In this document: positions 1 through 35,133 of the stretch, piece after piece
Position numbering within the stretch: the first letter of the stretch is position 1
Layout of the letters: each line of letters starts with the position of its first letter
Source: Limisphaerales bacterium
Lineage (GTDB): Bacteria > Patescibacteriota > JACMRA01
Direction of reading: 5' to 3'
NCBI GenBank assembly: GCA_044238065.1
Contig: JBIIDY010000001.1
Location: 1-35,133 of the forward strand
Length of the DNA stretch: 35,133 bases
The notes under the pieces: model-generated
Databases searched by the model: none
Seen by the model: only the letters and a program-made list of their open reading frames with translations
What the model was told of the DNA's origin: nothing
Program-made: the position numbers and the translations under genes

Positions 1-127
1 CTAACTATATTGGAAGTGCTAATATGATGTCTGCTAATTTAATAAGTACTTACGCTTTGCCGTCAACTGCTGGTTATAATAATTTGGCAGGCTGGACATT
101 AAGCAAATCTGTTGGTGCTAGCGGCGT
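1..127. repeat. Terminal overlap, left copy (identical to 35007-35133)
   Basis: Read directly: ctaactatattggaagtgctaatatgatg...gttggtgctagcggcgt occurs at both window ends. Confidence 0.95.
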
Positions 128-434
128 TTTTAGTTTAGTTTCTCTTGGAATACAAGTCTTGGCGGCGGGAACTTATATGGTTTTTGCTAATGCTACTTAT
201 AGCGTGCCGTCTGGGTCAATTTCAAATATAGCAATGTCAGTTAGTGGTGGATTTCTTGCACCCCCCAGCAACAAAGTAGAGGCAAGTAGTAATTCTGGTT
301 TTGGTTATTTGTCTGCTTTTATAGTTGACGATGTCGCAGCCAATACTACTTTTAATGTTTTGGTGAATAATCTGGGGCTTGGTTCTGGGCGTTTAATTAC
401 ACAATGTGCTCTTACAATTTTTAGACTTAAATAA
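1..434 (+). CDS. Tail fibre protein, 3' portion (same ORF as 34904..35133 joined through the junction; first full codon at base 3; about 178 aa in total)
   Basis: The frame of ORF 24..434 stays open back to base 1 and matches the ATG at 34904 through the overlap. The N-terminus MSFTLPNPQKNDFASGQILSFSHLNNNANN resembles conserved tail-fibre N-termini. It sits directly after the tail hub gene. Confidence 0.65.
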   Translation, partial: NYIGSANMMSANLISTYALPSTAGYNNLAGWTLSKSVGASGVFSLVSLGIQVLAAGTYMVFANATYSVPSGSISNIAMSVSGGFLAPPSNKVEASSNSGFGYLSAFIVDDVAANTTFNVLVNNLGLGSGRLITQCALTIFRLK

Positions 435-459
435 TCTTTTTTTACATTTTTACTATATT

Positions 460-978
460 ATGCCTGTATTTTCTAACACTTCAACAATCGCAAATGGTCG
501 CAAATTGACTAAATTAACAAGTTTTCTAAGCACAGAAAGGAAAGAGTGCGAAGCTAGACTAAAACCAAATGAAAAAATAGAAAGAATTGATAAAGCGGAG
601 GTTTGGATAAAAATTGATGGAATTGTTTTTGAAAAAAGCGGAACTGTTTTTGAAAGCGGTTTGGAACTGGAAACAGTGGAAACGCCCTTGAAAGAAAGTA
701 ATAAATTTTCAGTAGTCTTTGCCAAATATGAAGGTAAAAAATTTGATTTTGAAATAGTGGCTTTGGTTAGTCAAAACAAAGAACTGGTCAAAGAATGTGA
801 AGAAAAGCTAAAAACTGTTTATAGTAATGTTTGGGTTGAAGAAAGAAACTGTAAAATTATAAATGAAAATACAATTAGATTTGAGAAAAAAAGTTATAGT
901 TTAGATTATTTTGATATTGATGATTTGGATCCAACAAGCCCTGATATTTTTAGTAAAATTCATAAATTAGATAATTAG
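460..978 (+). CDS. Hypothetical E/K-rich protein in the tail-fibre block (172 aa)
   Basis: ATG at 460 preceded by the AT-rich tattATG context typical of this genome. The ORF-track start at 406 is a TTG overlapping the fibre gene. No recognisable motif. Confidence 0.5.
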   Translation: MPVFSNTSTIANGRKLTKLTSFLSTERKECEARLKPNEKIERIDKAEVWIKIDGIVFEKSGTVFESGLELETVETPLKESNKFSVVFAKYEGKKFDFEIVALVSQNKELVKECEEKLKTVYSNVWVEERNCKIINENTIRFEKKSYSLDYFDIDDLDPTSPDIFSKIHKLDN

Positions 979-980
979 AT

Positions 981-997
981 TTTACACGCCGTATTAG
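981..997 (+). promoter_or_regulatory. Conserved 17-bp box TTTACACGCCGTATTAG, copy 1 (late promoter/operator candidate)
   Basis: Identical 17-mer at three intergenic sites. TTTACA serves as the -35, followed by an 18-nt spacer and TATGGT (1005-1010), then exactly 6 nt before the ATG at 1017. Confidence 0.6.
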
Positions 998-1016
998 TTT
1001 ATTGTATGGTTGAAAT

Positions 1017-2081
1017 ATGGCTATCAAAACAATTATCTTGACAAAACAGACAAGGACATTTCACGCTTTGCCTGTGATTGAATTCGTGCAAGGCGAGACG
1101 GTCAAGTTTAGAATGCCTGACACTGATACTGATTTAAACGGTGCTAGTTTGCTTTTTTCCTTGCGAGAGGGTCTAAATAATCCAAATCAAAGTTTAGTTA
1201 GTCAACCCGAATTAATAGCAAATAATCAAAGGAATTTGACGGTTAGTGGAGGTTTTGCTGATTGGTTTTTGAATCACAATGAAACGAAAAATTGGGGAGT
1301 TGGAAATAAAATCTATACTTTGGAAGTCAAGGTAAAATTGACTAATGGTTTTATTTTTGAGTGGGGAAAATACGAGACAAGAATTAGTGAAAATCTAGTG
1401 GCTGGGTTGGCAAGCAGTGTGAATTTTGCTAATTACTTTACCGCTGGAAATACAAGGGAGTTTTGGTTAAGTCCACGAGATAGTGGCACTTTAACTTTGA
1501 GTGGATCAAACATTACTCAAATCAATGATAAAACGGCGAATGCTAGGAATTTTACAAGCACAGCTGGTCAGCAATTGGTTTTGAATAGTGGGGGAATTAA
1601 CGGAGTGCCAGCAATGGTCAGTGACGGAGTGGACGATCAATTGACTTTTTCTAGTTTAGATTTTACTATATTTACTTTGATAATGGTAGCAAGTAATAGT
1701 GGCTCAAATAATATGCTATTTAACGCTACAAGTGCTTATTATCTTTTTGGACACACAGGCTCGACAAGTGAAGTTACTAAGGTTGGAGTAAATGGTCGTA
1801 ATTATACTGCCAACTGGGCAAGCGGAAGTCCTGCTTTTAAAATAATTGTAGTAAAATATGGTGGAACAAATGCTACTCATACAATGTCAATTAATGGTGG
1901 TGCTAACGTTTTGACTGGAACTGGGGCAGAGGTAGGTTCTGGTTTAAAAACAAGTGGAACTGTAAGGCTTGGACAAATGGGAGGTTTTTACGGTGATGTA
2001 ATGCTTTTTGGACGGGTTTTGGGAAACACTGAAGAAACTGAAATTGTTAACGAATTAAAATCAATTTATTCTATTACTTAA
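1017..2081 (+). CDS. Tail-associated LamG/concanavalin-like jelly-roll domain protein (putative receptor-binding protein)
   Basis: The C-terminal half carries a Laminin_G_3-like pattern (GINGVPAMVSDGVDDQLTF ... GDVMLFGRVL). It is a paralogue of the next ORF and is preceded by the conserved 17-bp box. Confidence 0.55.
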   Translation: MAIKTIILTKQTRTFHALPVIEFVQGETVKFRMPDTDTDLNGASLLFSLREGLNNPNQSLVSQPELIANNQRNLTVSGGFADWFLNHNETKNWGVGNKIYTLEVKVKLTNGFIFEWGKYETRISENLVAGLASSVNFANYFTAGNTREFWLSPRDSGTLTLSGSNITQINDKTANARNFTSTAGQQLVLNSGGINGVPAMVSDGVDDQLTFSSLDFTIFTLIMVASNSGSNNMLFNATSAYYLFGHTGSTSEVTKVGVNGRNYTANWASGSPAFKIIVVKYGGTNATHTMSINGGANVLTGTGAEVGSGLKTSGTVRLGQMGGFYGDVMLFGRVLGNTEETEIVNELKSIYSIT

Positions 2082-2082
2082 T

Positions 2083-2853
2083 ATGTTATCGCCTGCTCAA
2101 AAATTCATGTTATTAAGGAAAAAAAAGACTGGCTACTCGCCTCTTGATTTGCCTTCAACAACTTATTTGGACGCTAGAATTGGCTCGTCAATTACGATTG
2201 GAACTGGAGTTAGTCAGTGGACTTCTCAAAGCGGTAATGTGAATTATACAGAGGGAACGGGATCTGCTCAAGCTGCTTATAATTTGACTGGATTAGATGG
2301 AAACCCTGCGGTAGTTTTTGATGGAGTGAATGATAGATTGACAGCTACGAGGACTTGTGGAGTTTTTACAAGGATTTTCTTAGTCAAGACTGCTGCGAGT
2401 GGTTTTTTGTTTGGACTTGTGAATGATTATATTTGGACTGGAAGTGGCTCAACTTTTGAGGTAAGTAGAGGTGCTGGTTTTATTTCTGGAAAAAATATAG
2501 CTGGTGGTTGGCTAAATAATAATAAAGCTAAAATTGTGATTTGGAGATTTGACGGCACGCACGCTGGCAATCAAGTTTTGGTTAATGGTGTTTTGAAAAC
2601 TACAACAAACACGTTAGTGGCTAATCCGGGGACTGCGACCGTTACAGCTACTGCTGGACTAATGACAAGGGGCGGAACTGGAACAGGTTATTTAAGTGGT
2701 GCTTTAAGTTATTTTAGAGATTTTGGCTATGTTTTAACCCAAGACCAGATAGACAACGAAGTTAAATTTATTTTATCAAACTTTTTACCAACTGCTAAAC
2801 TAAACTCAAACGGCTTGCCTATTCTGGATGCTAACCAAGATTTAACTTATTAA
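2083..2853 (+). CDS. LamG/concanavalin-like domain protein, paralogue of 1017..2081
   Basis: The motif GLDGNPAVVFDGVNDRLTA aligns with GINGVPAMVSDGVDDQLTF in the upstream ORF. It is joined to that ORF by a taatATG stop-start junction. Confidence 0.55.
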   Translation: MLSPAQKFMLLRKKKTGYSPLDLPSTTYLDARIGSSITIGTGVSQWTSQSGNVNYTEGTGSAQAAYNLTGLDGNPAVVFDGVNDRLTATRTCGVFTRIFLVKTAASGFLFGLVNDYIWTGSGSTFEVSRGAGFISGKNIAGGWLNNNKAKIVIWRFDGTHAGNQVLVNGVLKTTTNTLVANPGTATVTATAGLMTRGGTGTGYLSGALSYFRDFGYVLTQDQIDNEVKFILSNFLPTAKLNSNGLPILDANQDLTY

Positions 2854-2860
2854 AAATAAT

Positions 2861-3139
2861 ATGTTTCTTACCTTTTCTACTGAAAAAACGGCGTTTGAAA
2901 TGCTAACCAAAATCAACCAAAATATGGGAATGCCGATTATTGGAATTGACGCTCAAACTCACTTGCCAGAGCCAAATTGTCAACAGACTTTAAAATGGAA
3001 TAATCTAACAAAAGCCTATAATCAAAATCTTTGGTATTTCCAAAAGCCAGCAGAAGAATATATGGACGGAGTTAGTGGTTATACAGAGCAAGAATTTGAC
3101 CCAAACTGGAGAGAACCTTTTTCACCTAATTTAAATTAA
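2861..3139 (+). CDS. Hypothetical protein (92 aa)
   Basis: Clean ORF, tightly packed between neighbours, with the aatATG start context. Confidence 0.5.
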   Translation: MFLTFSTEKTAFEMLTKINQNMGMPIIGIDAQTHLPEPNCQQTLKWNNLTKAYNQNLWYFQKPAEEYMDGVSGYTEQEFDPNWREPFSPNLN

Positions 3140-3142
3140 AAT

Positions 3143-3943
3143 ATGCCTACTATTATCAACTCAATCCATAAATACCGCCCTCGTGGATCTTGGCGACAAA
3201 GACCAGTTAAAGACATCCAAAAATTAGTAGTTCATCATTCGGCAGCGGACGCCAGCGATAATCCAGAAGCTAGACTAACTCAAATAATGGGTTGGCATTT
3301 GGGAAATAGTCCACAGTGGATGGGCTTGAGTTATCATTATGTAATTACTAAAAATGGTAATATCTACCAAACTAACAATCACGAAGATTTGACTTGGCAC
3401 GACGGGGTAAATACAAACTCTTTGGGAATTTTGGTTGACGGTTATTTTCACGCTCCAAATAATAACCAGCCGACAAGCCAGCAATTGGAAAGTTTAGAAT
3501 TTCTTTTGACTGAATTAGCTACAAAACATCCTGAATTTTCAGCAGGAAATAATCCACTCCAAGATATAGTTGGGCATCGTGACATTGGGCAAACAGCGTG
3601 TCCTGGCGACATTTTATACTCAAAATTAGTGGAAATTAAACAAAGAATTAACCAGAAAATCAAAGACCCACAACCTGCGAAAACACTAGAAATCAAAGAA
3701 ACTGTAAATAGTCAAACTGACAACAGTTCAACAGTTGCTAGAAAATTTGAAAACCAAGATTATCAAAACGCTTGGAATAATAAAGATTATATTTGGTTTG
3801 CTGGAAGTTTGACTGATCGTGACGGCGAAGTTCAAAGACTAAAAGCGGAAGTGGAAACTTGGAAAAACCAAGCCCAAAAAGTGCCAGTCAAAGACCCAAC
3901 TCAAATCAAAAATCTTTTAAATCAAATTTTAAATCTTATCTAG
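3143..3943 (+). CDS. Endolysin, N-acetylmuramoyl-L-alanine amidase (Amidase_2/PGRP fold) with a C-terminal extension
   Basis: Motifs VVHHSA, HYVITKNGNIYQ, GILVDGYF and GHRDIGQTACPG. Small membrane proteins follow immediately. Confidence 0.85.
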   Translation: MPTIINSIHKYRPRGSWRQRPVKDIQKLVVHHSAADASDNPEARLTQIMGWHLGNSPQWMGLSYHYVITKNGNIYQTNNHEDLTWHDGVNTNSLGILVDGYFHAPNNNQPTSQQLESLEFLLTELATKHPEFSAGNNPLQDIVGHRDIGQTACPGDILYSKLVEIKQRINQKIKDPQPAKTLEIKETVNSQTDNSSTVARKFENQDYQNAWNNKDYIWFAGSLTDRDGEVQRLKAEVETWKNQAQKVPVKDPTQIKNLLNQILNLI

Positions 3944-3944
3944 T

Positions 3945-4145
3945 ATGCCTCAAAACACCTCTAAACCTTTCTATTCTAGCAAAATCTTTTGGCTTTCAGT
4001 TTTTAGCTTTTTACTTCTTGGCTTGCCAGTTTTGACACAAGGAAGCTACGAGAATTGGCGAGAAATTGTTTCAACTGTAATTCTTCCAATCATTACTCTA
4101 ATTTTGAGAACCTTTTTCAGTGGGGACAAGTTGACATTAAAATAA
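3945..4145 (+). CDS. Holin-like protein, two predicted TM helices (66 aa)
   Basis: Hydrophobic stretches IFWLSVFSFLLLGLPVL and IVSTVILPIITLILRTFF. A tagtATG junction follows the endolysin gene. Confidence 0.55.
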   Translation: MPQNTSKPFYSSKIFWLSVFSFLLLGLPVLTQGSYENWREIVSTVILPIITLILRTFFSGDKLTLK

Positions 4146-4168
4146 AAATAAAACTCAAAAAAATTATT

Positions 4169-4375
4169 ATGAAAAACTTACACCCTAAATCTGTGCTTGA
4201 CCAGATTATTCGCAAATTAACTGACATTTTTGGCTTGCTTGGCTGTGCCACTGGTTATCTAATCTTTGGAGCTAATTTTTGGGCTGTTTTTGACACAACT
4301 TTGATTGGTTTTTTGATTGGTTGGGGACTTGGTATTTATTGGTTAAGCGACCACGAAAAAGCTAAAAAAAACTAA
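4169..4375 (+). CDS. Small membrane protein (68 aa, two TM), second holin/antiholin candidate
   Basis: The internal ATG at 4169 gives MKNLHPKSVL...GLLGCATGYLIFGANFWAVF...IGFLIGWGLGIYWL. The upstream part of track ORF 4055..4375 overlaps the previous gene and looks non-coding. Confidence 0.5.
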   Translation: MKNLHPKSVLDQIIRKLTDIFGLLGCATGYLIFGANFWAVFDTTLIGFLIGWGLGIYWLSDHEKAKKN

Positions 4376-4409
4376 TTTTTTAATACAAAACTATAATTTT
4401 AATGTAAAT

Positions 4410-4691
4410 ATGGCAAAAAATGACGATGAAAGATTACCAGTCCTTGAAACAAAGGTTGACTATTTGATTGATCTTATAAAAAGTGGCTTTGCTAAAATTG
4501 ACAATGAAATAACAAATTTGAAACAAACTGACGCTGCCAACGAAAAGCAAATAAACGAATTAAAAGGCGAATATAGTTTGACTAAAAGTGATGTTACCAG
4601 AATGAATGCCGTTGTTTGGGTTGTAGTTTCTGCCGTCGTAGTTTTAATTATTGGGGCTTTTTGGGGTAAGTTAACTGGAACTCAACCTTGA
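4410..4691 (+). CDS. Coiled-coil protein with a C-terminal TM anchor (XhlA-like lysis accessory candidate)
   Basis: N-terminal heptad-like region plus the AVVWVVVSAVVVLIIGAFWG tail, within the lysis cassette. Confidence 0.4.
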   Translation: MAKNDDERLPVLETKVDYLIDLIKSGFAKIDNEITNLKQTDAANEKQINELKGEYSLTKSDVTRMNAVVWVVVSAVVVLIIGAFWGKLTGTQP

Positions 4692-4722
4692 CAAAAAAAT
4701 AAATTTGCTTATTTGTGAGTTA

Positions 4723-5286
4723 ATGTCAAACTCAAGCGAAACTCAAGGCAACCAGCAAGGGCAAGATTTGGAGGGTGTAATTTTTATTGAAAATTATTTA
4801 ACCATAACTGAAGCGTCCATTAAGTTTGCCACAAGCGAAACCACAAGCAAGCAAATCAAAGAAATTTTGACTTATGCTAAGGATAAAAACCTAATTAAAT
4901 ATAAGAAAGGGGAAAATAAAACCTCGCCTATTTTGATTGGAGAAAGCGAGATTGAAAATTATTTGGGAGAAAAGCTTAAGCCAAAAATAAGCGAACAAGT
5001 AGCGAACAAGGAAGAAACCCAAGAGCTAAAAACCTTACGGGAAGCTAACGGGAAATTATTGGAAACTTTACGGGAAACTCAAGGGCAAAATAAAGAGTTA
5101 ATAGATTTGCTAAAAATGAAAGAAGAAACTTTACAGAATCAGCAAAAAATAAATTTCACTTTACAAAACAATAATGAAACCCTAAATCTCAAACTTTTAG
5201 AAGAAAAAAAGCCTAAAAATTGGTTATTTAGTTTATTGGCTAGTATTTTTAATTCTAAGCGGAAAAAGCCCCCAAATGATAACTAA
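4723..5286 (+). CDS. Excisionase/MerR-like HTH domain protein with coiled coil and hydrophobic C-terminus (candidate Xis or regulator)
   Basis: ATG at 4723. YLTITEASIKFATSETTSKQIKEIL...ILIGESEIENYL resembles the HTH_17/excisionase pattern. It lies directly upstream of the integrase. Confidence 0.35.
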   Translation: MSNSSETQGNQQGQDLEGVIFIENYLTITEASIKFATSETTSKQIKEILTYAKDKNLIKYKKGENKTSPILIGESEIENYLGEKLKPKISEQVANKEETQELKTLREANGKLLETLRETQGQNKELIDLLKMKEETLQNQQKINFTLQNNNETLNLKLLEEKKPKNWLFSLLASIFNSKRKKPPNDN

Positions 5287-5365
5287 CTCAAAAATGTTTT
5301 TAATGTTTAAAATTCAGTAGTTTATTCAAGCCAGTTTTGAAATTAAGTCAATTTAAAATCAATAC

Positions 5366-5397
5366 GACAAAAGAGCAGATTTTGTCATCTATTTTTT
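5366..5397 (+). terminator. Weak AT-rich hairpin plus T-run after the lysis/Xis-like block
   Basis: gacaaaa-gagcaga-ttttgtc followed by atctatttttt. The stem has only 2 GC pairs. Confidence 0.3.
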
Positions 5398-5416
5398 AGC
5401 TAAAAACAACGTATTT

Positions 5417-6007
5417 ATGAGAAAGTATAATAAAAAGTCAATTCAGTATTTAAATAAATTGGAATTAGAGAATTTTTTCAAAGCAATTTTGGCACAAAAA
5501 AACCAAAAAAAAGCAAAAAGGGATTTTCTAATTTTTAAGATGATTTATTTTCACGCCTTGCGATGCTCGGAGCTTGTCAAAATTAGGTTGACTGATTTGG
5601 ATCTGGAAAATGATAAAATTTATATTGAAGCAACTAAAAAAGGAAAGTTTGGAAATGAGTTTTTGAATCCGATTGAAAAAAATTTGATTTTAGATTATTT
5701 GGAAATTAGACCAGAAGATGAAACTGATTTTTTGTTTGTTTCCAGTGATGGTGGACAAATTGGCAGGCAACACATAAATACTCTTTTTGTAGAATTTTCA
5801 AGCAAAGCTGGAATCAGCGAGAATAAGCGACACCCTCACGTTTTAAGGCATACTTTGGCTGTAAATTGTGCTAATGCTGGTTTTGAGTTAGTTCAGGTTC
5901 AGGCTTTTTTGAGGCACAAATCAAGTAAAACAACGGAAATTTATTTTCAAATTTTGGAAGAAACAAAGTTGGAATTACAGCGTGAAGCTTTTCTAAAGTT
6001 GAGTTAA
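5417..6007 (+). CDS. int: Tyrosine recombinase/integrase, minimal 196-aa form (Xer-like, no arm-binding domain)
   Basis: Catalytic signature R (ALRCSEL), H-x-x-R (HPHVLRHTLA), H (FLRHKSS) and Y (TTEIY). Confidence 0.85.
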   Translation: MRKYNKKSIQYLNKLELENFFKAILAQKNQKKAKRDFLIFKMIYFHALRCSELVKIRLTDLDLENDKIYIEATKKGKFGNEFLNPIEKNLILDYLEIRPEDETDFLFVSSDGGQIGRQHINTLFVEFSSKAGISENKRHPHVLRHTLAVNCANAGFELVQVQAFLRHKSSKTTEIYFQILEETKLELQREAFLKLS

Positions 6008-6008
6008 T

Positions 6009-6038
6009 TTGACAAAAATCTAGTTTTTATCTTATTTA
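6009..6038 (+). promoter_or_regulatory. Candidate sigma70-type promoter for the HU gene
   Basis: TTGACA at 6009-6014, an 18-nt spacer, then TATTTA at 6033-6038. The ATG lies 25 nt downstream. Confidence 0.35.
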
Positions 6039-6062
6039 AATTTAATTATTTTACTAAAAATT

Positions 6063-6356
6063 ATGTCCACTCAAAAAATCAATCGCACCGAGTTTGTCAA
6101 TCAATTAGCATCCAAACTTGGAATTACCAAAATCAAAGCTGAAGAAATTTTATTTGTTTTTACTGAAATTATTACCGAAAATCTAGTTAATGGAATTGAA
6201 GTCAACCTTACTGGTTTTGGAGTTTTTAAGCAAGTTGTCCGCAGTGAAAGGGATGGCGTGAATCCAAAAACTGGTGCTAAAATGAAAATCAAAGCTAGCA
6301 AAGGCGTGGCGTTTAGAGCTGGTAAAAACTTTAAAGAGGCTGTAAAGAATAGTTAG
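6063..6356 (+). CDS. HU/IHF-family DNA-binding protein
   Basis: Full-length HU pattern: GFGVFKQVVRSERDGVNPKTGAKMKIKASKGVAFRAGKNFKEAV. Confidence 0.9.
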   Translation: MSTQKINRTEFVNQLASKLGITKIKAEEILFVFTEIITENLVNGIEVNLTGFGVFKQVVRSERDGVNPKTGAKMKIKASKGVAFRAGKNFKEAVKNS

Positions 6357-6371
6357 TTTAATTTTGGCAAT

Positions 6372-6397
6372 AAAAAAGCCCCCTAGAGGGGTTTGAT
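6372..6397. terminator. Bidirectional intrinsic terminator between convergent genes
   Basis: A-run, cccc-ctaga-gggg hairpin, then a T-rich tail. It sits between the HU stop (6356) and the stop of minus-strand gene 6416..6919. Confidence 0.6.
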
Positions 6398-6415
6398 TAT
6401 TTGGTTTTGTGGTTA

Positions 6416-6919
6416 TTAAATTTTGGAAAGTTCTTTGAGAAAAACTTCACAGAACTGGTTAGCTCCGTCAACTAACATTGGGTTTTTACCTTTGAATTGA
6501 TGTAAAGTTTTTTTGATAATTTTGTCCAGTTTATTTTGACTGATCGGTGCGTCCGCTTTTTTGACTGGAATTTCTTTTTTGATTTCAATTATTTTGACAT
6601 TTTTACCATCAATTGGGTTGTATTTTTGGTCAAGGAAACAAACTCCGCCAAAATCGTAAAGAACGGTGGCAAGGGTTTTCGCATCTGGTTTTTCTCCAAA
6701 TAGGAATTTAGGTAAATCTCCGACTTCGCTAACATTTGCCATAAAAACAGGCTTGTCAGGATTTTGTTGACAATAGGTTTTAAGATTTTCAAGGACGGTG
6801 TGATAATCTGCCAAGACTTCGGGAGTGATGTCAGCAAGATATTTTTGAATTTGTTGGGCTTTTTCAAGCTCTTCTTTGGCTTTTTGACGGTTGAGTATTT
6901 TTTGCTCTTTGAGTTTCAT
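6416..6919 (-). CDS. Hypothetical protein (167 aa)
   Basis: Long ORF with K/E-rich composition like other genes here. It is bracketed by hairpin terminators on both sides. Confidence 0.6.
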   Translation of the reverse strand: MKLKEQKILNRQKAKEELEKAQQIQKYLADITPEVLADYHTVLENLKTYCQQNPDKPVFMANVSEVGDLPKFLFGEKPDAKTLATVLYDFGGVCFLDQKYNPIDGKNVKIIEIKKEIPVKKADAPISQNKLDKIIKKTLHQFKGKNPMLVDGANQFCEVFLKELSKI

Positions 6920-6934
6920 AATTTTACTTATAAA

Positions 6935-6971
6935 TAAAAAAAGTCAGTTTGGAAACTTGACTAGGTTTTTT
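6935..6971. terminator. Hairpin flanked by an A-run and a T-run inside the leftward operon
   Basis: aaaaaa-agtcagtttggaaacttgact-agg-tttttt. On the minus strand it reads as a stem followed by T7. Confidence 0.45.
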
Positions 6972-6973
6972 GA

Positions 6974-7363
6974 TTATTTCAATAAATTTTCTAAAATTTC
7001 CACTAGCTCGGTCAAAACCGTTTCAGGGTCTTGGTCAAAGAGTGGTAAAATAAGCCTGCCATTTAAATCGTGAGTTAAGCAAAGATTTTTCTTTTCAAAT
7101 TTATCCGCTTTAATTCCCAAAACATCCTGCAAACTAACTAAGATTTGACGGAGTTGTGGGGCTTGGATTGCTAGGCAGCATTCATCTAAGAATTTTTGCC
7201 AGTTTTCTTTGCCCATTACCTCCATTTTTTCAGTTGCTAGAAAAAGTCCTTTTTGTGGGTGGTTTTGCCAATTTCCTATAACCTCAACCTTCAAACCAAA
7301 TTTTTGGTTGATTTTTGGTAAAAGCTCGTGGATTTTTTGGGTTAAATTGTATGAGTTAGACAT
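6974..7363 (-). CDS. Hypothetical protein (129 aa)
   Basis: Clean ORF in the leftward operon; no recognisable motif. Confidence 0.55.
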   Translation of the reverse strand: MSNSYNLTQKIHELLPKINQKFGLKVEVIGNWQNHPQKGLFLATEKMEVMGKENWQKFLDECCLAIQAPQLRQILVSLQDVLGIKADKFEKKNLCLTHDLNGRLILPLFDQDPETVLTELVEILENLLK

Positions 7364-7632
7364 TTTGATAATGATAAGGTTGAAAAAGATTGGTTATTTT
7401 TGTCCCCCTCCTCAGGATCATCAATCAAATTTTCATCTGGTCGTTTGAGTAGGGTTGGAGTTTCATATTCTATTTCAAAAAACTCCGGGTAATCCCAAAA
7501 TTTGTAATCTAAGAAAGAGCCATCTTTTCTCATTTTAGAATTTAAATTATCTCCTGCATATCTTCCAAGCGATATTTCTAAACTAGGGAAGTCTTTAATA
7601 ATTGTAATTGATTTGATTTTTTGAGTGGACAT
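7342..7632 (-). CDS. Hypothetical protein (96 aa)
   Basis: Clean ORF with a 22-nt overlap onto the downstream gene. Confidence 0.5.
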   Translation of the reverse strand: MSTQKIKSITIIKDFPSLEISLGRYAGDNLNSKMRKDGSFLDYKFWDYPEFFEIEYETPTLLKRPDENLIDDPEEGDKNNQSFSTLSLSKCLTHTI

Positions 7633-7642
7633 AAAAAAAAGA

Positions 7643-8023
7643 TTATTTTAAAAGTTCTGGGTTTGTGAATTTGTTGCCAATTATTTCTTGTTTGGAAAAA
7701 TTAAAGGCGTTTATGTAGTCAGTTTCGTTTTTATTTATTGCGAAAAAACAAGCCCTCTCTTTAATAAAGACTACAAGGAATGTTTCTTTGTGATTTTTAA
7801 AGAAATCACCCTCAAAAATTTCCACTCCATTTTTGTCAAGAAGTCCTGTGGATTGCATTAGCTCCACTTCTCCAATGTTGTCAATATTTCTTGACCTATT
7901 ATTGCTTCTAAAAACAAGGGCAGGGAATCCTAAAACATCTATTATTTCGGGATTATTATAATCATCAAAATAAATCATTGTTTTGTTAGTTGTATCCCAA
8001 GCACGGAATTTTGAAATTTGCAT
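7643..8023 (-). CDS. YopX-family phage protein
   Basis: The N-terminus MQISKFRAWDTTNKTMIYFDD and the later GVEIFEGD are typical of YopX. Confidence 0.7.
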   Translation of the reverse strand: MQISKFRAWDTTNKTMIYFDDYNNPEIIDVLGFPALVFRSNNRSRNIDNIGEVELMQSTGLLDKNGVEIFEGDFFKNHKETFLVVFIKERACFFAINKNETDYINAFNFSKQEIIGNKFTNPELLK

Positions 8024-8052
8024 AAATGGTAAATGTAAAAAGTTAAAAAAGA

Positions 8053-8856
8053 TTATTTTGAAAAAATTGGGTTAAAATTGGTTTGTAAAATAGTGGACAA
8101 ATTTTGGCGGTAATTTGTGTCTGTGGCGTATCTTTTGCCTACTCCTCCGCAGATTTTTGAACCTTGACGAACTTGGCGAAAATCTCGGTCAAATAGCTTT
8201 TGGGTTGAGATTATTTCCCTCTCGTGAAAATGGCAAGAGGTCATATAATGAATATACAAGGCAAGCCCGTTTTGGTAATCGTTAAGGCAAATGCTGCTGC
8301 CATCTTGACAATCTGTAGCCTTTGTATCGCCAGCGTCTACATTGCCTATATTCCAACAGTTTTTAGTCTGGACGGCTCGTCCGTTAGTGCAAAAATGACT
8401 TTCTGCGTGAGCTTGAATTAAAATCAAATCTAGTGGAAAATTGGTTTTTTGAGCTAAATTTACAAGCATTTCAGGATCAAGCGGGCTTTCAGCTTTTTGA
8501 TACTTTTTGATATATTCTTTGGTTTTAGCTATTAAATCTGCTTTGTTTTCGTTGGTTACAAAAACACCAATTTCATCAATTCTAGGTTGACTTTTTAGCT
8601 CCTCTTTTTTTGGTTCGGGATCGTTTTTGATTTCCAAATTTGGGGTCTGTTCGGTTGGTTTTTCTACTATTTGATTTTCTAGTGGAATTGTTTTTTTGGT
8701 ATCTCTAAAGATTTCTACTTTGCCAGAATTGGCGTTATAGCCTTGTTGGTTAGCTAGATTGTCCATAAAACCTGTAAAGGGTAAAATGAAAATTAAAGCG
8801 AAAATAAAGAGTGTGAGACCCTTGCCTGAATTGTTTTTTGTGTTTGTGTTTGACAT
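8053..8856 (-). CDS. Membrane-anchored, Cys-rich glucosaminidase (GH73/FlgJ-like) candidate
   Basis: N-terminal TM (LTLFIFALIFILPFTGF). The C-terminal LILIQAHAESHFCTNGRAVQTKNCWNIGNV ... YQNGLALYIHYM resembles the glucosaminidase core. Confidence 0.4.
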   Translation of the reverse strand: MSNTNTKNNSGKGLTLFIFALIFILPFTGFMDNLANQQGYNANSGKVEIFRDTKKTIPLENQIVEKPTEQTPNLEIKNDPEPKKEELKSQPRIDEIGVFVTNENKADLIAKTKEYIKKYQKAESPLDPEMLVNLAQKTNFPLDLILIQAHAESHFCTNGRAVQTKNCWNIGNVDAGDTKATDCQDGSSICLNDYQNGLALYIHYMTSCHFHEREIISTQKLFDRDFRQVRQGSKICGGVGKRYATDTNYRQNLSTILQTNFNPIFSK

Positions 8857-8865
8857 ATTTTTTGT

Positions 8866-9228
8866 TTAGTAATTTTTTTGAAAAGGTAGGTTTTTTGGTT
8901 GGTGAAGATTTTGTTTGAGTTCAATCATTTTTAATTGAAAATCTGTGAGTTCTGGAATCTCGCCAGTATGCTCGGTTGCTTTTGGCTCGCTGTAAAAATG
9001 TAAAAAAGAATTTGGAATTCTAAGCGAAAAAATGCCAAGTTTGATGTAGTGATAATCATTAAAGCGACGGTTAACTAAAAGATTGATTTTAGAAGTTGTT
9101 TTGCCTTTCTTGACTAATTCAAAAGCGTATTGGAAAATATCAATTTTTTTGTCGCTAGTGGAATCGTCAAAAATATCTTTGAGTGGTATTTTGTTTGATT
9201 TTTTTATAAAACCGTGAATTTTTAGCAT
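8866..9228 (-). CDS. Hypothetical protein (120 aa)
   Basis: Clean ORF in the leftward operon. Confidence 0.5.
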   Translation of the reverse strand: MLKIHGFIKKSNKIPLKDIFDDSTSDKKIDIFQYAFELVKKGKTTSKINLLVNRRFNDYHYIKLGIFSLRIPNSFLHFYSEPKATEHTGEIPELTDFQLKMIELKQNLHQPKNLPFQKNY

Positions 9229-9250
9229 ATTTTTTGGTTTTTTGATTTGG

Positions 9251-9274
9251 AAAAAAGCCGATTTGAGATATCGG
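9251..9274 (-). terminator. Candidate intrinsic terminator after the annealase gene
   Basis: The minus strand reads ccgat-atctcaa-atcgg followed by cttttttcc. The stem is only 5 bp. Confidence 0.35.
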
Positions 9275-9286
9275 GAAACTGTTTTT

Positions 9287-10030
9287 TTAATTTACATAAT
9301 TTGGGTCAAAATTTGCTAACTGGTCGTTGGTGATTTTATTTGGCTCAATATTTACAACTTGTTTTCGTTTTTCATTGATCAAATTAGTCGCCTCTTGGAA
9401 TAGATTAGCTGGAATTTTAGCCTCGTTTGTGAGAAGATAAAGAGTGGCTTTTTCAAAATCAAGGGTTATATTATTTTTGAGTTTGTGGATAATTCCAATC
9501 GTCAAATCTTCTTCTGGACTTTTGGCTGGTGGTTTTGGAGGCTCTACTGGTGGTTTTTGATTGGAATTTTTAGTTTGGTTTTTGGAACTGCCATTTATAT
9601 GTTTTGTGAGGTCATAAATTGGCTTGTCATCATCATCTAACGCCTTTTTTTTGTCGTGGTCATATTTTAAATAGACAATATCTTTTTCATAAAGAAACCT
9701 GCCTATTCCCCACTGGACAGCGGCTCTTTTTAAAGCATCGCTTGCCTCGCCTTTGTCTGCCTCCGTTTCGCTTGGTGCTCCAGCATCAGTTTTTTTTATC
9801 CACTCATTATTGATTTTGATTGAGATTGAACAATAAATACTGTTTTTTATAAATTGATAATCTGTTTGCCAATTTTCAGCTCCGCAGACTTCGTCAAGTA
9901 TATTCATAACATCTCGGGCGTCAATATAAGCAACACAAGTGACTTTGTATGGAACTTTATTTTTATCCTTGATAAAACTTTGCATTTTCCATTTATAAGG
10001 TAAAGGTTTTTTTAGTTTAGCGAGATCCAT
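9287..10030 (-). CDS. Rad52/Sak-type single-strand annealing protein
   Basis: KGEASDALKRAAVQWGIGRFLY is the hallmark Rad52/22-family motif. The C-terminal region is P/K-rich. Confidence 0.8.
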   Translation of the reverse strand: MDLAKLKKPLPYKWKMQSFIKDKNKVPYKVTCVAYIDARDVMNILDEVCGAENWQTDYQFIKNSIYCSISIKINNEWIKKTDAGAPSETEADKGEASDALKRAAVQWGIGRFLYEKDIVYLKYDHDKKKALDDDDKPIYDLTKHINGSSKNQTKNSNQKPPVEPPKPPAKSPEEDLTIGIIHKLKNNITLDFEKATLYLLTNEAKIPANLFQEATNLINEKRKQVVNIEPNKITNDQLANFDPNYVN

Positions 10031-10033
10031 AAG

Positions 10034-10273
10034 CTAATTACAAATTGAATTTAAAAAGTTGGAATTACAAGCGGAGATTTGAGGAGTTGGTGATGCTTGA
10101 GTTTGGATAATTCCAAGAGCTACAATTCCCATTAGGAAGCAAAAACTTAGCATAAAAAGGAATGTTAAAAAAGTTCTATTTAGAAACTCTAAAACTTCGG
10201 CTTTTGCTTTTTGATTTTTTAGATATTGTTTGATTGCTGGACGCTGATTTGCGTCAAAAATATAAGTTGACAT
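10034..10273 (-). CDS. Small membrane protein (79 aa)
   Basis: TM segment FLTFLFMLSFCFLMGIVALGII. It is linked to the upstream gene by a taatATG-type junction. Confidence 0.5.
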   Translation of the reverse strand: MSTYIFDANQRPAIKQYLKNQKAKAEVLEFLNRTFLTFLFMLSFCFLMGIVALGIIQTQASPTPQISACNSNFLNSICN

Positions 10274-10274
10274 A

Positions 10275-10472
10275 TTAGAAAATAGGTTGTGGTGAAAATT
10301 GTAATTGTTTGATTAGATTGATTGTTTGGGTTTGATTTAATTCTTTGGTAGATTTGACGCCAAAATTGGCAAGATAAATTGATTTGAATTGATCCCGAGT
10401 AATGTTTGCTTTTTGACAAAAATTAGTAATTGCTATTTGTAAGGCTACAAAAGGCTTGTAAGTTTTTTCCAT
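10275..10472 (-). CDS. Hypothetical protein (65 aa)
   Basis: Preferred over overlapping track ORF 10219..10419 because of its composition and its stop-start junction with the next gene. Confidence 0.45.
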   Translation of the reverse strand: MEKTYKPFVALQIAITNFCQKANITRDQFKSIYLANFGVKSTKELNQTQTINLIKQLQFSPQPIF

Positions 10473-10492
10473 AGTGGAGTTTTAGAATAATT

Positions 10493-10510
10493 GGGGGAAG
10501 CTACTCCCCC
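10493..10510 (-). terminator. GC-rich hairpin between the first and second genes of the leftward operon (attenuator or stabiliser)
   Basis: ggggga-agctac-tccccc is a 6-bp stem with 5 G-C pairs, conspicuous in this AT-rich genome. The U-tract is weak. Confidence 0.35.
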
Positions 10511-10518
10511 TTGAAAAA

Positions 10519-10818
10519 TTAGCTAAGTTTGATTTTTAGATTTTCTCTAAAAGCTATTTCTAGTGATTTAAAATAATTGATAAGTTTGGCTTGATAGATT
10601 GGGACTAGGTCTGATTGGATTTCTTTGAGTATTAAAAAGTGTGACATTAAATACTCTTCTGTTTGAGTTGCTAAAAAAGCATTGACTTCAATTAGATTTG
10701 GTAGATTTTCAAAGCTAGAATAAGTAAAGTCTTCACGCCAGTTTTTGAATTGCCAAAAATAAGAAAGAAAAGTTTTTGCTTGACAGAATTTAGTTTGTTG
10801 TGTAGTATGTGAATACAT
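10519..10818 (-). CDS. Hypothetical protein, first gene of the leftward operon (99 aa)
   Basis: Clean ORF abutting the divergent control region. Confidence 0.5.
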   Translation of the reverse strand: MYSHTTQQTKFCQAKTFLSYFWQFKNWREDFTYSSFENLPNLIEVNAFLATQTEEYLMSHFLILKEIQSDLVPIYQAKLINYFKSLEIAFRENLKIKLS

Positions 10819-11011
10819 ATTTTGGAAAAAATATTTTTAAAAAAGATTTGAGGTTGGAGCCTCTTTTTTTGTTGCGAAAAATTATTGAGGTTGCATGGGC
10901 AAGATTTATAAAGGTTTGAAAAGTTGGCTGTAAAGCTATTAGTTTTTATTGCTAAATTACTAATAAATATATTATAAATTATTTTTTAAATAGTGTCAAG
11001 GAAATTTTCTT

Positions 11012-11125
11012 GTTAATACTTTTTTCTTGATAAAATAGACTTTTTTTTAATAACATTTTTATATTTTCCCCAAAATAAACTTGACAAAATTAGATAAAAT
11101 TAACTTTTTGAGTTAATACTTTTTT
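11012..11125. repeat. Two copies of the 14-bp box gttaatactttttt, exactly 100 bp apart, in the divergent control region
   Basis: Copies at 11012-11025 and 11112-11125, read directly. Confidence 0.7.
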
Positions 11126-11139
11126 ACTATTACAAAAAT

Positions 11140-11475
11140 ATGCCAGATAACTCACAACCAAACTCACAGAATACGCCTTCAGGAAATCAAACATATCCAA
11201 ATCCACAAAACTATAATCCGACTATTGTAATCAATAACAGTGCCACTGCTAACGCAAACGGTGGGGGTTCTTTTCCAGTAAAGTCAAAAATGGTAACACT
11301 GATTGTTTGTATTTTATTTGGTTGGGCTGGTTTTCATAGATTTTATACTGGACATGTGATAGTTGGTTTGTTATATATGTTTAGTTTTGGAATGTTGGGG
11401 ATTGGCTGGGCTTTAGATACTCTTTGGATTTTGCTTGGATCATTTAAAGATGCGAATGGACAACTTTTGAAATAA
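11140..11475 (+). CDS. TM2-domain membrane protein
   Basis: LFGWAGFHRFYTGHVIVGLLYMFSFGMLGIGWALD is the TM2 signature. The N-terminus is N/Q/P-rich. Confidence 0.85.
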   Translation: MPDNSQPNSQNTPSGNQTYPNPQNYNPTIVINNSATANANGGGSFPVKSKMVTLIVCILFGWAGFHRFYTGHVIVGLLYMFSFGMLGIGWALDTLWILLGSFKDANGQLLK

Positions 11476-11492
11476 TTTTAAAATCTAAATTT

Positions 11493-11567
11493 ATGAACTT
11501 ACTAACGCTAATTTTTGGCTATTTTTTTTCAATTAGCTTTTTACTTTTTTATTTTTTAGATTTATGA
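11493..11567 (+). CDS. Possible 24-aa hydrophobic micropeptide (MNLLTLIFGYFFSISFLLFYFLDL)
   Basis: Not in the ORF track (too short). It has an ATG and an ATGA stop-start overlap with the nuclease gene. Confidence 0.25.
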   Translation: MNLLTLIFGYFFSISFLLFYFLDL

Positions 11568-12685
11568 AGTTTTTAAAGTCTGTTTTACTTTTTATGTTTG
11601 CTTTTTATAAAGCGATTTGGATTTGGTTTTTGAGACTACCCCGAGCGGGTAAATTTTTGGTTGGAATTTTTTTGATTTTTGCTGTTGCGATAAGTAGTTT
11701 GGCAAATTCTGGACAAAAAAGCGAAGCCAATGGCGTCAAAAGTGCTAATTTATCATCAAATTCCAGTCAAAAATCTAGTAGTTCCAGTGAAAATTTGGCA
11801 AATAATAGTGAAAATAGTGAAAAATTTAGCGAAAATTTAGCAAAATCAACGAAAACATCACAAGAAACGGCAGAAAATCAAAAAAATTTCATAATTTCCA
11901 GTCAAAAAAGCCTACTAAGCATTGCTGAGGAGCCTATAAAAAGCACCGTAGCTAATACCGACGAGGCTATAAAAAGCGTCCTAAGTAATACTGAGGATGC
12001 TATAAAAACAGATAGTGCAAAATTGGCACAAACTCAAAACAAGAAACTTTACCAAATTTTAGAAGTCGTGGACGGCGATACAGTCAAGGTTAATGAAATT
12101 GGAGCTTTGAGATTAATTGGAATTGACACGCCTGAAACCAAAGATCCAAGAAAGGTCGTTCAGTGTTTTGGAGTGGAGGCAAGTAATAATGCCAAAAATC
12201 TTTTGAGTGGACAAAAAGTCTATTTGGAATATGATGAAAGTAAATCTAAAACTGATAAATATGGACGAACTTTGGCTTATGTTTTTCGTGAAGATGGTTA
12301 TTTTTACAATTTAGAGGCCGTGAGAAATGGTTTTGCTCATTCTTACCGTGAATATTCGCACCCAAAACTAGATGAATTTAATCTGGCAGAAAAACAAGCG
12401 AGGGATGGTAAGGTTGGATTTTGGGCAGATAATACTTGTCAAGGAAATACAACGCAAGGCGTGGCAGGAGAAGTAGCCAAAGCAACAGTTCCGCCGATAG
12501 GTGGAACCCAAGAAAAAGCGGTGGAAAAACCAGTGGAGCAAGTAGCTAGTGGAATTATCAAAAAGTCAACAGCTGGTATTTGCCATGATACAAGTTCCAA
12601 ATCTTACGAGAGAACAAAAAACTTTACCCCTTTTAATACAATGGAAGAGTGTTTGGCAAGTGGTGGCAGATTGCCTTTAAATTAG
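11564..12685 (+). CDS. Membrane-anchored staphylococcal-type (SNase/thermonuclease) nuclease with a Ser-rich repeat linker and a Cys-containing C-terminal domain
   Basis: N-terminal TM. Core VVDGDTVKV...LRLIGIDTPETKDPRK...DKYGRTLAYVF...EAVRNGFAH. Confidence 0.85.
   Translation: MKFLKSVLLFMFAFYKAIWIWFLRLPRAGKFLVGIFLIFAVAISSLANSGQKSEANGVKSANLSSNSSQKSSSSSENLANNSENSEKFSENLAKSTKTSQETAENQKNFIISSQKSLLSIAEEPIKSTVANTDEAIKSVLSNTEDAIKTDSAKLAQTQNKKLYQILEVVDGDTVKVNEIGALRLIGIDTPETKDPRKVVQCFGVEASNNAKNLLSGQKVYLEYDESKSKTDKYGRTLAYVFREDGYFYNLEAVRNGFAHSYREYSHPKLDEFNLAEKQARDGKVGFWADNTCQGNTTQGVAGEVAKATVPPIGGTQEKAVEKPVEQVASGIIKKSTAGICHDTSSKSYERTKNFTPFNTMEECLASGGRLPLN
11927..12025 (+). repeat. 3 x 33-nt imperfect tandem repeat inside the nuclease linker
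   Basis: Units start at 11927, 11960 and 11993, each containing gc(c/t)ataaaaa. They encode E-x-x-IKS-x-x-x-NT-type 11-aa repeats. Confidence 0.7.
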
Positions 12686-12715
12686 CGTGCCAAGTTGTGT
12701 CAGTTTGTCACGGGT

Positions 12716-12798
12716 GTGATTACCTAAAAAGCGATAAAATAACAATTTCCCAGCGTTGGGAAAACATAACTATAAAATCTTTTTAGGTGATTACCTAA
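12716..12798. repeat. Two copies of gtgattacctaa, 71 bp apart, flanking the hairpin tttccca-gcgt-tgggaaa
   Basis: Copies at 12716-12727 and 12787-12798; hairpin at 12746-12763. Confidence 0.65.
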
Positions 12799-12822
12799 TA
12801 TGGTAGTGTTGTAAAGGGCACT

Positions 12823-12926
12823 GAATAGACAATTTAGCACTGCTTTTTACAATGATTTGACAACTAAAAATATCTATTTAATCAGTAAAAAACCCCACAA
12901 TGAATAGACAGAGAATAGACAATTTA
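12823..12926. repeat. Three copies of GAATAGACA (two extended to gaatagacaattta): operator or iteron-like boxes
   Basis: Copies at 12823-12836, 12902-12910 and 12913-12926, all in the same orientation. Confidence 0.7.
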
Positions 12927-13009
12927 CAATAGATTCCTAATGTCAGGAAAGCGATCAATTTCGGTGTGTACCGAATATGGTCAAAGATACGATTTTTTCG
13001 TATAGTTGG

Positions 13010-13038
13010 TTGACAAATTCTTATATTTTGGGTAAAAA
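13010..13038 (+). promoter_or_regulatory. Sigma70-type promoter positioned for a leaderless transcript of the 42-aa ORF
   Basis: TTGACA (13010-13015), a 17-nt spacer, then TAAAAA (13033-13038). There are exactly 6 nt before the ATG at 13045. Confidence 0.45.
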
Positions 13039-13044
13039 ATTGAT

Positions 13045-13173
13045 ATGTCCAGATTTGCTAAAGTCAAAAAATGCCTAAAAAGAAAGGCTATTAAAAAAAC
13101 TAGAAAAACTAAAATTACTCTACAAAATGGACTTTATAAAAAAGTTTTTGATTATCAATGGAGTTTGTCTTGA
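13045..13173 (+). CDS. Possible 42-aa highly basic protein (MSRFAKVKKCLKRKAIKKTRKTKITLQNGLYKKVFDYQWSLS)
   Basis: Translated by hand; below the ORF-track size cut-off. A promoter lies immediately upstream, and the ORF ends 6 nt before the next promoter. Confidence 0.3.
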   Translation: MSRFAKVKKCLKRKAIKKTRKTKITLQNGLYKKVFDYQWSLS

Positions 13174-13178
13174 TTTTC

Positions 13179-13207
13179 TTGACAAGTTTTGTAATTTTAT
13201 TTATAAT
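13179..13207 (+). promoter_or_regulatory. Perfect consensus sigma70 promoter (TTGACA-17 nt-TATAAT)
   Basis: TTGACA at 13179-13184, spacer agttttgtaattttatt (17 nt), TATAAT at 13202-13207. Confidence 0.7.
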
Positions 13208-13268
13208 ATATTTATTGACATCTGGAAAATCTATGGAATCAGCATAGAAATTCTTTAAAATATAAATG

Positions 13269-13298
13269 TTGACAAATTATAAAAAGTCAGTTTATATT
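13269..13298 (+). promoter_or_regulatory. Second strong sigma70-type promoter
   Basis: TTGACA at 13269-13274, an 18-nt spacer, TATATT at 13293-13298. Confidence 0.55.
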
Positions 13299-13304
13299 TA
13301 AACA

Positions 13305-13369
13305 CCTGATAAAACAGGCACAAACTACCAAGTTTGCGATTTCTCCCTACTGATTCTAGGGAGTTTTTG
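13305..13369 (+). ncRNA. Candidate 65-nt structured RNA or attenuating leader upstream of the antirepressor gene
   Basis: Runs from the predicted TSS near 13305 to the terminator. Hairpins are cctg-ataaaa-cagg, caaact-acca-agtttg, and ctcccta-ctgattc-tagggag followed by T5. Confidence 0.35.
13343..13369 (+). terminator. Intrinsic terminator in the antirepressor leader
   Basis: 7-bp stem ctcccta/tagggag, 7-nt loop, then tttttgt. It lies 115 nt upstream of the ATG at 13485. Confidence 0.6.
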
Positions 13370-13484
13370 TCGTCTGGACTTTTTCTGGACAAAAAAAAGA
13401 ACCCTCTAAAAGAGAGAACAAACCTTGTAAGTTGTTTTCATTTTAGCATAGAAAATTCACCTTGTCAAGTAATTTTTTATAGCT

Positions 13485-14369
13485 ATGTCTACTCTACACT
13501 CTGAGGCTCAAATTTCTGTTGCCTCCAATTCGCAAAGCCCTTTTGAGCTTATCAAAAAAACAAATTCTGCAGGTTTTGAAATCTGGTCAGCTCGGGAACT
13601 CCAAAAAGTTTTAGAATATTCAACTTGGCAAAAATTTGAAAAAGCAATTTTGGCAGTCAAAGAAGAATTTGAGTTTGAAAATTTGGGTTTATCAGCAAAC
13701 TTTGATTTAACCTATCGGGCAAGTCAATCTGGTAAAAATACTGTCAAACAAATTACAGACTACGAACTCTCACGCTTTTTTTGCTACAAATTAGCAATGC
13801 GAGGCGAAACTGATGCTTGTAAAAAATCAAGGACTTATTTTGCCGTCCAGACTAGAAAACAAGAATTAGCACCCACTCCGCAACCCACAGCACCAAAATC
13901 TTTTTCAATTAAGGAACTTTTGGAACAAAATCAAAATTGGCTTTTCAAACTTTCCAAAGAAGTTGAAACTCTAAAAATTGAAGTTGAAACCAAAGACAAC
14001 ACCATTTCCAATTTAACTCCCAAAGCTGATTTTGTAGATAATGTTTTGGTAAAAGGTAATACTGGATTGACTGCGATGTCCATAGTCGCCAAAGAAATGG
14101 GACTTGGTTCAGTCAGGCTTTACAAAATACTTAGAGATGAGAAAATTTGGTTTTGGGCTTTGAACGAACACGGCGTCAATGAAAATAATGTCAAGCAAGA
14201 TTATATTGATAATGGTAGTTTTGTGGTCAAGGCTTTTTATAGCGAGCGAGACAAAAGAACTTATGATAAAATTTTTGCCACAAACAAAGGCAAATTGCTT
14301 TGTTATAAAATCGTCAAAGAAAATACTCCAAGTTTTGAGATTAAATTGATTGAAAACAGTCAAAAATAG
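13485..14369 (+). CDS. Antirepressor: DinD-like N-terminal domain plus KilAC C-terminal domain
   Basis: N-terminus FELIKKTNSAGFEIWSARELQKVLEYSTWQKFEKAI (DinD-like). C-terminus LTPKADFVDNVLVKGNTGLTAMSIVAKEMGLGSVRLYKILRDEKIWF (KilAC-like). Confidence 0.75.
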   Translation: MSTLHSEAQISVASNSQSPFELIKKTNSAGFEIWSARELQKVLEYSTWQKFEKAILAVKEEFEFENLGLSANFDLTYRASQSGKNTVKQITDYELSRFFCYKLAMRGETDACKKSRTYFAVQTRKQELAPTPQPTAPKSFSIKELLEQNQNWLFKLSKEVETLKIEVETKDNTISNLTPKADFVDNVLVKGNTGLTAMSIVAKEMGLGSVRLYKILRDEKIWFWALNEHGVNENNVKQDYIDNGSFVVKAFYSERDKRTYDKIFATNKGKLLCYKIVKENTPSFEIKLIENSQK

Positions 14370-14486
14370 CTTGCCAAAGTCAAAAATATGTGCTACAAGG
14401 TAGTAATTTAAGTTGGCCAACAAAAATTAAAAACCTTATCTGTGAAAGGCAGGTTAATTTTATATTATTCTATTTTACTATTATTT

Positions 14487-14612
14487 ATGTCAACAGACCA
14501 AATTTATTTAAAAAATCTCAAAAAATTAGTCAAGACACTTCGTGCTATGAAAGAATTGGATAAGGAAAAAACCAGAGAGTTGATTGAGGTTATTTTACTT
14601 CTATTAAATTAA
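14487..14612 (+). CDS. Possible 41-aa protein (MSTDQIYLKNLKKLVKTLRAMKELDKEKTRELIEVILLLLN)
   Basis: Hand-translated, with an ATG in the usual AT-rich context. It overlaps the 3' end of convergent gene 14590..15183 by 23 nt. Confidence 0.2.
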   Translation: MSTDQIYLKNLKKLVKTLRAMKELDKEKTRELIEVILLLLN

Positions 14613-15183
14613 ACTTCTTTTTAATTATCTCCAAGACAGCCCTTTGATCTAACCACTGGAACATTTGCTCTATTACAAACTCTTCGTCAAGTTTTCCCAG
14701 TTTTCGTTGGTCAAAGGGATAAACTGCCATAACTTCTCTACCATCACTGGTAGTTATTTTTTCTCTATATTTTAAAGACCATTTTTTACTTGCTTCAATT
14801 AGGGATTTATAAAGCTCCACATCTAGCAAAAAAACCTTGTCGTTAAGAGTTCTAAACCTGCCCTTATCAATCAGTCTTTTGATTTTAGTTCCAGCACCAA
14901 CGCCAAAATTAAGAACTTTTACCCCAGCATTGTATTTGGTTATAAATAATGGAATTTGGTTTAATTTTTCCTTGTCAAATAAAGAAAAACCCAAAGCATT
15001 TTCATCCGTTGGCATCTGCTCCATAAAATTACGGATTGTAAAATAAGTATCCCAGAAATTGCCATCATCAATTTCAATATCTGCGATGCTTTGTGATAAG
15101 TTTGTCATAGATAAAATATAGTTTTGTATAAATTTTGCCTTATGTTTTAATGAAATTTTGGGCAGTTGTTTTTGTTGTAGCAT
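14590..15183 (-). CDS. Hypothetical protein (197 aa); lone leftward gene inside the rightward block
   Basis: Long clean ORF with its own candidate promoter and long non-coding regions on both sides. No recognisable motif. Confidence 0.6.
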   Translation of the reverse strand: MLQQKQLPKISLKHKAKFIQNYILSMTNLSQSIADIEIDDGNFWDTYFTIRNFMEQMPTDENALGFSLFDKEKLNQIPLFITKYNAGVKVLNFGVGAGTKIKRLIDKGRFRTLNDKVFLLDVELYKSLIEASKKWSLKYREKITTSDGREVMAVYPFDQRKLGKLDEEFVIEQMFQWLDQRAVLEIIKKKFNLIEVK

Positions 15184-15226
15184 AAAAAAACCAAATAGTC
15201 AAATAGAAAAAAAATGTAACAATAAA

Positions 15227-15255
15227 ATGCTAATAATAATTAGCTAAATTGTCAA
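15227..15255 (-). promoter_or_regulatory. Candidate sigma70-type promoter for 14590..15183
   Basis: The minus strand reads TTGACA (15255-15250), a 17-nt spacer, then TAGCAT (15232-15227). Confidence 0.4.
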
Positions 15256-15575
15256 ATAAAATTTAATAACTAGGATTTTTCCTTGACATCATTTTAATTT
15301 TCATTCAAACTTCCACCAAGTCCTAAAAAACTTAATTTTACAGATAATAACTAACTGAAAAGGTAAGAAAATCTTTTTTTGAAAATAATTTTTTCGCAAG
15401 TATTTTATTTTTTCTAATTTGATTGTTTTTTTTGGGTTCGCTGCCCAGCTTTTTCTAAAAATCACGGAAAGGCGGAAAATAAAGTTTTAGTATTTTTTCA
15501 TTTTAAATTTTTTACCATTTTTTTGGGACATTTTTGTTTTGATTTCTGTTGTTAACTAAAATTTTCTTGTTCCAT

Positions 15576-15672
15576 TCGGGATCGCGACCCGACCTTTCCC
15601 CGGAAGAAATCTAAATTATAAGGGTGTTTTTTAAGGTGGAGCTTTGTCCGCCCTTATAGCTTAGGTTTTTTT
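15576..15672 (+). other. Locally GC-rich structured segment in a 540-bp non-coding gap
   Basis: Hairpin tcggg-atcgcga-cccga (15576-15592). Long hairpin tataaggg...cccttata (15617-15658) followed by gcttagg and T7. Confidence 0.4.
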
Positions 15673-15742
15673 AAATTTTTTCTATAAGATTTGAAAATCT
15701 AAACGGCTTTTTTTCTCTACCAGTTTGCCACTGGTTTATTTT

Positions 15743-16159
15743 ATGATCAATCTAAAATGGAATTTTTGCTCACCTTTATTACTATCGTTTTTATTACTTT
15801 TTCAATTGCCGTTGGCTACTTTAGCAAATACAAGTAGTCCAGTCAATTATAAATTCATTTGGCCAGAAGGAGTAACGACCCTTCACCAGAAAATTGATGT
15901 GGCTTGTAGGCAGTTTGGCTGCGATGCTAAAAAGCTAAAAGAAGTTGCTTTTTGTGAAAGTACCAACAATCCACTAGCGGTCAATCGCCGTGAACCTGGT
16001 CAGCCTAGCGGACTTTTTCAGTATAAATTACAAACTTGGTTAAATTTTAGTCAAAAATCTGGAATTCCAAATGCTAATATCTGGGACACAGATAGTCAAA
16101 TTTATACCACAGCTTGGGCTTTTTCAAATAATTTAAGTTCACACTGGGCTTGTCTTTAA
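15743..16159 (+). CDS. Secreted lytic-transglycosylase-like (SLT-type) protein
   Basis: The ATG at 15743 gives a signal-peptide-like N-terminus (LLLSFLLLFQLPLATLA). The motif AFCESTNNPLAVN...PSGLFQY resembles the catalytic Glu/GLxQ pattern. Confidence 0.5.
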   Translation: MINLKWNFCSPLLLSFLLLFQLPLATLANTSSPVNYKFIWPEGVTTLHQKIDVACRQFGCDAKKLKEVAFCESTNNPLAVNRREPGQPSGLFQYKLQTWLNFSQKSGIPNANIWDTDSQIYTTAWAFSNNLSSHWACL

Positions 16160-16184
16160 AACTAATTAATCTAAAACCAAAAAT

Positions 16185-16607
16185 ATGCTCCAAGCTAAAT
16201 ACTACCCAAAAAACTACACAGATCAAAAACCAAATTTAGAAAGGATGCATAAATTACATTCTGTATCTAAAACTGAAAAAGCCTATTTGGATGGCTTGGA
16301 GCAAAAACTAGGTCAAAAGATAATAAGACAAGTCGTATTTGGCAAATGGCTCGTGGACGGGCTACTAACCAACTCAAACGTAATTATTGAGTATGACGGC
16401 CCGCAAAATCATCAAAGTCCAAAAAAGCAACTCAAAGATGAAAAACGGGATGATGAATTTTTAAAAATGGGTTTTCAAATCTACCGTCTTCAATGGTATG
16501 AGTTTGTAAAAGATTCTAAACTTTACCAAAAAGCATTAAAAAACGCAGTGGAATTTTCTGCCAAAGATATTTCAATTTTAATCCAATTACAAAATCTTAA
16601 AAACTAA
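16185..16607 (+). CDS. DUF559/Vsr-like restriction-endonuclease-fold protein
   Basis: VDGLLTNSNVIIEYDGPQNH...DEKRDDEFLKMGFQIYRL matches the DUF559 core pattern. Confidence 0.6.
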   Translation: MLQAKYYPKNYTDQKPNLERMHKLHSVSKTEKAYLDGLEQKLGQKIIRQVVFGKWLVDGLLTNSNVIIEYDGPQNHQSPKKQLKDEKRDDEFLKMGFQIYRLQWYEFVKDSKLYQKALKNAVEFSAKDISILIQLQNLKN

Positions 16608-16633
16608 CTTAAAGCTAACCAAACTTTTTTAAT

Positions 16634-16789
16634 ATGCCAGCAAAACCTCACAAACCAACCCAAGAAGAAATGGAAAAATGGTATTTGGCAGAAACAAAGC
16701 CAAGCACACTATTTCCAAAAATAATCACTTTTTTTGTAGCAATCGCATTATTTTCTTTTTTCTCGCTTATTTTAAATAGTGTTTTATGA
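16634..16789 (+). CDS. Small protein with a C-terminal TM helix (51 aa)
   Basis: Hand-translated as MPAKPHKPTQEEMEKWYLAETKPSTLFPKIITFFVAIALFSFFSLILNSVL. It has an ATGA overlap with the next gene and fills an otherwise empty 178-bp gap. Confidence 0.5.
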   Translation: MPAKPHKPTQEEMEKWYLAETKPSTLFPKIITFFVAIALFSFFSLILNSVL

Positions 16790-17172
16790 TTGAAATTGAA
16801 GAATTGGCTAAATATATCAAACCAGATACTAACGGGCTACCAACGCTTTATTACGAGGGTAATTTGAGAAGTCCAGAGCTTCAAGCGGAGTATGAAAAAG
16901 CAGACAAAGCAAAATGGGTTGAGTTTGTTAAAAATAGTTTAAATGATAATTTGTTTTTACCTTTCATCAATAATTTTCCTTACGACTTGGTTAATGCTTA
17001 TCATTTTGTAGTCTGGATAAATCAGAATCATTTGGATAAAATAAAATCAATTTTAGAATTAGTAGCAAAAACTGACTGTGCTGGATTTGAGTATATCTAT
17101 TTCCAACATCAAAGTCAAAATAAGTCTATTAAAAATTTAATTCATTTTCACTTTTTACTCAAAAAATTATGA
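16786..17172 (+). CDS. Hypothetical protein with DUF3605/HIT-like motifs
   Basis: INNFPYDL...YHFVVW and the C-terminal IHFHFLL recall the NDWPY ... HxHx pattern as I remember it. The resemblance is unverified. Confidence 0.3.
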   Translation: MIEIEELAKYIKPDTNGLPTLYYEGNLRSPELQAEYEKADKAKWVEFVKNSLNDNLFLPFINNFPYDLVNAYHFVVWINQNHLDKIKSILELVAKTDCAGFEYIYFQHQSQNKSIKNLIHFHFLLKKL

Positions 17173-17486
17173 TAAACAAAAAAACAATCGCAGAACTTTT
17201 GGGAATGGAAATGCCAAAACCAAAATTTATCAAAGAAGTTAAAATTCGTATCAAACAAGCTAAAATACTCACACCAGAGCAAAAAGCAATGAAAAATAAA
17301 GCCAATGCCGAATGGGCAAGGAAAAAAAGGGCGACTGACCCTGAATATAGAAAAAGGGCAACCGAAGCCAAAAGAAAATATATGGCAAAAGTAATGGCTG
17401 ACCCAATTCGTAGAAAAAAATATAATGAAACCCAGAGAAAAAATATGGCAAAATATAATCAAAAAAAACTTTTACAAACAGCTTAA
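17169..17486 (+). CDS. Highly basic K/R-rich repeat protein (105 aa), probable nucleic-acid binder
   Basis: Repeated DP-x-(Y/I)R(K/R)... RK(Y/N)MAK motifs. ATGA overlap with the upstream gene. Confidence 0.5.
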   Translation: MINKKTIAELLGMEMPKPKFIKEVKIRIKQAKILTPEQKAMKNKANAEWARKKRATDPEYRKRATEAKRKYMAKVMADPIRRKKYNETQRKNMAKYNQKKLLQTA

Positions 17487-17498
17487 TAATTCCAAATT

Positions 17499-17717
17499 AT
17501 GATCAATCAAGGCAAACCAAACATCGCCCAAGTCTTGGGTAAAAACTACAAACCACCAAGACCAAAAACACCAACAAAGCCAAAAGAAAAGCCAAAATGC
17601 CCGTTCTGTGGATCGCAAAATTCCAGACAGAAAAACGAAACAATTTTTAGGAAATGTAAAGATTGTCAACAACTTTTTATAACTCCAAACTCTTTTTTTA
17701 AAAATAAAAAATTCTAG
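17499..17717 (+). CDS. Basic zinc-ribbon protein (72 aa)
   Basis: CPFCGS ... CKDC, i.e. CxxC-N16-CxxC, with a K/P-rich N-terminus. Confidence 0.55.
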   Translation: MINQGKPNIAQVLGKNYKPPRPKTPTKPKEKPKCPFCGSQNSRQKNETIFRKCKDCQQLFITPNSFFKNKKF

Positions 17718-17867
17718 TTATTATCTAATTTATCATATTTTCTCTATGTTCACAAAAAATTACTTGACAAGAAATTTAAAAAGTTTCTTAATACTACCAG
17801 ATGTTAAGTGTAGTAAGAAGGAAAGCCTTACTAGACTTAATGTCTCTGGCGTTCTGCGTCAGCAAAT

Positions 17868-17900
17868 CCCCCTTGTAGCTTTCCACAGGGGGGCTTTTGT
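17868..17900 (+). terminator. Plus-strand intrinsic terminator ending the accessory operon
   Basis: ccccc(t)tgt-agctttcc-aca-ggggg followed by cttttgtcgtt. Two further hairpins precede it at 17811-17833 and 17846-17862. Confidence 0.55.
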
Positions 17901-17946
17901 CGTTCCCAATTATCTAAAAAACTTATATGTCAGATCCACCAAACGC

Positions 17947-17971
17947 AAAAAAACGAGCCCTGAGAAGCTCG
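17947..17971 (-). terminator. Canonical minus-strand intrinsic terminator
   Basis: The minus strand reads cgagc-ttctcagg-gctcg followed by T7 (17953-17947). Confidence 0.65.
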
Positions 17972-17997
17972 CAAAATCAAGATTTAAGAAATTATTC
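17947..17997 (-). ncRNA. Candidate small RNA of about 50 nt (countertranscript or oop-like) upstream of the replication gene
   Basis: Runs from the predicted TSS near 17997 (6 nt after the -10) to the T7 tract. Predicted RNA: GAAUAAUUUCUUAAAUCUUGAUUUUGCGAGCUUCUCAGGGCUCGUUUUUUU. Confidence 0.5.
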
Positions 17998-18003
17998 AAT
18001 CAC

Positions 18004-18032
18004 ATTATATCACAGATTCAACTATTCGTCAA
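18004..18032 (-). promoter_or_regulatory. Near-perfect extended -10 sigma70 promoter on the minus strand
   Basis: The minus strand reads TTGACG (18032-18027), a 17-nt spacer ending in TGa, then TATAAT (18009-18004). Confidence 0.65.
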
Positions 18033-18127
18033 GGGAATTTTTGAGAATGTCAGTTTTAAGCCAAAAAGTCCTGTTTTTTAAAATCAGGCAAACTCTTTTT
18101 ATTTAAATCTTATCTCAAATTATTAGT

Positions 18128-19270
18128 ATGTCCAAAAAGATAACAATCTTACCACAAATCAAAAAGATAAAATCACTAACCCCAACCGAAAAAAAAGTGG
18201 CTAGTGAAATTGCCAGATTCACCAACCAAGACAAATGGTTTTTTAAAGACCTAAACAACTTTGCCTCTGAGCTAGAAGTTAGCAAGGGAACTTTGAAAAA
18301 TGCTTATGTAAAACTTACCAAACTGGAATGGCTAGAAAAAGACAGAAATGGAAAATATTTTGACTATAAAATGACTCAAAAATTCTTTAATTTTGTAGCA
18401 AATTATGAATCAAATAACAGCCATATTTTCGCTCATTTTAGCAAAGAAACAATGACCGATAAATTACCGAATAATGACCGATTGATGACCGATAAATTAC
18501 CGAATAATGACCAGTCCGTGATAAAAATTACCTTTCCGTCCAGTGTGGAAGCGACAAACCAGCCCTCTAATATATTAAATAATGAATGTATTAAGGATTT
18601 AAATAATGAAATGGTGAAACCTCTCTCACCACGACCGACCGCCACACTTTCAAAATTGGAAATTCTAAAACAAGAAATTCAAGCTAACCCACTTTACCCA
18701 AAAATAATTTCACTTTACCCAAAAATTCCAAGCGAGAGATTAGAAACTGAAATAGAATTTGCTTTAACCAAATACATTGAACTTGGACGCACCAGCGGAG
18801 CTTTTAGCTACATCAAATCTTATTTGTCAAATGCTGATTTCAAAGATGTCTTAACCAACAAAAAACTAGAAATTGAAGACGAAATAAATTCAAGGAGAAA
18901 AACTGCCTACGAACAAAAAGCAAGCCAAAATTCAAGCCAAATCACTACCACAAGCCAAATTGAAGTTGATCCAAATGATTTCCAAACTCAAAATGATTTT
19001 GCTAAATTTACTCAAAAATTAGATGCTGAAGGTAAAAGCTACAAAGTTTTAAGAATTAACTTTACTCGTCAAAGGATCTGGGATGAAGCGACTGAAGCAA
19101 ACGAAAAAGCCCCTGTCGCAACACCAGCACCCCAAAAAAGCGAAGCAAAGACACCAATGGAGATAATGATGGAAGCAATGAAAAAATCTAACCCACAACT
19201 AGCACAGCAAATGGAAAGAGGAGCAAAAAACCCTTCTATCAATATCGCTCAAAAACTAGTTCAAAATTAA
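18128..19270 (+). CDS. Putative replication initiator/replisome organiser (N-terminal winged-helix)
   Basis: The N-terminus TPTEKKVASEIARFTNQDKWFFKDLNNFASELEVSKGTLKNAYVKLTKLEWL is wHTH-like. Phased DNA repeats lie inside the gene. It is located ahead of the nucleotide-metabolism genes. Confidence 0.45.
   Translation: MSKKITILPQIKKIKSLTPTEKKVASEIARFTNQDKWFFKDLNNFASELEVSKGTLKNAYVKLTKLEWLEKDRNGKYFDYKMTQKFFNFVANYESNNSHIFAHFSKETMTDKLPNNDRLMTDKLPNNDQSVIKITFPSSVEATNQPSNILNNECIKDLNNEMVKPLSPRPTATLSKLEILKQEIQANPLYPKIISLYPKIPSERLETEIEFALTKYIELGRTSGAFSYIKSYLSNADFKDVLTNKKLEIEDEINSRRKTAYEQKASQNSSQITTTSQIEVDPNDFQTQNDFAKFTQKLDAEGKSYKVLRINFTRQRIWDEATEANEKAPVATPAPQKSEAKTPMEIMMEAMKKSNPQLAQQMERGAKNPSINIAQKLVQN
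18452..18517 (+). repeat. 2 x 33-bp tandem repeat containing five ACCGA motifs at exact 11-bp spacing (iteron-like)
   Basis: ACCGA starts at 18455, 18466, 18477, 18488 and 18499. The repeat encodes MTDKLPNNDRL / MTDKLPNNDQS. Confidence 0.8.
18690..18726 (+). repeat. Two copies of the 16-bp direct repeat cactttacccaaaaat, 21 bp apart
   Basis: Copies at 18690-18705 and 18711-18726, read directly. Confidence 0.8.
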
Positions 19271-19288
19271 ACCAAATTACTAAAAACT

Positions 19289-19999
19289 ATGTCAGAACAA
19301 CCAACCCAAAAAAATTATCTCGTAGAGCAACCACTTGCTAAACTACAATTTATTGATCCAAATACTGAAAAAAGTATTGTCTATAATGCTAGAGTATCAA
19401 ATCCAAGTTCACAAGCACAAGGGCTAAATGATGGCAAACTAATTGCTTATTGTATCAAAAACGGCCACTGGTCAATTTTAGAGCAAGCCAACGCTAGATT
19501 TGAAATTACAACCTCTCGGGCTATTTCTGCCCAAATCCTTAGACACTCATCAATGTCTTTCCAAGAATACAGCCAAAGATATGCTAAAGTCCAATCAGTC
19601 CAGCCAATACAGGTAAGACTACAAGACAACCAAAACCGCCAAAACTCAATTGACGAAGTCCCAGAAAACATAAGCAACCAAGCTGAAAAAATCTATTACG
19701 AAACAATTGACAAAATTGTAACAGCTTATCAAGAAATGCTAGATCTGGGAGTAGCCAAAGAAGTAGCTAGAATGATAATGCCAATGTCCTCAACCACTAA
19801 AATGTATATCAACGGCACAATTAGAAGCTGGGTGCATTATTTAGAAGTTAGAGCCTTTGGCGAGGGTGTCCAGAAAGAGCATAGACAAATAGCAATGTTA
19901 ATCTGCGAACAATTAGCAAACGAACTACCAATAATCTCAAAGGCTTTAAATTGGAAAGAAAAAATCAAACTAGCAAAATTAAAATTCAATCTAAAATAA
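19289..19999 (+). CDS. thyX: Flavin-dependent thymidylate synthase ThyX
   Basis: The ThyX motif is present as LRHSSMSFQEYSQRY (consensus RHRxxSxxxxSxR, with Ser at the third position). Confidence 0.85.
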   Translation: MSEQPTQKNYLVEQPLAKLQFIDPNTEKSIVYNARVSNPSSQAQGLNDGKLIAYCIKNGHWSILEQANARFEITTSRAISAQILRHSSMSFQEYSQRYAKVQSVQPIQVRLQDNQNRQNSIDEVPENISNQAEKIYYETIDKIVTAYQEMLDLGVAKEVARMIMPMSSTTKMYINGTIRSWVHYLEVRAFGEGVQKEHRQIAMLICEQLANELPIISKALNWKEKIKLAKLKFNLK

Positions 20000-20007
20000 C
20001 CCAAACT

Positions 20008-20262
20008 ATGTCAAACACTACTCACAACTCACCAGCCCTTGAAATAGCAATACTTGCTGAAAAACTACCCAAAACCTACCAAAAAGCACTTTTGAGACTA
20101 GCTAAAACAATGCTAAAACAAAGCGAGAAAGGCAAAGCCAAATATGGGATTGATATTGACCAGAACACAAACCAAAGCCTTAAATACTGGCAAAACCACG
20201 CCGACGAAGAACTGGCAGATTTTCTAGTTTATCAAGAAAAAATTAGAGAGATTACAAAATAA
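20008..20262 (+). CDS. Small MazG-like NTP pyrophosphohydrolase candidate (84 aa)
   Basis: ATG at 20008 after the thyX stop. KYGIDI...YWQNHADEELADFLVYQ resembles the MazG-type helix pattern. Confidence 0.3.
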   Translation: MSNTTHNSPALEIAILAEKLPKTYQKALLRLAKTMLKQSEKGKAKYGIDIDQNTNQSLKYWQNHADEELADFLVYQEKIREITK

Positions 20263-20317
20263 CCACAACTAAGTTTTATAAAAAAGCCCACCTTTTATAA
20301 ACTTATAAAACTAAAAA

Positions 20318-20671
20318 ATGTTAAAACCAAAAATCAGTGAAAGACTACAAAACGATCTTTCAAACAACCAAATCAAAAAACTAGACAGAATCGAATTAGA
20401 AAGACGTCGCCAAAATTCAATTTTTAATAATCTGTTTTTTAGTGAAAAATATCTAATCGCCTTTATAGGGTCGTTAATTGATTTTAACAATTCGCCTATA
20501 AGAGCTTTTTTGGAAAGATGCGAACGAATAGAAAAAAAACACCCAGCCTGGACATTATCCCAAATAGTCAAAGCAGCAGAATTTGGCAAGGGAACGGGAC
20601 CTAAACCAAAATATGAATTACGACCAGAACAGACTAAAAACCTCAAATCAAAGTGGGGTAAATTATCATAA
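20318..20671 (+). CDS. Hypothetical protein immediately upstream of the first late box (candidate regulator)
   Basis: Same orientation and composition as its neighbours, and preferred over the overlapping minus-strand ORF 20311..20730. Confidence 0.5.
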   Translation: MLKPKISERLQNDLSNNQIKKLDRIELERRRQNSIFNNLFFSEKYLIAFIGSLIDFNNSPIRAFLERCERIEKKHPAWTLSQIVKAAEFGKGTGPKPKYELRPEQTKNLKSKWGKLS

Positions 20672-20673
20672 TC

Positions 20674-20690
20674 TTTACACGCCGTATTAG
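20674..20690 (+). promoter_or_regulatory. Conserved 17-bp box TTTACACGCCGTATTAG, copy 2 (ahead of terS)
   Basis: TTTACA, a 17-nt spacer, TATTGT (20697-20702), then exactly 6 nt before the ATG at 20709. Confidence 0.6.
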
Positions 20691-20708
20691 AAAAGGTATT
20701 GTTAAGAT

Positions 20709-21122
20709 ATGAGATTAGAGAACCCATCACACGAGGCTTTTTGTCTTGAATATATGAAAAATGGCTTTAACGCGACTAGAGCCTATATGTCTGTTTATCC
20801 AGATACAAAAGAACCATCAGCAAGAGCCAGTGCAAGTGAATTGCTAACAAATCTTAACATCACCAAAAGAATAACCGAAATACAAGATGAATTAGCGGAA
20901 AACTGGGGCATAGACATTCAAGAAGTGGTTAATTCAATCAAAAAAACAAGGGCATCAGCAAAATCTCAAAATGACTTTAACGCCTCACTAAAAGCCGATG
21001 ATATGCTACTGAAAATAAGAGGCGGTTATGCGGTTGAAAAGAAAGAATTCATTACTCCACAATTCCCAACTCAAATCAATTTTCAACTTTTAGAACAATT
21101 AGATGAGCCAAACAAACCTTAA
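20709..21122 (+). CDS. terS: Terminase small subunit
   Basis: HEAFCLEYMKNGFNATRAYMSVYP...SARASASELLTNLNITKRI is the Terminase_2-type N-terminal pattern. It overlaps terL. Confidence 0.75.
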   Translation: MRLENPSHEAFCLEYMKNGFNATRAYMSVYPDTKEPSARASASELLTNLNITKRITEIQDELAENWGIDIQEVVNSIKKTRASAKSQNDFNASLKADDMLLKIRGGYAVEKKEFITPQFPTQINFQLLEQLDEPNKP

Positions 21123-22485
21123 ACTTTTCAAAAAGCAATTACAAGCTTGTAAATACCTCTTTGACCCAAATTGGCAAGGAGAGCTTTGTTTTGGCGGTGC
21201 GGCTCGTGGTGGCAAGTCTTTTTTAGGTTGTTCGTGGATTGTTAGCCAAGCAATGGCATTTCCAGAGTCAAATTGGCTGATTGGTTTCGAAGAGTTAAAA
21301 CACCTACGCAGAACTACATTACCAGATTTAATCAAAATAATTCAAATAATTACCGAGCCAATGAACGGGCGAAACTGGAAAAACACTTTTCATCTAAATT
21401 TACAAGATTTAATAATTCAATTTATAAACGGTTCAAAAATCTTTTTAGCAGAACTTGCCAACCTACCAAGCGACCCAAACTTTGACAGACTGGGTTCATA
21501 TTCCCTAACTGGTGTTTGGATTGACGAAGCCCAAAGAGTGTCAATTAAAGCTAAAAGCACCTTAGCCGCTCGTTTATCACTAACACAAGGCAAAGGCTGG
21601 AAAACAAGCCCAAAAGCACTCTATACTTGTAACCCAACACGTGGCTGGATTTATGAAGATTTTTGGAAACCTTACAAAAGCCAAAACCCAAAAGAGGGTA
21701 AAGTTTTTATTCAAAGTCTCTACACAGACAACCCAGCTATTGATCATGAAAAATACAAAAAGCAAATCTTAGCCAGTGGTGATAAAACCCAAATTGAACG
21801 CCTTTTATACGGTAATTTTGACTACGACAGCGACGACTCAAAACTTTTCAATTACGACAAAATTTTAGATATTTTCTCAAACTTTGTAGAAAAATCAAAC
21901 AGTAAATTCATAACTTGCGATGTCGCCCGAATGGGTAGAGACAAAACAGTAATTTATACTTGGCAAGGTTGGAACGCTTTTGAAAGATTTGAAATAAAAA
22001 CATCTGCCCTTACCGAAATAGTCAATGAAATTGAAAAACTACGACAAAAGCACTTAATCTCAAAATCTAATGTAATTGTTGACGAGGGAGGTGTTGGAGG
22101 CGGTGTGGTTGATTTTGGAGGCTACAAAGGCTTTATTTCCAACGCTTCGCCAATCCAAGAAGACAGCAAGCTTAGTTTAGAAAAGAAACCAATCAAAAAC
22201 TATAACCATCTCAAAACTCAATGCTATTTTTACCTTGCTGATATGGTGAATAACTCAAAAATGACAATCACTGCCCAAATGGACGCTGAAACTCGAGAAA
22301 ATCTAATCGCAGAACTGGACACTGTAAAACAGCACAATATAGATAAAGACGGTAAATTACAAGTCTTACCAAAAGACAAACAAAAAGAGCTTTTAGCTGG
22401 AAGAAGTCCAGACGACGGCGACGCCTTAATGATGAGAGCTTATTTTGACTTAAAACCAACTTTCAAAATTACAATCCCAAATTAG
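21103..22485 (+). CDS. terL: Terminase large subunit
   Basis: Walker A GGAARGGKS and Walker B VWIDEAQ, with a C-terminal nuclease-sized domain. Size and position fit. Confidence 0.9.
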   Translation: MSQTNLKLFKKQLQACKYLFDPNWQGELCFGGAARGGKSFLGCSWIVSQAMAFPESNWLIGFEELKHLRRTTLPDLIKIIQIITEPMNGRNWKNTFHLNLQDLIIQFINGSKIFLAELANLPSDPNFDRLGSYSLTGVWIDEAQRVSIKAKSTLAARLSLTQGKGWKTSPKALYTCNPTRGWIYEDFWKPYKSQNPKEGKVFIQSLYTDNPAIDHEKYKKQILASGDKTQIERLLYGNFDYDSDDSKLFNYDKILDIFSNFVEKSNSKFITCDVARMGRDKTVIYTWQGWNAFERFEIKTSALTEIVNEIEKLRQKHLISKSNVIVDEGGVGGGVVDFGGYKGFISNASPIQEDSKLSLEKKPIKNYNHLKTQCYFYLADMVNNSKMTITAQMDAETRENLIAELDTVKQHNIDKDGKLQVLPKDKQKELLAGRSPDDGDALMMRAYFDLKPTFKITIPN

Positions 22486-22486
22486 T

Positions 22487-23797
22487 ATGTTCAACCCAAC
22501 AGATTTTTACAATAATTTAATTAGTCAAATTTCATCATCATTCGTTGACAGGGGGCAAATTTTCCTTTCACCAGTCTTGACTTGGACAACTTATAAAAGT
22601 GCTGCTAAAAATGCTATTATTCAAAAACTAATCCAGATCACAAACGGGTCAATAAATCAAAATGGCTGGGACATTAAAGTCAAAACTTACCAGAGCGAAA
22701 AAAAGAATGAAAAACTATCAAGGGAAATCTACCAAATCTGTGAAGAAATAAACCTTGTTGGTCTTTTTTGGCAAATAATCTCACTTGGGCTAACTTATGG
22801 CAACTGTTTCATTGTAATAGCTGATAACAAGCCAAAAGTCTATACTCCTGATATGTTCAATATCTACTGGAATAAATATACCCAAAAAGTAGTCAAAATC
22901 ACTGCTAACATTGACGGACGAGAGCAACAAACTGATTTTGTAATGGGCGAGAACTTTTTTCATTTCAAATACTTTTTATACGAAAACGAGGGGCTTGCTG
23001 ATTCAATCCTTGACACAATTTATGTTTGGTTAGAATTTGAAAAAATAGCAATCGCAGTCAACTCAAATATGATTGAGCGTGGAAATATAGGCATTGTAAT
23101 CCCAATTTTTGAGAAAGAAATGAGCGAGGCTTTGGAAAGACCAGTAATGGAAACTCCAGACGGCGAACCAACCTCAACTTTGAACGTTTTACTTAGAAAA
23201 TTTAGAGAATTATTTGGCGGATGGCAAAACTCCCACAAAATGGCTACAATGATGACTGGTGTTAGGGAAATAGTAGAACTTGGCAAAGATAATGACAAAA
23301 TGCAACTCCAAGATATGTTTGACCGAGCAGAGGCTAAGTATTACGACGCTTTTGGAATTGAAAGAACCACTGAAAACTCCAACCGTGCCAGTGCTTCAAC
23401 CCTAACCTACCAACTAGATAATAATATCGCCAAAGCGTGGGAAAACCAACTAGAAAGGTTTGTCAATCAATTCTTGTGGAAAAATTGTATAAACCCAATA
23501 ATGGTTGAGAAATTTGGTTATTCTTTTGAAAATTCTGCTCAAATCTATTTTCAATTTAATAAGCCCTCTGATCCCGACGAATTAGCTAAAATGACACTTT
23601 ACCGAGATACTTTCATAAATTCAGCAAGTATAGGCAAACCGCTTTTGACCTTAAACGAAACTAGAGAATTTTTAGGACTTCCTGAAGCACCAACCGAACT
23701 TTTGGAACTTTGGCAACAAGCCAACCAACCAACCTTACCAACTCAAAACCAACCTCAATTAAATTTTGAGGCAAAAAAAAATCACCAACCGAATTAG
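22487..23797 (+). CDS. Portal protein
   Basis: 436-aa ORF immediately after terL (tagtATG junction). Called on position and size. Confidence 0.7.
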   Translation: MFNPTDFYNNLISQISSSFVDRGQIFLSPVLTWTTYKSAAKNAIIQKLIQITNGSINQNGWDIKVKTYQSEKKNEKLSREIYQICEEINLVGLFWQIISLGLTYGNCFIVIADNKPKVYTPDMFNIYWNKYTQKVVKITANIDGREQQTDFVMGENFFHFKYFLYENEGLADSILDTIYVWLEFEKIAIAVNSNMIERGNIGIVIPIFEKEMSEALERPVMETPDGEPTSTLNVLLRKFRELFGGWQNSHKMATMMTGVREIVELGKDNDKMQLQDMFDRAEAKYYDAFGIERTTENSNRASASTLTYQLDNNIAKAWENQLERFVNQFLWKNCINPIMVEKFGYSFENSAQIYFQFNKPSDPDELAKMTLYRDTFINSASIGKPLLTLNETREFLGLPEAPTELLELWQQANQPTLPTQNQPQLNFEAKKNHQPN

Positions 23798-23799
23798 CT

Positions 23800-24522
23800 T
23801 TGGAAAGTAAAGACTACTCAAGCCTAAAATACAATGATAAAACCAAAAAGAAAGAGCCAAAAGGATTTTTGCCAGCTTGGGAAAAAGCAATCACAAAACA
23901 ACTAACACAATTCATCACAGACTACCAAAAAGACCAAAAAGCAACCTTACCTAAAATAGAAACATTTTATAGTTTTAACGCCCTTAAAAAAGACTTATTC
24001 GTGTGGATTGATTTTGGAATTGAAAACGCCAAAAAAGAAATCGCAAGTGAAAAATTTGCTGAAAATCTGGATTACTCCAAAGAAATTATGGGATGGGTTG
24101 ACAAACGAGCCGAAGCCCTACTGAAAGGAAACGAACTTTTTAAATCAGTTGACGAAGCCACAAGCACCCAAATTTTGGACATTATCAAAGCTGAAGTGGA
24201 AGCCAAAAAACCAATAACTGAAATTGTCAAAACTTTGACCGACTGGGTGCCAAAAATAAGCAAAAACAGAGCGGAACTAATAGCAGAGACAGAAGTCGCC
24301 AGTGCGGTTGAGTTTGGCAGATTTGACCACTTTGAAAGCGAGGGCTTTACTGAAAAAAAGCAACTGTCAATAAACGACGGACGAGATACAATCTGGTCTA
24401 AAAAAGCAGCGGCACTTGGCTGGGTTGACATCAATTTTGAGTATGAAACTCAATTTGGTAAAAAGTCAAAAACCTTACCTTTAAATTACCGAGAAAGGGG
24501 AACTTTGATATTTAGAAGTTAA
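23800..24522 (+). CDS. Head morphogenesis protein (Mu F / SPP1 gp7-like)
   Basis: RAELIAETEVASAVEFGRFDHFESEG matches the Mu F-family core. It appears to start with TTG, 3 nt after the portal stop. Confidence 0.65.
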   Translation: MESKDYSSLKYNDKTKKKEPKGFLPAWEKAITKQLTQFITDYQKDQKATLPKIETFYSFNALKKDLFVWIDFGIENAKKEIASEKFAENLDYSKEIMGWVDKRAEALLKGNELFKSVDEATSTQILDIIKAEVEAKKPITEIVKTLTDWVPKISKNRAELIAETEVASAVEFGRFDHFESEGFTEKKQLSINDGRDTIWSKKAAALGWVDINFEYETQFGKKSKTLPLNYRERGTLIFRS

Positions 24523-24539
24523 GTAAAAATTAAGTAAAT

Positions 24540-24556
24540 TTTACACGCCGTATTAG
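24540..24556 (+). promoter_or_regulatory. Conserved 17-bp box TTTACACGCCGTATTAG, copy 3 (ahead of the scaffold/capsid genes)
   Basis: TTTACA, an 18-nt spacer, TATGAT (24564-24569). The ATG at 24596 implies a leader of about 20 nt. Confidence 0.6.
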
Positions 24557-24595
24557 AAAATTGTATGATAAGAATATACTTAAAATATATTTATT

Positions 24596-25453
24596 ATGCA
24601 ATTAGAAACATTTTCAAAAGACGGAGTGAACGGCTACAAAATCATTGGGGCTACCTTTGCCAGTTCTAAAAATCACAACGGAGCTTACTTTGACCCAGTT
24701 GAAGTATTTGCTGACGAAATCAACGAAAACTTTAATTTAGCACACCAAGACTACAAAACAGACTATTCCAGCGGAACTACAATAACCAAAGCACCAGAGG
24801 CAAAACTAGAGGGCAAATTATTACGTTTTACTTGGGATTTGGAAACTACCAACGAGAATTTTATCAATCTAATTGAAAAAGAAGAATTTGGCGGTTTCAG
24901 TCCAGAGCTTGAGCCAACCAGCAGTCCAGTTTTGGGGAAGGAAATTGGAAAAGATAAAAACGGTCAACCAATTTATGAAAGGTTTTATTCTCAAAATCTA
25001 AAATGGAAATCTACCGCTATTCTTACCAAAGACCAAAAAGCAGGTTTTGTCGGAGCGAAAGATTTTGCCCTTGAGAAATTTGAAGCCTTTGAAGATGTGG
25101 TAATTGAAAAAGTGGAAGAGCCAACTCCCAAAGAAATTATTAAAGAAAATTTTGACGCAACTGTTTTGGAGGCTAGAATTGAAAAATTAGAAACTGAACT
25201 CAACCAAATCAAAGAAAATTTTAGCAAAAAAGAAACCGAAAAAGAAGACTTTTCAAATGATGACCTAATAGACCAAAAAGCCAGATTAGAGGCAGACATT
25301 GCCAAACTAACGGCTGAAAAAACCAAAACAGAAAATTTTACTACTTTATCTCAAAACTCTCAAGCGGTCAAGTTATCAAAGAATGGATCTGTTGTAACAA
25401 AAACTGATGAGATTAAAAAGAGAAACACTATTAACCAAATTATACCAAACTAA
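24596..25453 (+). CDS. Capsid scaffolding protein (a protease-scaffold fusion is possible)
   Basis: E/K-rich coiled-coil C-terminal half, directly upstream of the capsid gene. Confidence 0.5.
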   Translation: MQLETFSKDGVNGYKIIGATFASSKNHNGAYFDPVEVFADEINENFNLAHQDYKTDYSSGTTITKAPEAKLEGKLLRFTWDLETTNENFINLIEKEEFGGFSPELEPTSSPVLGKEIGKDKNGQPIYERFYSQNLKWKSTAILTKDQKAGFVGAKDFALEKFEAFEDVVIEKVEEPTPKEIIKENFDATVLEARIEKLETELNQIKENFSKKETEKEDFSNDDLIDQKARLEADIAKLTAEKTKTENFTTLSQNSQAVKLSKNGSVVTKTDEIKKRNTINQIIPN

Positions 25454-25458
25454 CTACT

Positions 25459-26730
25459 ATGTCCAATCCAACCAAAAAACTTGAGGCTTTTAATAAAATA
25501 ATTGATGTTTTGACATCTGCCAAATCTGCCCGTTCTAGTATAGAAGAATTTGCTACAAAGATTTTTGAAGATAAAAATGACTTATCTAAAAAAGTAAATG
25601 TAGCTATTGACTACGCTGCAAGCCAAAGCGAAACTTGGAGAGAAGATTTTAACCGAGCTTTTAACCAAGAAATGGGTATTAAAGAAGATTTTGAGTATTT
25701 AAAATTACTTAGTGATGAGGCTAAAAATGTCCAAGCTGAAAATTTTGACAAAGCACAAATGGAATACTTTGACGTAACCGCTGAAGAAACAGGATCAGGT
25801 AAAACTGCACTCCGTTCAAGCAACCTTATTTCAACAAACATTTTAACCGCTGGTGACGCTTATTTTAGAAAATACTCACAACTTTTCAAATATCTTCGTG
25901 TAATTACTGGGGTTGATACTTACAGAATCCCTGAATTTGGAATTGAACGAACTGACGCCGCTAAAGTTGCTGAAAGTGCAGAAGGAACTGGTGCTGATGA
26001 TGTCGCAAGGCAAGGTGATTTGCTTACTCCTGGTGAGGGTGGTCAAAAATTCAAATCTTGGACAAGGATTACCGAATTAGCACTTTTGAAAATGAACCCT
26101 GTTGACTGGGGAACAATGCAGGCTAGAATACTTCGTGGACTTGAAAAAACCCTTGCTGTCCAAGTTGCTACTGGTGATAATGCTGGCGGTAATTTCAACG
26201 GCTTTATTAACTCAAATACTGGTGCTACCGCTTTTGGTGCTTTGACTGTAACATTTGCGACTACTGGTGCTGAAAAACCAGCCAACCACTTAATGGCGAT
26301 GTCAAAAATGCTTAAAGATTTGCCAGCGGATATTGATGAAGATGAAGAGGCTAACTATGTATTCTTAACCAATAGATTTACTAGATACACTCTAAAAGAA
26401 GTAATGGATTTGAATAACAACCTTTACACAAACGAGAAGACAAATAAACTAACTTCTTTGATTGATAATCTTCCTATTCTTCAATGGCCAGGTCTTACCA
26501 ATAACCAAGTTTTGCTAGTTGATTTGAGAAAATACTACATGCTTTTGGCTAAACCAATCACTATTGAAATTGAAAAAGAAGTGAACAAAGAAACATTTAT
26601 CGTCAAAGCAGTTGCTTACGCAGACGGAGGTATGGCTTTTGGCTACAAAACACTCGCAGACGGAACAACCGCTAACACTCAAAAGAACGGTCACCGTTTG
26701 GGAACTCTTAAAACTGATTATGCTGTCTAG
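25459..26730 (+). CDS. Major capsid protein
   Basis: 423-aa ORF after the scaffold gene; synteny fits an HK97-fold capsid. I did not recognise a motif with certainty. Confidence 0.7.
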   Translation: MSNPTKKLEAFNKIIDVLTSAKSARSSIEEFATKIFEDKNDLSKKVNVAIDYAASQSETWREDFNRAFNQEMGIKEDFEYLKLLSDEAKNVQAENFDKAQMEYFDVTAEETGSGKTALRSSNLISTNILTAGDAYFRKYSQLFKYLRVITGVDTYRIPEFGIERTDAAKVAESAEGTGADDVARQGDLLTPGEGGQKFKSWTRITELALLKMNPVDWGTMQARILRGLEKTLAVQVATGDNAGGNFNGFINSNTGATAFGALTVTFATTGAEKPANHLMAMSKMLKDLPADIDEDEEANYVFLTNRFTRYTLKEVMDLNNNLYTNEKTNKLTSLIDNLPILQWPGLTNNQVLLVDLRKYYMLLAKPITIEIEKEVNKETFIVKAVAYADGGMAFGYKTLADGTTANTQKNGHRLGTLKTDYAV

Positions 26731-26733
26731 TCT

Positions 26734-26865
26734 ATGAATCCTACAATCCAAAAAATAGTGAATTTAATGACTTTTCATAACATTTCTATCGCAGAAATTG
26801 AAAAAGCCTTAAACCCAGTAGAGCCAGTCGCAGAGCCAACAACTTCCAAATCAAAAACTAAATAA
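26734..26865 (+). CDS. Possible 43-aa protein (MNPTIQKIVNLMTFHNISIAEIEKALNPVEPVAEPTTSKSKTK)
   Basis: Hand-translated. It fills the gap between the capsid and connector genes, and its junctions match the genome pattern. Confidence 0.35.
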   Translation: MNPTIQKIVNLMTFHNISIAEIEKALNPVEPVAEPTTSKSKTK

Positions 26866-26866
26866 T

Positions 26867-27493
26867 ATGTTTTCTTCCCTCAAAACTGAATTTACTAACC
26901 GCTTGTCTTTGACAGACGCTAACCAAATCCTTATTTTGGGGGACTTTTTGGATAGTTTAGATTTATACTTAACAGGTCTTGGCGTAGTCTTCTCAAGCTC
27001 AAATACAACCAAAACAACCAAACTTTATAACCGTCAAGGTAAGCCAAACTGTAAAACCTTATTTACATTTCCAGAATGGCTACAAACCAGCGGAGCAGTG
27101 CTTAAAATAGTTAATAAAGATTTGACTGAAAAGGTTTTGATACTTGATGAAGATTACGTTTTTTGGACGGCAAGGAACACCCCAAAACCAGCTTTTATGG
27201 TTGAAATTCTAAATCAATCAATTTGGGCAGACCAGTATTTGTCAATCACTGGAATTTGGAAATTTGGGGCTACTTTACCAGTAGATTTGAAACTGGCAGG
27301 GCTACAATTAGCAAGTCAATTCTTGGCGAAATCAAACCAAAATCTAACCAGTCAATCAGGTTTTGTAAAATCATCAGTTAGTATTGACAAGGTAAGTTAT
27401 GGACTTAAAACCGCTGAAATAAAGTCAAGTTTCCAGGACAAAGATTTTCAAAATGTTTTATCAGCTTATACTATATGCTCAACATTTTATTAG
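26867..27493 (+). CDS. Head-tail connector/head completion protein (by position)
   Basis: Synteny only. Confidence 0.45.
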   Translation: MFSSLKTEFTNRLSLTDANQILILGDFLDSLDLYLTGLGVVFSSSNTTKTTKLYNRQGKPNCKTLFTFPEWLQTSGAVLKIVNKDLTEKVLILDEDYVFWTARNTPKPAFMVEILNQSIWADQYLSITGIWKFGATLPVDLKLAGLQLASQFLAKSNQNLTSQSGFVKSSVSIDKVSYGLKTAEIKSSFQDKDFQNVLSAYTICSTFY

Positions 27494-27792
27494 ATTTGCC
27501 AACTATTACGATTAAGTATTACCAAAGGCAAACGACCAGCGACGGCTCGGCTTTAACAACATTTACATCAATTCCAGCTTATCTTTTCACTGAAACTGGT
27601 AAAAATGAATTTGAAAGTTTAGCAGTCCAAGAAAGACTTTATTTGAACCAAAGCGACTGTCCAAATCTATCAACCGCAGATTATTTTGAGATTAACAGCC
27701 AAGATTACGAAGCAAACGCCGTGATTCTAAACAATAATTTACCCGAAATAAAACCCTTTTTTAGAGTGGAAATAGCCAAAAAATTAAATTAG
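27475..27792 (+). CDS. Head-tail adaptor/head closure protein (by position)
   Basis: Synteny and size (105 aa). Confidence 0.45.
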   Translation: MLNILLDLPTITIKYYQRQTTSDGSALTTFTSIPAYLFTETGKNEFESLAVQERLYLNQSDCPNLSTADYFEINSQDYEANAVILNNNLPEIKPFFRVEIAKKLN

Positions 27793-27793
27793 T

Positions 27794-28198
27794 ATGCAAA
27801 TTTCAATTAAATTAGAAACTCCAAAAAGTCTATTTTCCAAACTGGACGCAAAAACCTACAATCAAGTTTTGTCAAAATCAGTCAAGGACTTAGCAAATTG
27901 GAGCGAGAATAAATTAGCTGAAAATACTCAAGAAATGGTTTATGGCGACAAAATAGGCAATTCTTATACTTTCACTGGAAAACTTTTAAGAGGGCGAAAA
28001 TCAAGGCAAATAAGCGAGTTTGGAATGAGTTTGGAAAGCAACCCACAAATCGCAGGTGCAAGTAAAAACTACGCTGGATTTGTAAACAAAGGCACAAAGA
28101 AAATGAGAAAACGACCATATTTTGACAAAACAGTAGAGCAGTCAAAAAAGCAAGGTCAAATCATTTTAAATAACAATCTAAAAAAAGCAAATGGCTAA
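27794..28198 (+). CDS. HK97 gp10-like head-tail joining protein
   Basis: NYAGFVNKGTKKMRKRPYFDKTV resembles the gp10-family YA..vE.Gt....PF motif. Confidence 0.55.
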   Translation: MQISIKLETPKSLFSKLDAKTYNQVLSKSVKDLANWSENKLAENTQEMVYGDKIGNSYTFTGKLLRGRKSRQISEFGMSLESNPQIAGASKNYAGFVNKGTKKMRKRPYFDKTVEQSKKQGQIILNNNLKKANG

Positions 28199-28646
28199 CA
28201 TTATCCCAACCCAAAAAGCAAAACTCAAGGAAATTCTAAACACTTTGGCTTGGAAAGGGTCAACTTTTGCTCAAAAACAAACGGAGGGAAAAAACCACAT
28301 CACCACTTTTTTGACTACAAATATCAACCACACGCCGTCAATAATGATTTTCCACTCTGGACAAATTAGCCAAATTGCCGATACTGGGTCAAATTTTGAA
28401 TTTAATTCTTACACAATCCGCTTGGCAACTAACAAAATCACAGAAGAAAGCCAAAACGACCTTGAACTTTTGGGAAGTCTAACCGTGGACATTTTGGTAA
28501 ATAATTATGCTAAAACAAACGCTTTTTGGTTAGAATTAAGAAATCTAAAGTTAGGTGATTACAAAATGAACGACAAAGAAACTCTATTTTATCGTGATCT
28601 TACTTTAGAATTAGTAGCTCTAAAAACCCGTAATTTATCACCTTAA
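28191..28646 (+). CDS. Tail completion/terminator protein (by position)
   Basis: Synteny only; ATGGCTAA overlap with the upstream gene. Confidence 0.4.
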   Translation: MANIIPTQKAKLKEILNTLAWKGSTFAQKQTEGKNHITTFLTTNINHTPSIMIFHSGQISQIADTGSNFEFNSYTIRLATNKITEESQNDLELLGSLTVDILVNNYAKTNAFWLELRNLKLGDYKMNDKETLFYRDLTLELVALKTRNLSP

Positions 28647-28647
28647 T

Positions 28648-28776
28648 ATGTCAAAAACTACCCCACCACCCCAACAATTACAAGCCTTTAATTTTTCCCT
28701 TTTTGGTTTTTCTTGCGAAGCCACAAGCCTAGAAGAAGCCCAAACACTTTTACAATCTTTTCTAAATAATCAATAA
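28648..28776 (+). CDS. Possible 42-aa protein (MSKTTPPPQQLQAFNFSLFGFSCEATSLEEAQTLLQSFLNNQ)
   Basis: Hand-translated. It is bounded by taatATG and taaatATG junctions on either side. Confidence 0.3.
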   Translation: MSKTTPPPQQLQAFNFSLFGFSCEATSLEEAQTLLQSFLNNQ

Positions 28777-28778
28777 AT

Positions 28779-29837
28779 ATGTCAATTCAATTAGGTTCTC
28801 AACAATTCGCAGGTGCAAAGTTTGAAGCTGTTCGTAATACAGCCGAGCTTGTGCCAAATATAATTTTTAAATTAACTGAAAACAGTTTGAAACTGGAAAA
28901 GCAAAATGTAGCGGACAAAATTATTATGGGAAACCGTGATAATACTTATAATAACCGTTTTACATCAAAAAGTGTTAGCGGAAAAATAATGGGATCAATC
29001 AATACAAAAGATATTGGTTTTCTTTTAAAAATGGCGATGGCTCAACCGACCAGCTCAACCGCTTTGGGAGCGACTACCCACACTTTTAAGCCACTAAATT
29101 TGACAAGCGGAGCGGCTAATGTAAAATTGCCAAGTTTCACTTTTTTTTGGAGTGATGGAGCTTATGGCTATTACAAAGCTAATGGTTGTGTGATTGACAC
29201 ACTTTCTTTGACGATTGGCGAGACTGAAACCACTTTTGAAGCGGAAATAAAAGGCTTAAATTTAGTAGAAGTTACCAATGGAACTGAAAAAACAAACATC
29301 TTGTCGGCGATTACTTATTCCGCACCAGATCCTTATTTAAATTTTGGAAATGTTGTGGTAAAATTTGCCAGCACTTTCGCAGGACTTTCCGCTGGAACTG
29401 TTTTGAATGTAAAACCAGATATTAAAATTGATATTAAAAATAATGTTGAATTTGACAAATCTAGCTCATCAGCACCTTACGCAGAGGCTACTAATTTTGA
29501 TACTCTTGCCAAAGGTTTTGAGGCTAGTGTTGAACTTTCTTTTTACGATAAAACAGAAAATAAAGGGCTTTACGACGGCTTCTTGTCCAGCGTAGACTCA
29601 AGCAATGTTGAAGCTTTTGAAATCAAACTTGAAAACCAATCTTACGGAGTTTTGGGAACATCTGCCCTTTACAATTCCTTGACTTTTCAAATCCCTCAAG
29701 CCTTGCCAGTTTTGGAAATTACAAGACCAATAGACGGCTTTATTGAAGTCAATCTAAAAATGGAAAATTTGGTCAACACCCCAGCACAAGGCTTTTCAAT
29801 TCAATCTATTCTTACAAATACAACCGCTACTTACTAG
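28779..29837 (+). CDS. Major tail (tube) protein
   Basis: 352-aa ORF preceding the chaperone pair and the tape measure. There is no sheath gene, which implies a non-contractile tail. Confidence 0.65.
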   Translation: MSIQLGSQQFAGAKFEAVRNTAELVPNIIFKLTENSLKLEKQNVADKIIMGNRDNTYNNRFTSKSVSGKIMGSINTKDIGFLLKMAMAQPTSSTALGATTHTFKPLNLTSGAANVKLPSFTFFWSDGAYGYYKANGCVIDTLSLTIGETETTFEAEIKGLNLVEVTNGTEKTNILSAITYSAPDPYLNFGNVVVKFASTFAGLSAGTVLNVKPDIKIDIKNNVEFDKSSSSAPYAEATNFDTLAKGFEASVELSFYDKTENKGLYDGFLSSVDSSNVEAFEIKLENQSYGVLGTSALYNSLTFQIPQALPVLEITRPIDGFIEVNLKMENLVNTPAQGFSIQSILTNTTATY

Positions 29838-29845
29838 TTATTTTT

Positions 29846-30160
29846 ATGTCTGCTTACATTATCAAAAAAGGTTTTACAATTTTACCAGAACAACGAAAAA
29901 AAGTTTTACAAATGCCCTTAAAAGGTTTTGTTGCTAATCTAAATCAAACCACAAACGAAATGAAAATTCCAGTTGATTTGCTAAATAACAATCAGCAAGA
30001 ACTGGTAGATTATTTGATTTGTCTAATTTGTGAAAAAGAAGACGGCACGCCAATTGACGAGCAAGAATTGTGTAATATGTCCACAGAAGACTATAATAAT
30101 CTAAAAACCCAAGTCAAAGAAGTCAACCCGTTTGGAGTTTTTGACATCAAAGCTGTTTAA
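29846..30160 (+). CDS. Tail assembly chaperone (G-like)
   Basis: Position immediately upstream of the tape measure; acidic 104-aa protein. Confidence 0.55.
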   Translation: MSAYIIKKGFTILPEQRKKVLQMPLKGFVANLNQTTNEMKIPVDLLNNNQQELVDYLICLICEKEDGTPIDEQELCNMSTEDYNNLKTQVKEVNPFGVFDIKAV

Positions 30161-30161
30161 T

Positions 30162-30485
30162 ATGTTTTGGCAACAAATTCTGTATTTAGCACTTTACGAA
30201 TTTGGCAAGAGTGGAGAGTGGCCAAGTCAACTAAAAATTGGAATGGAAAAAATCAATCTAAATTTAACTTTTGAACAAAAAGAATTGATTGAAGACACCT
30301 TACTAACAATGGAAAATTTGACACTCTCCGAGCTTGAGAAAATCCAAAAAGAAAACCCAGAAATTTATTGCGAAATCATTTTTGAAGATGGCAAATATAA
30401 AATGTTTGAACACTCTAAAAAAGCAATTATCAAAGGCATAATTAGTCAATTTAAAAAAGGTCAAGAAGCTAAACCCAAAAAATAG
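30162..30485 (+). CDS. Second tail assembly chaperone-like protein
   Basis: It has its own ATG at 30162 in a taatATG junction and sits upstream of the tape measure. Confidence 0.45.
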   Translation: MFWQQILYLALYEFGKSGEWPSQLKIGMEKINLNLTFEQKELIEDTLLTMENLTLSELEKIQKENPEIYCEIIFEDGKYKMFEHSKKAIIKGIISQFKKGQEAKPKK

Positions 30486-30486
30486 T

Positions 30487-33132
30487 ATGAACGAGAACAT
30501 TATCAACCTAATTATTCAAGCTAAAAACTTGTCTAGCAACGCCCTAAACCAAGTCAAGGGTCAATTAGCTGATTTATCAAAACATAGTGAAAAAACAGGC
30601 AATATAATGGCTGGAATGGGCGATAATTTCAAAAAAGCTGTTAGTGCGGTGGCGATTGGTGCTGGAATTATGGGTGGAGCGATAGCTGGAATTTCAGTTG
30701 TTGGTTTTAATACTGCGGCATCTTTTCAAACTCAAATGTCGTCAATTAGTGCTTTGACTGGTGCTACAGCAAGGGATATGGACGAGGTGCGGAAAGTTGC
30801 CTTGAAAGCTGGTGAAGAAACGGCTTTTTCTGCCCTTGAAGCGGCACAAGGTTTGGAAGAATTGCTAAAATCTGGATTAAATATAGAACAAGCTAAAACT
30901 GGATTAAAAGGTGCTTTAGATTTGGCGGCTGCTGGTGGTGTGAGTGTTGCTGACGCTGCGGAAATAGCAAGCACGGCTCTAAATGCTTTCAAAAATGATA
31001 GTTTGTCGGTTGCTCAAGCTAGTGATATTTTGGCTGGTGCTGCGAATGCTAGTGCGACTTCCGTTGGCGAATTAAAACTTGGGCTGTCTGCTGTTTCTGC
31101 TGTTGCGGCAGGAGTTGGAATGAGTTTTAAGGATACAAACACCGCTTTAGCTCTTTTTGCCCAAAATGGACTGAAAGGATCAGACGCTGGAACAAGTTTG
31201 AAAACAATGTTTTTGAATTTACAGCCAACTACTAAGGCTCAAATCGGTTTATTTGCAGAGCTGGGACTAACAACAACTAAAACAACAACTATCTTTGAAG
31301 AAAATACAAAAGCCACTGGTAAAAATGCTGAGAAAATACAGGAACTTCGGCAGAAAATTGAAGAATTAACTAGCAAAGGTTTAGAAAAGTCAGGTGTGGC
31401 AGTTAATAAAAACAATGAGGCACTAAACAAATATAGAACCCAAATCGCTGGACTTCAGGATAAAATAGATGTACTCAAGACTAAACAAGGTGAGTGGAAT
31501 GAAAAAACAAAAGAAAGCACTAAATTAACAAATCAAAATCAAATTGAAAAATACACAAGCCAAATAGGTAATTTAAGCTCTAAAATTCAAGAGGTTAGTA
31601 AATCAAGTGTTTCACTAGATGTTTTGCCAAAAGATACTCAAGAGAAAATAAGCAAACTTAAAGAACAAATACAGGGACTTGGCGGAGTTGTTGGTAAAAC
31701 TAAAGATGTAACCGTAGAAACTGGAAACGCTTTTTTCACCGCAGAGGGCAAAGTCAAATCTTTGGCAGAAATTTCAGGAGTTTTAAAAAATGCTTTGAAA
31801 GACCAAACAGACCAGCAAAGATTAGCAAGTTTAGAGGTTCTTTTTGGCTCGGACGCAATTCGTGCTGCGAACATCCTTTACAAAGAGGGTGCTGATGGTG
31901 TGAATAATATGGCTGGGGCAATGTCAAAATTTACCGCTGCTGATGTTGCCAAAGAAAAACTAAACAATTTTAATGGAGTTCTGGACGCTTTCAAAGGCTC
32001 GTTGGAAACTAAACAAATTGAGATTTTTTCAAAAGCACTACCCTTTGCTACTGACGCTATAAAATTGATGGACGAAGCCCTAAAAAAGATTGATGTAGAG
32101 GCTGTTTTTACTGATTTGGGTAATAAATTTAATTATCTAAAAACTCAACTAGAAACGGCTAAAAAATGGGTAGATGATAATAAAACTGCAATTGAAACAT
32201 TAGCGGTAATACTTGGTAGTTTTGCGATAGCTTGGGGAATTGTTAGCGGTGCGATTGCTATTTATAATGGTGCGATTGCTTTGGGAACTACTTTGACAAC
32301 TGCTTACGGGGCTGCGGTTGTTTTTCTTACTGGGCCGTTTGGCTTGGCTGTTTTGGCGATTGGTGCTTTAATTGCGATTGGTTATTTACTTTATAAAAAC
32401 TGGGATTTGATAAAAGCTACGGCGTTTGCGGTTAGTAGTGCGGTTGCTGGTTGGTTTGCTCAAAAGTGGAAAGAAATTGGTAATTGGTTTAATTGGTTGG
32501 GAAATTTGGCAATCCAAAAATGGAATGAAATGATAGCTGGTGTAAACGCTTTGACAAGCGGTATTACAAACTTTTTTGGAAATATGATAAATGGTATAGT
32601 CAACGGATTTAATAATTTAGATATGTGGCAAATTGGCTCAAATATAATGACTGGACTTGGTAATGGACTTTGGGCAATGGTTGACCGAGCAATGGGGCCT
32701 ATAAACTGGCTAATGAAACAAGTAGACGCAGTTCTTGGCAAACAATCTCAAGCTCAAAATAATGCTAATTCTCAAAGCACTTACGATTTTGGAACTGCTA
32801 GGAGTGGAAAAGGCAACGCTTGGGCAAAAGGTGGAGCTTTTCAAAATGGAAATGTCGTAGCTTTTGCTGATGGCGGAGTAGTCAATAGACCGACTAATTT
32901 TGCGATGAGTGGAGGCAGACTTGGTTTGATGGGCGAAGCTGGAGCGGAGGCGATAATGCCTTTGTCAAGGGGAAAGGATGGCAAACTTGGCGTCAAAGCA
33001 GAGGGCGGAGGCTCTACTGTAATTATCAATAACCCAGTCTTTTTGAGTGGTGATGAAAATGTAGCAAGGCAATTTGTCAAGTCTATTGAAGACCAACTTT
33101 TTAAATCTTTTCAAAAATTTAGTAAAATCTAG
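30487..33132 (+). CDS. Tape measure protein
   Basis: 881 aa, A/G/K-rich helical, with central hydrophobic helices and the C-terminal motif GLMGEAGAEAIMPL. Confidence 0.9.
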   Translation: MNENIINLIIQAKNLSSNALNQVKGQLADLSKHSEKTGNIMAGMGDNFKKAVSAVAIGAGIMGGAIAGISVVGFNTAASFQTQMSSISALTGATARDMDEVRKVALKAGEETAFSALEAAQGLEELLKSGLNIEQAKTGLKGALDLAAAGGVSVADAAEIASTALNAFKNDSLSVAQASDILAGAANASATSVGELKLGLSAVSAVAAGVGMSFKDTNTALALFAQNGLKGSDAGTSLKTMFLNLQPTTKAQIGLFAELGLTTTKTTTIFEENTKATGKNAEKIQELRQKIEELTSKGLEKSGVAVNKNNEALNKYRTQIAGLQDKIDVLKTKQGEWNEKTKESTKLTNQNQIEKYTSQIGNLSSKIQEVSKSSVSLDVLPKDTQEKISKLKEQIQGLGGVVGKTKDVTVETGNAFFTAEGKVKSLAEISGVLKNALKDQTDQQRLASLEVLFGSDAIRAANILYKEGADGVNNMAGAMSKFTAADVAKEKLNNFNGVLDAFKGSLETKQIEIFSKALPFATDAIKLMDEALKKIDVEAVFTDLGNKFNYLKTQLETAKKWVDDNKTAIETLAVILGSFAIAWGIVSGAIAIYNGAIALGTTLTTAYGAAVVFLTGPFGLAVLAIGALIAIGYLLYKNWDLIKATAFAVSSAVAGWFAQKWKEIGNWFNWLGNLAIQKWNEMIAGVNALTSGITNFFGNMINGIVNGFNNLDMWQIGSNIMTGLGNGLWAMVDRAMGPINWLMKQVDAVLGKQSQAQNNANSQSTYDFGTARSGKGNAWAKGGAFQNGNVVAFADGGVVNRPTNFAMSGGRLGLMGEAGAEAIMPLSRGKDGKLGVKAEGGGSTVIINNPVFLSGDENVARQFVKSIEDQLFKSFQKFSKI

Positions 33133-33134
33133 TT

Positions 33135-33488
33135 ATGCAAAAAATTTATATTGACAATTACGCTTTTAGACCGCCAAACCGAGTGGATACTGAATTTATG
33201 GACAGGGCTTTTGAGTTCACAAATAATGGAATGGATGGTAAAACTAATTTTCAAAAAATAATCACTGGACAAAAAAGAAAGATAACCTTGACTTTTGATT
33301 TTCTGGACAGATATGAATGGGAATTTTTACAACCTTACCGAGCTAGTGGTTTTGTCAATGTCAAATCTGATTTGGCTGATCATTATTTTAACCAAAATTT
33401 TCTAATTGATTTTGCTAATTACGAAGACAGTTTTGGAGGCGGTAAAAAAAACATTATTTTAACTTTAACCCCCGAAAATATGGAATAA
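33135..33488 (+). CDS. Distal tail (Dit-like) protein, short form
   Basis: Position directly after the tape measure. Confidence 0.45.
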   Translation: MQKIYIDNYAFRPPNRVDTEFMDRAFEFTNNGMDGKTNFQKIITGQKRKITLTFDFLDRYEWEFLQPYRASGFVNVKSDLADHYFNQNFLIDFANYEDSFGGGKKNIILTLTPENME

Positions 33489-33489
33489 T

Positions 33490-34899
33490 ATGGCTGATAT
33501 TACTACTTACCAAAACTTTTTTAATTTGCTTAAAACTAAGCTAGAAATTGACTTTGGCACAGGTTTTGAAGACCAAACTAGGTTTTTACAAAGTGTAAAT
33601 ATCCAGCAAGATTTGAGCGAGATTTCATATGGAATTAGACAAACTACCGCTTATTTTGAGTTGATTTTGCTAGTGGCTGACGTAAAATGGACTAAAAAAG
33701 GCTTGCCTATAAAAATGACAATTTCCATAACTGATGACAAGGGCTTGACTTGGTTTGATTACGTTATTTTTGAGGGTAAAACCAGTCGTAAATCCACGAT
33801 GAGTGATTTGAAGGTAAAAATACAAGCTAAGGATAAATTAAGCGAATTATTAGCTAAAAAACCAGCAACGAGGACATTACTACAAAATACTACAAGTTCA
33901 GTTTTAACTTCTTTGATTACGAATACTTGGGTAGGGCAAGGGGTAGTTTTTAGTGATGTTTTAAATTATCCAATTTCAGTAGTTCAAAGTGATGATACAG
34001 ACTTGGGAACTCAACTTTTGGAATTTGCTAAATTAAATCACTCGGTAATTATCTATGAAAATAATTTGATTAAATTTATAAGCGGTTTTGATGTGGCGAT
34101 GACGAATACTTATACAAATCAAGGTAATTTAGCTTTTGGAAAAATCCACTTTGGAAATTATAGCCAAAATATAGCCTTGTCTAAAAACGAGTATTTTAAT
34201 GTTTTTAAAGCAGTTGGAAATACTTATAAAATCACAAATAACATTTTTACTGGCACTTTTTCAAATATCAAAATCTCGGCTCAAGAAAGGGTCTTTTTGG
34301 ATGAATTAGATTTGAAAGGAGTTTTGCCTTCTTCTGTTTCTGGAAATTCTTGTGTTTTTCGGGTGGCTGATGATGATACAAGTGGAGTTGGAGTTGCCAC
34401 GATTGAAAGCACCAGTATAATTGCTGATGATAAAATTCTAGTTGTGATTAAAAATAATGGAGTTGGCGATGTCTATTTGAGAAATATGGTGATTTCTGGG
34501 GTTGGATTACAACCTTTGGGAAAGATTACCAGAACTTGGGAAAATACAGGACAAATCGCCCTTGATGGGGAAATAATAGAGTTTGAGATTAACAGTAAAA
34601 TTGCTCAAAATAGTGGAAATTTAGAAAATTTGGTAAATATCCAAAAGAATTTTAGCACCGAATACTTTGAATTTCAAAAAGCTAACTGGTCGCCAAATTA
34701 TCAAGCAGGGTGTGTTTTTACAACTTATAACCCAAAAAATGAGTTAGTTTATGGATTGATTACAAATACTAACATTACAATCTCTTTGACGGAGGGTTTT
34801 GTTGCCAGTTGTAAATTTAGAAAATTTGTGCCAAATACTACAAACTGGTTTAATTTAGATTTAGATTTACTTGACAATGTTTCTTCACCTCTAATCTAA
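33490..34899 (+). CDS. Tail hub/Tal-like baseplate protein
   Basis: 469-aa ORF after the Dit-like gene and before the tail fibre. Confidence 0.5.
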   Translation: MADITTYQNFFNLLKTKLEIDFGTGFEDQTRFLQSVNIQQDLSEISYGIRQTTAYFELILLVADVKWTKKGLPIKMTISITDDKGLTWFDYVIFEGKTSRKSTMSDLKVKIQAKDKLSELLAKKPATRTLLQNTTSSVLTSLITNTWVGQGVVFSDVLNYPISVVQSDDTDLGTQLLEFAKLNHSVIIYENNLIKFISGFDVAMTNTYTNQGNLAFGKIHFGNYSQNIALSKNEYFNVFKAVGNTYKITNNIFTGTFSNIKISAQERVFLDELDLKGVLPSSVSGNSCVFRVADDDTSGVGVATIESTSIIADDKILVVIKNNGVGDVYLRNMVISGVGLQPLGKITRTWENTGQIALDGEIIEFEINSKIAQNSGNLENLVNIQKNFSTEYFEFQKANWSPNYQAGCVFTTYNPKNELVYGLITNTNITISLTEGFVASCKFRKFVPNTTNWFNLDLDLLDNVSSPLI

Positions 34900-34903
34900 A
34901 AAT

Positions 34904-35133
34904 ATGTCTTTTACTTTACCAAATCCGCAAAAAAACGACTTCGCAAGTGGTCAAATCTTGTCTTTTTCACATCTTAATAATAACGCAAATAATGTAATCG
35001 CAATGGCTAACTATATTGGAAGTGCTAATATGATGTCTGCTAATTTAATAAGTACTTACGCTTTGCCGTCAACTGCTGGTTATAATAATTTGGCAGGCTG
35101 GACATTAAGCAAATCTGTTGGTGCTAGCGGCGT
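34904..35133 (+). CDS. Tail fibre protein, 5' portion (continues at base 1 through the junction)
   Basis: ATG at 34904 in an aaatATG context. It stays open to the window end, and from 35007 it duplicates bases 1-127. Confidence 0.65.
   Translation, partial: MSFTLPNPQKNDFASGQILSFSHLNNNANNVIAMANYIGSANMMSANLISTYALPSTAGYNNLAGWTLSKSVGASG
35007..35133. repeat. Terminal overlap, right copy (identical to 1-127)
   Basis: Same 127-bp string as the window start. It lies inside a coding region, which fits circular closure better than a physical end. Confidence 0.95.

Follow-up and report, generated by a model that had tools for sequence, protein, structure and literature searches.

A candidate RNA control cassette upstream of a phage antirepressor gene, marked by covarying complementary hairpin loops

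Background

How is an antirepressor gene controlled when it lies behind a gap carrying several predicted promoters and a terminator, and does such a gap form a regulatory region at all? This question is raised by positions 12686-13484 of the window, i.e. the whole stretch of 35,133 nucleotides analysed here, from a phage whose host is probably a Patescibacteria (CPR) bacterium. The gap is bordered by an SNase gene and by an ANT/KilAC gene (hereafter ant), presumed to be the regulated output of the block described below:

11564-12685: SNase gene
12686-13484: gap
13485-14369, plus strand: antirepressor gene, with a Bro-N-like N-terminus and a KilAC/ANT C-terminus (Pfam ANT, E = 4e-11)

To our knowledge, RNA control of antirepressors is documented only for a handful of classical enterobacterial phages (P1/P7 c4, P22 sar and P4/N15-type RNAs), and we know of almost nothing on lysogeny control in phages of CPR/Patescibacteria.

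The original prediction had described the gap as a hub of promoters, a leader terminator, repeated boxes and a small basic open reading frame (ORF). Its features were all recovered at, or a few bases from, the expected positions, and the gap proved to be a genuine conserved regulatory region, with promoters P1 and P2 and the terminator present in every relative across three diverged sequence families. The hub did not hold together as a single unit: its repeated boxes and 42-aa ORF are optional cassettes. The boxes were absent from relatives that keep ant, and this part of the proposal had to be given up, while the promoter-terminator core was kept. The key part of the gap is 13174-13470.

Results

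A block conserved upstream of antirepressor genes

The block recurs in 17 further loci (designated by L numbers where needed), distributed over three sequence families, where it directly precedes antirepressor genes of differing make-up; all true relatives were obtained through exact-protein look-ups. It always lies immediately 5' of an ant-type gene or remnant, whichever N-terminal domain this gene carries (Bro-N, KilA-N or other). The order of elements is common to all copies: P1, A, P2, S1 with B, T, M, then the minus-strand Tm facing T, and Pm. In the window, these are as follows:

13179-13207, plus strand: P1, predicted promoter, TTGACA-17-TATAAT
13230-13248, plus strand: hairpin A, TCTATG[GAATCAG]CATAGA, whose 7-nt loop (13236-13242) would serve as target or 'lock'
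13258-13299, plus strand: hairpin P, a long hairpin from the P2 region in P1 transcripts, predicted by RNAfold and RNAalifold
13269-13298, plus strand: P2, predicted promoter, TTGACA-18-TATATT
13305-13318, plus strand: hairpin S1, CCTG-ATAAAA-CAGG, in the body (13305-13338) of a predicted small RNA (sRNA)
13319-13338, plus strand: hairpin B, CACAAACT-ACCA-AGTTTGCG, in the same sRNA body
13343-13370, plus strand: predicted intrinsic terminator T, CTCCCTA[CTGATTC]TAGGGAG followed by TTTTTGT, whose loop (13350-13356) is the proposed 'key'
13372-13398, plus strand: hairpin M, GTCTGGA-CTTTT-TCTGGAC, then an A8 run capable of pairing with the U-run of T
13391-13416, minus strand: predicted terminator Tm, CTCTCT-TTT-AGAGGG followed by TTCTTTTTTTT, facing T with no overlap
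13417-13436, minus strand: hairpin or dyad H5, AACAAAC-cttgtaa-GTTGTT, variable in sequence, all of its pairs being Watson-Crick and compatible with either strand
13440-13468, minus strand: Pm, predicted promoter with extended -10, TTGACA-17-TGcTAAAAT, converging on P1 and P2

Rfam gave 0 matches at gathering score for the whole window, and permissive searches (E ≤ 10 for 12500-13700; E ≤ 5 for the L026 and L003 blocks) returned unrelated weak matches only, among them ctRNA_pND324 (E = 4.4) and snoRNAs. INPHARED phage records yielded no blastn match and IMG/VR scans seeded with the ANT and SNase proteins no confirmed relative. DNA pattern scans recovered no true copy from IMG/VR, from JGI metagenome contigs (one rRNA chance match, L009) or from GTDB genomes (two chance matches). 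No tRNA or tmRNA genes were found, and no CI-type, HTH or RHH repressor that could serve as a target for Ant was recognised among the 30 ORFs scanned in the window.

Predicted promoters and transcripts

Sites matching TTGACA-N17-TATAAT with at most one mismatch occur four times in the 35-kb window against 0.49 expected (four or more in 0 of 100 shuffles), and the gap holds two of these four. P1 matches the consensus at 12 of 12 positions and P2 at 11 of 12; for the probable Patescibacteria (CPR) host, promoter and terminator rules are not established. The P1 hexamers are retained in all three families with varying spacers, and the -35 of P2 is invariant, its -10 being present but weaker in the other families. 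For P1 we infer a start near 13214, and its product would be either a ~156-nt RNA ending at T or the ant mRNA leader; the predicted P2 start, near 13304, would give a ~66-nt sRNA. Two short RNAs of ~155 and ~65 nt sharing one terminator upstream of ant, as originally proposed, fit the covariation seen in S1, B, P and T.

On the minus strand, the hexamers and the TGc of Pm are retained, with a different spacer, in L012, L003, L011 and L026/L027. Its predicted start near 13433 would give a ~43-nt RNA antisense to the ant leader, spanning ~13433-13391 and overlapping neither the ribosome-binding site nor the start codon of ant (ATG at 13485). This extended -10 promoter (13468-13440) and the minus-strand terminator (13416-13391) had both been overlooked by the original prediction.

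RNA structures kept by compensatory changes

Compared across the loci, the predicted plus-strand RNAs of the block fold into A, P, S1, B, T and M, and a predicted convergent promoter-terminator unit on the minus strand faces T. Evaluated on the five-sequence alignment A4, the whole structure (six helices) was not equalled by shuffling, each of five measures being reached by 0 of 500 shuffles. The assignment to strands comes from G-U patterns in the aligned sequences, which place A, T, M and P in plus-strand RNA and Tm in minus-strand RNA.

The stem of hairpin A is invariant in the window family and is replaced by CTTTTG/CAAAAG in L003, where the extended stem has one G-U pair valid on the plus strand only, and by TCTTGT/ACAAGA in L026/L027. 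A mini-ORF within this hairpin (ATG-N9-TAG) was rejected as a gene and considered a by-product of the stem sequence, because it is absent from L003, L026 and L027. Hairpin P carries a compensatory double change in L010 (A>G together with T>C) and, in L012, a change from U-G to C-G. Its apex is the dyad TTGAC-N12-GTCA, which is equally possible as a DNA operator because it is invariant in all families. In the sRNA body, which has a folding z-score of -3.8, S1 covaries (CCGC/GCGG in L012, GCTTG/CGAGC in L003), as does B (CAAAT/ATTTG in L012), in which a 10-nt insertion is restricted to the loop.

Hairpin T, situated between the promoters P1/P2 and ant, has the features of an intrinsic terminator (7-bp stem with four G-C pairs, 7-nt loop, TTTTTGT). 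Its stem is exchanged for ACCCATCA/TGGTGGGT in L003 and for ACCACTCC/GGGGTGGT in L026/L027, each with a G-U pair valid on the plus strand only, and the T-run 3' of the stem is retained in every copy of all families. Beyond T, hairpin M has changed on both sides in five of eight pairs, its G-U pairs being C-A mismatches on the minus strand. Since M is thus kept as a plus-strand hairpin by compensatory changes, the read-through RNA is likely to be under selection.

In all four versions of Tm (window, L004, L003 and L026/L027), one pair reads G-U in minus-strand RNA but would be C-A in plus-strand RNA. The stem of H5 covaries as well (AATC/GATT, TAATC/GATTA, TATC/GATA, AAGTG/CACTT, GAAT/ATTC), and H5 is probably the 5' hairpin of the minus-strand RNA. 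Neither H5 nor the B loop covaries with the A/T loops among these relatives, the window and L012 having the same H5 with different loops. Two overlapping reading frames, a minus-strand ORF (13255-13392) and a hydrophobic ORF (13127-13258), were discarded as genes, being broken in relatives by loop insertions or by the block boundary.

Complementary loops replaced in concert

In the window, the 7-nt loops of A and T are exact reverse complements of each other. Both would be carried by one P1 transcript, on which A and T are 114-128 nt apart, A being the upstream partner (~110 nt before the T loop). Ten different A/T loop pairs occur in the 18 loci and across the three stem families. Complementarity extends over 7 nt in all pairs except the L019 type, which has six contiguous pairs and a bulge. 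On alignment A4, the kissing helix is Watson-Crick in 35 of 35 cells, with both-side changes in six of seven positions, and controls obtained by sliding the helix gave 25-45% pairing only. Comparison of the loci shows that the A and T loops have been held complementary while their sequence was replaced at least ten times. Checking folding and covariation in relatives had been part of the original prediction, and it bore fruit for S1, B, P and T; the complementarity of loop 13236-13242 to the terminator loop 13350-13356, which is the decisive pair, had escaped it.

A search of 812 kb for a hairpin followed by a downstream terminator with a complementary loop recovered every block with a full 7-nt match, along with only three chance hits, which were poor and A/T-rich. 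Specificity is equally marked between loci: cognate loops form 6-7 contiguous pairs and non-cognate loops 2-5. For instance, L016 and L019 have different loops (TTACGAG and ATCGAGC, respectively) despite 98.6% identity over 11.6 kb. Variation across the block falls in the A loop, the B loop, the T loop, the M stem and H5. Such hypervariability confined to loops points to selection on specificity, which argues for a trans-acting function.

In folding predictions, all ten variants can adopt a long-range A:T conformer in which T is lost, at 0-3.3 kcal/mol from the minimum free energy (MFE), and this conformer is itself the MFE structure in L012, L026 and L027. Pairing of the A arm with the T arm beyond the loops did not stand out from random-stem controls (p = 0.065, 0.13 and 0.25), and chimeric A/T modules folded about as well as cognate ones. 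No second A-like target was found downstream in the window, L016, L017 or L019; the A-loop sequence is absent from the ant leader, and no consistent copy of it was found elsewhere. One further candidate target, in the integrase gene, was rejected: TGGAATCAG recurs there at 5809-5817, a recurrence attributed to chance because relatives lack a corresponding site that matches their loops.

Discussion

Proposed mechanism

We put the chances at about even that 13174-13470 is an RNA control cassette for ant, in which a trans-acting sRNA kissing hairpin A sets termination at T. P2 would produce the ~66-nt sRNA (S1-B-T), always ending at T, and hairpin A would be borne by transcripts from P1 or from further upstream. 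In cis, A would pair with the emerging T loop and 3' arm and so disturb the terminator, allowing RNA polymerase to pass through M and the leader into ant. As the sRNA builds up, its loop would kiss A in trans, freeing T to terminate and switching ant off. The sign of this effect may also be reversed, kissing being able to lower or to raise termination at T. In such a scheme, leakage through T from P2 would express ant without the switch, because P2 transcripts lack A. Pm may add a second layer, in that its ~43-nt RNA (H5 and Tm) would act as an antisense RNA on the ant leader and/or polymerases starting at Pm would collide with those reading through T.

As matching loops would be required, the cassette would behave as a determinant of immunity specificity: a prophage would silence the ant of a phage with the same loop and not that of a phage with a different loop. 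It is somewhat more doubtful than the control cassette itself, though quite conceivable, that the block constitutes a self-contained, RNA-only self/non-self switch of an undescribed kind. In it, the loop of the sRNA's own terminator would be the key and, by kissing the upstream hairpin, would determine if polymerase passes the same terminator sequence in longer transcripts and reaches ant. Natural phage populations of uncultivated, probably Patescibacteria (CPR), hosts would then contain at least ten orthogonal 7-nt key/lock pairs defining heteroimmunity groups.

Alternative explanations

The A-T contact may act in cis only, either through a tertiary interaction within the ant leader or through a second fold that this leader can adopt (for example attenuation, or a pseudoknot with a stabilising role), with no trans-acting sRNA and no role in immunity. 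The location of A and T on one P1 transcript, the near-isoenergetic long-range fold and the lack of any further recurring copy of the A-loop sequence in the genomes examined all agree with this reading. We nevertheless consider it unlikely, as it leaves unexplained why the loops were replaced ten times while the flanks remain 85-100% identical. Furthermore, P2, found in all families, would yield an RNA with T and without A, which makes sense only if an RNA carrying the T loop has a role of its own.

Less likely again is an account in which the Pm antisense RNA is the main regulator, in the manner of sar or of countertranscripts, and the A-T pair stabilises or sequesters the sRNA (e.g. the P1 RNA acting as a sponge), whose real target would belong to the host or to a different phage. 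In its favour, Pm, with an extended -10, is the best conserved of the promoters, its hexamers persisting while the spacers differ; the minus-strand nature of Tm is clear, and H5 varies among relatives independently of the loops. However, the predicted minus-strand RNA stops short of the ant start codon and does not overlap the plus-strand sRNA, T and Tm facing each other without overlap. A 7-nt seed for an external target would also leave the exact covariation with A unexplained, and no such target for the loop was found in the genomes examined.

Finally, the loops might be 7-bp inverted repeats at the DNA level, serving a recombinase that inverts the P2 segment or a DNA-binding protein; the absence of any G-U among the loop-loop pairs (0 of 35 cells) makes their strict complementarity, taken alone, compatible with such a cause, tyrosine recombinases require core/spacer identity between partner sites, and the window has a tyrosine recombinase gene (5417-6007). 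We judge this very improbable. The arms around the cores are unrelated (TCTATG/CATAGA vs CTCCCTA/TAGGGAG), which rules out binding of the two sites by a single recombinase, and the orientation is identical in all 18 assembled copies. Moreover, G-U pairs in the stems are strand-specific, a T-run is conserved 3' of T, and no neighbouring protein varies with the loops, the same ant N-terminus being found with different loops.

Comparison with known systems

In phage P1, tandem promoters lie upstream of c4. The c4 of P1/P7 is a small RNA located just upstream of ant on the same strand, which represses ant via short complementary sequences borne by loops, and coupled changes in the RNA and its target lead to heteroimmunity between close relatives (PMC12197685). 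The present block likewise lies upstream of ant and on the same strand in 18 loci, where we infer that it controls ant, and the loops of its predicted RNA and proposed target show coupled changes, in ten covarying pairs. Differences are equally clear. c4 is excised from the ant transcript, has no promoter-terminator unit of its own and uses two sequence pairs (a'/a2 and b'/b2), its downstream target covering the ribosome-binding site (PMC12197685 and general background). By contrast, the sRNA predicted here has its own promoter P2 and its own terminator T, the recognition element is the loop of this intrinsic terminator, a single 7-nt pair is involved and the target hairpin lies upstream. In addition, the block matches no Rfam family, C4 included.

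The CI RNA of satellite phage P4 (seqA/seqB/seqC) is described as a leader-derived immunity factor that pairs within its own transcription unit and decides premature termination (PMC4825925). It is made by processing, has targets both upstream (seqA) and downstream (seqC) and controls replication genes, whereas the present block has the upstream partner A only and an intrinsic terminator whose own loop does the pairing.

The comparison with the P22 immI region, made in the original prediction, is apt in its logic, and a convergent sar-like antisense promoter, not included in that comparison, is present too. In P22, the small RNA sar is antisense to the ant mRNA and starts at a convergent promoter lying in the ant leader region (PMC12197685). 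The conserved layout of the predicted Pm and Tm resembles it, with Tm assigned to the minus strand by its G-U pattern. The pairing of sar covers the translation start of ant, whereas the overlap of the predicted Pm RNA stops ~50 nt before the ATG. Genes resembling arc or mnt are also missing from the flanks of the block in the window, although RHH genes occur close by in L003.

IsrK of Gifsy-1 offers another precedent, with a short isoform that ends at an intrinsic terminator and acts in trans on the read-through isoform, controlling a downstream phage regulator (PMC4825925). It differs in activating translation of the long isoform, has one promoter, and lacks both a covarying kissing-loop pair and a set of orthogonal specificities.

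Plasmid antisense systems that use 7-nt kissing loops or attenuation (ColE1 RNA I/RNA II, the pT181/pIP501 countertranscripts and the RNAI of IncB/IncIα) likewise rely on recognition by fully complementary hairpin loops. In these systems, competition between a cis fold and a trans RNA determines termination or downstream gene expression, and the RNAI of IncB/IncIα competes with an activating pseudoknot. There, regulator and target come from opposite strands and complementarity is automatic; in the present block, one strand encodes both partners at separate sites, so that selection must maintain their complementarity.

Implications

The cassette would represent a c4/sar-type logic that evolved independently and from different parts, in phages probably infecting CPR/Patescibacteria. 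A real RNA-only switch would be the first regulatory RNA system to be elucidated in phages infecting this group of hosts. With ten orthogonal 7-nt pairs and three unrelated stem sets, the covariation is exceptionally clear, which makes the proposed mechanism directly testable, either with reporters or by assaying termination in vitro. Uncultivated phages could also be assigned to immunity groups by the sequence of their loops alone, and natural orthogonal pairs of kissing loops and terminators provide a parts list for synthetic riboregulators.

Elements upstream of P1

The remainder of the gap, to the left of P1, contains elements of a more variable nature:

12736-12763, minus strand: terminator-like hairpin TTTCCCA-ACGC-TGGGAAA (stem 12746-12763) with a T-rich tail, between the two GTGATTACCTAA copies
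12766-12945, no strand assigned: optional cassette with three GAATAGACA boxes, flanked by two palindromes of the TTCGGT..ACCGAA type
12960-13003, no strand assigned: palindromes TTCGGT-GTGT-ACCGAA (12960-12975) and ATACGA-TTTTT-TCGTAT (12987-13003), upstream of the promoters
13010-13173, plus strand: optional cargo cassette, comprising a predicted promoter TTGACA-17-TAAAAA (13010-13038) and the 42-aa basic ORF (13045-13173)

The GAATAGACA boxes (12823, 12902 and 12913, all on the plus strand) and the 12-mer GTGATTACCTAA (12716 and 12787) have no other copy in the window. Besides the window, the GAATAGACA cassette occurs in L002, L016, L017, L023 and L025; it is partial in L004 and absent from L010. 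The palindrome on its left in the window, TTAGGT-GATT-ACCTAA (12783-12798), is the second GTGATTACCTAA box, a copy missing from L002, L017 and others. Both kinds of boxes were rejected as required parts, being optional in relatives.

In the cargo cassette, the promoter ends 6 nt 5' of the ATG of the 42-aa ORF. This ORF is identical in L002 and absent from most relatives, its slot being occupied by an N6/N4 methyltransferase gene in L004 and empty in L010 and L017. A 44-aa version lies elsewhere in L003, with nine synonymous and 12 non-synonymous codon differences, and the frame of the ORF is the only open one. As they are optional or absent in relatives, the boxes and the 42-aa ORF are not needed for control of ant.

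The two palindromes at 12960-13003, both kept in the window family, are candidate protein operators. The hairpin at 12746-12763 resembles a minus-strand terminator because a T-rich tail follows it on that strand; its stem is retained in relatives, with GCGT or GAGG as the loop, and from its position and orientation it would shield the SNase gene from leftward transcription.

Phage genome and host

At ~35 kb, the window has the appearance of a complete temperate phage genome. It encodes a terminase, tail proteins, an amidase endolysin, a Rad52-type recombinase, a small tyrosine integrase (5417-6007) and an HU protein (6063-6356), and it had no match among deposited phages. Named homologues of the phage HU originated from Parcubacteria/Patescibacteria, and the protein (window 6063-6356; loci L028-L037) was 75% identical to an HU found in a cellular context of the same metagenome series, next to TsaD, PriA, UppS, SSB and DNA ligase. 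From these homologies, a CPR bacterium is the probable host, and the HU gene is likely to have been acquired from this host. Shine-Dalgarno sequences were absent upstream of all ORFs examined in the whole window (0/48), where upstream regions were A/T-rich; despite this absence, the promoters fit the sigma-70 TTGACA/TATAAT consensus.

Promoters and structured elements ahead of the antirepressor gene

The gap 12686-13484 separates a gene for a staphylococcal-nuclease-like (SNase-like) protein from the ANT/KilAC antirepressor gene ant. All the promoters, hairpins, boxes and the small basic ORF listed there by the original prediction were recovered, at most a few bases away from their proposed positions. 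It had missed two minus-strand elements (Pm and Tm, below) and the relation between the loops of hairpin A and terminator T.

Main elements of the block 13174-13470
13179-13207, plus strand, promoter P1
13230-13248, plus strand, hairpin A (stem TCTATG/CATAGA, loop GAATCAG)
13258-13299, plus strand, long hairpin P
13269-13298, plus strand, promoter P2
13343-13363, plus strand, terminator T stem-loop (stem CTCCCTA/TAGGGAG, loop CTGATTC)
13416-13391, minus strand, terminator Tm
13468-13440, minus strand, extended -10 promoter Pm

Near-perfect TTGACA-N17-TATAAT sites were rare in the window (4 versus 0.49 expected; 4 reached by 0/100 shuffles), and the gap contains two of the four. The other two lie on the minus strand, at 18004-18032 and at 10971-10999; the latter, a 12/12 match, heads a leftward operon with recombination genes (Rad52-type recombinase, YopX) and faces the rightward TM2/SNase/ant unit across 10818-11140. 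Among the relatives compared, the hexamers of P1, P2 and Pm were kept although their spacers diverged. A further TTGACA just 3' of the P1 -10 (window 13215-13220, L026 ~711-716; context ATTGACATCT) was conserved in the window family (copies sharing the A and T stems of the window) and in the diverged L026/L027 family, with no matching -10 after it, and may be an operator or a signal of the initial transcribed region, for instance a sigma-dependent pause.

Relatives of the block

Relatives were reached by exact-protein look-ups; pattern searches of public collections covered exact patterns only, and scanning IMG/VR, JGI contigs and GTDB genomes by pattern or from protein seeds yielded only chance matches or no confirmed relative. 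The loci retrieved comprised an identical contig (L001), a 92%-identical contig (L002), syntenic phages (L004, L010, L012/L013), nine more genome fragments with a readable block (L016, L017, L019-L023, L025), 94-99% identical elsewhere, and diverged copies of the block (L003, L026, L027). The surroundings of the L003 copy (1552-8386) are dense in toxin-antitoxin-type genes (RelB/YafQ, PemK, HicA), with two RHH genes and a second KilA-N/ANT gene, and only a truncated remnant of the window-type ant ORF lies downstream of it.

Coupled changes in the loops of hairpin A and terminator T

All conclusions on the block derive from sequence comparison and folding. In the window, the 7-nt loops of A and T are exact reverse complements. 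Within the window family both stems were unchanged while the loops changed jointly, and the loops still matched in L003 and L026/L027, even though drift across the entire block has given these copies other stem sequences.

Loops of hairpin A and terminator T in relatives
L002: A loop TTCAGAG, T loop CTCTGAA
L004: A loop TTAGTGG, T loop CCACTAA
L010, L016, L021, L023: A loop TTACGAG, T loop CTCGTAA
L012: A loop GATCTAG, T loop CTAGATC
L017: A loop TTAGAGG, T loop CCTCTAA
L019, L020, L022, L025: A loop ATCGAGC, T loop GCTCGAAT (6 contiguous pairs and a bulge)
L003: A loop GTGAAAG, T loop CTTTCAC
L026: A loop GTACTAG, T loop CTAGTAC
L027: A loop GTATCAG, T loop CTGATAC

In a five-sequence alignment the loop-loop helix was Watson-Crick in 35/35 cells, with both sides changed in 6 of its 7 pairs, while slid registers paired at 25-45%; the values observed for the whole specified structure (all six helices) were reached by none of 500 shuffles. 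Cognate loops formed 6-7 contiguous pairs, against 2-5 for non-cognate loops. An unbiased search of 812 kb for the A/T geometry recovered all blocks whose loops match over the full 7 nt, plus three poor, A/T-only chance matches. Together, these comparisons establish a predicted RNA-RNA contact between the two loops as being under selection; for pairing beyond the 7-nt loops, selection could not be demonstrated.

No downstream target was found for the A/T loop pairing in the window, L016, L017 or L019. The A loop with two flanking bases (TGGAATCAG) recurs at 5809-5817 in the integrase gene, probably by chance, since the relatives have no equivalent site for their own loops.

Strand assignment and predicted RNAs

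G-U pairs valid on the plus strand only (T stems of L003 and L026/L027, extended A stem of L003, hairpins P and M) assign A, T and M, as predicted RNA structures, to that strand. Conversely, one pair of the small hairpin 13402-13416 reads as G-U on the minus strand but as a C-A mismatch on the plus strand in each of its four independent versions, and a U-run comes next on the minus strand, which assigns Tm as a minus-strand terminator. T and Tm face one another without overlap, and Pm and Tm make up a predicted convergent small transcription unit.

The predicted P2-to-T RNA (~66 nt; folding z = -3.8) comprises three hairpins, S1, B and T, each with compensatory changes; the predicted P1-to-T RNA (~156 nt; z = -3.5) has in addition hairpin A and, formed across the P2 promoter, the long hairpin P. 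Beyond T, hairpin M is maintained by 5 doubly changed pairs, which indicates that a predicted read-through RNA is also under selection.

A putative RNA switch controlling ant

Variation in the block was concentrated in the loops: between phages 98.6% identical over 11.6 kb, the loops differed at most positions, in both partners. A purely intramolecular contact would not need such change, which argues for an A-T contact acting in trans. In the most coherent model, transcripts from P2, which lack A, would stop at T and yield a small RNA, whereas those from P1 or further upstream would carry A, which could engage the nascent T and allow read-through into ant. The long-range A:T fold abolishing T lay within 0-3.3 kcal/mol of the minimum free energy in all ten variants, and was the minimum itself in three. 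A cognate small RNA occupying A in trans would restore termination at T, and Pm would act through an RNA antisense to the leader, through colliding transcription, or both. We propose this direction of the effect on termination from the model.

This logic matches that of P1/P7 c4, an ant-proximal RNA in which coupled changes give heteroimmunity (PMC12197685), of the P4 CI RNA, where pairing within the leader governs termination (PMC4825925), and of P22 sar, a convergent antisense RNA (PMC12197685); IsrK sets a precedent, with a short, terminated isoform that acts on the read-through one (PMC4825925). The block is nonetheless a member of none of the first three, and had no match in Rfam. Its RNA is predicted to have its own promoter and terminator instead of being released by processing, and relies on a single 7-nt pair rather than two. 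The target is an upstream hairpin, not the ribosome-binding site, with no counterpart found downstream, and the predicted antisense RNA stops short of the ant start codon.

Upstream of a Phage_pRha (antirepressor-like) gene, L026 (2895-3410) and L027 (2600-3125) have another conserved non-coding leader, ~450-500 nt long and unrelated to the first, that carries a P1-like promoter. Its long-range stems show compensatory changes (e.g. GAGAATAGACAGG...TTCTATTCTC versus GAGAGTAGAAAG...CTTTCTACTTTC), and one stem arm contains GAGAATAGACA, the box motif of the window.

Modular organization of the gap

Comparison with relatives revealed a modular gap, in which the block 13174-13470 is invariably present directly upstream of an ant-type gene, its 3' end coinciding exactly with the start of ant genes that differ in their N-terminal domain. 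From these comparisons, the stretch running from the ATACGA..TCGTAT palindrome to P1 (window 13010-13173) behaves like a cargo (moron) site: it holds the 42-aa very basic ORF in the window and L002, an N6/N4 DNA methyltransferase gene in L004 (4804-5676), and is empty in L010 and L017, while L003 has the small ORF (3813-3944) in front of a DUF3800 gene instead. The 42-aa ORF, noticed in the original prediction, is cargo outside the switch, and is probably a real small gene, since its frame is preserved in a diverged copy at a different genomic position (77% identical in amino acids, about 75% in DNA).

Further left, a TTCGGT..ACCGAA-type palindrome flanks the GAATAGACA box cassette (~12766-12945) on both sides; the second GTGATTACCTAA box is the left copy of this palindrome, in diverged form. 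Several scaffolds (L018-L023, L025) have, in the region from the SNase gene to P1, a 100-N gap exactly at these repeated palindromes, where assembly evidently breaks, probably owing to population variation or to the repeat itself; absence of the cassette is unreliable in these scaffolds and reliable in L010, a gap-free contig that lacks it. The palindromes 12960-12975 and 12987-13003, which the window family conserves, lie immediately before whichever promoter comes next, as candidate operators. The box cassette and a minus-strand terminator-like hairpin (12746-12763) are likewise conserved in this family.

Immediately after ant, the minus strand of the window encodes only a 197-aa protein of no recognised family (14590-15183), and the same slot in relatives (L016 17301-18121, minus strand, and equivalents) holds a 112-aa gene with an M78 (ImmA/IrrE-like) peptidase gene and/or a 186-aa gene. 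This module is exchangeable and possibly represents the repressor side of the circuit.

Follow-up and report, generated by a model that had tools for sequence, protein, structure and literature searches.

The window, a stretch of 35,133 nucleotides analysed over its full length, comes from an uncultivated temperate siphovirus-like phage, whose family carries a cassette of about 400 bp at the head of the replication module. The long ORFs taken as genes from 15725 to 34899 are all encoded on the plus strand, as the first-pass annotation had stated, and the nearest one on the minus strand is located at 14590-15183. The replication module includes the gene for an O-like replication initiator (18128..19270, plus strand; weak family matches), which holds 11-bp tandem repeats (18451-18512) representing a candidate origin. 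An ORF of 111 codons on the plus strand (17746..18081) spans the whole cassette. Half of the cassette is formed by a minus-strand element that, judging from its composition and its conservation, is predicted to be a genuine, conserved, and very short transcription unit.

The promoter of this unit, P(-), bears a -35 hexamer TTGACG (18032-18027, minus strand), directly preceded by an invariant TTCCC (18037-18033), a spacer of 17 nt (18026-18010), and an extended -10 element, in which a TG (18012-18011) and one further base lead into TATAAT (18009-18004). The spacer was read from the sequence, and both promoter elements were located by reading as well as by a consensus scan, where P(-) reaches 11 of 12 matches plus the TG against a sigma-70-type consensus that may not be that of the host. 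The predicted minus-strand RNA comprises about 51 nt (17947..17997), with its transcription start (17997) placed from the position of the -10 element. It would begin with a U-rich and largely unstructured 5' tail of approximately 26-28 nt, followed by a terminator hairpin (17971-17954), in which 17971-17966 pairs with 17959-17954 (six pairs, one of them G-U) around the 6-nt loop UCUCAG, and by a U7 tract (T7 in the DNA, 17953-17947). The same scan places the minus-strand terminator at 17972-17953, and also calls a plus-strand terminator at 17868-17893. Thus, all the parts listed in the first-pass annotation (TTGACG, a 17-nt spacer with TGa, and TATAAT within 18032-18004, then the hairpin and T7) are present in the sequence, and its proposed transcript of 48-51 nt, with a single-stranded 5' part and a terminator hairpin, agrees with the length predicted here.

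Units of this kind are much more frequent in this phage than expected by chance. When the whole 35-kb genome was scanned for a promoter with at least 11 of 12 matches and, 15-120 nt further on, a hairpin with a T-rich tail, four units were found, whereas 100 first-order Markov resamples yielded 0.03 on average and never more than 1. Strong promoters alone number eight, versus 1.1 expected, again for a sigma-70-type consensus that may not be the one used by the host. In the folding of the minus-strand RNA, suggested earlier as a check, the energy of the 59-nt stretch is not exceptional by itself (z = -0.78), and across variants z ranges from -0.7 to -3.4, being unremarkable alone in some of them. 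The above-chance case for this unit is therefore made by the joint promoter-terminator geometry and by its conservation, not by folding energy.

Nine loci, comprising eight distinct variants, carry the unit, and in every one of them it is situated directly upstream of an O-like replication initiator. In the alignment, the -35 hexamer is TTGAC[A/G] in all eight variants; the -10 hexamer is TATAAT in seven and TAAAAT in L005; and the TGn of the extended -10 is kept throughout (TGA in seven variants, TGC in L009). The spacer is variable in sequence, but always 17 nt long. The RNA tail is longer by a 12-nt insertion in two variants (L004/L007 and L167). As for the hairpin, 97.9% of the alignment cells are paired, five of the six pairs have changed on both sides, and the pairing score is reached by none of 500 shuffles, while controls slid along the alignment pair at 10-40%. 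These compensatory changes result in non-conservative residues in the overlapping ORF (SPEKL, DSEKS, PLGKA), which argues that the hairpin rather than the peptide is under selection. The expectation that hexamers and stem would be conserved in relatives has consequently been borne out, with the hexamers, TG, spacing, stem, and U-tract kept in the eight variants alongside compensatory changes. These signals, their conservation, their covariation, and their constant position beside the initiator gene are established in silico. In many Clostridia genomes, tRNA genes and other genes are immediately preceded by the exact motif TTCCCTTGACR-N14-TGATATAAT, which is therefore a form used by real strong promoters.

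The plus strand of the cassette holds a second promoter-like site, P(+) (17764..17792), identified from the alignment, in which an A-rich tract lies upstream of TTGACA (17764-17769), and CTTAAT (17787-17792) follows after a 17-nt spacer. Only two variants depart from this -35 hexamer, with TTGACT, and none from the 17-nt spacing. The -10 hexamer, CTTAAT here and TTTAAT in most relatives, does not hold the canonical A at position 2, which explains why P(+) is missing from the consensus scan. This site is followed by a predicted, conserved structured RNA of approximately 107 nt (17798..17904), in which a long 5' hairpin (17799-17845) is followed by a middle one (17846-17862) and then by a terminator (17868-17893) with a U-rich tail after it. 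Its minimum free energy is -45.7 kcal/mol (z = -5.8). Four further variants range between -2.4 and -6.0, with z from -4.7 to -6.0 in the four variants that adopt the three-hairpin fold and -2.4 in L007, and the consensus fold contains 14 pairs with compensatory changes. The plus-strand terminator that had been noticed facing the minus-strand unit about 50 bp away is therefore present, but it is not a simple terminator, since it constitutes the 3' end of this conserved structured RNA.

The apical loop of the 5' hairpin has the core GGAAAGC (17820..17826), which is complementary to the core GCUUUCC (17878..17884) of the terminator loop. In six variants, cognate loops match over 7-8 nt (9 for L008 in one comparison) versus 2-5 nt for non-cognate loops, and each cognate match is attained by just 1-21 of 5000 loop shuffles. 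As read from these alignments, the complementary "kissing" loops predicted for the plus-strand RNA co-vary between relatives, and the gene for this RNA is probably the main regulator of the cassette.

Other parts of the cassette are also conserved. A block CCACCA(A/C)ACGC (17936..17946) was found by alignment between the two facing terminators, and a 3' segment, AAGCCAAAAAGTCCTGTTTTTT...AGGCAAACTCTTTTTATTTAAAT (18050..18110, plus strand), reaches the initiator start region. This segment is complete in five variants and present from AAAAAGTCC onward in L167, despite differing initiator genes. The initiators downstream of the cassette come from more than one PHROG family, and its neighbours on the upstream side are not the same either. 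In two genomes otherwise 96-100% identical, identity falls within the cassette to 88, 81, and 63% per 100 nt, with the minimum over the minus-strand unit. The cassette is a mosaic, whose segment alleles reassort between loci.

A second cassette of the same design (13179..13468, both strands) lies in the same genome upstream of an antirepressor gene (start codon 13485). It comprises a P(+) (13179-13207), a first hairpin (13230-13248) with the loop GAAUCAG (13236-13242), and a terminator (13343-13363) with the loop CUGAUUC (13350-13356) on the plus strand, as well as a convergent P(-) with TG (13468-13440) and a terminator (13416-13402) on the minus strand. Its sole countertranscript match in Rfam is ctRNA_pND324, which is not significant (E = 1.5; 20.5 bits versus a threshold of 45 bits). 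For the cassette upstream of the initiator gene, Rfam yielded nothing meaningful at gathering or permissive thresholds, a DNA search with 3 kb around the site gave no match among deposited phages, and a search of IMG/VR with the initiator protein revealed no relatives. Several patterns were also searched for. The promoter pattern ATTATATCA-N14-YGTCAAGGGAA recovered, in genomes and IMG/VR, more than 150 generic strong promoters located before tRNA genes, leaders, and ordinary genes, mostly from Clostridia, none of them homologous; AGGCAAACTCTTTTTATT had two matches (L171 and L172), both unrelated; and AAAAATYACTTGACWARAA had 50, with a cassette in L167 alone.

The ORF that covers both predicted RNAs (17746-18081) might be an ordinary fast-evolving protein gene, in which the promoter and terminator motifs would be chance occurrences or, at best, signals internal to the gene. 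None of the nine loci interrupts it (111-167 codons), whereas many stops occur in the other two frames of the plus strand, and this openness is not only a matter of ascertainment, because it extends to loci found without using the ORF, either through the initiator protein (L004 and L005) or through a DNA pattern (L007 and L167). Furthermore, indels preserve the frame, and the gap of 1-52 nt from the upstream gene resembles the packing of an operon. Against a protein gene, the variable columns show no periodicity by codon position (62/62/68, compared to 75/49/89 in a flanking gene over comparably diverged loci), and dN/dS is 0.42-1.14, versus 0.05-0.38 in closely related flanking-gene pairs; the initiator genes, much more diverged, have values of 0.37-0.69, with synonymous sites near saturation. 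The codon-usage score is also atypical (-0.044 per codon versus 0.207 +/- 0.067 for the genes of the phage), the product has no match in Pfam or PHROG, and the AlphaFold model of its 111 residues is of low confidence (pLDDT 51.7, pTM 0.27). The conserved "residues" coincide with the -35 and -10 elements, the G-rich terminator arm, and T/A runs; both hairpins co-vary as RNA, causing radical amino-acid changes; and every variant has a strong intrinsic terminator midway through the ORF. Altogether, a protein gene seems unlikely, and the alignments point to an ORF that is kept open yet is not under protein-level selection. The first-pass annotation, which considered the ORF probably not real and expected its frame not to be conserved, was mistaken about the frame, open in every relative, while the purifying selection that it named as counterevidence does not appear in the codon-periodicity and dN/dS tests or in any other signature of protein-level selection. 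A purely non-coding model does not by itself account for an ORF open in all nine loci. In L005 and L009, a second frame of 59 codons (17927-18106) is interrupted.

Other explanations concern the nature of the signals themselves. The minus-strand RNA could be mainly a trans-acting small RNA with a U-rich seed, for which its location by the initiator gene would be secondary. An A/U-rich single-stranded tail followed by a terminator hairpin and a U-tail is found in many chaperone-dependent small RNAs, and in L009 the loop of this RNA has a perfect 10-nt match to the linker of the plus-strand RNA. However, this match is absent in L166 despite the same plus-strand RNA, the tail differs between close relatives, and no complementary site in the plus-strand RNA, the initiator start region, or the flanks is kept in position across loci. 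Matches of 7-8 nt rich in A and U are, by our own estimate, at chance level for this composition, as is a complementarity of 8-9 nt that the antisense target has to the initiator leader in the window and that is not conserved in the alignment. A primarily trans-acting role is thus considered doubtful. It is more improbable that the motifs are conserved without being promoters in the true host, for instance under a Bacteroidota code, with their conservation stemming from causes such as the boundaries of recombination modules. The main sigma factor of Bacteroidota prefers TTTG / TAnnTTTG over TTGACA / TATAAT; the nearest large terminase subunits among those listed belong to phages of Flavobacterium, Cellulophaga, Bacteroides, and Polaribacter; no gene of this phage is preceded by a Shine-Dalgarno sequence; and the alleles of the cassette do reassort. 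Nevertheless, a terminase identity of 33-40% is a weak indicator of the host, the genome shows the excess of near-consensus sigma-70-type promoters described above, the hexamers are the conserved part of these sites and the spacers the variable one, and each promoter is followed at a suitable distance by a hairpin and a U-tract. The least probable alternative is that the hairpins, A/T runs, and inverted repeats serve as DNA elements, in a replication origin or a protein-binding region, rather than as transcription units. The region is AT-rich, adjoins the initiator gene, and bears inverted repeats and the conserved CCACCA block, and in lambda the oop/pO region affects origin function (PMC3985674). 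On the other hand, two hexamers that keep a 17-nt distance and a TG while the spacer sequence is free to change are a signature of polymerase recognition, and the G-U pairs tolerated in the stems suit RNA rather than DNA cruciforms. Moreover, loop pairs are wholly different between genomes whose surrounding genes, initiator included, share 96-100% DNA identity, with no cognate protein change to match, and the iteron-like 11-bp repeats are found elsewhere, within the initiator gene.

The explanation that we favour, with moderate confidence, is a cis-antisense gate with convergent promoters, of the kind represented by oop and the plasmid countertranscripts, embedded in a new two-RNA cassette of about 400 bp that probably gates the expression of the replication gene. 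We infer from the signals described above that the cassette is transcribed at all, as well as the direction and the mechanism of the regulation. Neither the consensus scan nor reading of the sequence revealed a sigma-70-like promoter between P(-) and the initiator start codon, so that rightward transcripts must get past the plus-strand terminator before they encounter the convergent promoter and its RNA. The plus-strand terminator would halt most transcripts begun at the promoter of the cassette itself. The minus-strand unit would act as a second gate, with its polymerases colliding with or occluding those that read through, like lambda pO on pR. The minus-strand RNA sits 131-181 nt upstream of the initiator start codon (18128), so it cannot directly block the translation start. 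Being perfectly complementary to the 5' leader of the read-through initiator mRNA, this 51-nt RNA may instead lead to cleavage, to translation uncoupling, or to both. As a further step, the co-varying loops might set a specificity, immunity, or incompatibility type, and the overlying ORF might be kept open so that ribosomes on transcripts of the upstream operon carry the polymerase past the hairpins. Such ribosome-assisted passage would yield two expression states of the initiator.

A broader proposal, which we advance only tentatively, is that this phage uses an RNA-only switch twice, for the antirepressor and for the initiator, each switch combining two convergent small-RNA genes, co-varying loops, and an always-open ORF of non-coding character. 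Transcripts started within the cassette would be untranslated, and would therefore fold, terminate, and accumulate, while on translated transcripts from the upstream operon the hairpins would not form and the genes would be expressed. The loop pair and the antisense RNA could then provide allele specificity, as an exchangeable determinant of immunity or incompatibility whose evolution would proceed through covariation of the loops and reassortment of segments.

For lambda, P1, P4, P22, and plasmids, the setting of replication or immunity by small antisense RNAs is textbook knowledge, whereas in uncultivated phages such RNAs are, to our knowledge, almost unknown. The cassette is compact and alignable, and exhibits three independent kinds of covariation (in the minus-strand hairpin, in the stems of the plus-strand RNA, and in the loop-loop pair). 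It is used at two places in one genome, has been exchanged between phages with different initiator genes, and yields testable predictions, such as two RNAs of defined size and the behaviour of compensatory loop mutants. It also illustrates clearly how gene callers annotate an ORF as a protein where the features under selection are RNA and promoter signals. If the idea about specificity is true, the cassette would represent a new, purely RNA-based determinant of phage heteroimmunity.

The resemblance to lambda oop and to plasmid countertranscripts, pointed out in the first-pass annotation, holds for the position of oop/pO and for the anatomy of RNAII from plasmid pMV158, but not for an overlap with the initiator start region, which does not exist here. 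The RNA encoded by oop is 77 nt long, and the predicted minus-strand RNA is shorter, with about 51 nt, and has no sequence or Rfam relationship to it. Each is a short RNA that runs leftward from a promoter of its own to an intrinsic terminator (predicted in silico in our case), immediately upstream of an O-type initiator with (candidate) origin repeats inside. In lambda, oop RNA is transcribed leftward from pO, adjoins gene O, and suppresses cII (PMC5869508), while pO lowers convergent pR transcription and modulates replication (PMC3985674). Like oop RNA (PMC5869508), the minus-strand RNA opposes a rightward operon and is antisense to the gene or ORF located just upstream. However, the ORF overlapped here has neither a cII-like nor another Pfam or PHROG match, nor protein-level constraint, and the minus-strand RNA faces a dedicated gene for a structured plus-strand RNA about 50 nt away, which lambda does not have.

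RNAII, the pMV158 countertranscript that controls repB, begins with a 5' tail of 17 nt, followed by an 8-bp hairpin (6-nt loop) and a U-tail (PMC4485353). Like the minus-strand RNA, it is transcribed from the strand opposite the leader of the initiator mRNA (PMC4485353). The anatomy of both RNAs, of about 50 nt, is almost the same, with a single-stranded 5' tail, one hairpin of 6-8 bp (loop of 4-6 nt) doubling as the terminator, and a U-tail. RNAII is the smallest plasmid countertranscript. As in plasmid countertranscripts, allele differences could define specificity groups. Nevertheless, RNAII has been reported to inhibit repB translation (PMC4485353), while the minus-strand RNA, 131-181 nt upstream, is not complementary to the initiation region, so that a mechanism of the pMV158 or R1 type is not directly transferable. 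The cassette also differs from these systems in having no significant match to a countertranscript family in Rfam and in belonging to a phage.

The IncI1/IncB plasmids (repY-repZ, Inc RNA) and R1 (tap-repA, CopA) share with the cassette a leader ORF, long-range loop pairing, and a small antisense RNA before the initiator (PMC8053102). In those plasmids, the antisense RNA binds the pseudoknot-forming loop itself and blocks leader translation, whereas here it is encoded downstream of both loops, the pairing partner is the terminator loop rather than a ribosome-binding region, and the leader ORF exceeds 110 codons. A type I toxin-antitoxin system with convergent RNAs (par/Fst type) was rejected, as the sole short ORF in the plus-strand RNA (25 codons here) is absent or interrupted in L008, L009, and L010.

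The plus-strand RNA, on the other hand, recalls the CI RNA of P4 and c4 of P1/P7. These are immunity RNAs encoded on the same strand in the leader of a replication or antirepressor operon, with a short complementary partner on the same transcript, and their pairing controls premature termination or downstream translation. Unlike them, the plus-strand RNA has no match to C4 or any other family in Rfam, it would be made from a promoter-like site and a terminator of its own rather than by processing, and its pairing would involve two hairpin loops, of which one belongs to the terminator. P4/P1-type heteroimmune relatives differ by compensatory changes, and the plus-strand RNA is comparable to CI and c4 in combining, on a single transcript, short complementary elements whose sequences change together from relative to relative.

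On the minus strand upstream of the replication initiator gene, all the elements of the small RNA gene named in the first-pass annotation are present. The promoter, P(-), comprises a -35 hexamer TTGACG (18032-18027), a 17-nt spacer holding a TG at 18012-18011, and a -10 hexamer TATAAT (18009-18004). It is followed by a U-rich stretch, a hairpin (17971-17954), and a T7 run (17953-17947), which together predict an RNA of ~51 nt. Its folding energy alone is unremarkable (z = -0.78 in the window and -0.7 to -3.4 in relatives). However, promoters scoring at least 11/12 that have a hairpin and T-rich tail 15-120 nt further on number four in the genome versus 0.03 in resampled sequence, and strong promoters in general eight versus 1.1 expected, under a sigma-70-type consensus that may not be the host's. 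The fourth of these compact units, on the plus strand (TTGACA, 16 nt, TAAAAT at 29100-29127; hairpin with T-rich tail at 29187-29202), falls within a 352-codon ORF among the structural genes (28779-29837), where it may serve as an internal promoter or have arisen by chance. In Clostridia genomes, the exact form of P(-) is also found ahead of tRNA genes and many others. These matches were rejected as homologues of the region, but their recurrence does show that real strong promoters use this form.

The window covers an entire phage genome, circularly permuted, of 35,006 bp and ~33% G+C, where nucleotides 1-127 are repeated at 35007-35133, as in a circular or terminally redundant genome; the same genome occurs in a Logan assembly contig, opened near 17564. 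It holds genes for an integrase-like protein, an endolysin, an Erf recombinase, an antirepressor (start codon 13485), ThyX, the small and large terminase subunits, a tape-measure protein, a protein with a weak portal match (E = 4e-4), and a weakly O-like replication initiator (18128-19270). Inside the latter, an 11-bp unit (AATGACCGATT-like, 18451-18512) is repeated 5.6 times in tandem and encodes the repeated peptide MTDKLPNND; this array is a candidate iteron-type origin whose position matches that in lambda gene O. A DNA search of deposited phages gave no match, and the nearest large terminase subunits, with 33-40% amino acid identity among the matches listed, belong to phages of Flavobacterium, Cellulophaga, Bacteroides, and Polaribacter. 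No Shine-Dalgarno sequence was found in the 30 nt upstream of any of the 50 ORFs taken as genes, many of which carry a CTTTTT-like T-rich motif 15-30 nt before the start codon. The lack of Shine-Dalgarno sequences, together with terminase relatives in Bacteroidota phages, leaves both host and promoter code uncertain, and the latter could be unusual.

Relatives of the ~400-bp cassette containing the minus-strand unit were collected by four routes: homologues of the initiator protein (L004, L005), ten database "proteins" matching the translated ORF 17746-18081, which spans the cassette (L008, L009, L010, L166), a DNA pattern of the cassette in JGI metagenomes (L007), and a second DNA pattern in IMG/VR (L167). 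Counting the window, these are nine loci with eight distinct sequences. In the eight-sequence alignment, conservation covers the motif TTCCCTTGAC (TTTCCTTGAC in L167), the TG, the U-tract, and the -10, which reads TATAAT in seven sequences and TAAAAT in the eighth. The spacer is 17 nt long throughout, yet has at least three unrelated sequences. The 5' tail of the RNA is variable, two variants carrying an insertion of 12 nt. The hairpin stem exists as CGAGCU/GGCUCG, CCGACU/AGUCGG, CCAGCU/AGCUGG, CGAGUC/GACUCG, CCAGUU/AAGCUGG, and CCGCU/AGCGG. Thus, the pattern that the first-pass annotation had proposed to look for in related phages is seen, with hexamers and stem conserved and compensatory changes present: 97.9% of the cells are paired and 5/6 pairs have changed at both sides. 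Column shuffles equalled the hairpin in 0/500 cases on percentage paired or covariation score and in 1/500 on pairs changed at both sides, and sliding the partner by one to three columns lowers pairing to 10-40%.

The terminator facing this unit, previously described as a simple plus-strand terminator, is indeed present, but constitutes the 3' end of a second conserved gene. Its promoter, P(+), conserved in relatives, consists of TTGACA (17764-17769) preceded by an A-rich tract, a spacer of exactly 17 nt, and (C/T)TTAAT (17787-17792), and the predicted transcript begins near 17798, at the base of a long hairpin. From 5' to 3', this RNA of ~107 nt (17798-17904) folds into a long hairpin, a middle one, and a terminator of 9-17 bp. 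Its minimum free energy in the window is -45.7 kcal/mol (z = -5.8; -4.7 to -6.0 in three other variants and -2.4 in L007), with compensatory changes at 14 pairs of the consensus fold. Moreover, the apical loop of the 5' hairpin (17820-17826) is complementary to the terminator loop (17878-17884), and the pair differs in each variant: GGAAAGC with GCUUUCC in the window, GAGAGAC with GUCUCUC in L005, UGGGAGGC with GCCUCCCA in L008, CUGGUAU with AUACCAG in L009, CUGCUAGA with UCUAGCAG in L010, and GAGCAAC with GUUGCUC in L167. In the variant shared by L004 and L007, the pair, read by eye from the folds, is only 6 nt (GUCUUA with UAAGAC). Six cognate pairs are complementary over 7-8 nt (up to 9), versus 2-5 nt in non-cognate pairs, and only 1-21 of 5000 loop shuffles reach each cognate match. 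Between the facing terminators, a CCACCA(A/C)ACGC block (17936-17946) is conserved in most variants; just before it, an ATG present in all of them opens a second frame of 59 codons (17927-18106), broken in L005 and L009.

The same two-RNA design occurs again in the window at 13179-13468, upstream of the antirepressor gene. This second cassette holds a consensus promoter (13179-13207), a first hairpin with the loop GAAUCAG (13236-13242), a terminator with the loop CUGAUUC (13350-13356), and, convergent to these, an extended -10 promoter (13468-13440) that has a terminator of its own (13416-13402). A promoter-like site is also found at 13269-13298. No single ORF crosses this cassette, so a spanning ORF is not a general feature of the design. 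Judged by sequence, the whole two-RNA cassette, with its co-varying loops and two occurrences in one genome, is a more interesting object than the minus-strand unit alone.

An O-like initiator gene lies directly downstream of the cassette in 9/9 loci. These initiators fall into different PHROG families. The gene after them codes for a DnaC-like loader or a DnaB helicase, and the gene before the cassette for a zinc-ribbon protein, a DNA methyltransferase, or an unknown product. In other relatives of the initiator, the place of the cassette is taken by a GIY-YIG gene or by an unrelated gene of 157 residues. Such variation argues that the cassette is an exchangeable module, attached to the head of the replication genes. 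In the window, the zinc-ribbon-like gene just 5' of the cassette (17499-17717, 72 codons) has the lowest codon-usage score of the accepted genes (-0.029), but comparison of relatives shows it to be under purifying selection (dN/dS 0.11-0.38). The cassette is bordered by two copies of a direct repeat of 20 nt, CAAACTCTTTTT(T/A)T(A/T)TAAAT, with 85% identity, one where the upstream gene ends (17686-17705) and one shortly before the initiator gene (18089-18108). The repeat may represent either a shared element for translation start or a boundary of recombination; CAAACTC is also found 5' of the cassette in L009 and L010.

Per 100 nt, the window matches L005 at 96-100% of positions across most of 10.8 kb, except for three short islands with indels (39-84%) near 15383, 16583, and 20850-20950, and for the cassette, where identity falls to 88, 81, and 63%, with the minimum over the minus-strand unit. 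The island at 16583-16650 (67%) lies near a 51-codon ORF (16634-16789), and that at 20850-21010 (39-82%) within the 3' portion of the gene for the small terminase subunit. In the frame of ORF 17746-18081, dS is 0.37 versus 0.03-0.10 in flanking genes. Cassette segments also reassort among loci: one P(-) allele is common to L005, L010, and L166 and another to the window, L008, and L009, and L166, whose hairpin is unique, has its plus-strand RNA in common with L009 and its promoter with L010. This pattern would be expected of a specificity determinant, for which it is weak evidence; recombination alone could suffice to produce it.

The first-pass annotation considered ORF 17746-18081 probably spurious and expected its frame not to be conserved. 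Contrary to this expectation, the frame is open in 9/9 loci (111-167 codons), including those found without the ORF as query (L004, L005, L007, L167), and indels keep it, whereas the other plus-strand frames have many stops. However, no other feature resembles that of a protein, and the view of the ORF as spurious is only half correct. Variable columns are spread evenly over codon positions (62/62/68, versus 75/49/89 in a flanking gene of comparably diverged loci), and dN/dS is 0.42-1.14 versus 0.05-0.38 for closely related pairs of flanking genes; the initiator genes, much more diverged and with synonymous sites near saturation, give 0.37-0.69. The codon-usage score per codon is -0.044 versus 0.207 +/- 0.067 for the phage's genes, Pfam and PHROG searches with the product gave no match, and its structure model is poor (pLDDT 51.7, pTM 0.27). 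The seemingly conserved residues correspond to nucleic acid elements: MFTKNYLT to the plus-strand -35 and its A-tract, G.F.V to the plus-strand terminator (G-rich arm and U-tract), KKTS.EKLA to the minus-strand terminator (A-run and hairpin), and IISQ...LVKG to the minus-strand promoter. Since the start codon lies 18 nt 5' of the plus-strand -35, transcripts from P(+) cannot encode the ORF, and only upstream operon transcripts can; its stop precedes the initiator start by 34-46 nt in most loci. Selection on translation through the cassette, rather than on the peptide, would most simply reconcile these observations: a ribosome behind the polymerase would suppress the hairpins and allow read-through into the initiator gene.

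Neither a consensus scan nor reading of the sequence revealed a promoter-like site between P(-) and the initiator start codon, so rightward transcripts must cross the plus-strand terminator and then the convergent unit. Transcription of the cassette and the direction of regulation are predictions from sequence analysis, and the best-supported reading is that the minus-strand unit would serve as a second gate for transcripts reading through, by means of promoter interference; its RNA would also pair perfectly with the leader of the initiator message. Direct blocking of translation is excluded, because the unit does not overlap the initiator start region.

No Rfam family matched the plus-strand RNA, whose same-strand co-varying partners recall the CI and c4 immunity RNAs of P4 and P1. 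The proposed likeness of the minus-strand unit to oop and plasmid countertranscripts holds for position, anatomy, and conservation, but not for family membership or start-codon overlap. The unit resembles lambda oop in position (PMC5869508) and pMV158 RNAII in anatomy (PMC4485353), and the interference proposed for it has been demonstrated for lambda pO against pR (PMC3985674). The control regions of IncI1/IncB and R1 plasmids (PMC8053102) differ from the cassette in topology, but share with it a leader ORF, a long-range loop pairing, and a small antisense RNA.

Follow-up and report, generated by a model that had tools for sequence, protein, structure and literature searches.

One 17-bp sequence, TTTACACGCCGTATTAG (box A), recurs unchanged at the heads of three late gene blocks of a phage genome, raising the question of what this sequence does there and which protein reads it. 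The window, by which we mean the whole 35,133-nucleotide stretch that was analysed, carries exact copies at 981-997 (copy 1), 20674-20690 (copy 2) and 24540-24556 (copy 3), all on the plus strand. Our preferred reading, to which we assign a probability of roughly 0.6, is that the copies are late promoters with a near-consensus -35 element and a code in the spacer that is read most likely by ORF117, the protein encoded directly upstream of copy 2. Detailed knowledge of late-gene switches is confined to a few model phages, and this locus presents a testable regulator-site system in an uncultured phage lineage, with a 17-bp site and three targets per genome.

The window is a circular contig (127-bp terminal overlap) representing a siphovirus-like phage of ~35.0 kb with 33-38% G+C, which is probably temperate because it encodes an integrase domain, an antirepressor and Erf. 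Its early/replication region (6.4-20.3 kb) holds the genes for Erf, YopX, the antirepressor, an O-like initiator and ThyX. ORF117 (20318-20671, plus strand) is followed by terS, terL, the portal gene, a gp7-like gene, the gene for a 285-aa protein, and the capsid, tail and tape-measure (30487-33132) genes. Past the contig junction the tail genes run to position 978, and gene 1017-2081, a virion protein gene, an amidase gene, an XhlA-like gene and pieces of an integrase come after them. A megablast search of positions 17000-26000 against 50,697 phage records (INPHARED) returned no match, and neither did a tblastn search with the capsid protein. TerL is ~40% identical to the proteins of Bacteroidota phages (e.g. 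Flavobacterium phage 11b) and of CPR metagenome-assembled genomes. A TerL-based genome scan recovered 80 loci at 35-56% identity, mostly Bacteroidota prophages and CPR metagenome-assembled genomes; box A is present in none of the 80, and at the best locus (L012, 56%) an unrelated helix-turn-helix-like ORF abuts terS. The phage lineage is rare, and its members come from metagenome and raw-read assemblies of several sources (JGI, ENA, Logan). Relatives were reached via homologues of ORF117, terS and the protein encoded at 1017 (the 1017 protein), and then through their contigs.

The preliminary description had reported an identical, intergenic plus-strand 17-mer at three sites, each just after the stop codon of the preceding gene. 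An exact search bears this out, with the boxes starting 2, 2 and 17 nt past the stops at 978, 20671 and 24522, respectively. Beyond the three exact copies no match with three or fewer mismatches occurs on either strand of the whole window, and dinucleotide-preserving shuffles yield a mean of 0.06 matches to box A, with none of 100 shuffles reaching three. The late region, from 20.7 kb through the wrap-around to ~6 kb, is so tightly packed that it contains only six gaps of at least 12 nt (979-1016, 4376-4409, 4692-4704, 5287-5416, 20672-20708 and 24523-24595), and box A fills three of the six. The box is carried by only three of ~55 genes and is absent from the early regions of the window and of the relatives' contigs. 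It is restricted to the heads of late blocks, with its position kept in the relatives. The 17-mer had been taken as the whole element; its invariance stands, but the conservation among the three copies reaches further 3', in the order box, N6-7, GTATnnTnnnnATAT, with the spacing between the blocks varying by 1 nt. Neither direct nor inverted repeats are found in 20480-20760, and no inverted repeat is shared around the boxes. A further partial match (ACACGCCGT at 28330), dismissed as unrelated in the preliminary description, is indeed a chance match, located within a gene and differing among the relatives at synonymous positions.

Copy 1 precedes 1017-2081 (354-aa protein), 2083-2853 (virion protein) and the amidase and XhlA-like genes. 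Copy 2 heads terS, terL, the portal gene and the gp7-like gene, and the products of the first two match the Pfam families Terminase_2 (TerS) and Terminase_6N (TerL). Copy 3 heads the gene for the 285-aa protein, which occupies a scaffold-like position, then the capsid and tail genes and, via the contig junction, the genes up to 978. The assignment of the three boxes to a terS-terL-portal, a capsid-tail and a lysis block is thus retained from the earlier account, but its LamG label for the lysis block is only weakly supported, by a weak Laminin_G_3 match in the second gene of relative L114.

The relatives separate the box from its surroundings. Box A is exact at the heads of both terS and the 285-aa gene in L010, L011, L116 and L118, ahead of terS in L119, and ahead of the 1017 homologue, in the same place as copy 1, in L107-L110. 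In L002, where the neighbouring proteins have diverged (TerL 58% and TerS 52% identical), the box at the terS head has a single G17A change while that at the head of the 285-aa gene is exact. The sequence upstream of copy 3 differs among L011, L010 and L002 around a constant box, and the linker after the box and positions 4 and 5 of the -10-like hexamer vary among the relatives. Since the 17 bases are invariant while flanks, linker and neighbouring proteins diverge, the comparison indicates that purifying selection acts on all 17 bases of box A, a degree of conservation that by this measure exceeds what sigma-70 contacts alone explain.

The same pattern bears on the idea that the boxes are unregulated sigma-70 promoters, internal boosters that were made identical by copying or gene conversion, with ORF117 merely linked to the terS copy. 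A -35/spacer/-10 architecture in principle needs no extra factor, the phage encodes the Erf recombinase, and the association of ORF117 with terS could be linkage. Conversion would, however, homogenise adjoining bases as well, and the 6-7 nt after the box and -10 positions 4 and 5 differ. The 17 bases are moreover invariant across at least eight contigs from different samples, and because sigma-70 does not read spacer bases this invariance needs another reader. Other phage types (four counted) each have their own uniform box at distal sites, and overall we find this explanation quite improbable.

We infer promoter function for box A from its geometry. The -35-like hexamer TTTACA opens each copy, is followed within the box by an 11-bp segment that may confer specificity, and is succeeded by a TAT-type hexamer at the 17-18 nt given in the preliminary description: copies 1, 2 and 3 read TTTACA-18-TATGGT, TTTACA-17-TATTGT and TTTACA-18-TATGAT. 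This is the sigma-70 layout, with -35- and -10-like hexamers 17 +/- 1 bp apart, and it is repeated in two further box types (B and D, below); as a background for the TAnnnT spacing, it occurs at 24 of 260 TT[GT]AC[AT] sites in the window. The -10 variants across the copies and relatives (TATGGT, TATTGT, TATGAT, TATTAT, TATAGT) differ at positions 4 and 5 only. Together the A-type -35 and -10 are imperfect, matching 9-10 of 12 consensus positions.

The early intergenic DNA contains two perfect TTGACA-17-TATAAT sites and several sites matching 11 of 12 positions, and the 2.9 kb of non-coding DNA holds TTGACA 12 times and TTGACA-N17-19-TAnnnT five times. Read off the phage sequence in this way, the host appears to use canonical sigma-70 promoters (TTGACA/TATAAT). 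The Bacteroidota-type promoter (-33 TTTG / -7 TAnnTTTG) was considered as well and discarded, with 0 composite matches in non-coding DNA. No terminator lies before any of the boxes, and read-through could already express the genes downstream of them.

The position of the -10-like hexamers relative to the coding sequences suggests an unusual form of late mRNA. At copy 1 (1005-1019, plus strand) TATGGT (1005-1010) is followed by the 6 nt TGAAAT and then the ATG of gene 1017-2081, and L107 has the same geometry at this site (TATAGT, CAAAAT, ATG). At copy 2 (20697-20711, plus strand) TATTGT (20697-20702) is followed by the 6 nt TAAGAT and then the terS ATG at 20709. Since exactly 6 nt separate the -10-like hexamer from the ATG in both cases, and sigma-70-type promoters start transcription ~7 nt past the -10, the expected start is the A of the ATG, and transcription on or next to this base would produce leaderless mRNAs. 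Copy 3 (24564-24598, plus strand) differs in that TATGAT (24564-24569; TATTAT in L010) is followed by an AT-rich leader of ~20 nt, with a potential hairpin over the ATG at 24596. The predicted transcription starts are 1017, 20709 and ~24576. For terS the start at 20709 is the sole possible one, the Terminase_2 match beginning at residue 7 and an in-frame TAA lying two codons upstream, so that the metagenome call for terS (P0011, 122 aa) begins 15 codons too late. A Shine-Dalgarno sequence is absent from all genes of the window, whose upstream regions contain almost no G; 49 of 55 genes have T at -1, and 35 of 55 have A at -3. The placement of the ATG at +1 is consistent with a host that uses no Shine-Dalgarno sequence.

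A genome of this kind might instead employ the box outside transcription initiation, as an RNA element (a translational enhancer or a processing site for genes without a Shine-Dalgarno sequence) or as a site for DNA packaging or recombination. In six contexts (two with A, B in L114, two with D, and one with E) the ATG stands 35-36 nt from the start of the box, a constancy that would also suit a translation signal. This distance rises, however, to 54-56 nt at copy 3 and to 70 nt in the relatives L111 and L120. That from the -35 to the TAnnnT -10 stays at 16-18 nt in types A, B and D, and a fixed -10 distance beside a varying ATG distance points to a promoter rather than to a translation signal. 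The three copies are not predicted to share an RNA structure (z-scores of 0.66, -1.36 and -2.66, with differing folds) and have no Rfam match, no more than 3 of ~55 genes carry the box, and three dispersed copies are unlike a pac or att site. Such a role for the box is highly improbable in our estimate, and we return to the reading of the boxes as promoters.

More distant relatives carry four further box types at the corresponding places. The 1017 homologue is preceded by box B (TTGACACTTCCTATTAG) in L111-L114, L120 and L121 and by box D (TTGACTGACAACATTAA) in L115, and terS by box D in L122 and by box E (TTGACACCACGAAATCA) in L127; the contigs for these three types are all partial. Box C (ATTTGAAATATCCAAAAATAAAT) occupies four sites in L117, at the heads of terS, the portal gene, a scaffold-position gene and a tail gene, the last copy being reduced to its first 15 nt (TTTGAAATATCCAAA). 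In L114 the flanks are homologous to the coding sequences of the window and the promoter segment alone has been exchanged, now carrying box B. Types A, B, D and E all open with a -35-like hexamer (TTTACA, TTGACA or TTGACT), and in B and D -10-like hexamers follow 16-18 nt downstream (TACTAT, GATAAT, TACAGT and CATATT, the last being that of box D in L122). The type B promoter, TTGACA-17-GATAAT or TACTAT, is near consensus, and boxes C (L117) and E (L127) have no clean -10 at 16-18 nt. The palindromic core ACGcCGT, formerly proposed as the site of a dimer, finds no echo in the other types, as its counterparts in B, D and E (CTTCCTA, TGACAAC and CCACGAA) are without dyad symmetry.

Several additional candidates for boxes were rejected. 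Extra degenerate copies of box B (up to 4 mismatches) number three and do not exceed what shuffled sequence yields (mean 0.75, maximum 4). A metagenome scan with the pattern TTTACACGCCGTAT-N9-10-GTAT gave 15 chance matches, which all fall in unrelated coding sequences whose GC content differs (e.g. a transposase-like ORF). In IMG/VR the scan for box A found one match besides relative L002, attributable to chance, that for box D found four, all by chance, and that for box B found none.

The gene directly upstream of terS changes together with the box. It encodes one family of small basic proteins, with lengths of 117-125 aa and pI values of 9.6-10.1 across the alleles; in the window this is ORF117 (pI 10.05), the last gene before terS, which ends 2 nt before box A and 37 nt before terS. 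ORF117 is 88-99% identical in all A-type relatives. The allele that accompanies box E (P0024, 123 aa; ORF123 of L127) is 39% identical to it, those with box D (ORF125 of L122 and P0025, 124 aa) are 30-33% identical (E = 7e-16), and that with box C (ORF121 of L117) is 22-26% identical. The divergence is local, with neighbouring genes at 85-98% identity: in L122 TerS is 86% identical compared with only 33% for the ORF upstream of it, and in L117 ThyX, ORF103 and the zinc-ribbon protein are 98%, 89% and 85% identical, whereas tblastn with ORF117 finds no match on that contig and ORF121 stands in its place behind conserved upstream DNA. Allele and box thus change as pairs (A/ORF117, D/ORF125, E/ORF123, C/ORF121), as cognate specificity partners do.

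At the terS head this pairing could in part reflect physical linkage. The distal boxes, which were seen together with the regulator gene in types A and C only, match the terS-proximal box in both, so linkage alone cannot explain the pairing. The type B regulator was not found on the B contigs, which are partial, that of P0018 beginning inside terS.

The preliminary description had suggested a phage-specific late switch with a phage-encoded partner, a proposal strengthened by the four additional box types that change with the gene before terS. Its three candidates for the partner fare differently. The ORF at 20318-20671 gains support from the co-variation of its alleles with box type. The zinc-ribbon protein (17499-17717; 72 aa, with sub-threshold matches to Lar and PaaD only) can be set aside, as it remains 85% identical in L117 despite a completely different box, and so can the basic protein at 17169-17486, which is absent from the A-type relative L010. 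ORF117 is the sole candidate whose alleles, on this comparison, track box type.

The ORF117 sequence itself provides little indication of how it would act. Neither it nor the other alleles match Pfam or PHROG families (E <= 0.01-0.05), and ORF117 has no sequence or profile match in the PDB. Two AlphaFold runs gave low-confidence, mostly helical models (pLDDT 60 and 64), in which no DNA-binding domain is recognisable and for which Foldseek finds no relative in the PDB or BFVD. HMMER, run exhaustively over 1.8 billion representatives, returned three short relatives, P0002 (a close homologue), P0024 and P0025. Two further long proteins in that search look like spurious matches.

In the mechanism that we propose, each box would be a late promoter at which a host sigma-70-type RNA polymerase reads the -35 and the TAnnnT -10, while CGCCGTATTAG, the 11 bases after the -35 (about -29 to -19), would serve as a phage-type-specific code. 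The small basic ORF117 most likely would read this code, with activation as the most probable effect. The targets would be the packaging genes, the head and tail genes, and the host-recognition and lysis genes, and leaderless mRNAs would be made from two of the three units.

Binding to the spacer could also serve repression. Repressors commonly sit between -35 and -10, where the conserved segment is placed, and the late promoters could be intrinsically active sigma-70 promoters held off until late, or in the lysogen, by a repressor of the phage, a role that might fall to ORF117 or to the prophage repressor. Their core elements approach the consensus, above all in type B, whose promoters look strong enough to fire without an activator, an observation that would suit an activator, a repressor or an antiterminator alike. 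The phage looks temperate, and the block behind copy 1 holds lysis genes that are necessarily silent in a lysogen. The place of ORF117, however, is the classic one for a late activator, not for a maintenance repressor (PMC3753634). The box types also have no dyad symmetry in common, and the A-type -35 and -10 are as imperfect as noted above, so that we regard repression as unlikely.

A third mode of action would be antitermination, with constitutive promoters whose spacer is the loading site for ORF117 as a Q-like antiterminator that ensures read-through of the long late operons. A spacer element, an adjacent regulator gene and joint swapping are hallmarks of lambdoid Q/QBE pairs, and each has a counterpart here: the type-specific element sits in the spacer, the regulator gene directly precedes the promoter, and regulator and site swap together. 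Yet no terminator-like hairpin is found on the plus strand within ~400 nt downstream of any box, and at two copies the coding sequence begins at the predicted +1, so that a promoter-proximal pause and terminator could not be accommodated. The box is present in three copies, not one, and ORF117 has no Pfam match to the Q families. We therefore consider antitermination scarcely probable and favour activation by ORF117 at the spacer.

Several consequences would follow if ORF117 reads the spacer beside an intact -35. This would be an unusual way of steering a sigma-70 polymerase, and the family could supply orthogonal promoter-factor pairs, the natural variants A to E constituting a ready-made specificity-swap experiment. 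An ATG at +1 without a Shine-Dalgarno sequence would extend leaderless late expression beyond the Thermus phages. For annotation, the boxes flag candidate late transcription units and corroborate 20709 as the correct start of terS. We also advance, tentatively and as a possibility rather than an expectation, the broader proposal that the ORF117 family represents undescribed late-transcription specificity factors. Its members would read an asymmetric code of ~11 bp in the half of the spacer that adjoins an intact -35, with at least four to five interchangeable allele/box types in one lineage, and would serve several late promoters and leaderless mRNAs in a host without Shine-Dalgarno sequences.

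Among known systems, the Ltr superfamily (RinA, ArpU, LtrA, LtrB, LtrC) comprises late activators of Gram-positive phages (Ferrer 2011, PMC3152322; Quiles-Puchalt 2013, PMC3753634), which are small, basic and encoded by the last gene before terS (PMC3753634). ORF117 resembles them as a small, basic protein encoded by the last early-cluster gene right upstream of terS. In both cases the cognate site, putative here, is found at the end of the regulator's own gene or immediately past it, the pairing is specific to the phage type, with regulator and site changing together, and packaging, morphogenesis and lysis genes are the targets, as judged here from their position. The differences are equally clear. 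ORF117 and its alleles have no sequence or fold similarity to RinA, ArpU, the Sigma70_r4-like LtrA, the DUF1492 protein LtrB or LtrC. The putative site is a single 17-bp box within the promoter (-35 plus spacer) rather than an upstream region of direct repeats, and a genome would have three (A) or four (C) such promoters rather than a single late one. The host, moreover, is without Shine-Dalgarno sequences, and two of the transcripts are apparently leaderless.

Several late promoters with one shared element and one small activator are characteristic of Mu C (Plys, PI, PP, Pmom) and of Ogr/Delta of P2/P4. The common element found three times in the window (box A) and four times in L117 (box C) is reminiscent of these regulons, as is the placement of each putative promoter at the head of a morphogenesis or lysis gene block. 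The late promoters of Mu and P2 have a poor -35 and a dyad-symmetric site that overlaps it or lies upstream of it (Ogr at about -55), whereas the present phages have a near-consensus -35, and in types B, D and E the segment in the spacer lacks symmetry. No early protein of the phage has a Pfam match to Mor/C or Ogr, and the zinc-ribbon protein does not co-vary with the box.

At T4 middle promoters the MotA box at -30 replaces the -35 hexamer, and AsiA appropriates sigma. The likeness to these promoters lies in a conserved box over -35 to -25 combined with an ordinary sigma-70 -10 in one temporal class; the difference is that boxes A, B, D and E keep a canonical -35. Homologues of MotA and AsiA were not detected. 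The QBE of lambda lies between the -35 and -10 of the late promoter PR', and the boxes resemble it in being spacer elements with a regulator gene directly upstream and cognate pairs that differ among related phages, but they differ in having no downstream terminator/pause unit, in their three copies and in the ORF that begins at the predicted +1. In the Thermus phages phiYS40 and P23-45 many late-class mRNAs are leaderless and arise from extended -10 promoters that have no -35 and use other phage factors. Late mRNAs beginning at the start codon, predicted here, would be shared with those phages, whereas the -35 is present here and the host and phage lineage are unrelated. The system is set apart from all of these by the lack of homology, of repeat arrays or dyads and of a Q-type terminator, and by an intact -35 with the site in the spacer; in function it would stand closest to the Ltr/RinA/ArpU activators, with a further resemblance to the multi-promoter regulons of Mu C and P2 Ogr.

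The first and last 127 bp of the window (1-127 and 35007-35133) are identical, so the genome was assembled circularly. A tail gene starting near 34911 runs across the junction into positions 24-434. In the late region, the gp7-like gene (23800-24522, TTG start) is in a different frame from the portal gene (22487-23797) before it, the change (within 23773-23800) falling directly behind a run of nine A residues. In four A-type relatives, the phage contigs L010, L011, L116 and L118, the two are fused in a single gene of 676-681 aa. An assembly error, a pseudogene or a programmed frameshift would account for the frame break in the window.

Immediately downstream of the third copy of box A, the 285-aa gene has an AT-rich leader (24559-24603) that can fold into a hairpin of 14+4 bp covering the ATG (predicted energy of -12.4 kcal/mol, z = -2.7). 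The hairpin is kept in the related phages L002, L010 and L116, with no clear compensatory changes among the three. No gene start in the window carries a Shine-Dalgarno sequence (e.g. 1017, 20709 and 24596); of 55 genes, 49 have T at position -1 and 35 have A at position -3, and the 20 nt upstream of the genes are almost without G. Despite the missing Shine-Dalgarno sequences, the early promoters are canonical (TTGACA/TATAAT), an unusual pairing that could aid identification of the host. Near-perfect sigma-70 promoters are densely packed on both strands of a non-coding stretch of about 800 bp (12686-13484), those listed with it lying at 13179 and 13269 and, on the minus strand, at 13468 and 14493, together with terminator-like hairpins at 13343 and, on the minus strand, at 13338. 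This stretch, alongside which 10819-11139 and 15184-15724 were also listed, may represent a regulatory region, a small-RNA region or an immunity switch.

The tyrosine-integrase catalytic domain of the window stands alone in a 196-aa ORF (5417-6007), 130 nt downstream of a 193-aa ORF without matches (4705-5286), with an HU-family gene (6063-6356) downstream of both. The same split is present in L107-L110 and L114. In L114, a B-type relative with a genome about equal in size to that of the window's phage, one of the early genes (12027-13058, minus strand) encodes a tubulin-family protein (PF00091), and the early region of the A-type L010 contains an inserted IS605 OrfB/TnpB (Cas12f-like) gene (5476-6669).

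In two B-type phages, L111 (5509) and L120 (2285), the intergenic DNA downstream of the 1017 homologue holds a second sigma-70-like promoter, TTGACAGTTCAAACTAG-N-TATATT; it shares 13 of 17 positions with box B, a match that is not significant on its own. In L117, the phage with box C, four AAAAGTAACCG-like 11-bp tandem repeats (2622-2687) within the gene that precedes the one for the DnaB helicase are probably origin iterons. In the more distant phage L005, whose TerL is 44% identical, a box that includes a palindrome, AAATTTGCAnCnAnGTTGCAAA, occurs four times (4994, 9593, 12104 and 16557), once directly 3' of terL; this box may represent an analogous operon-head element with a TTTG motif.
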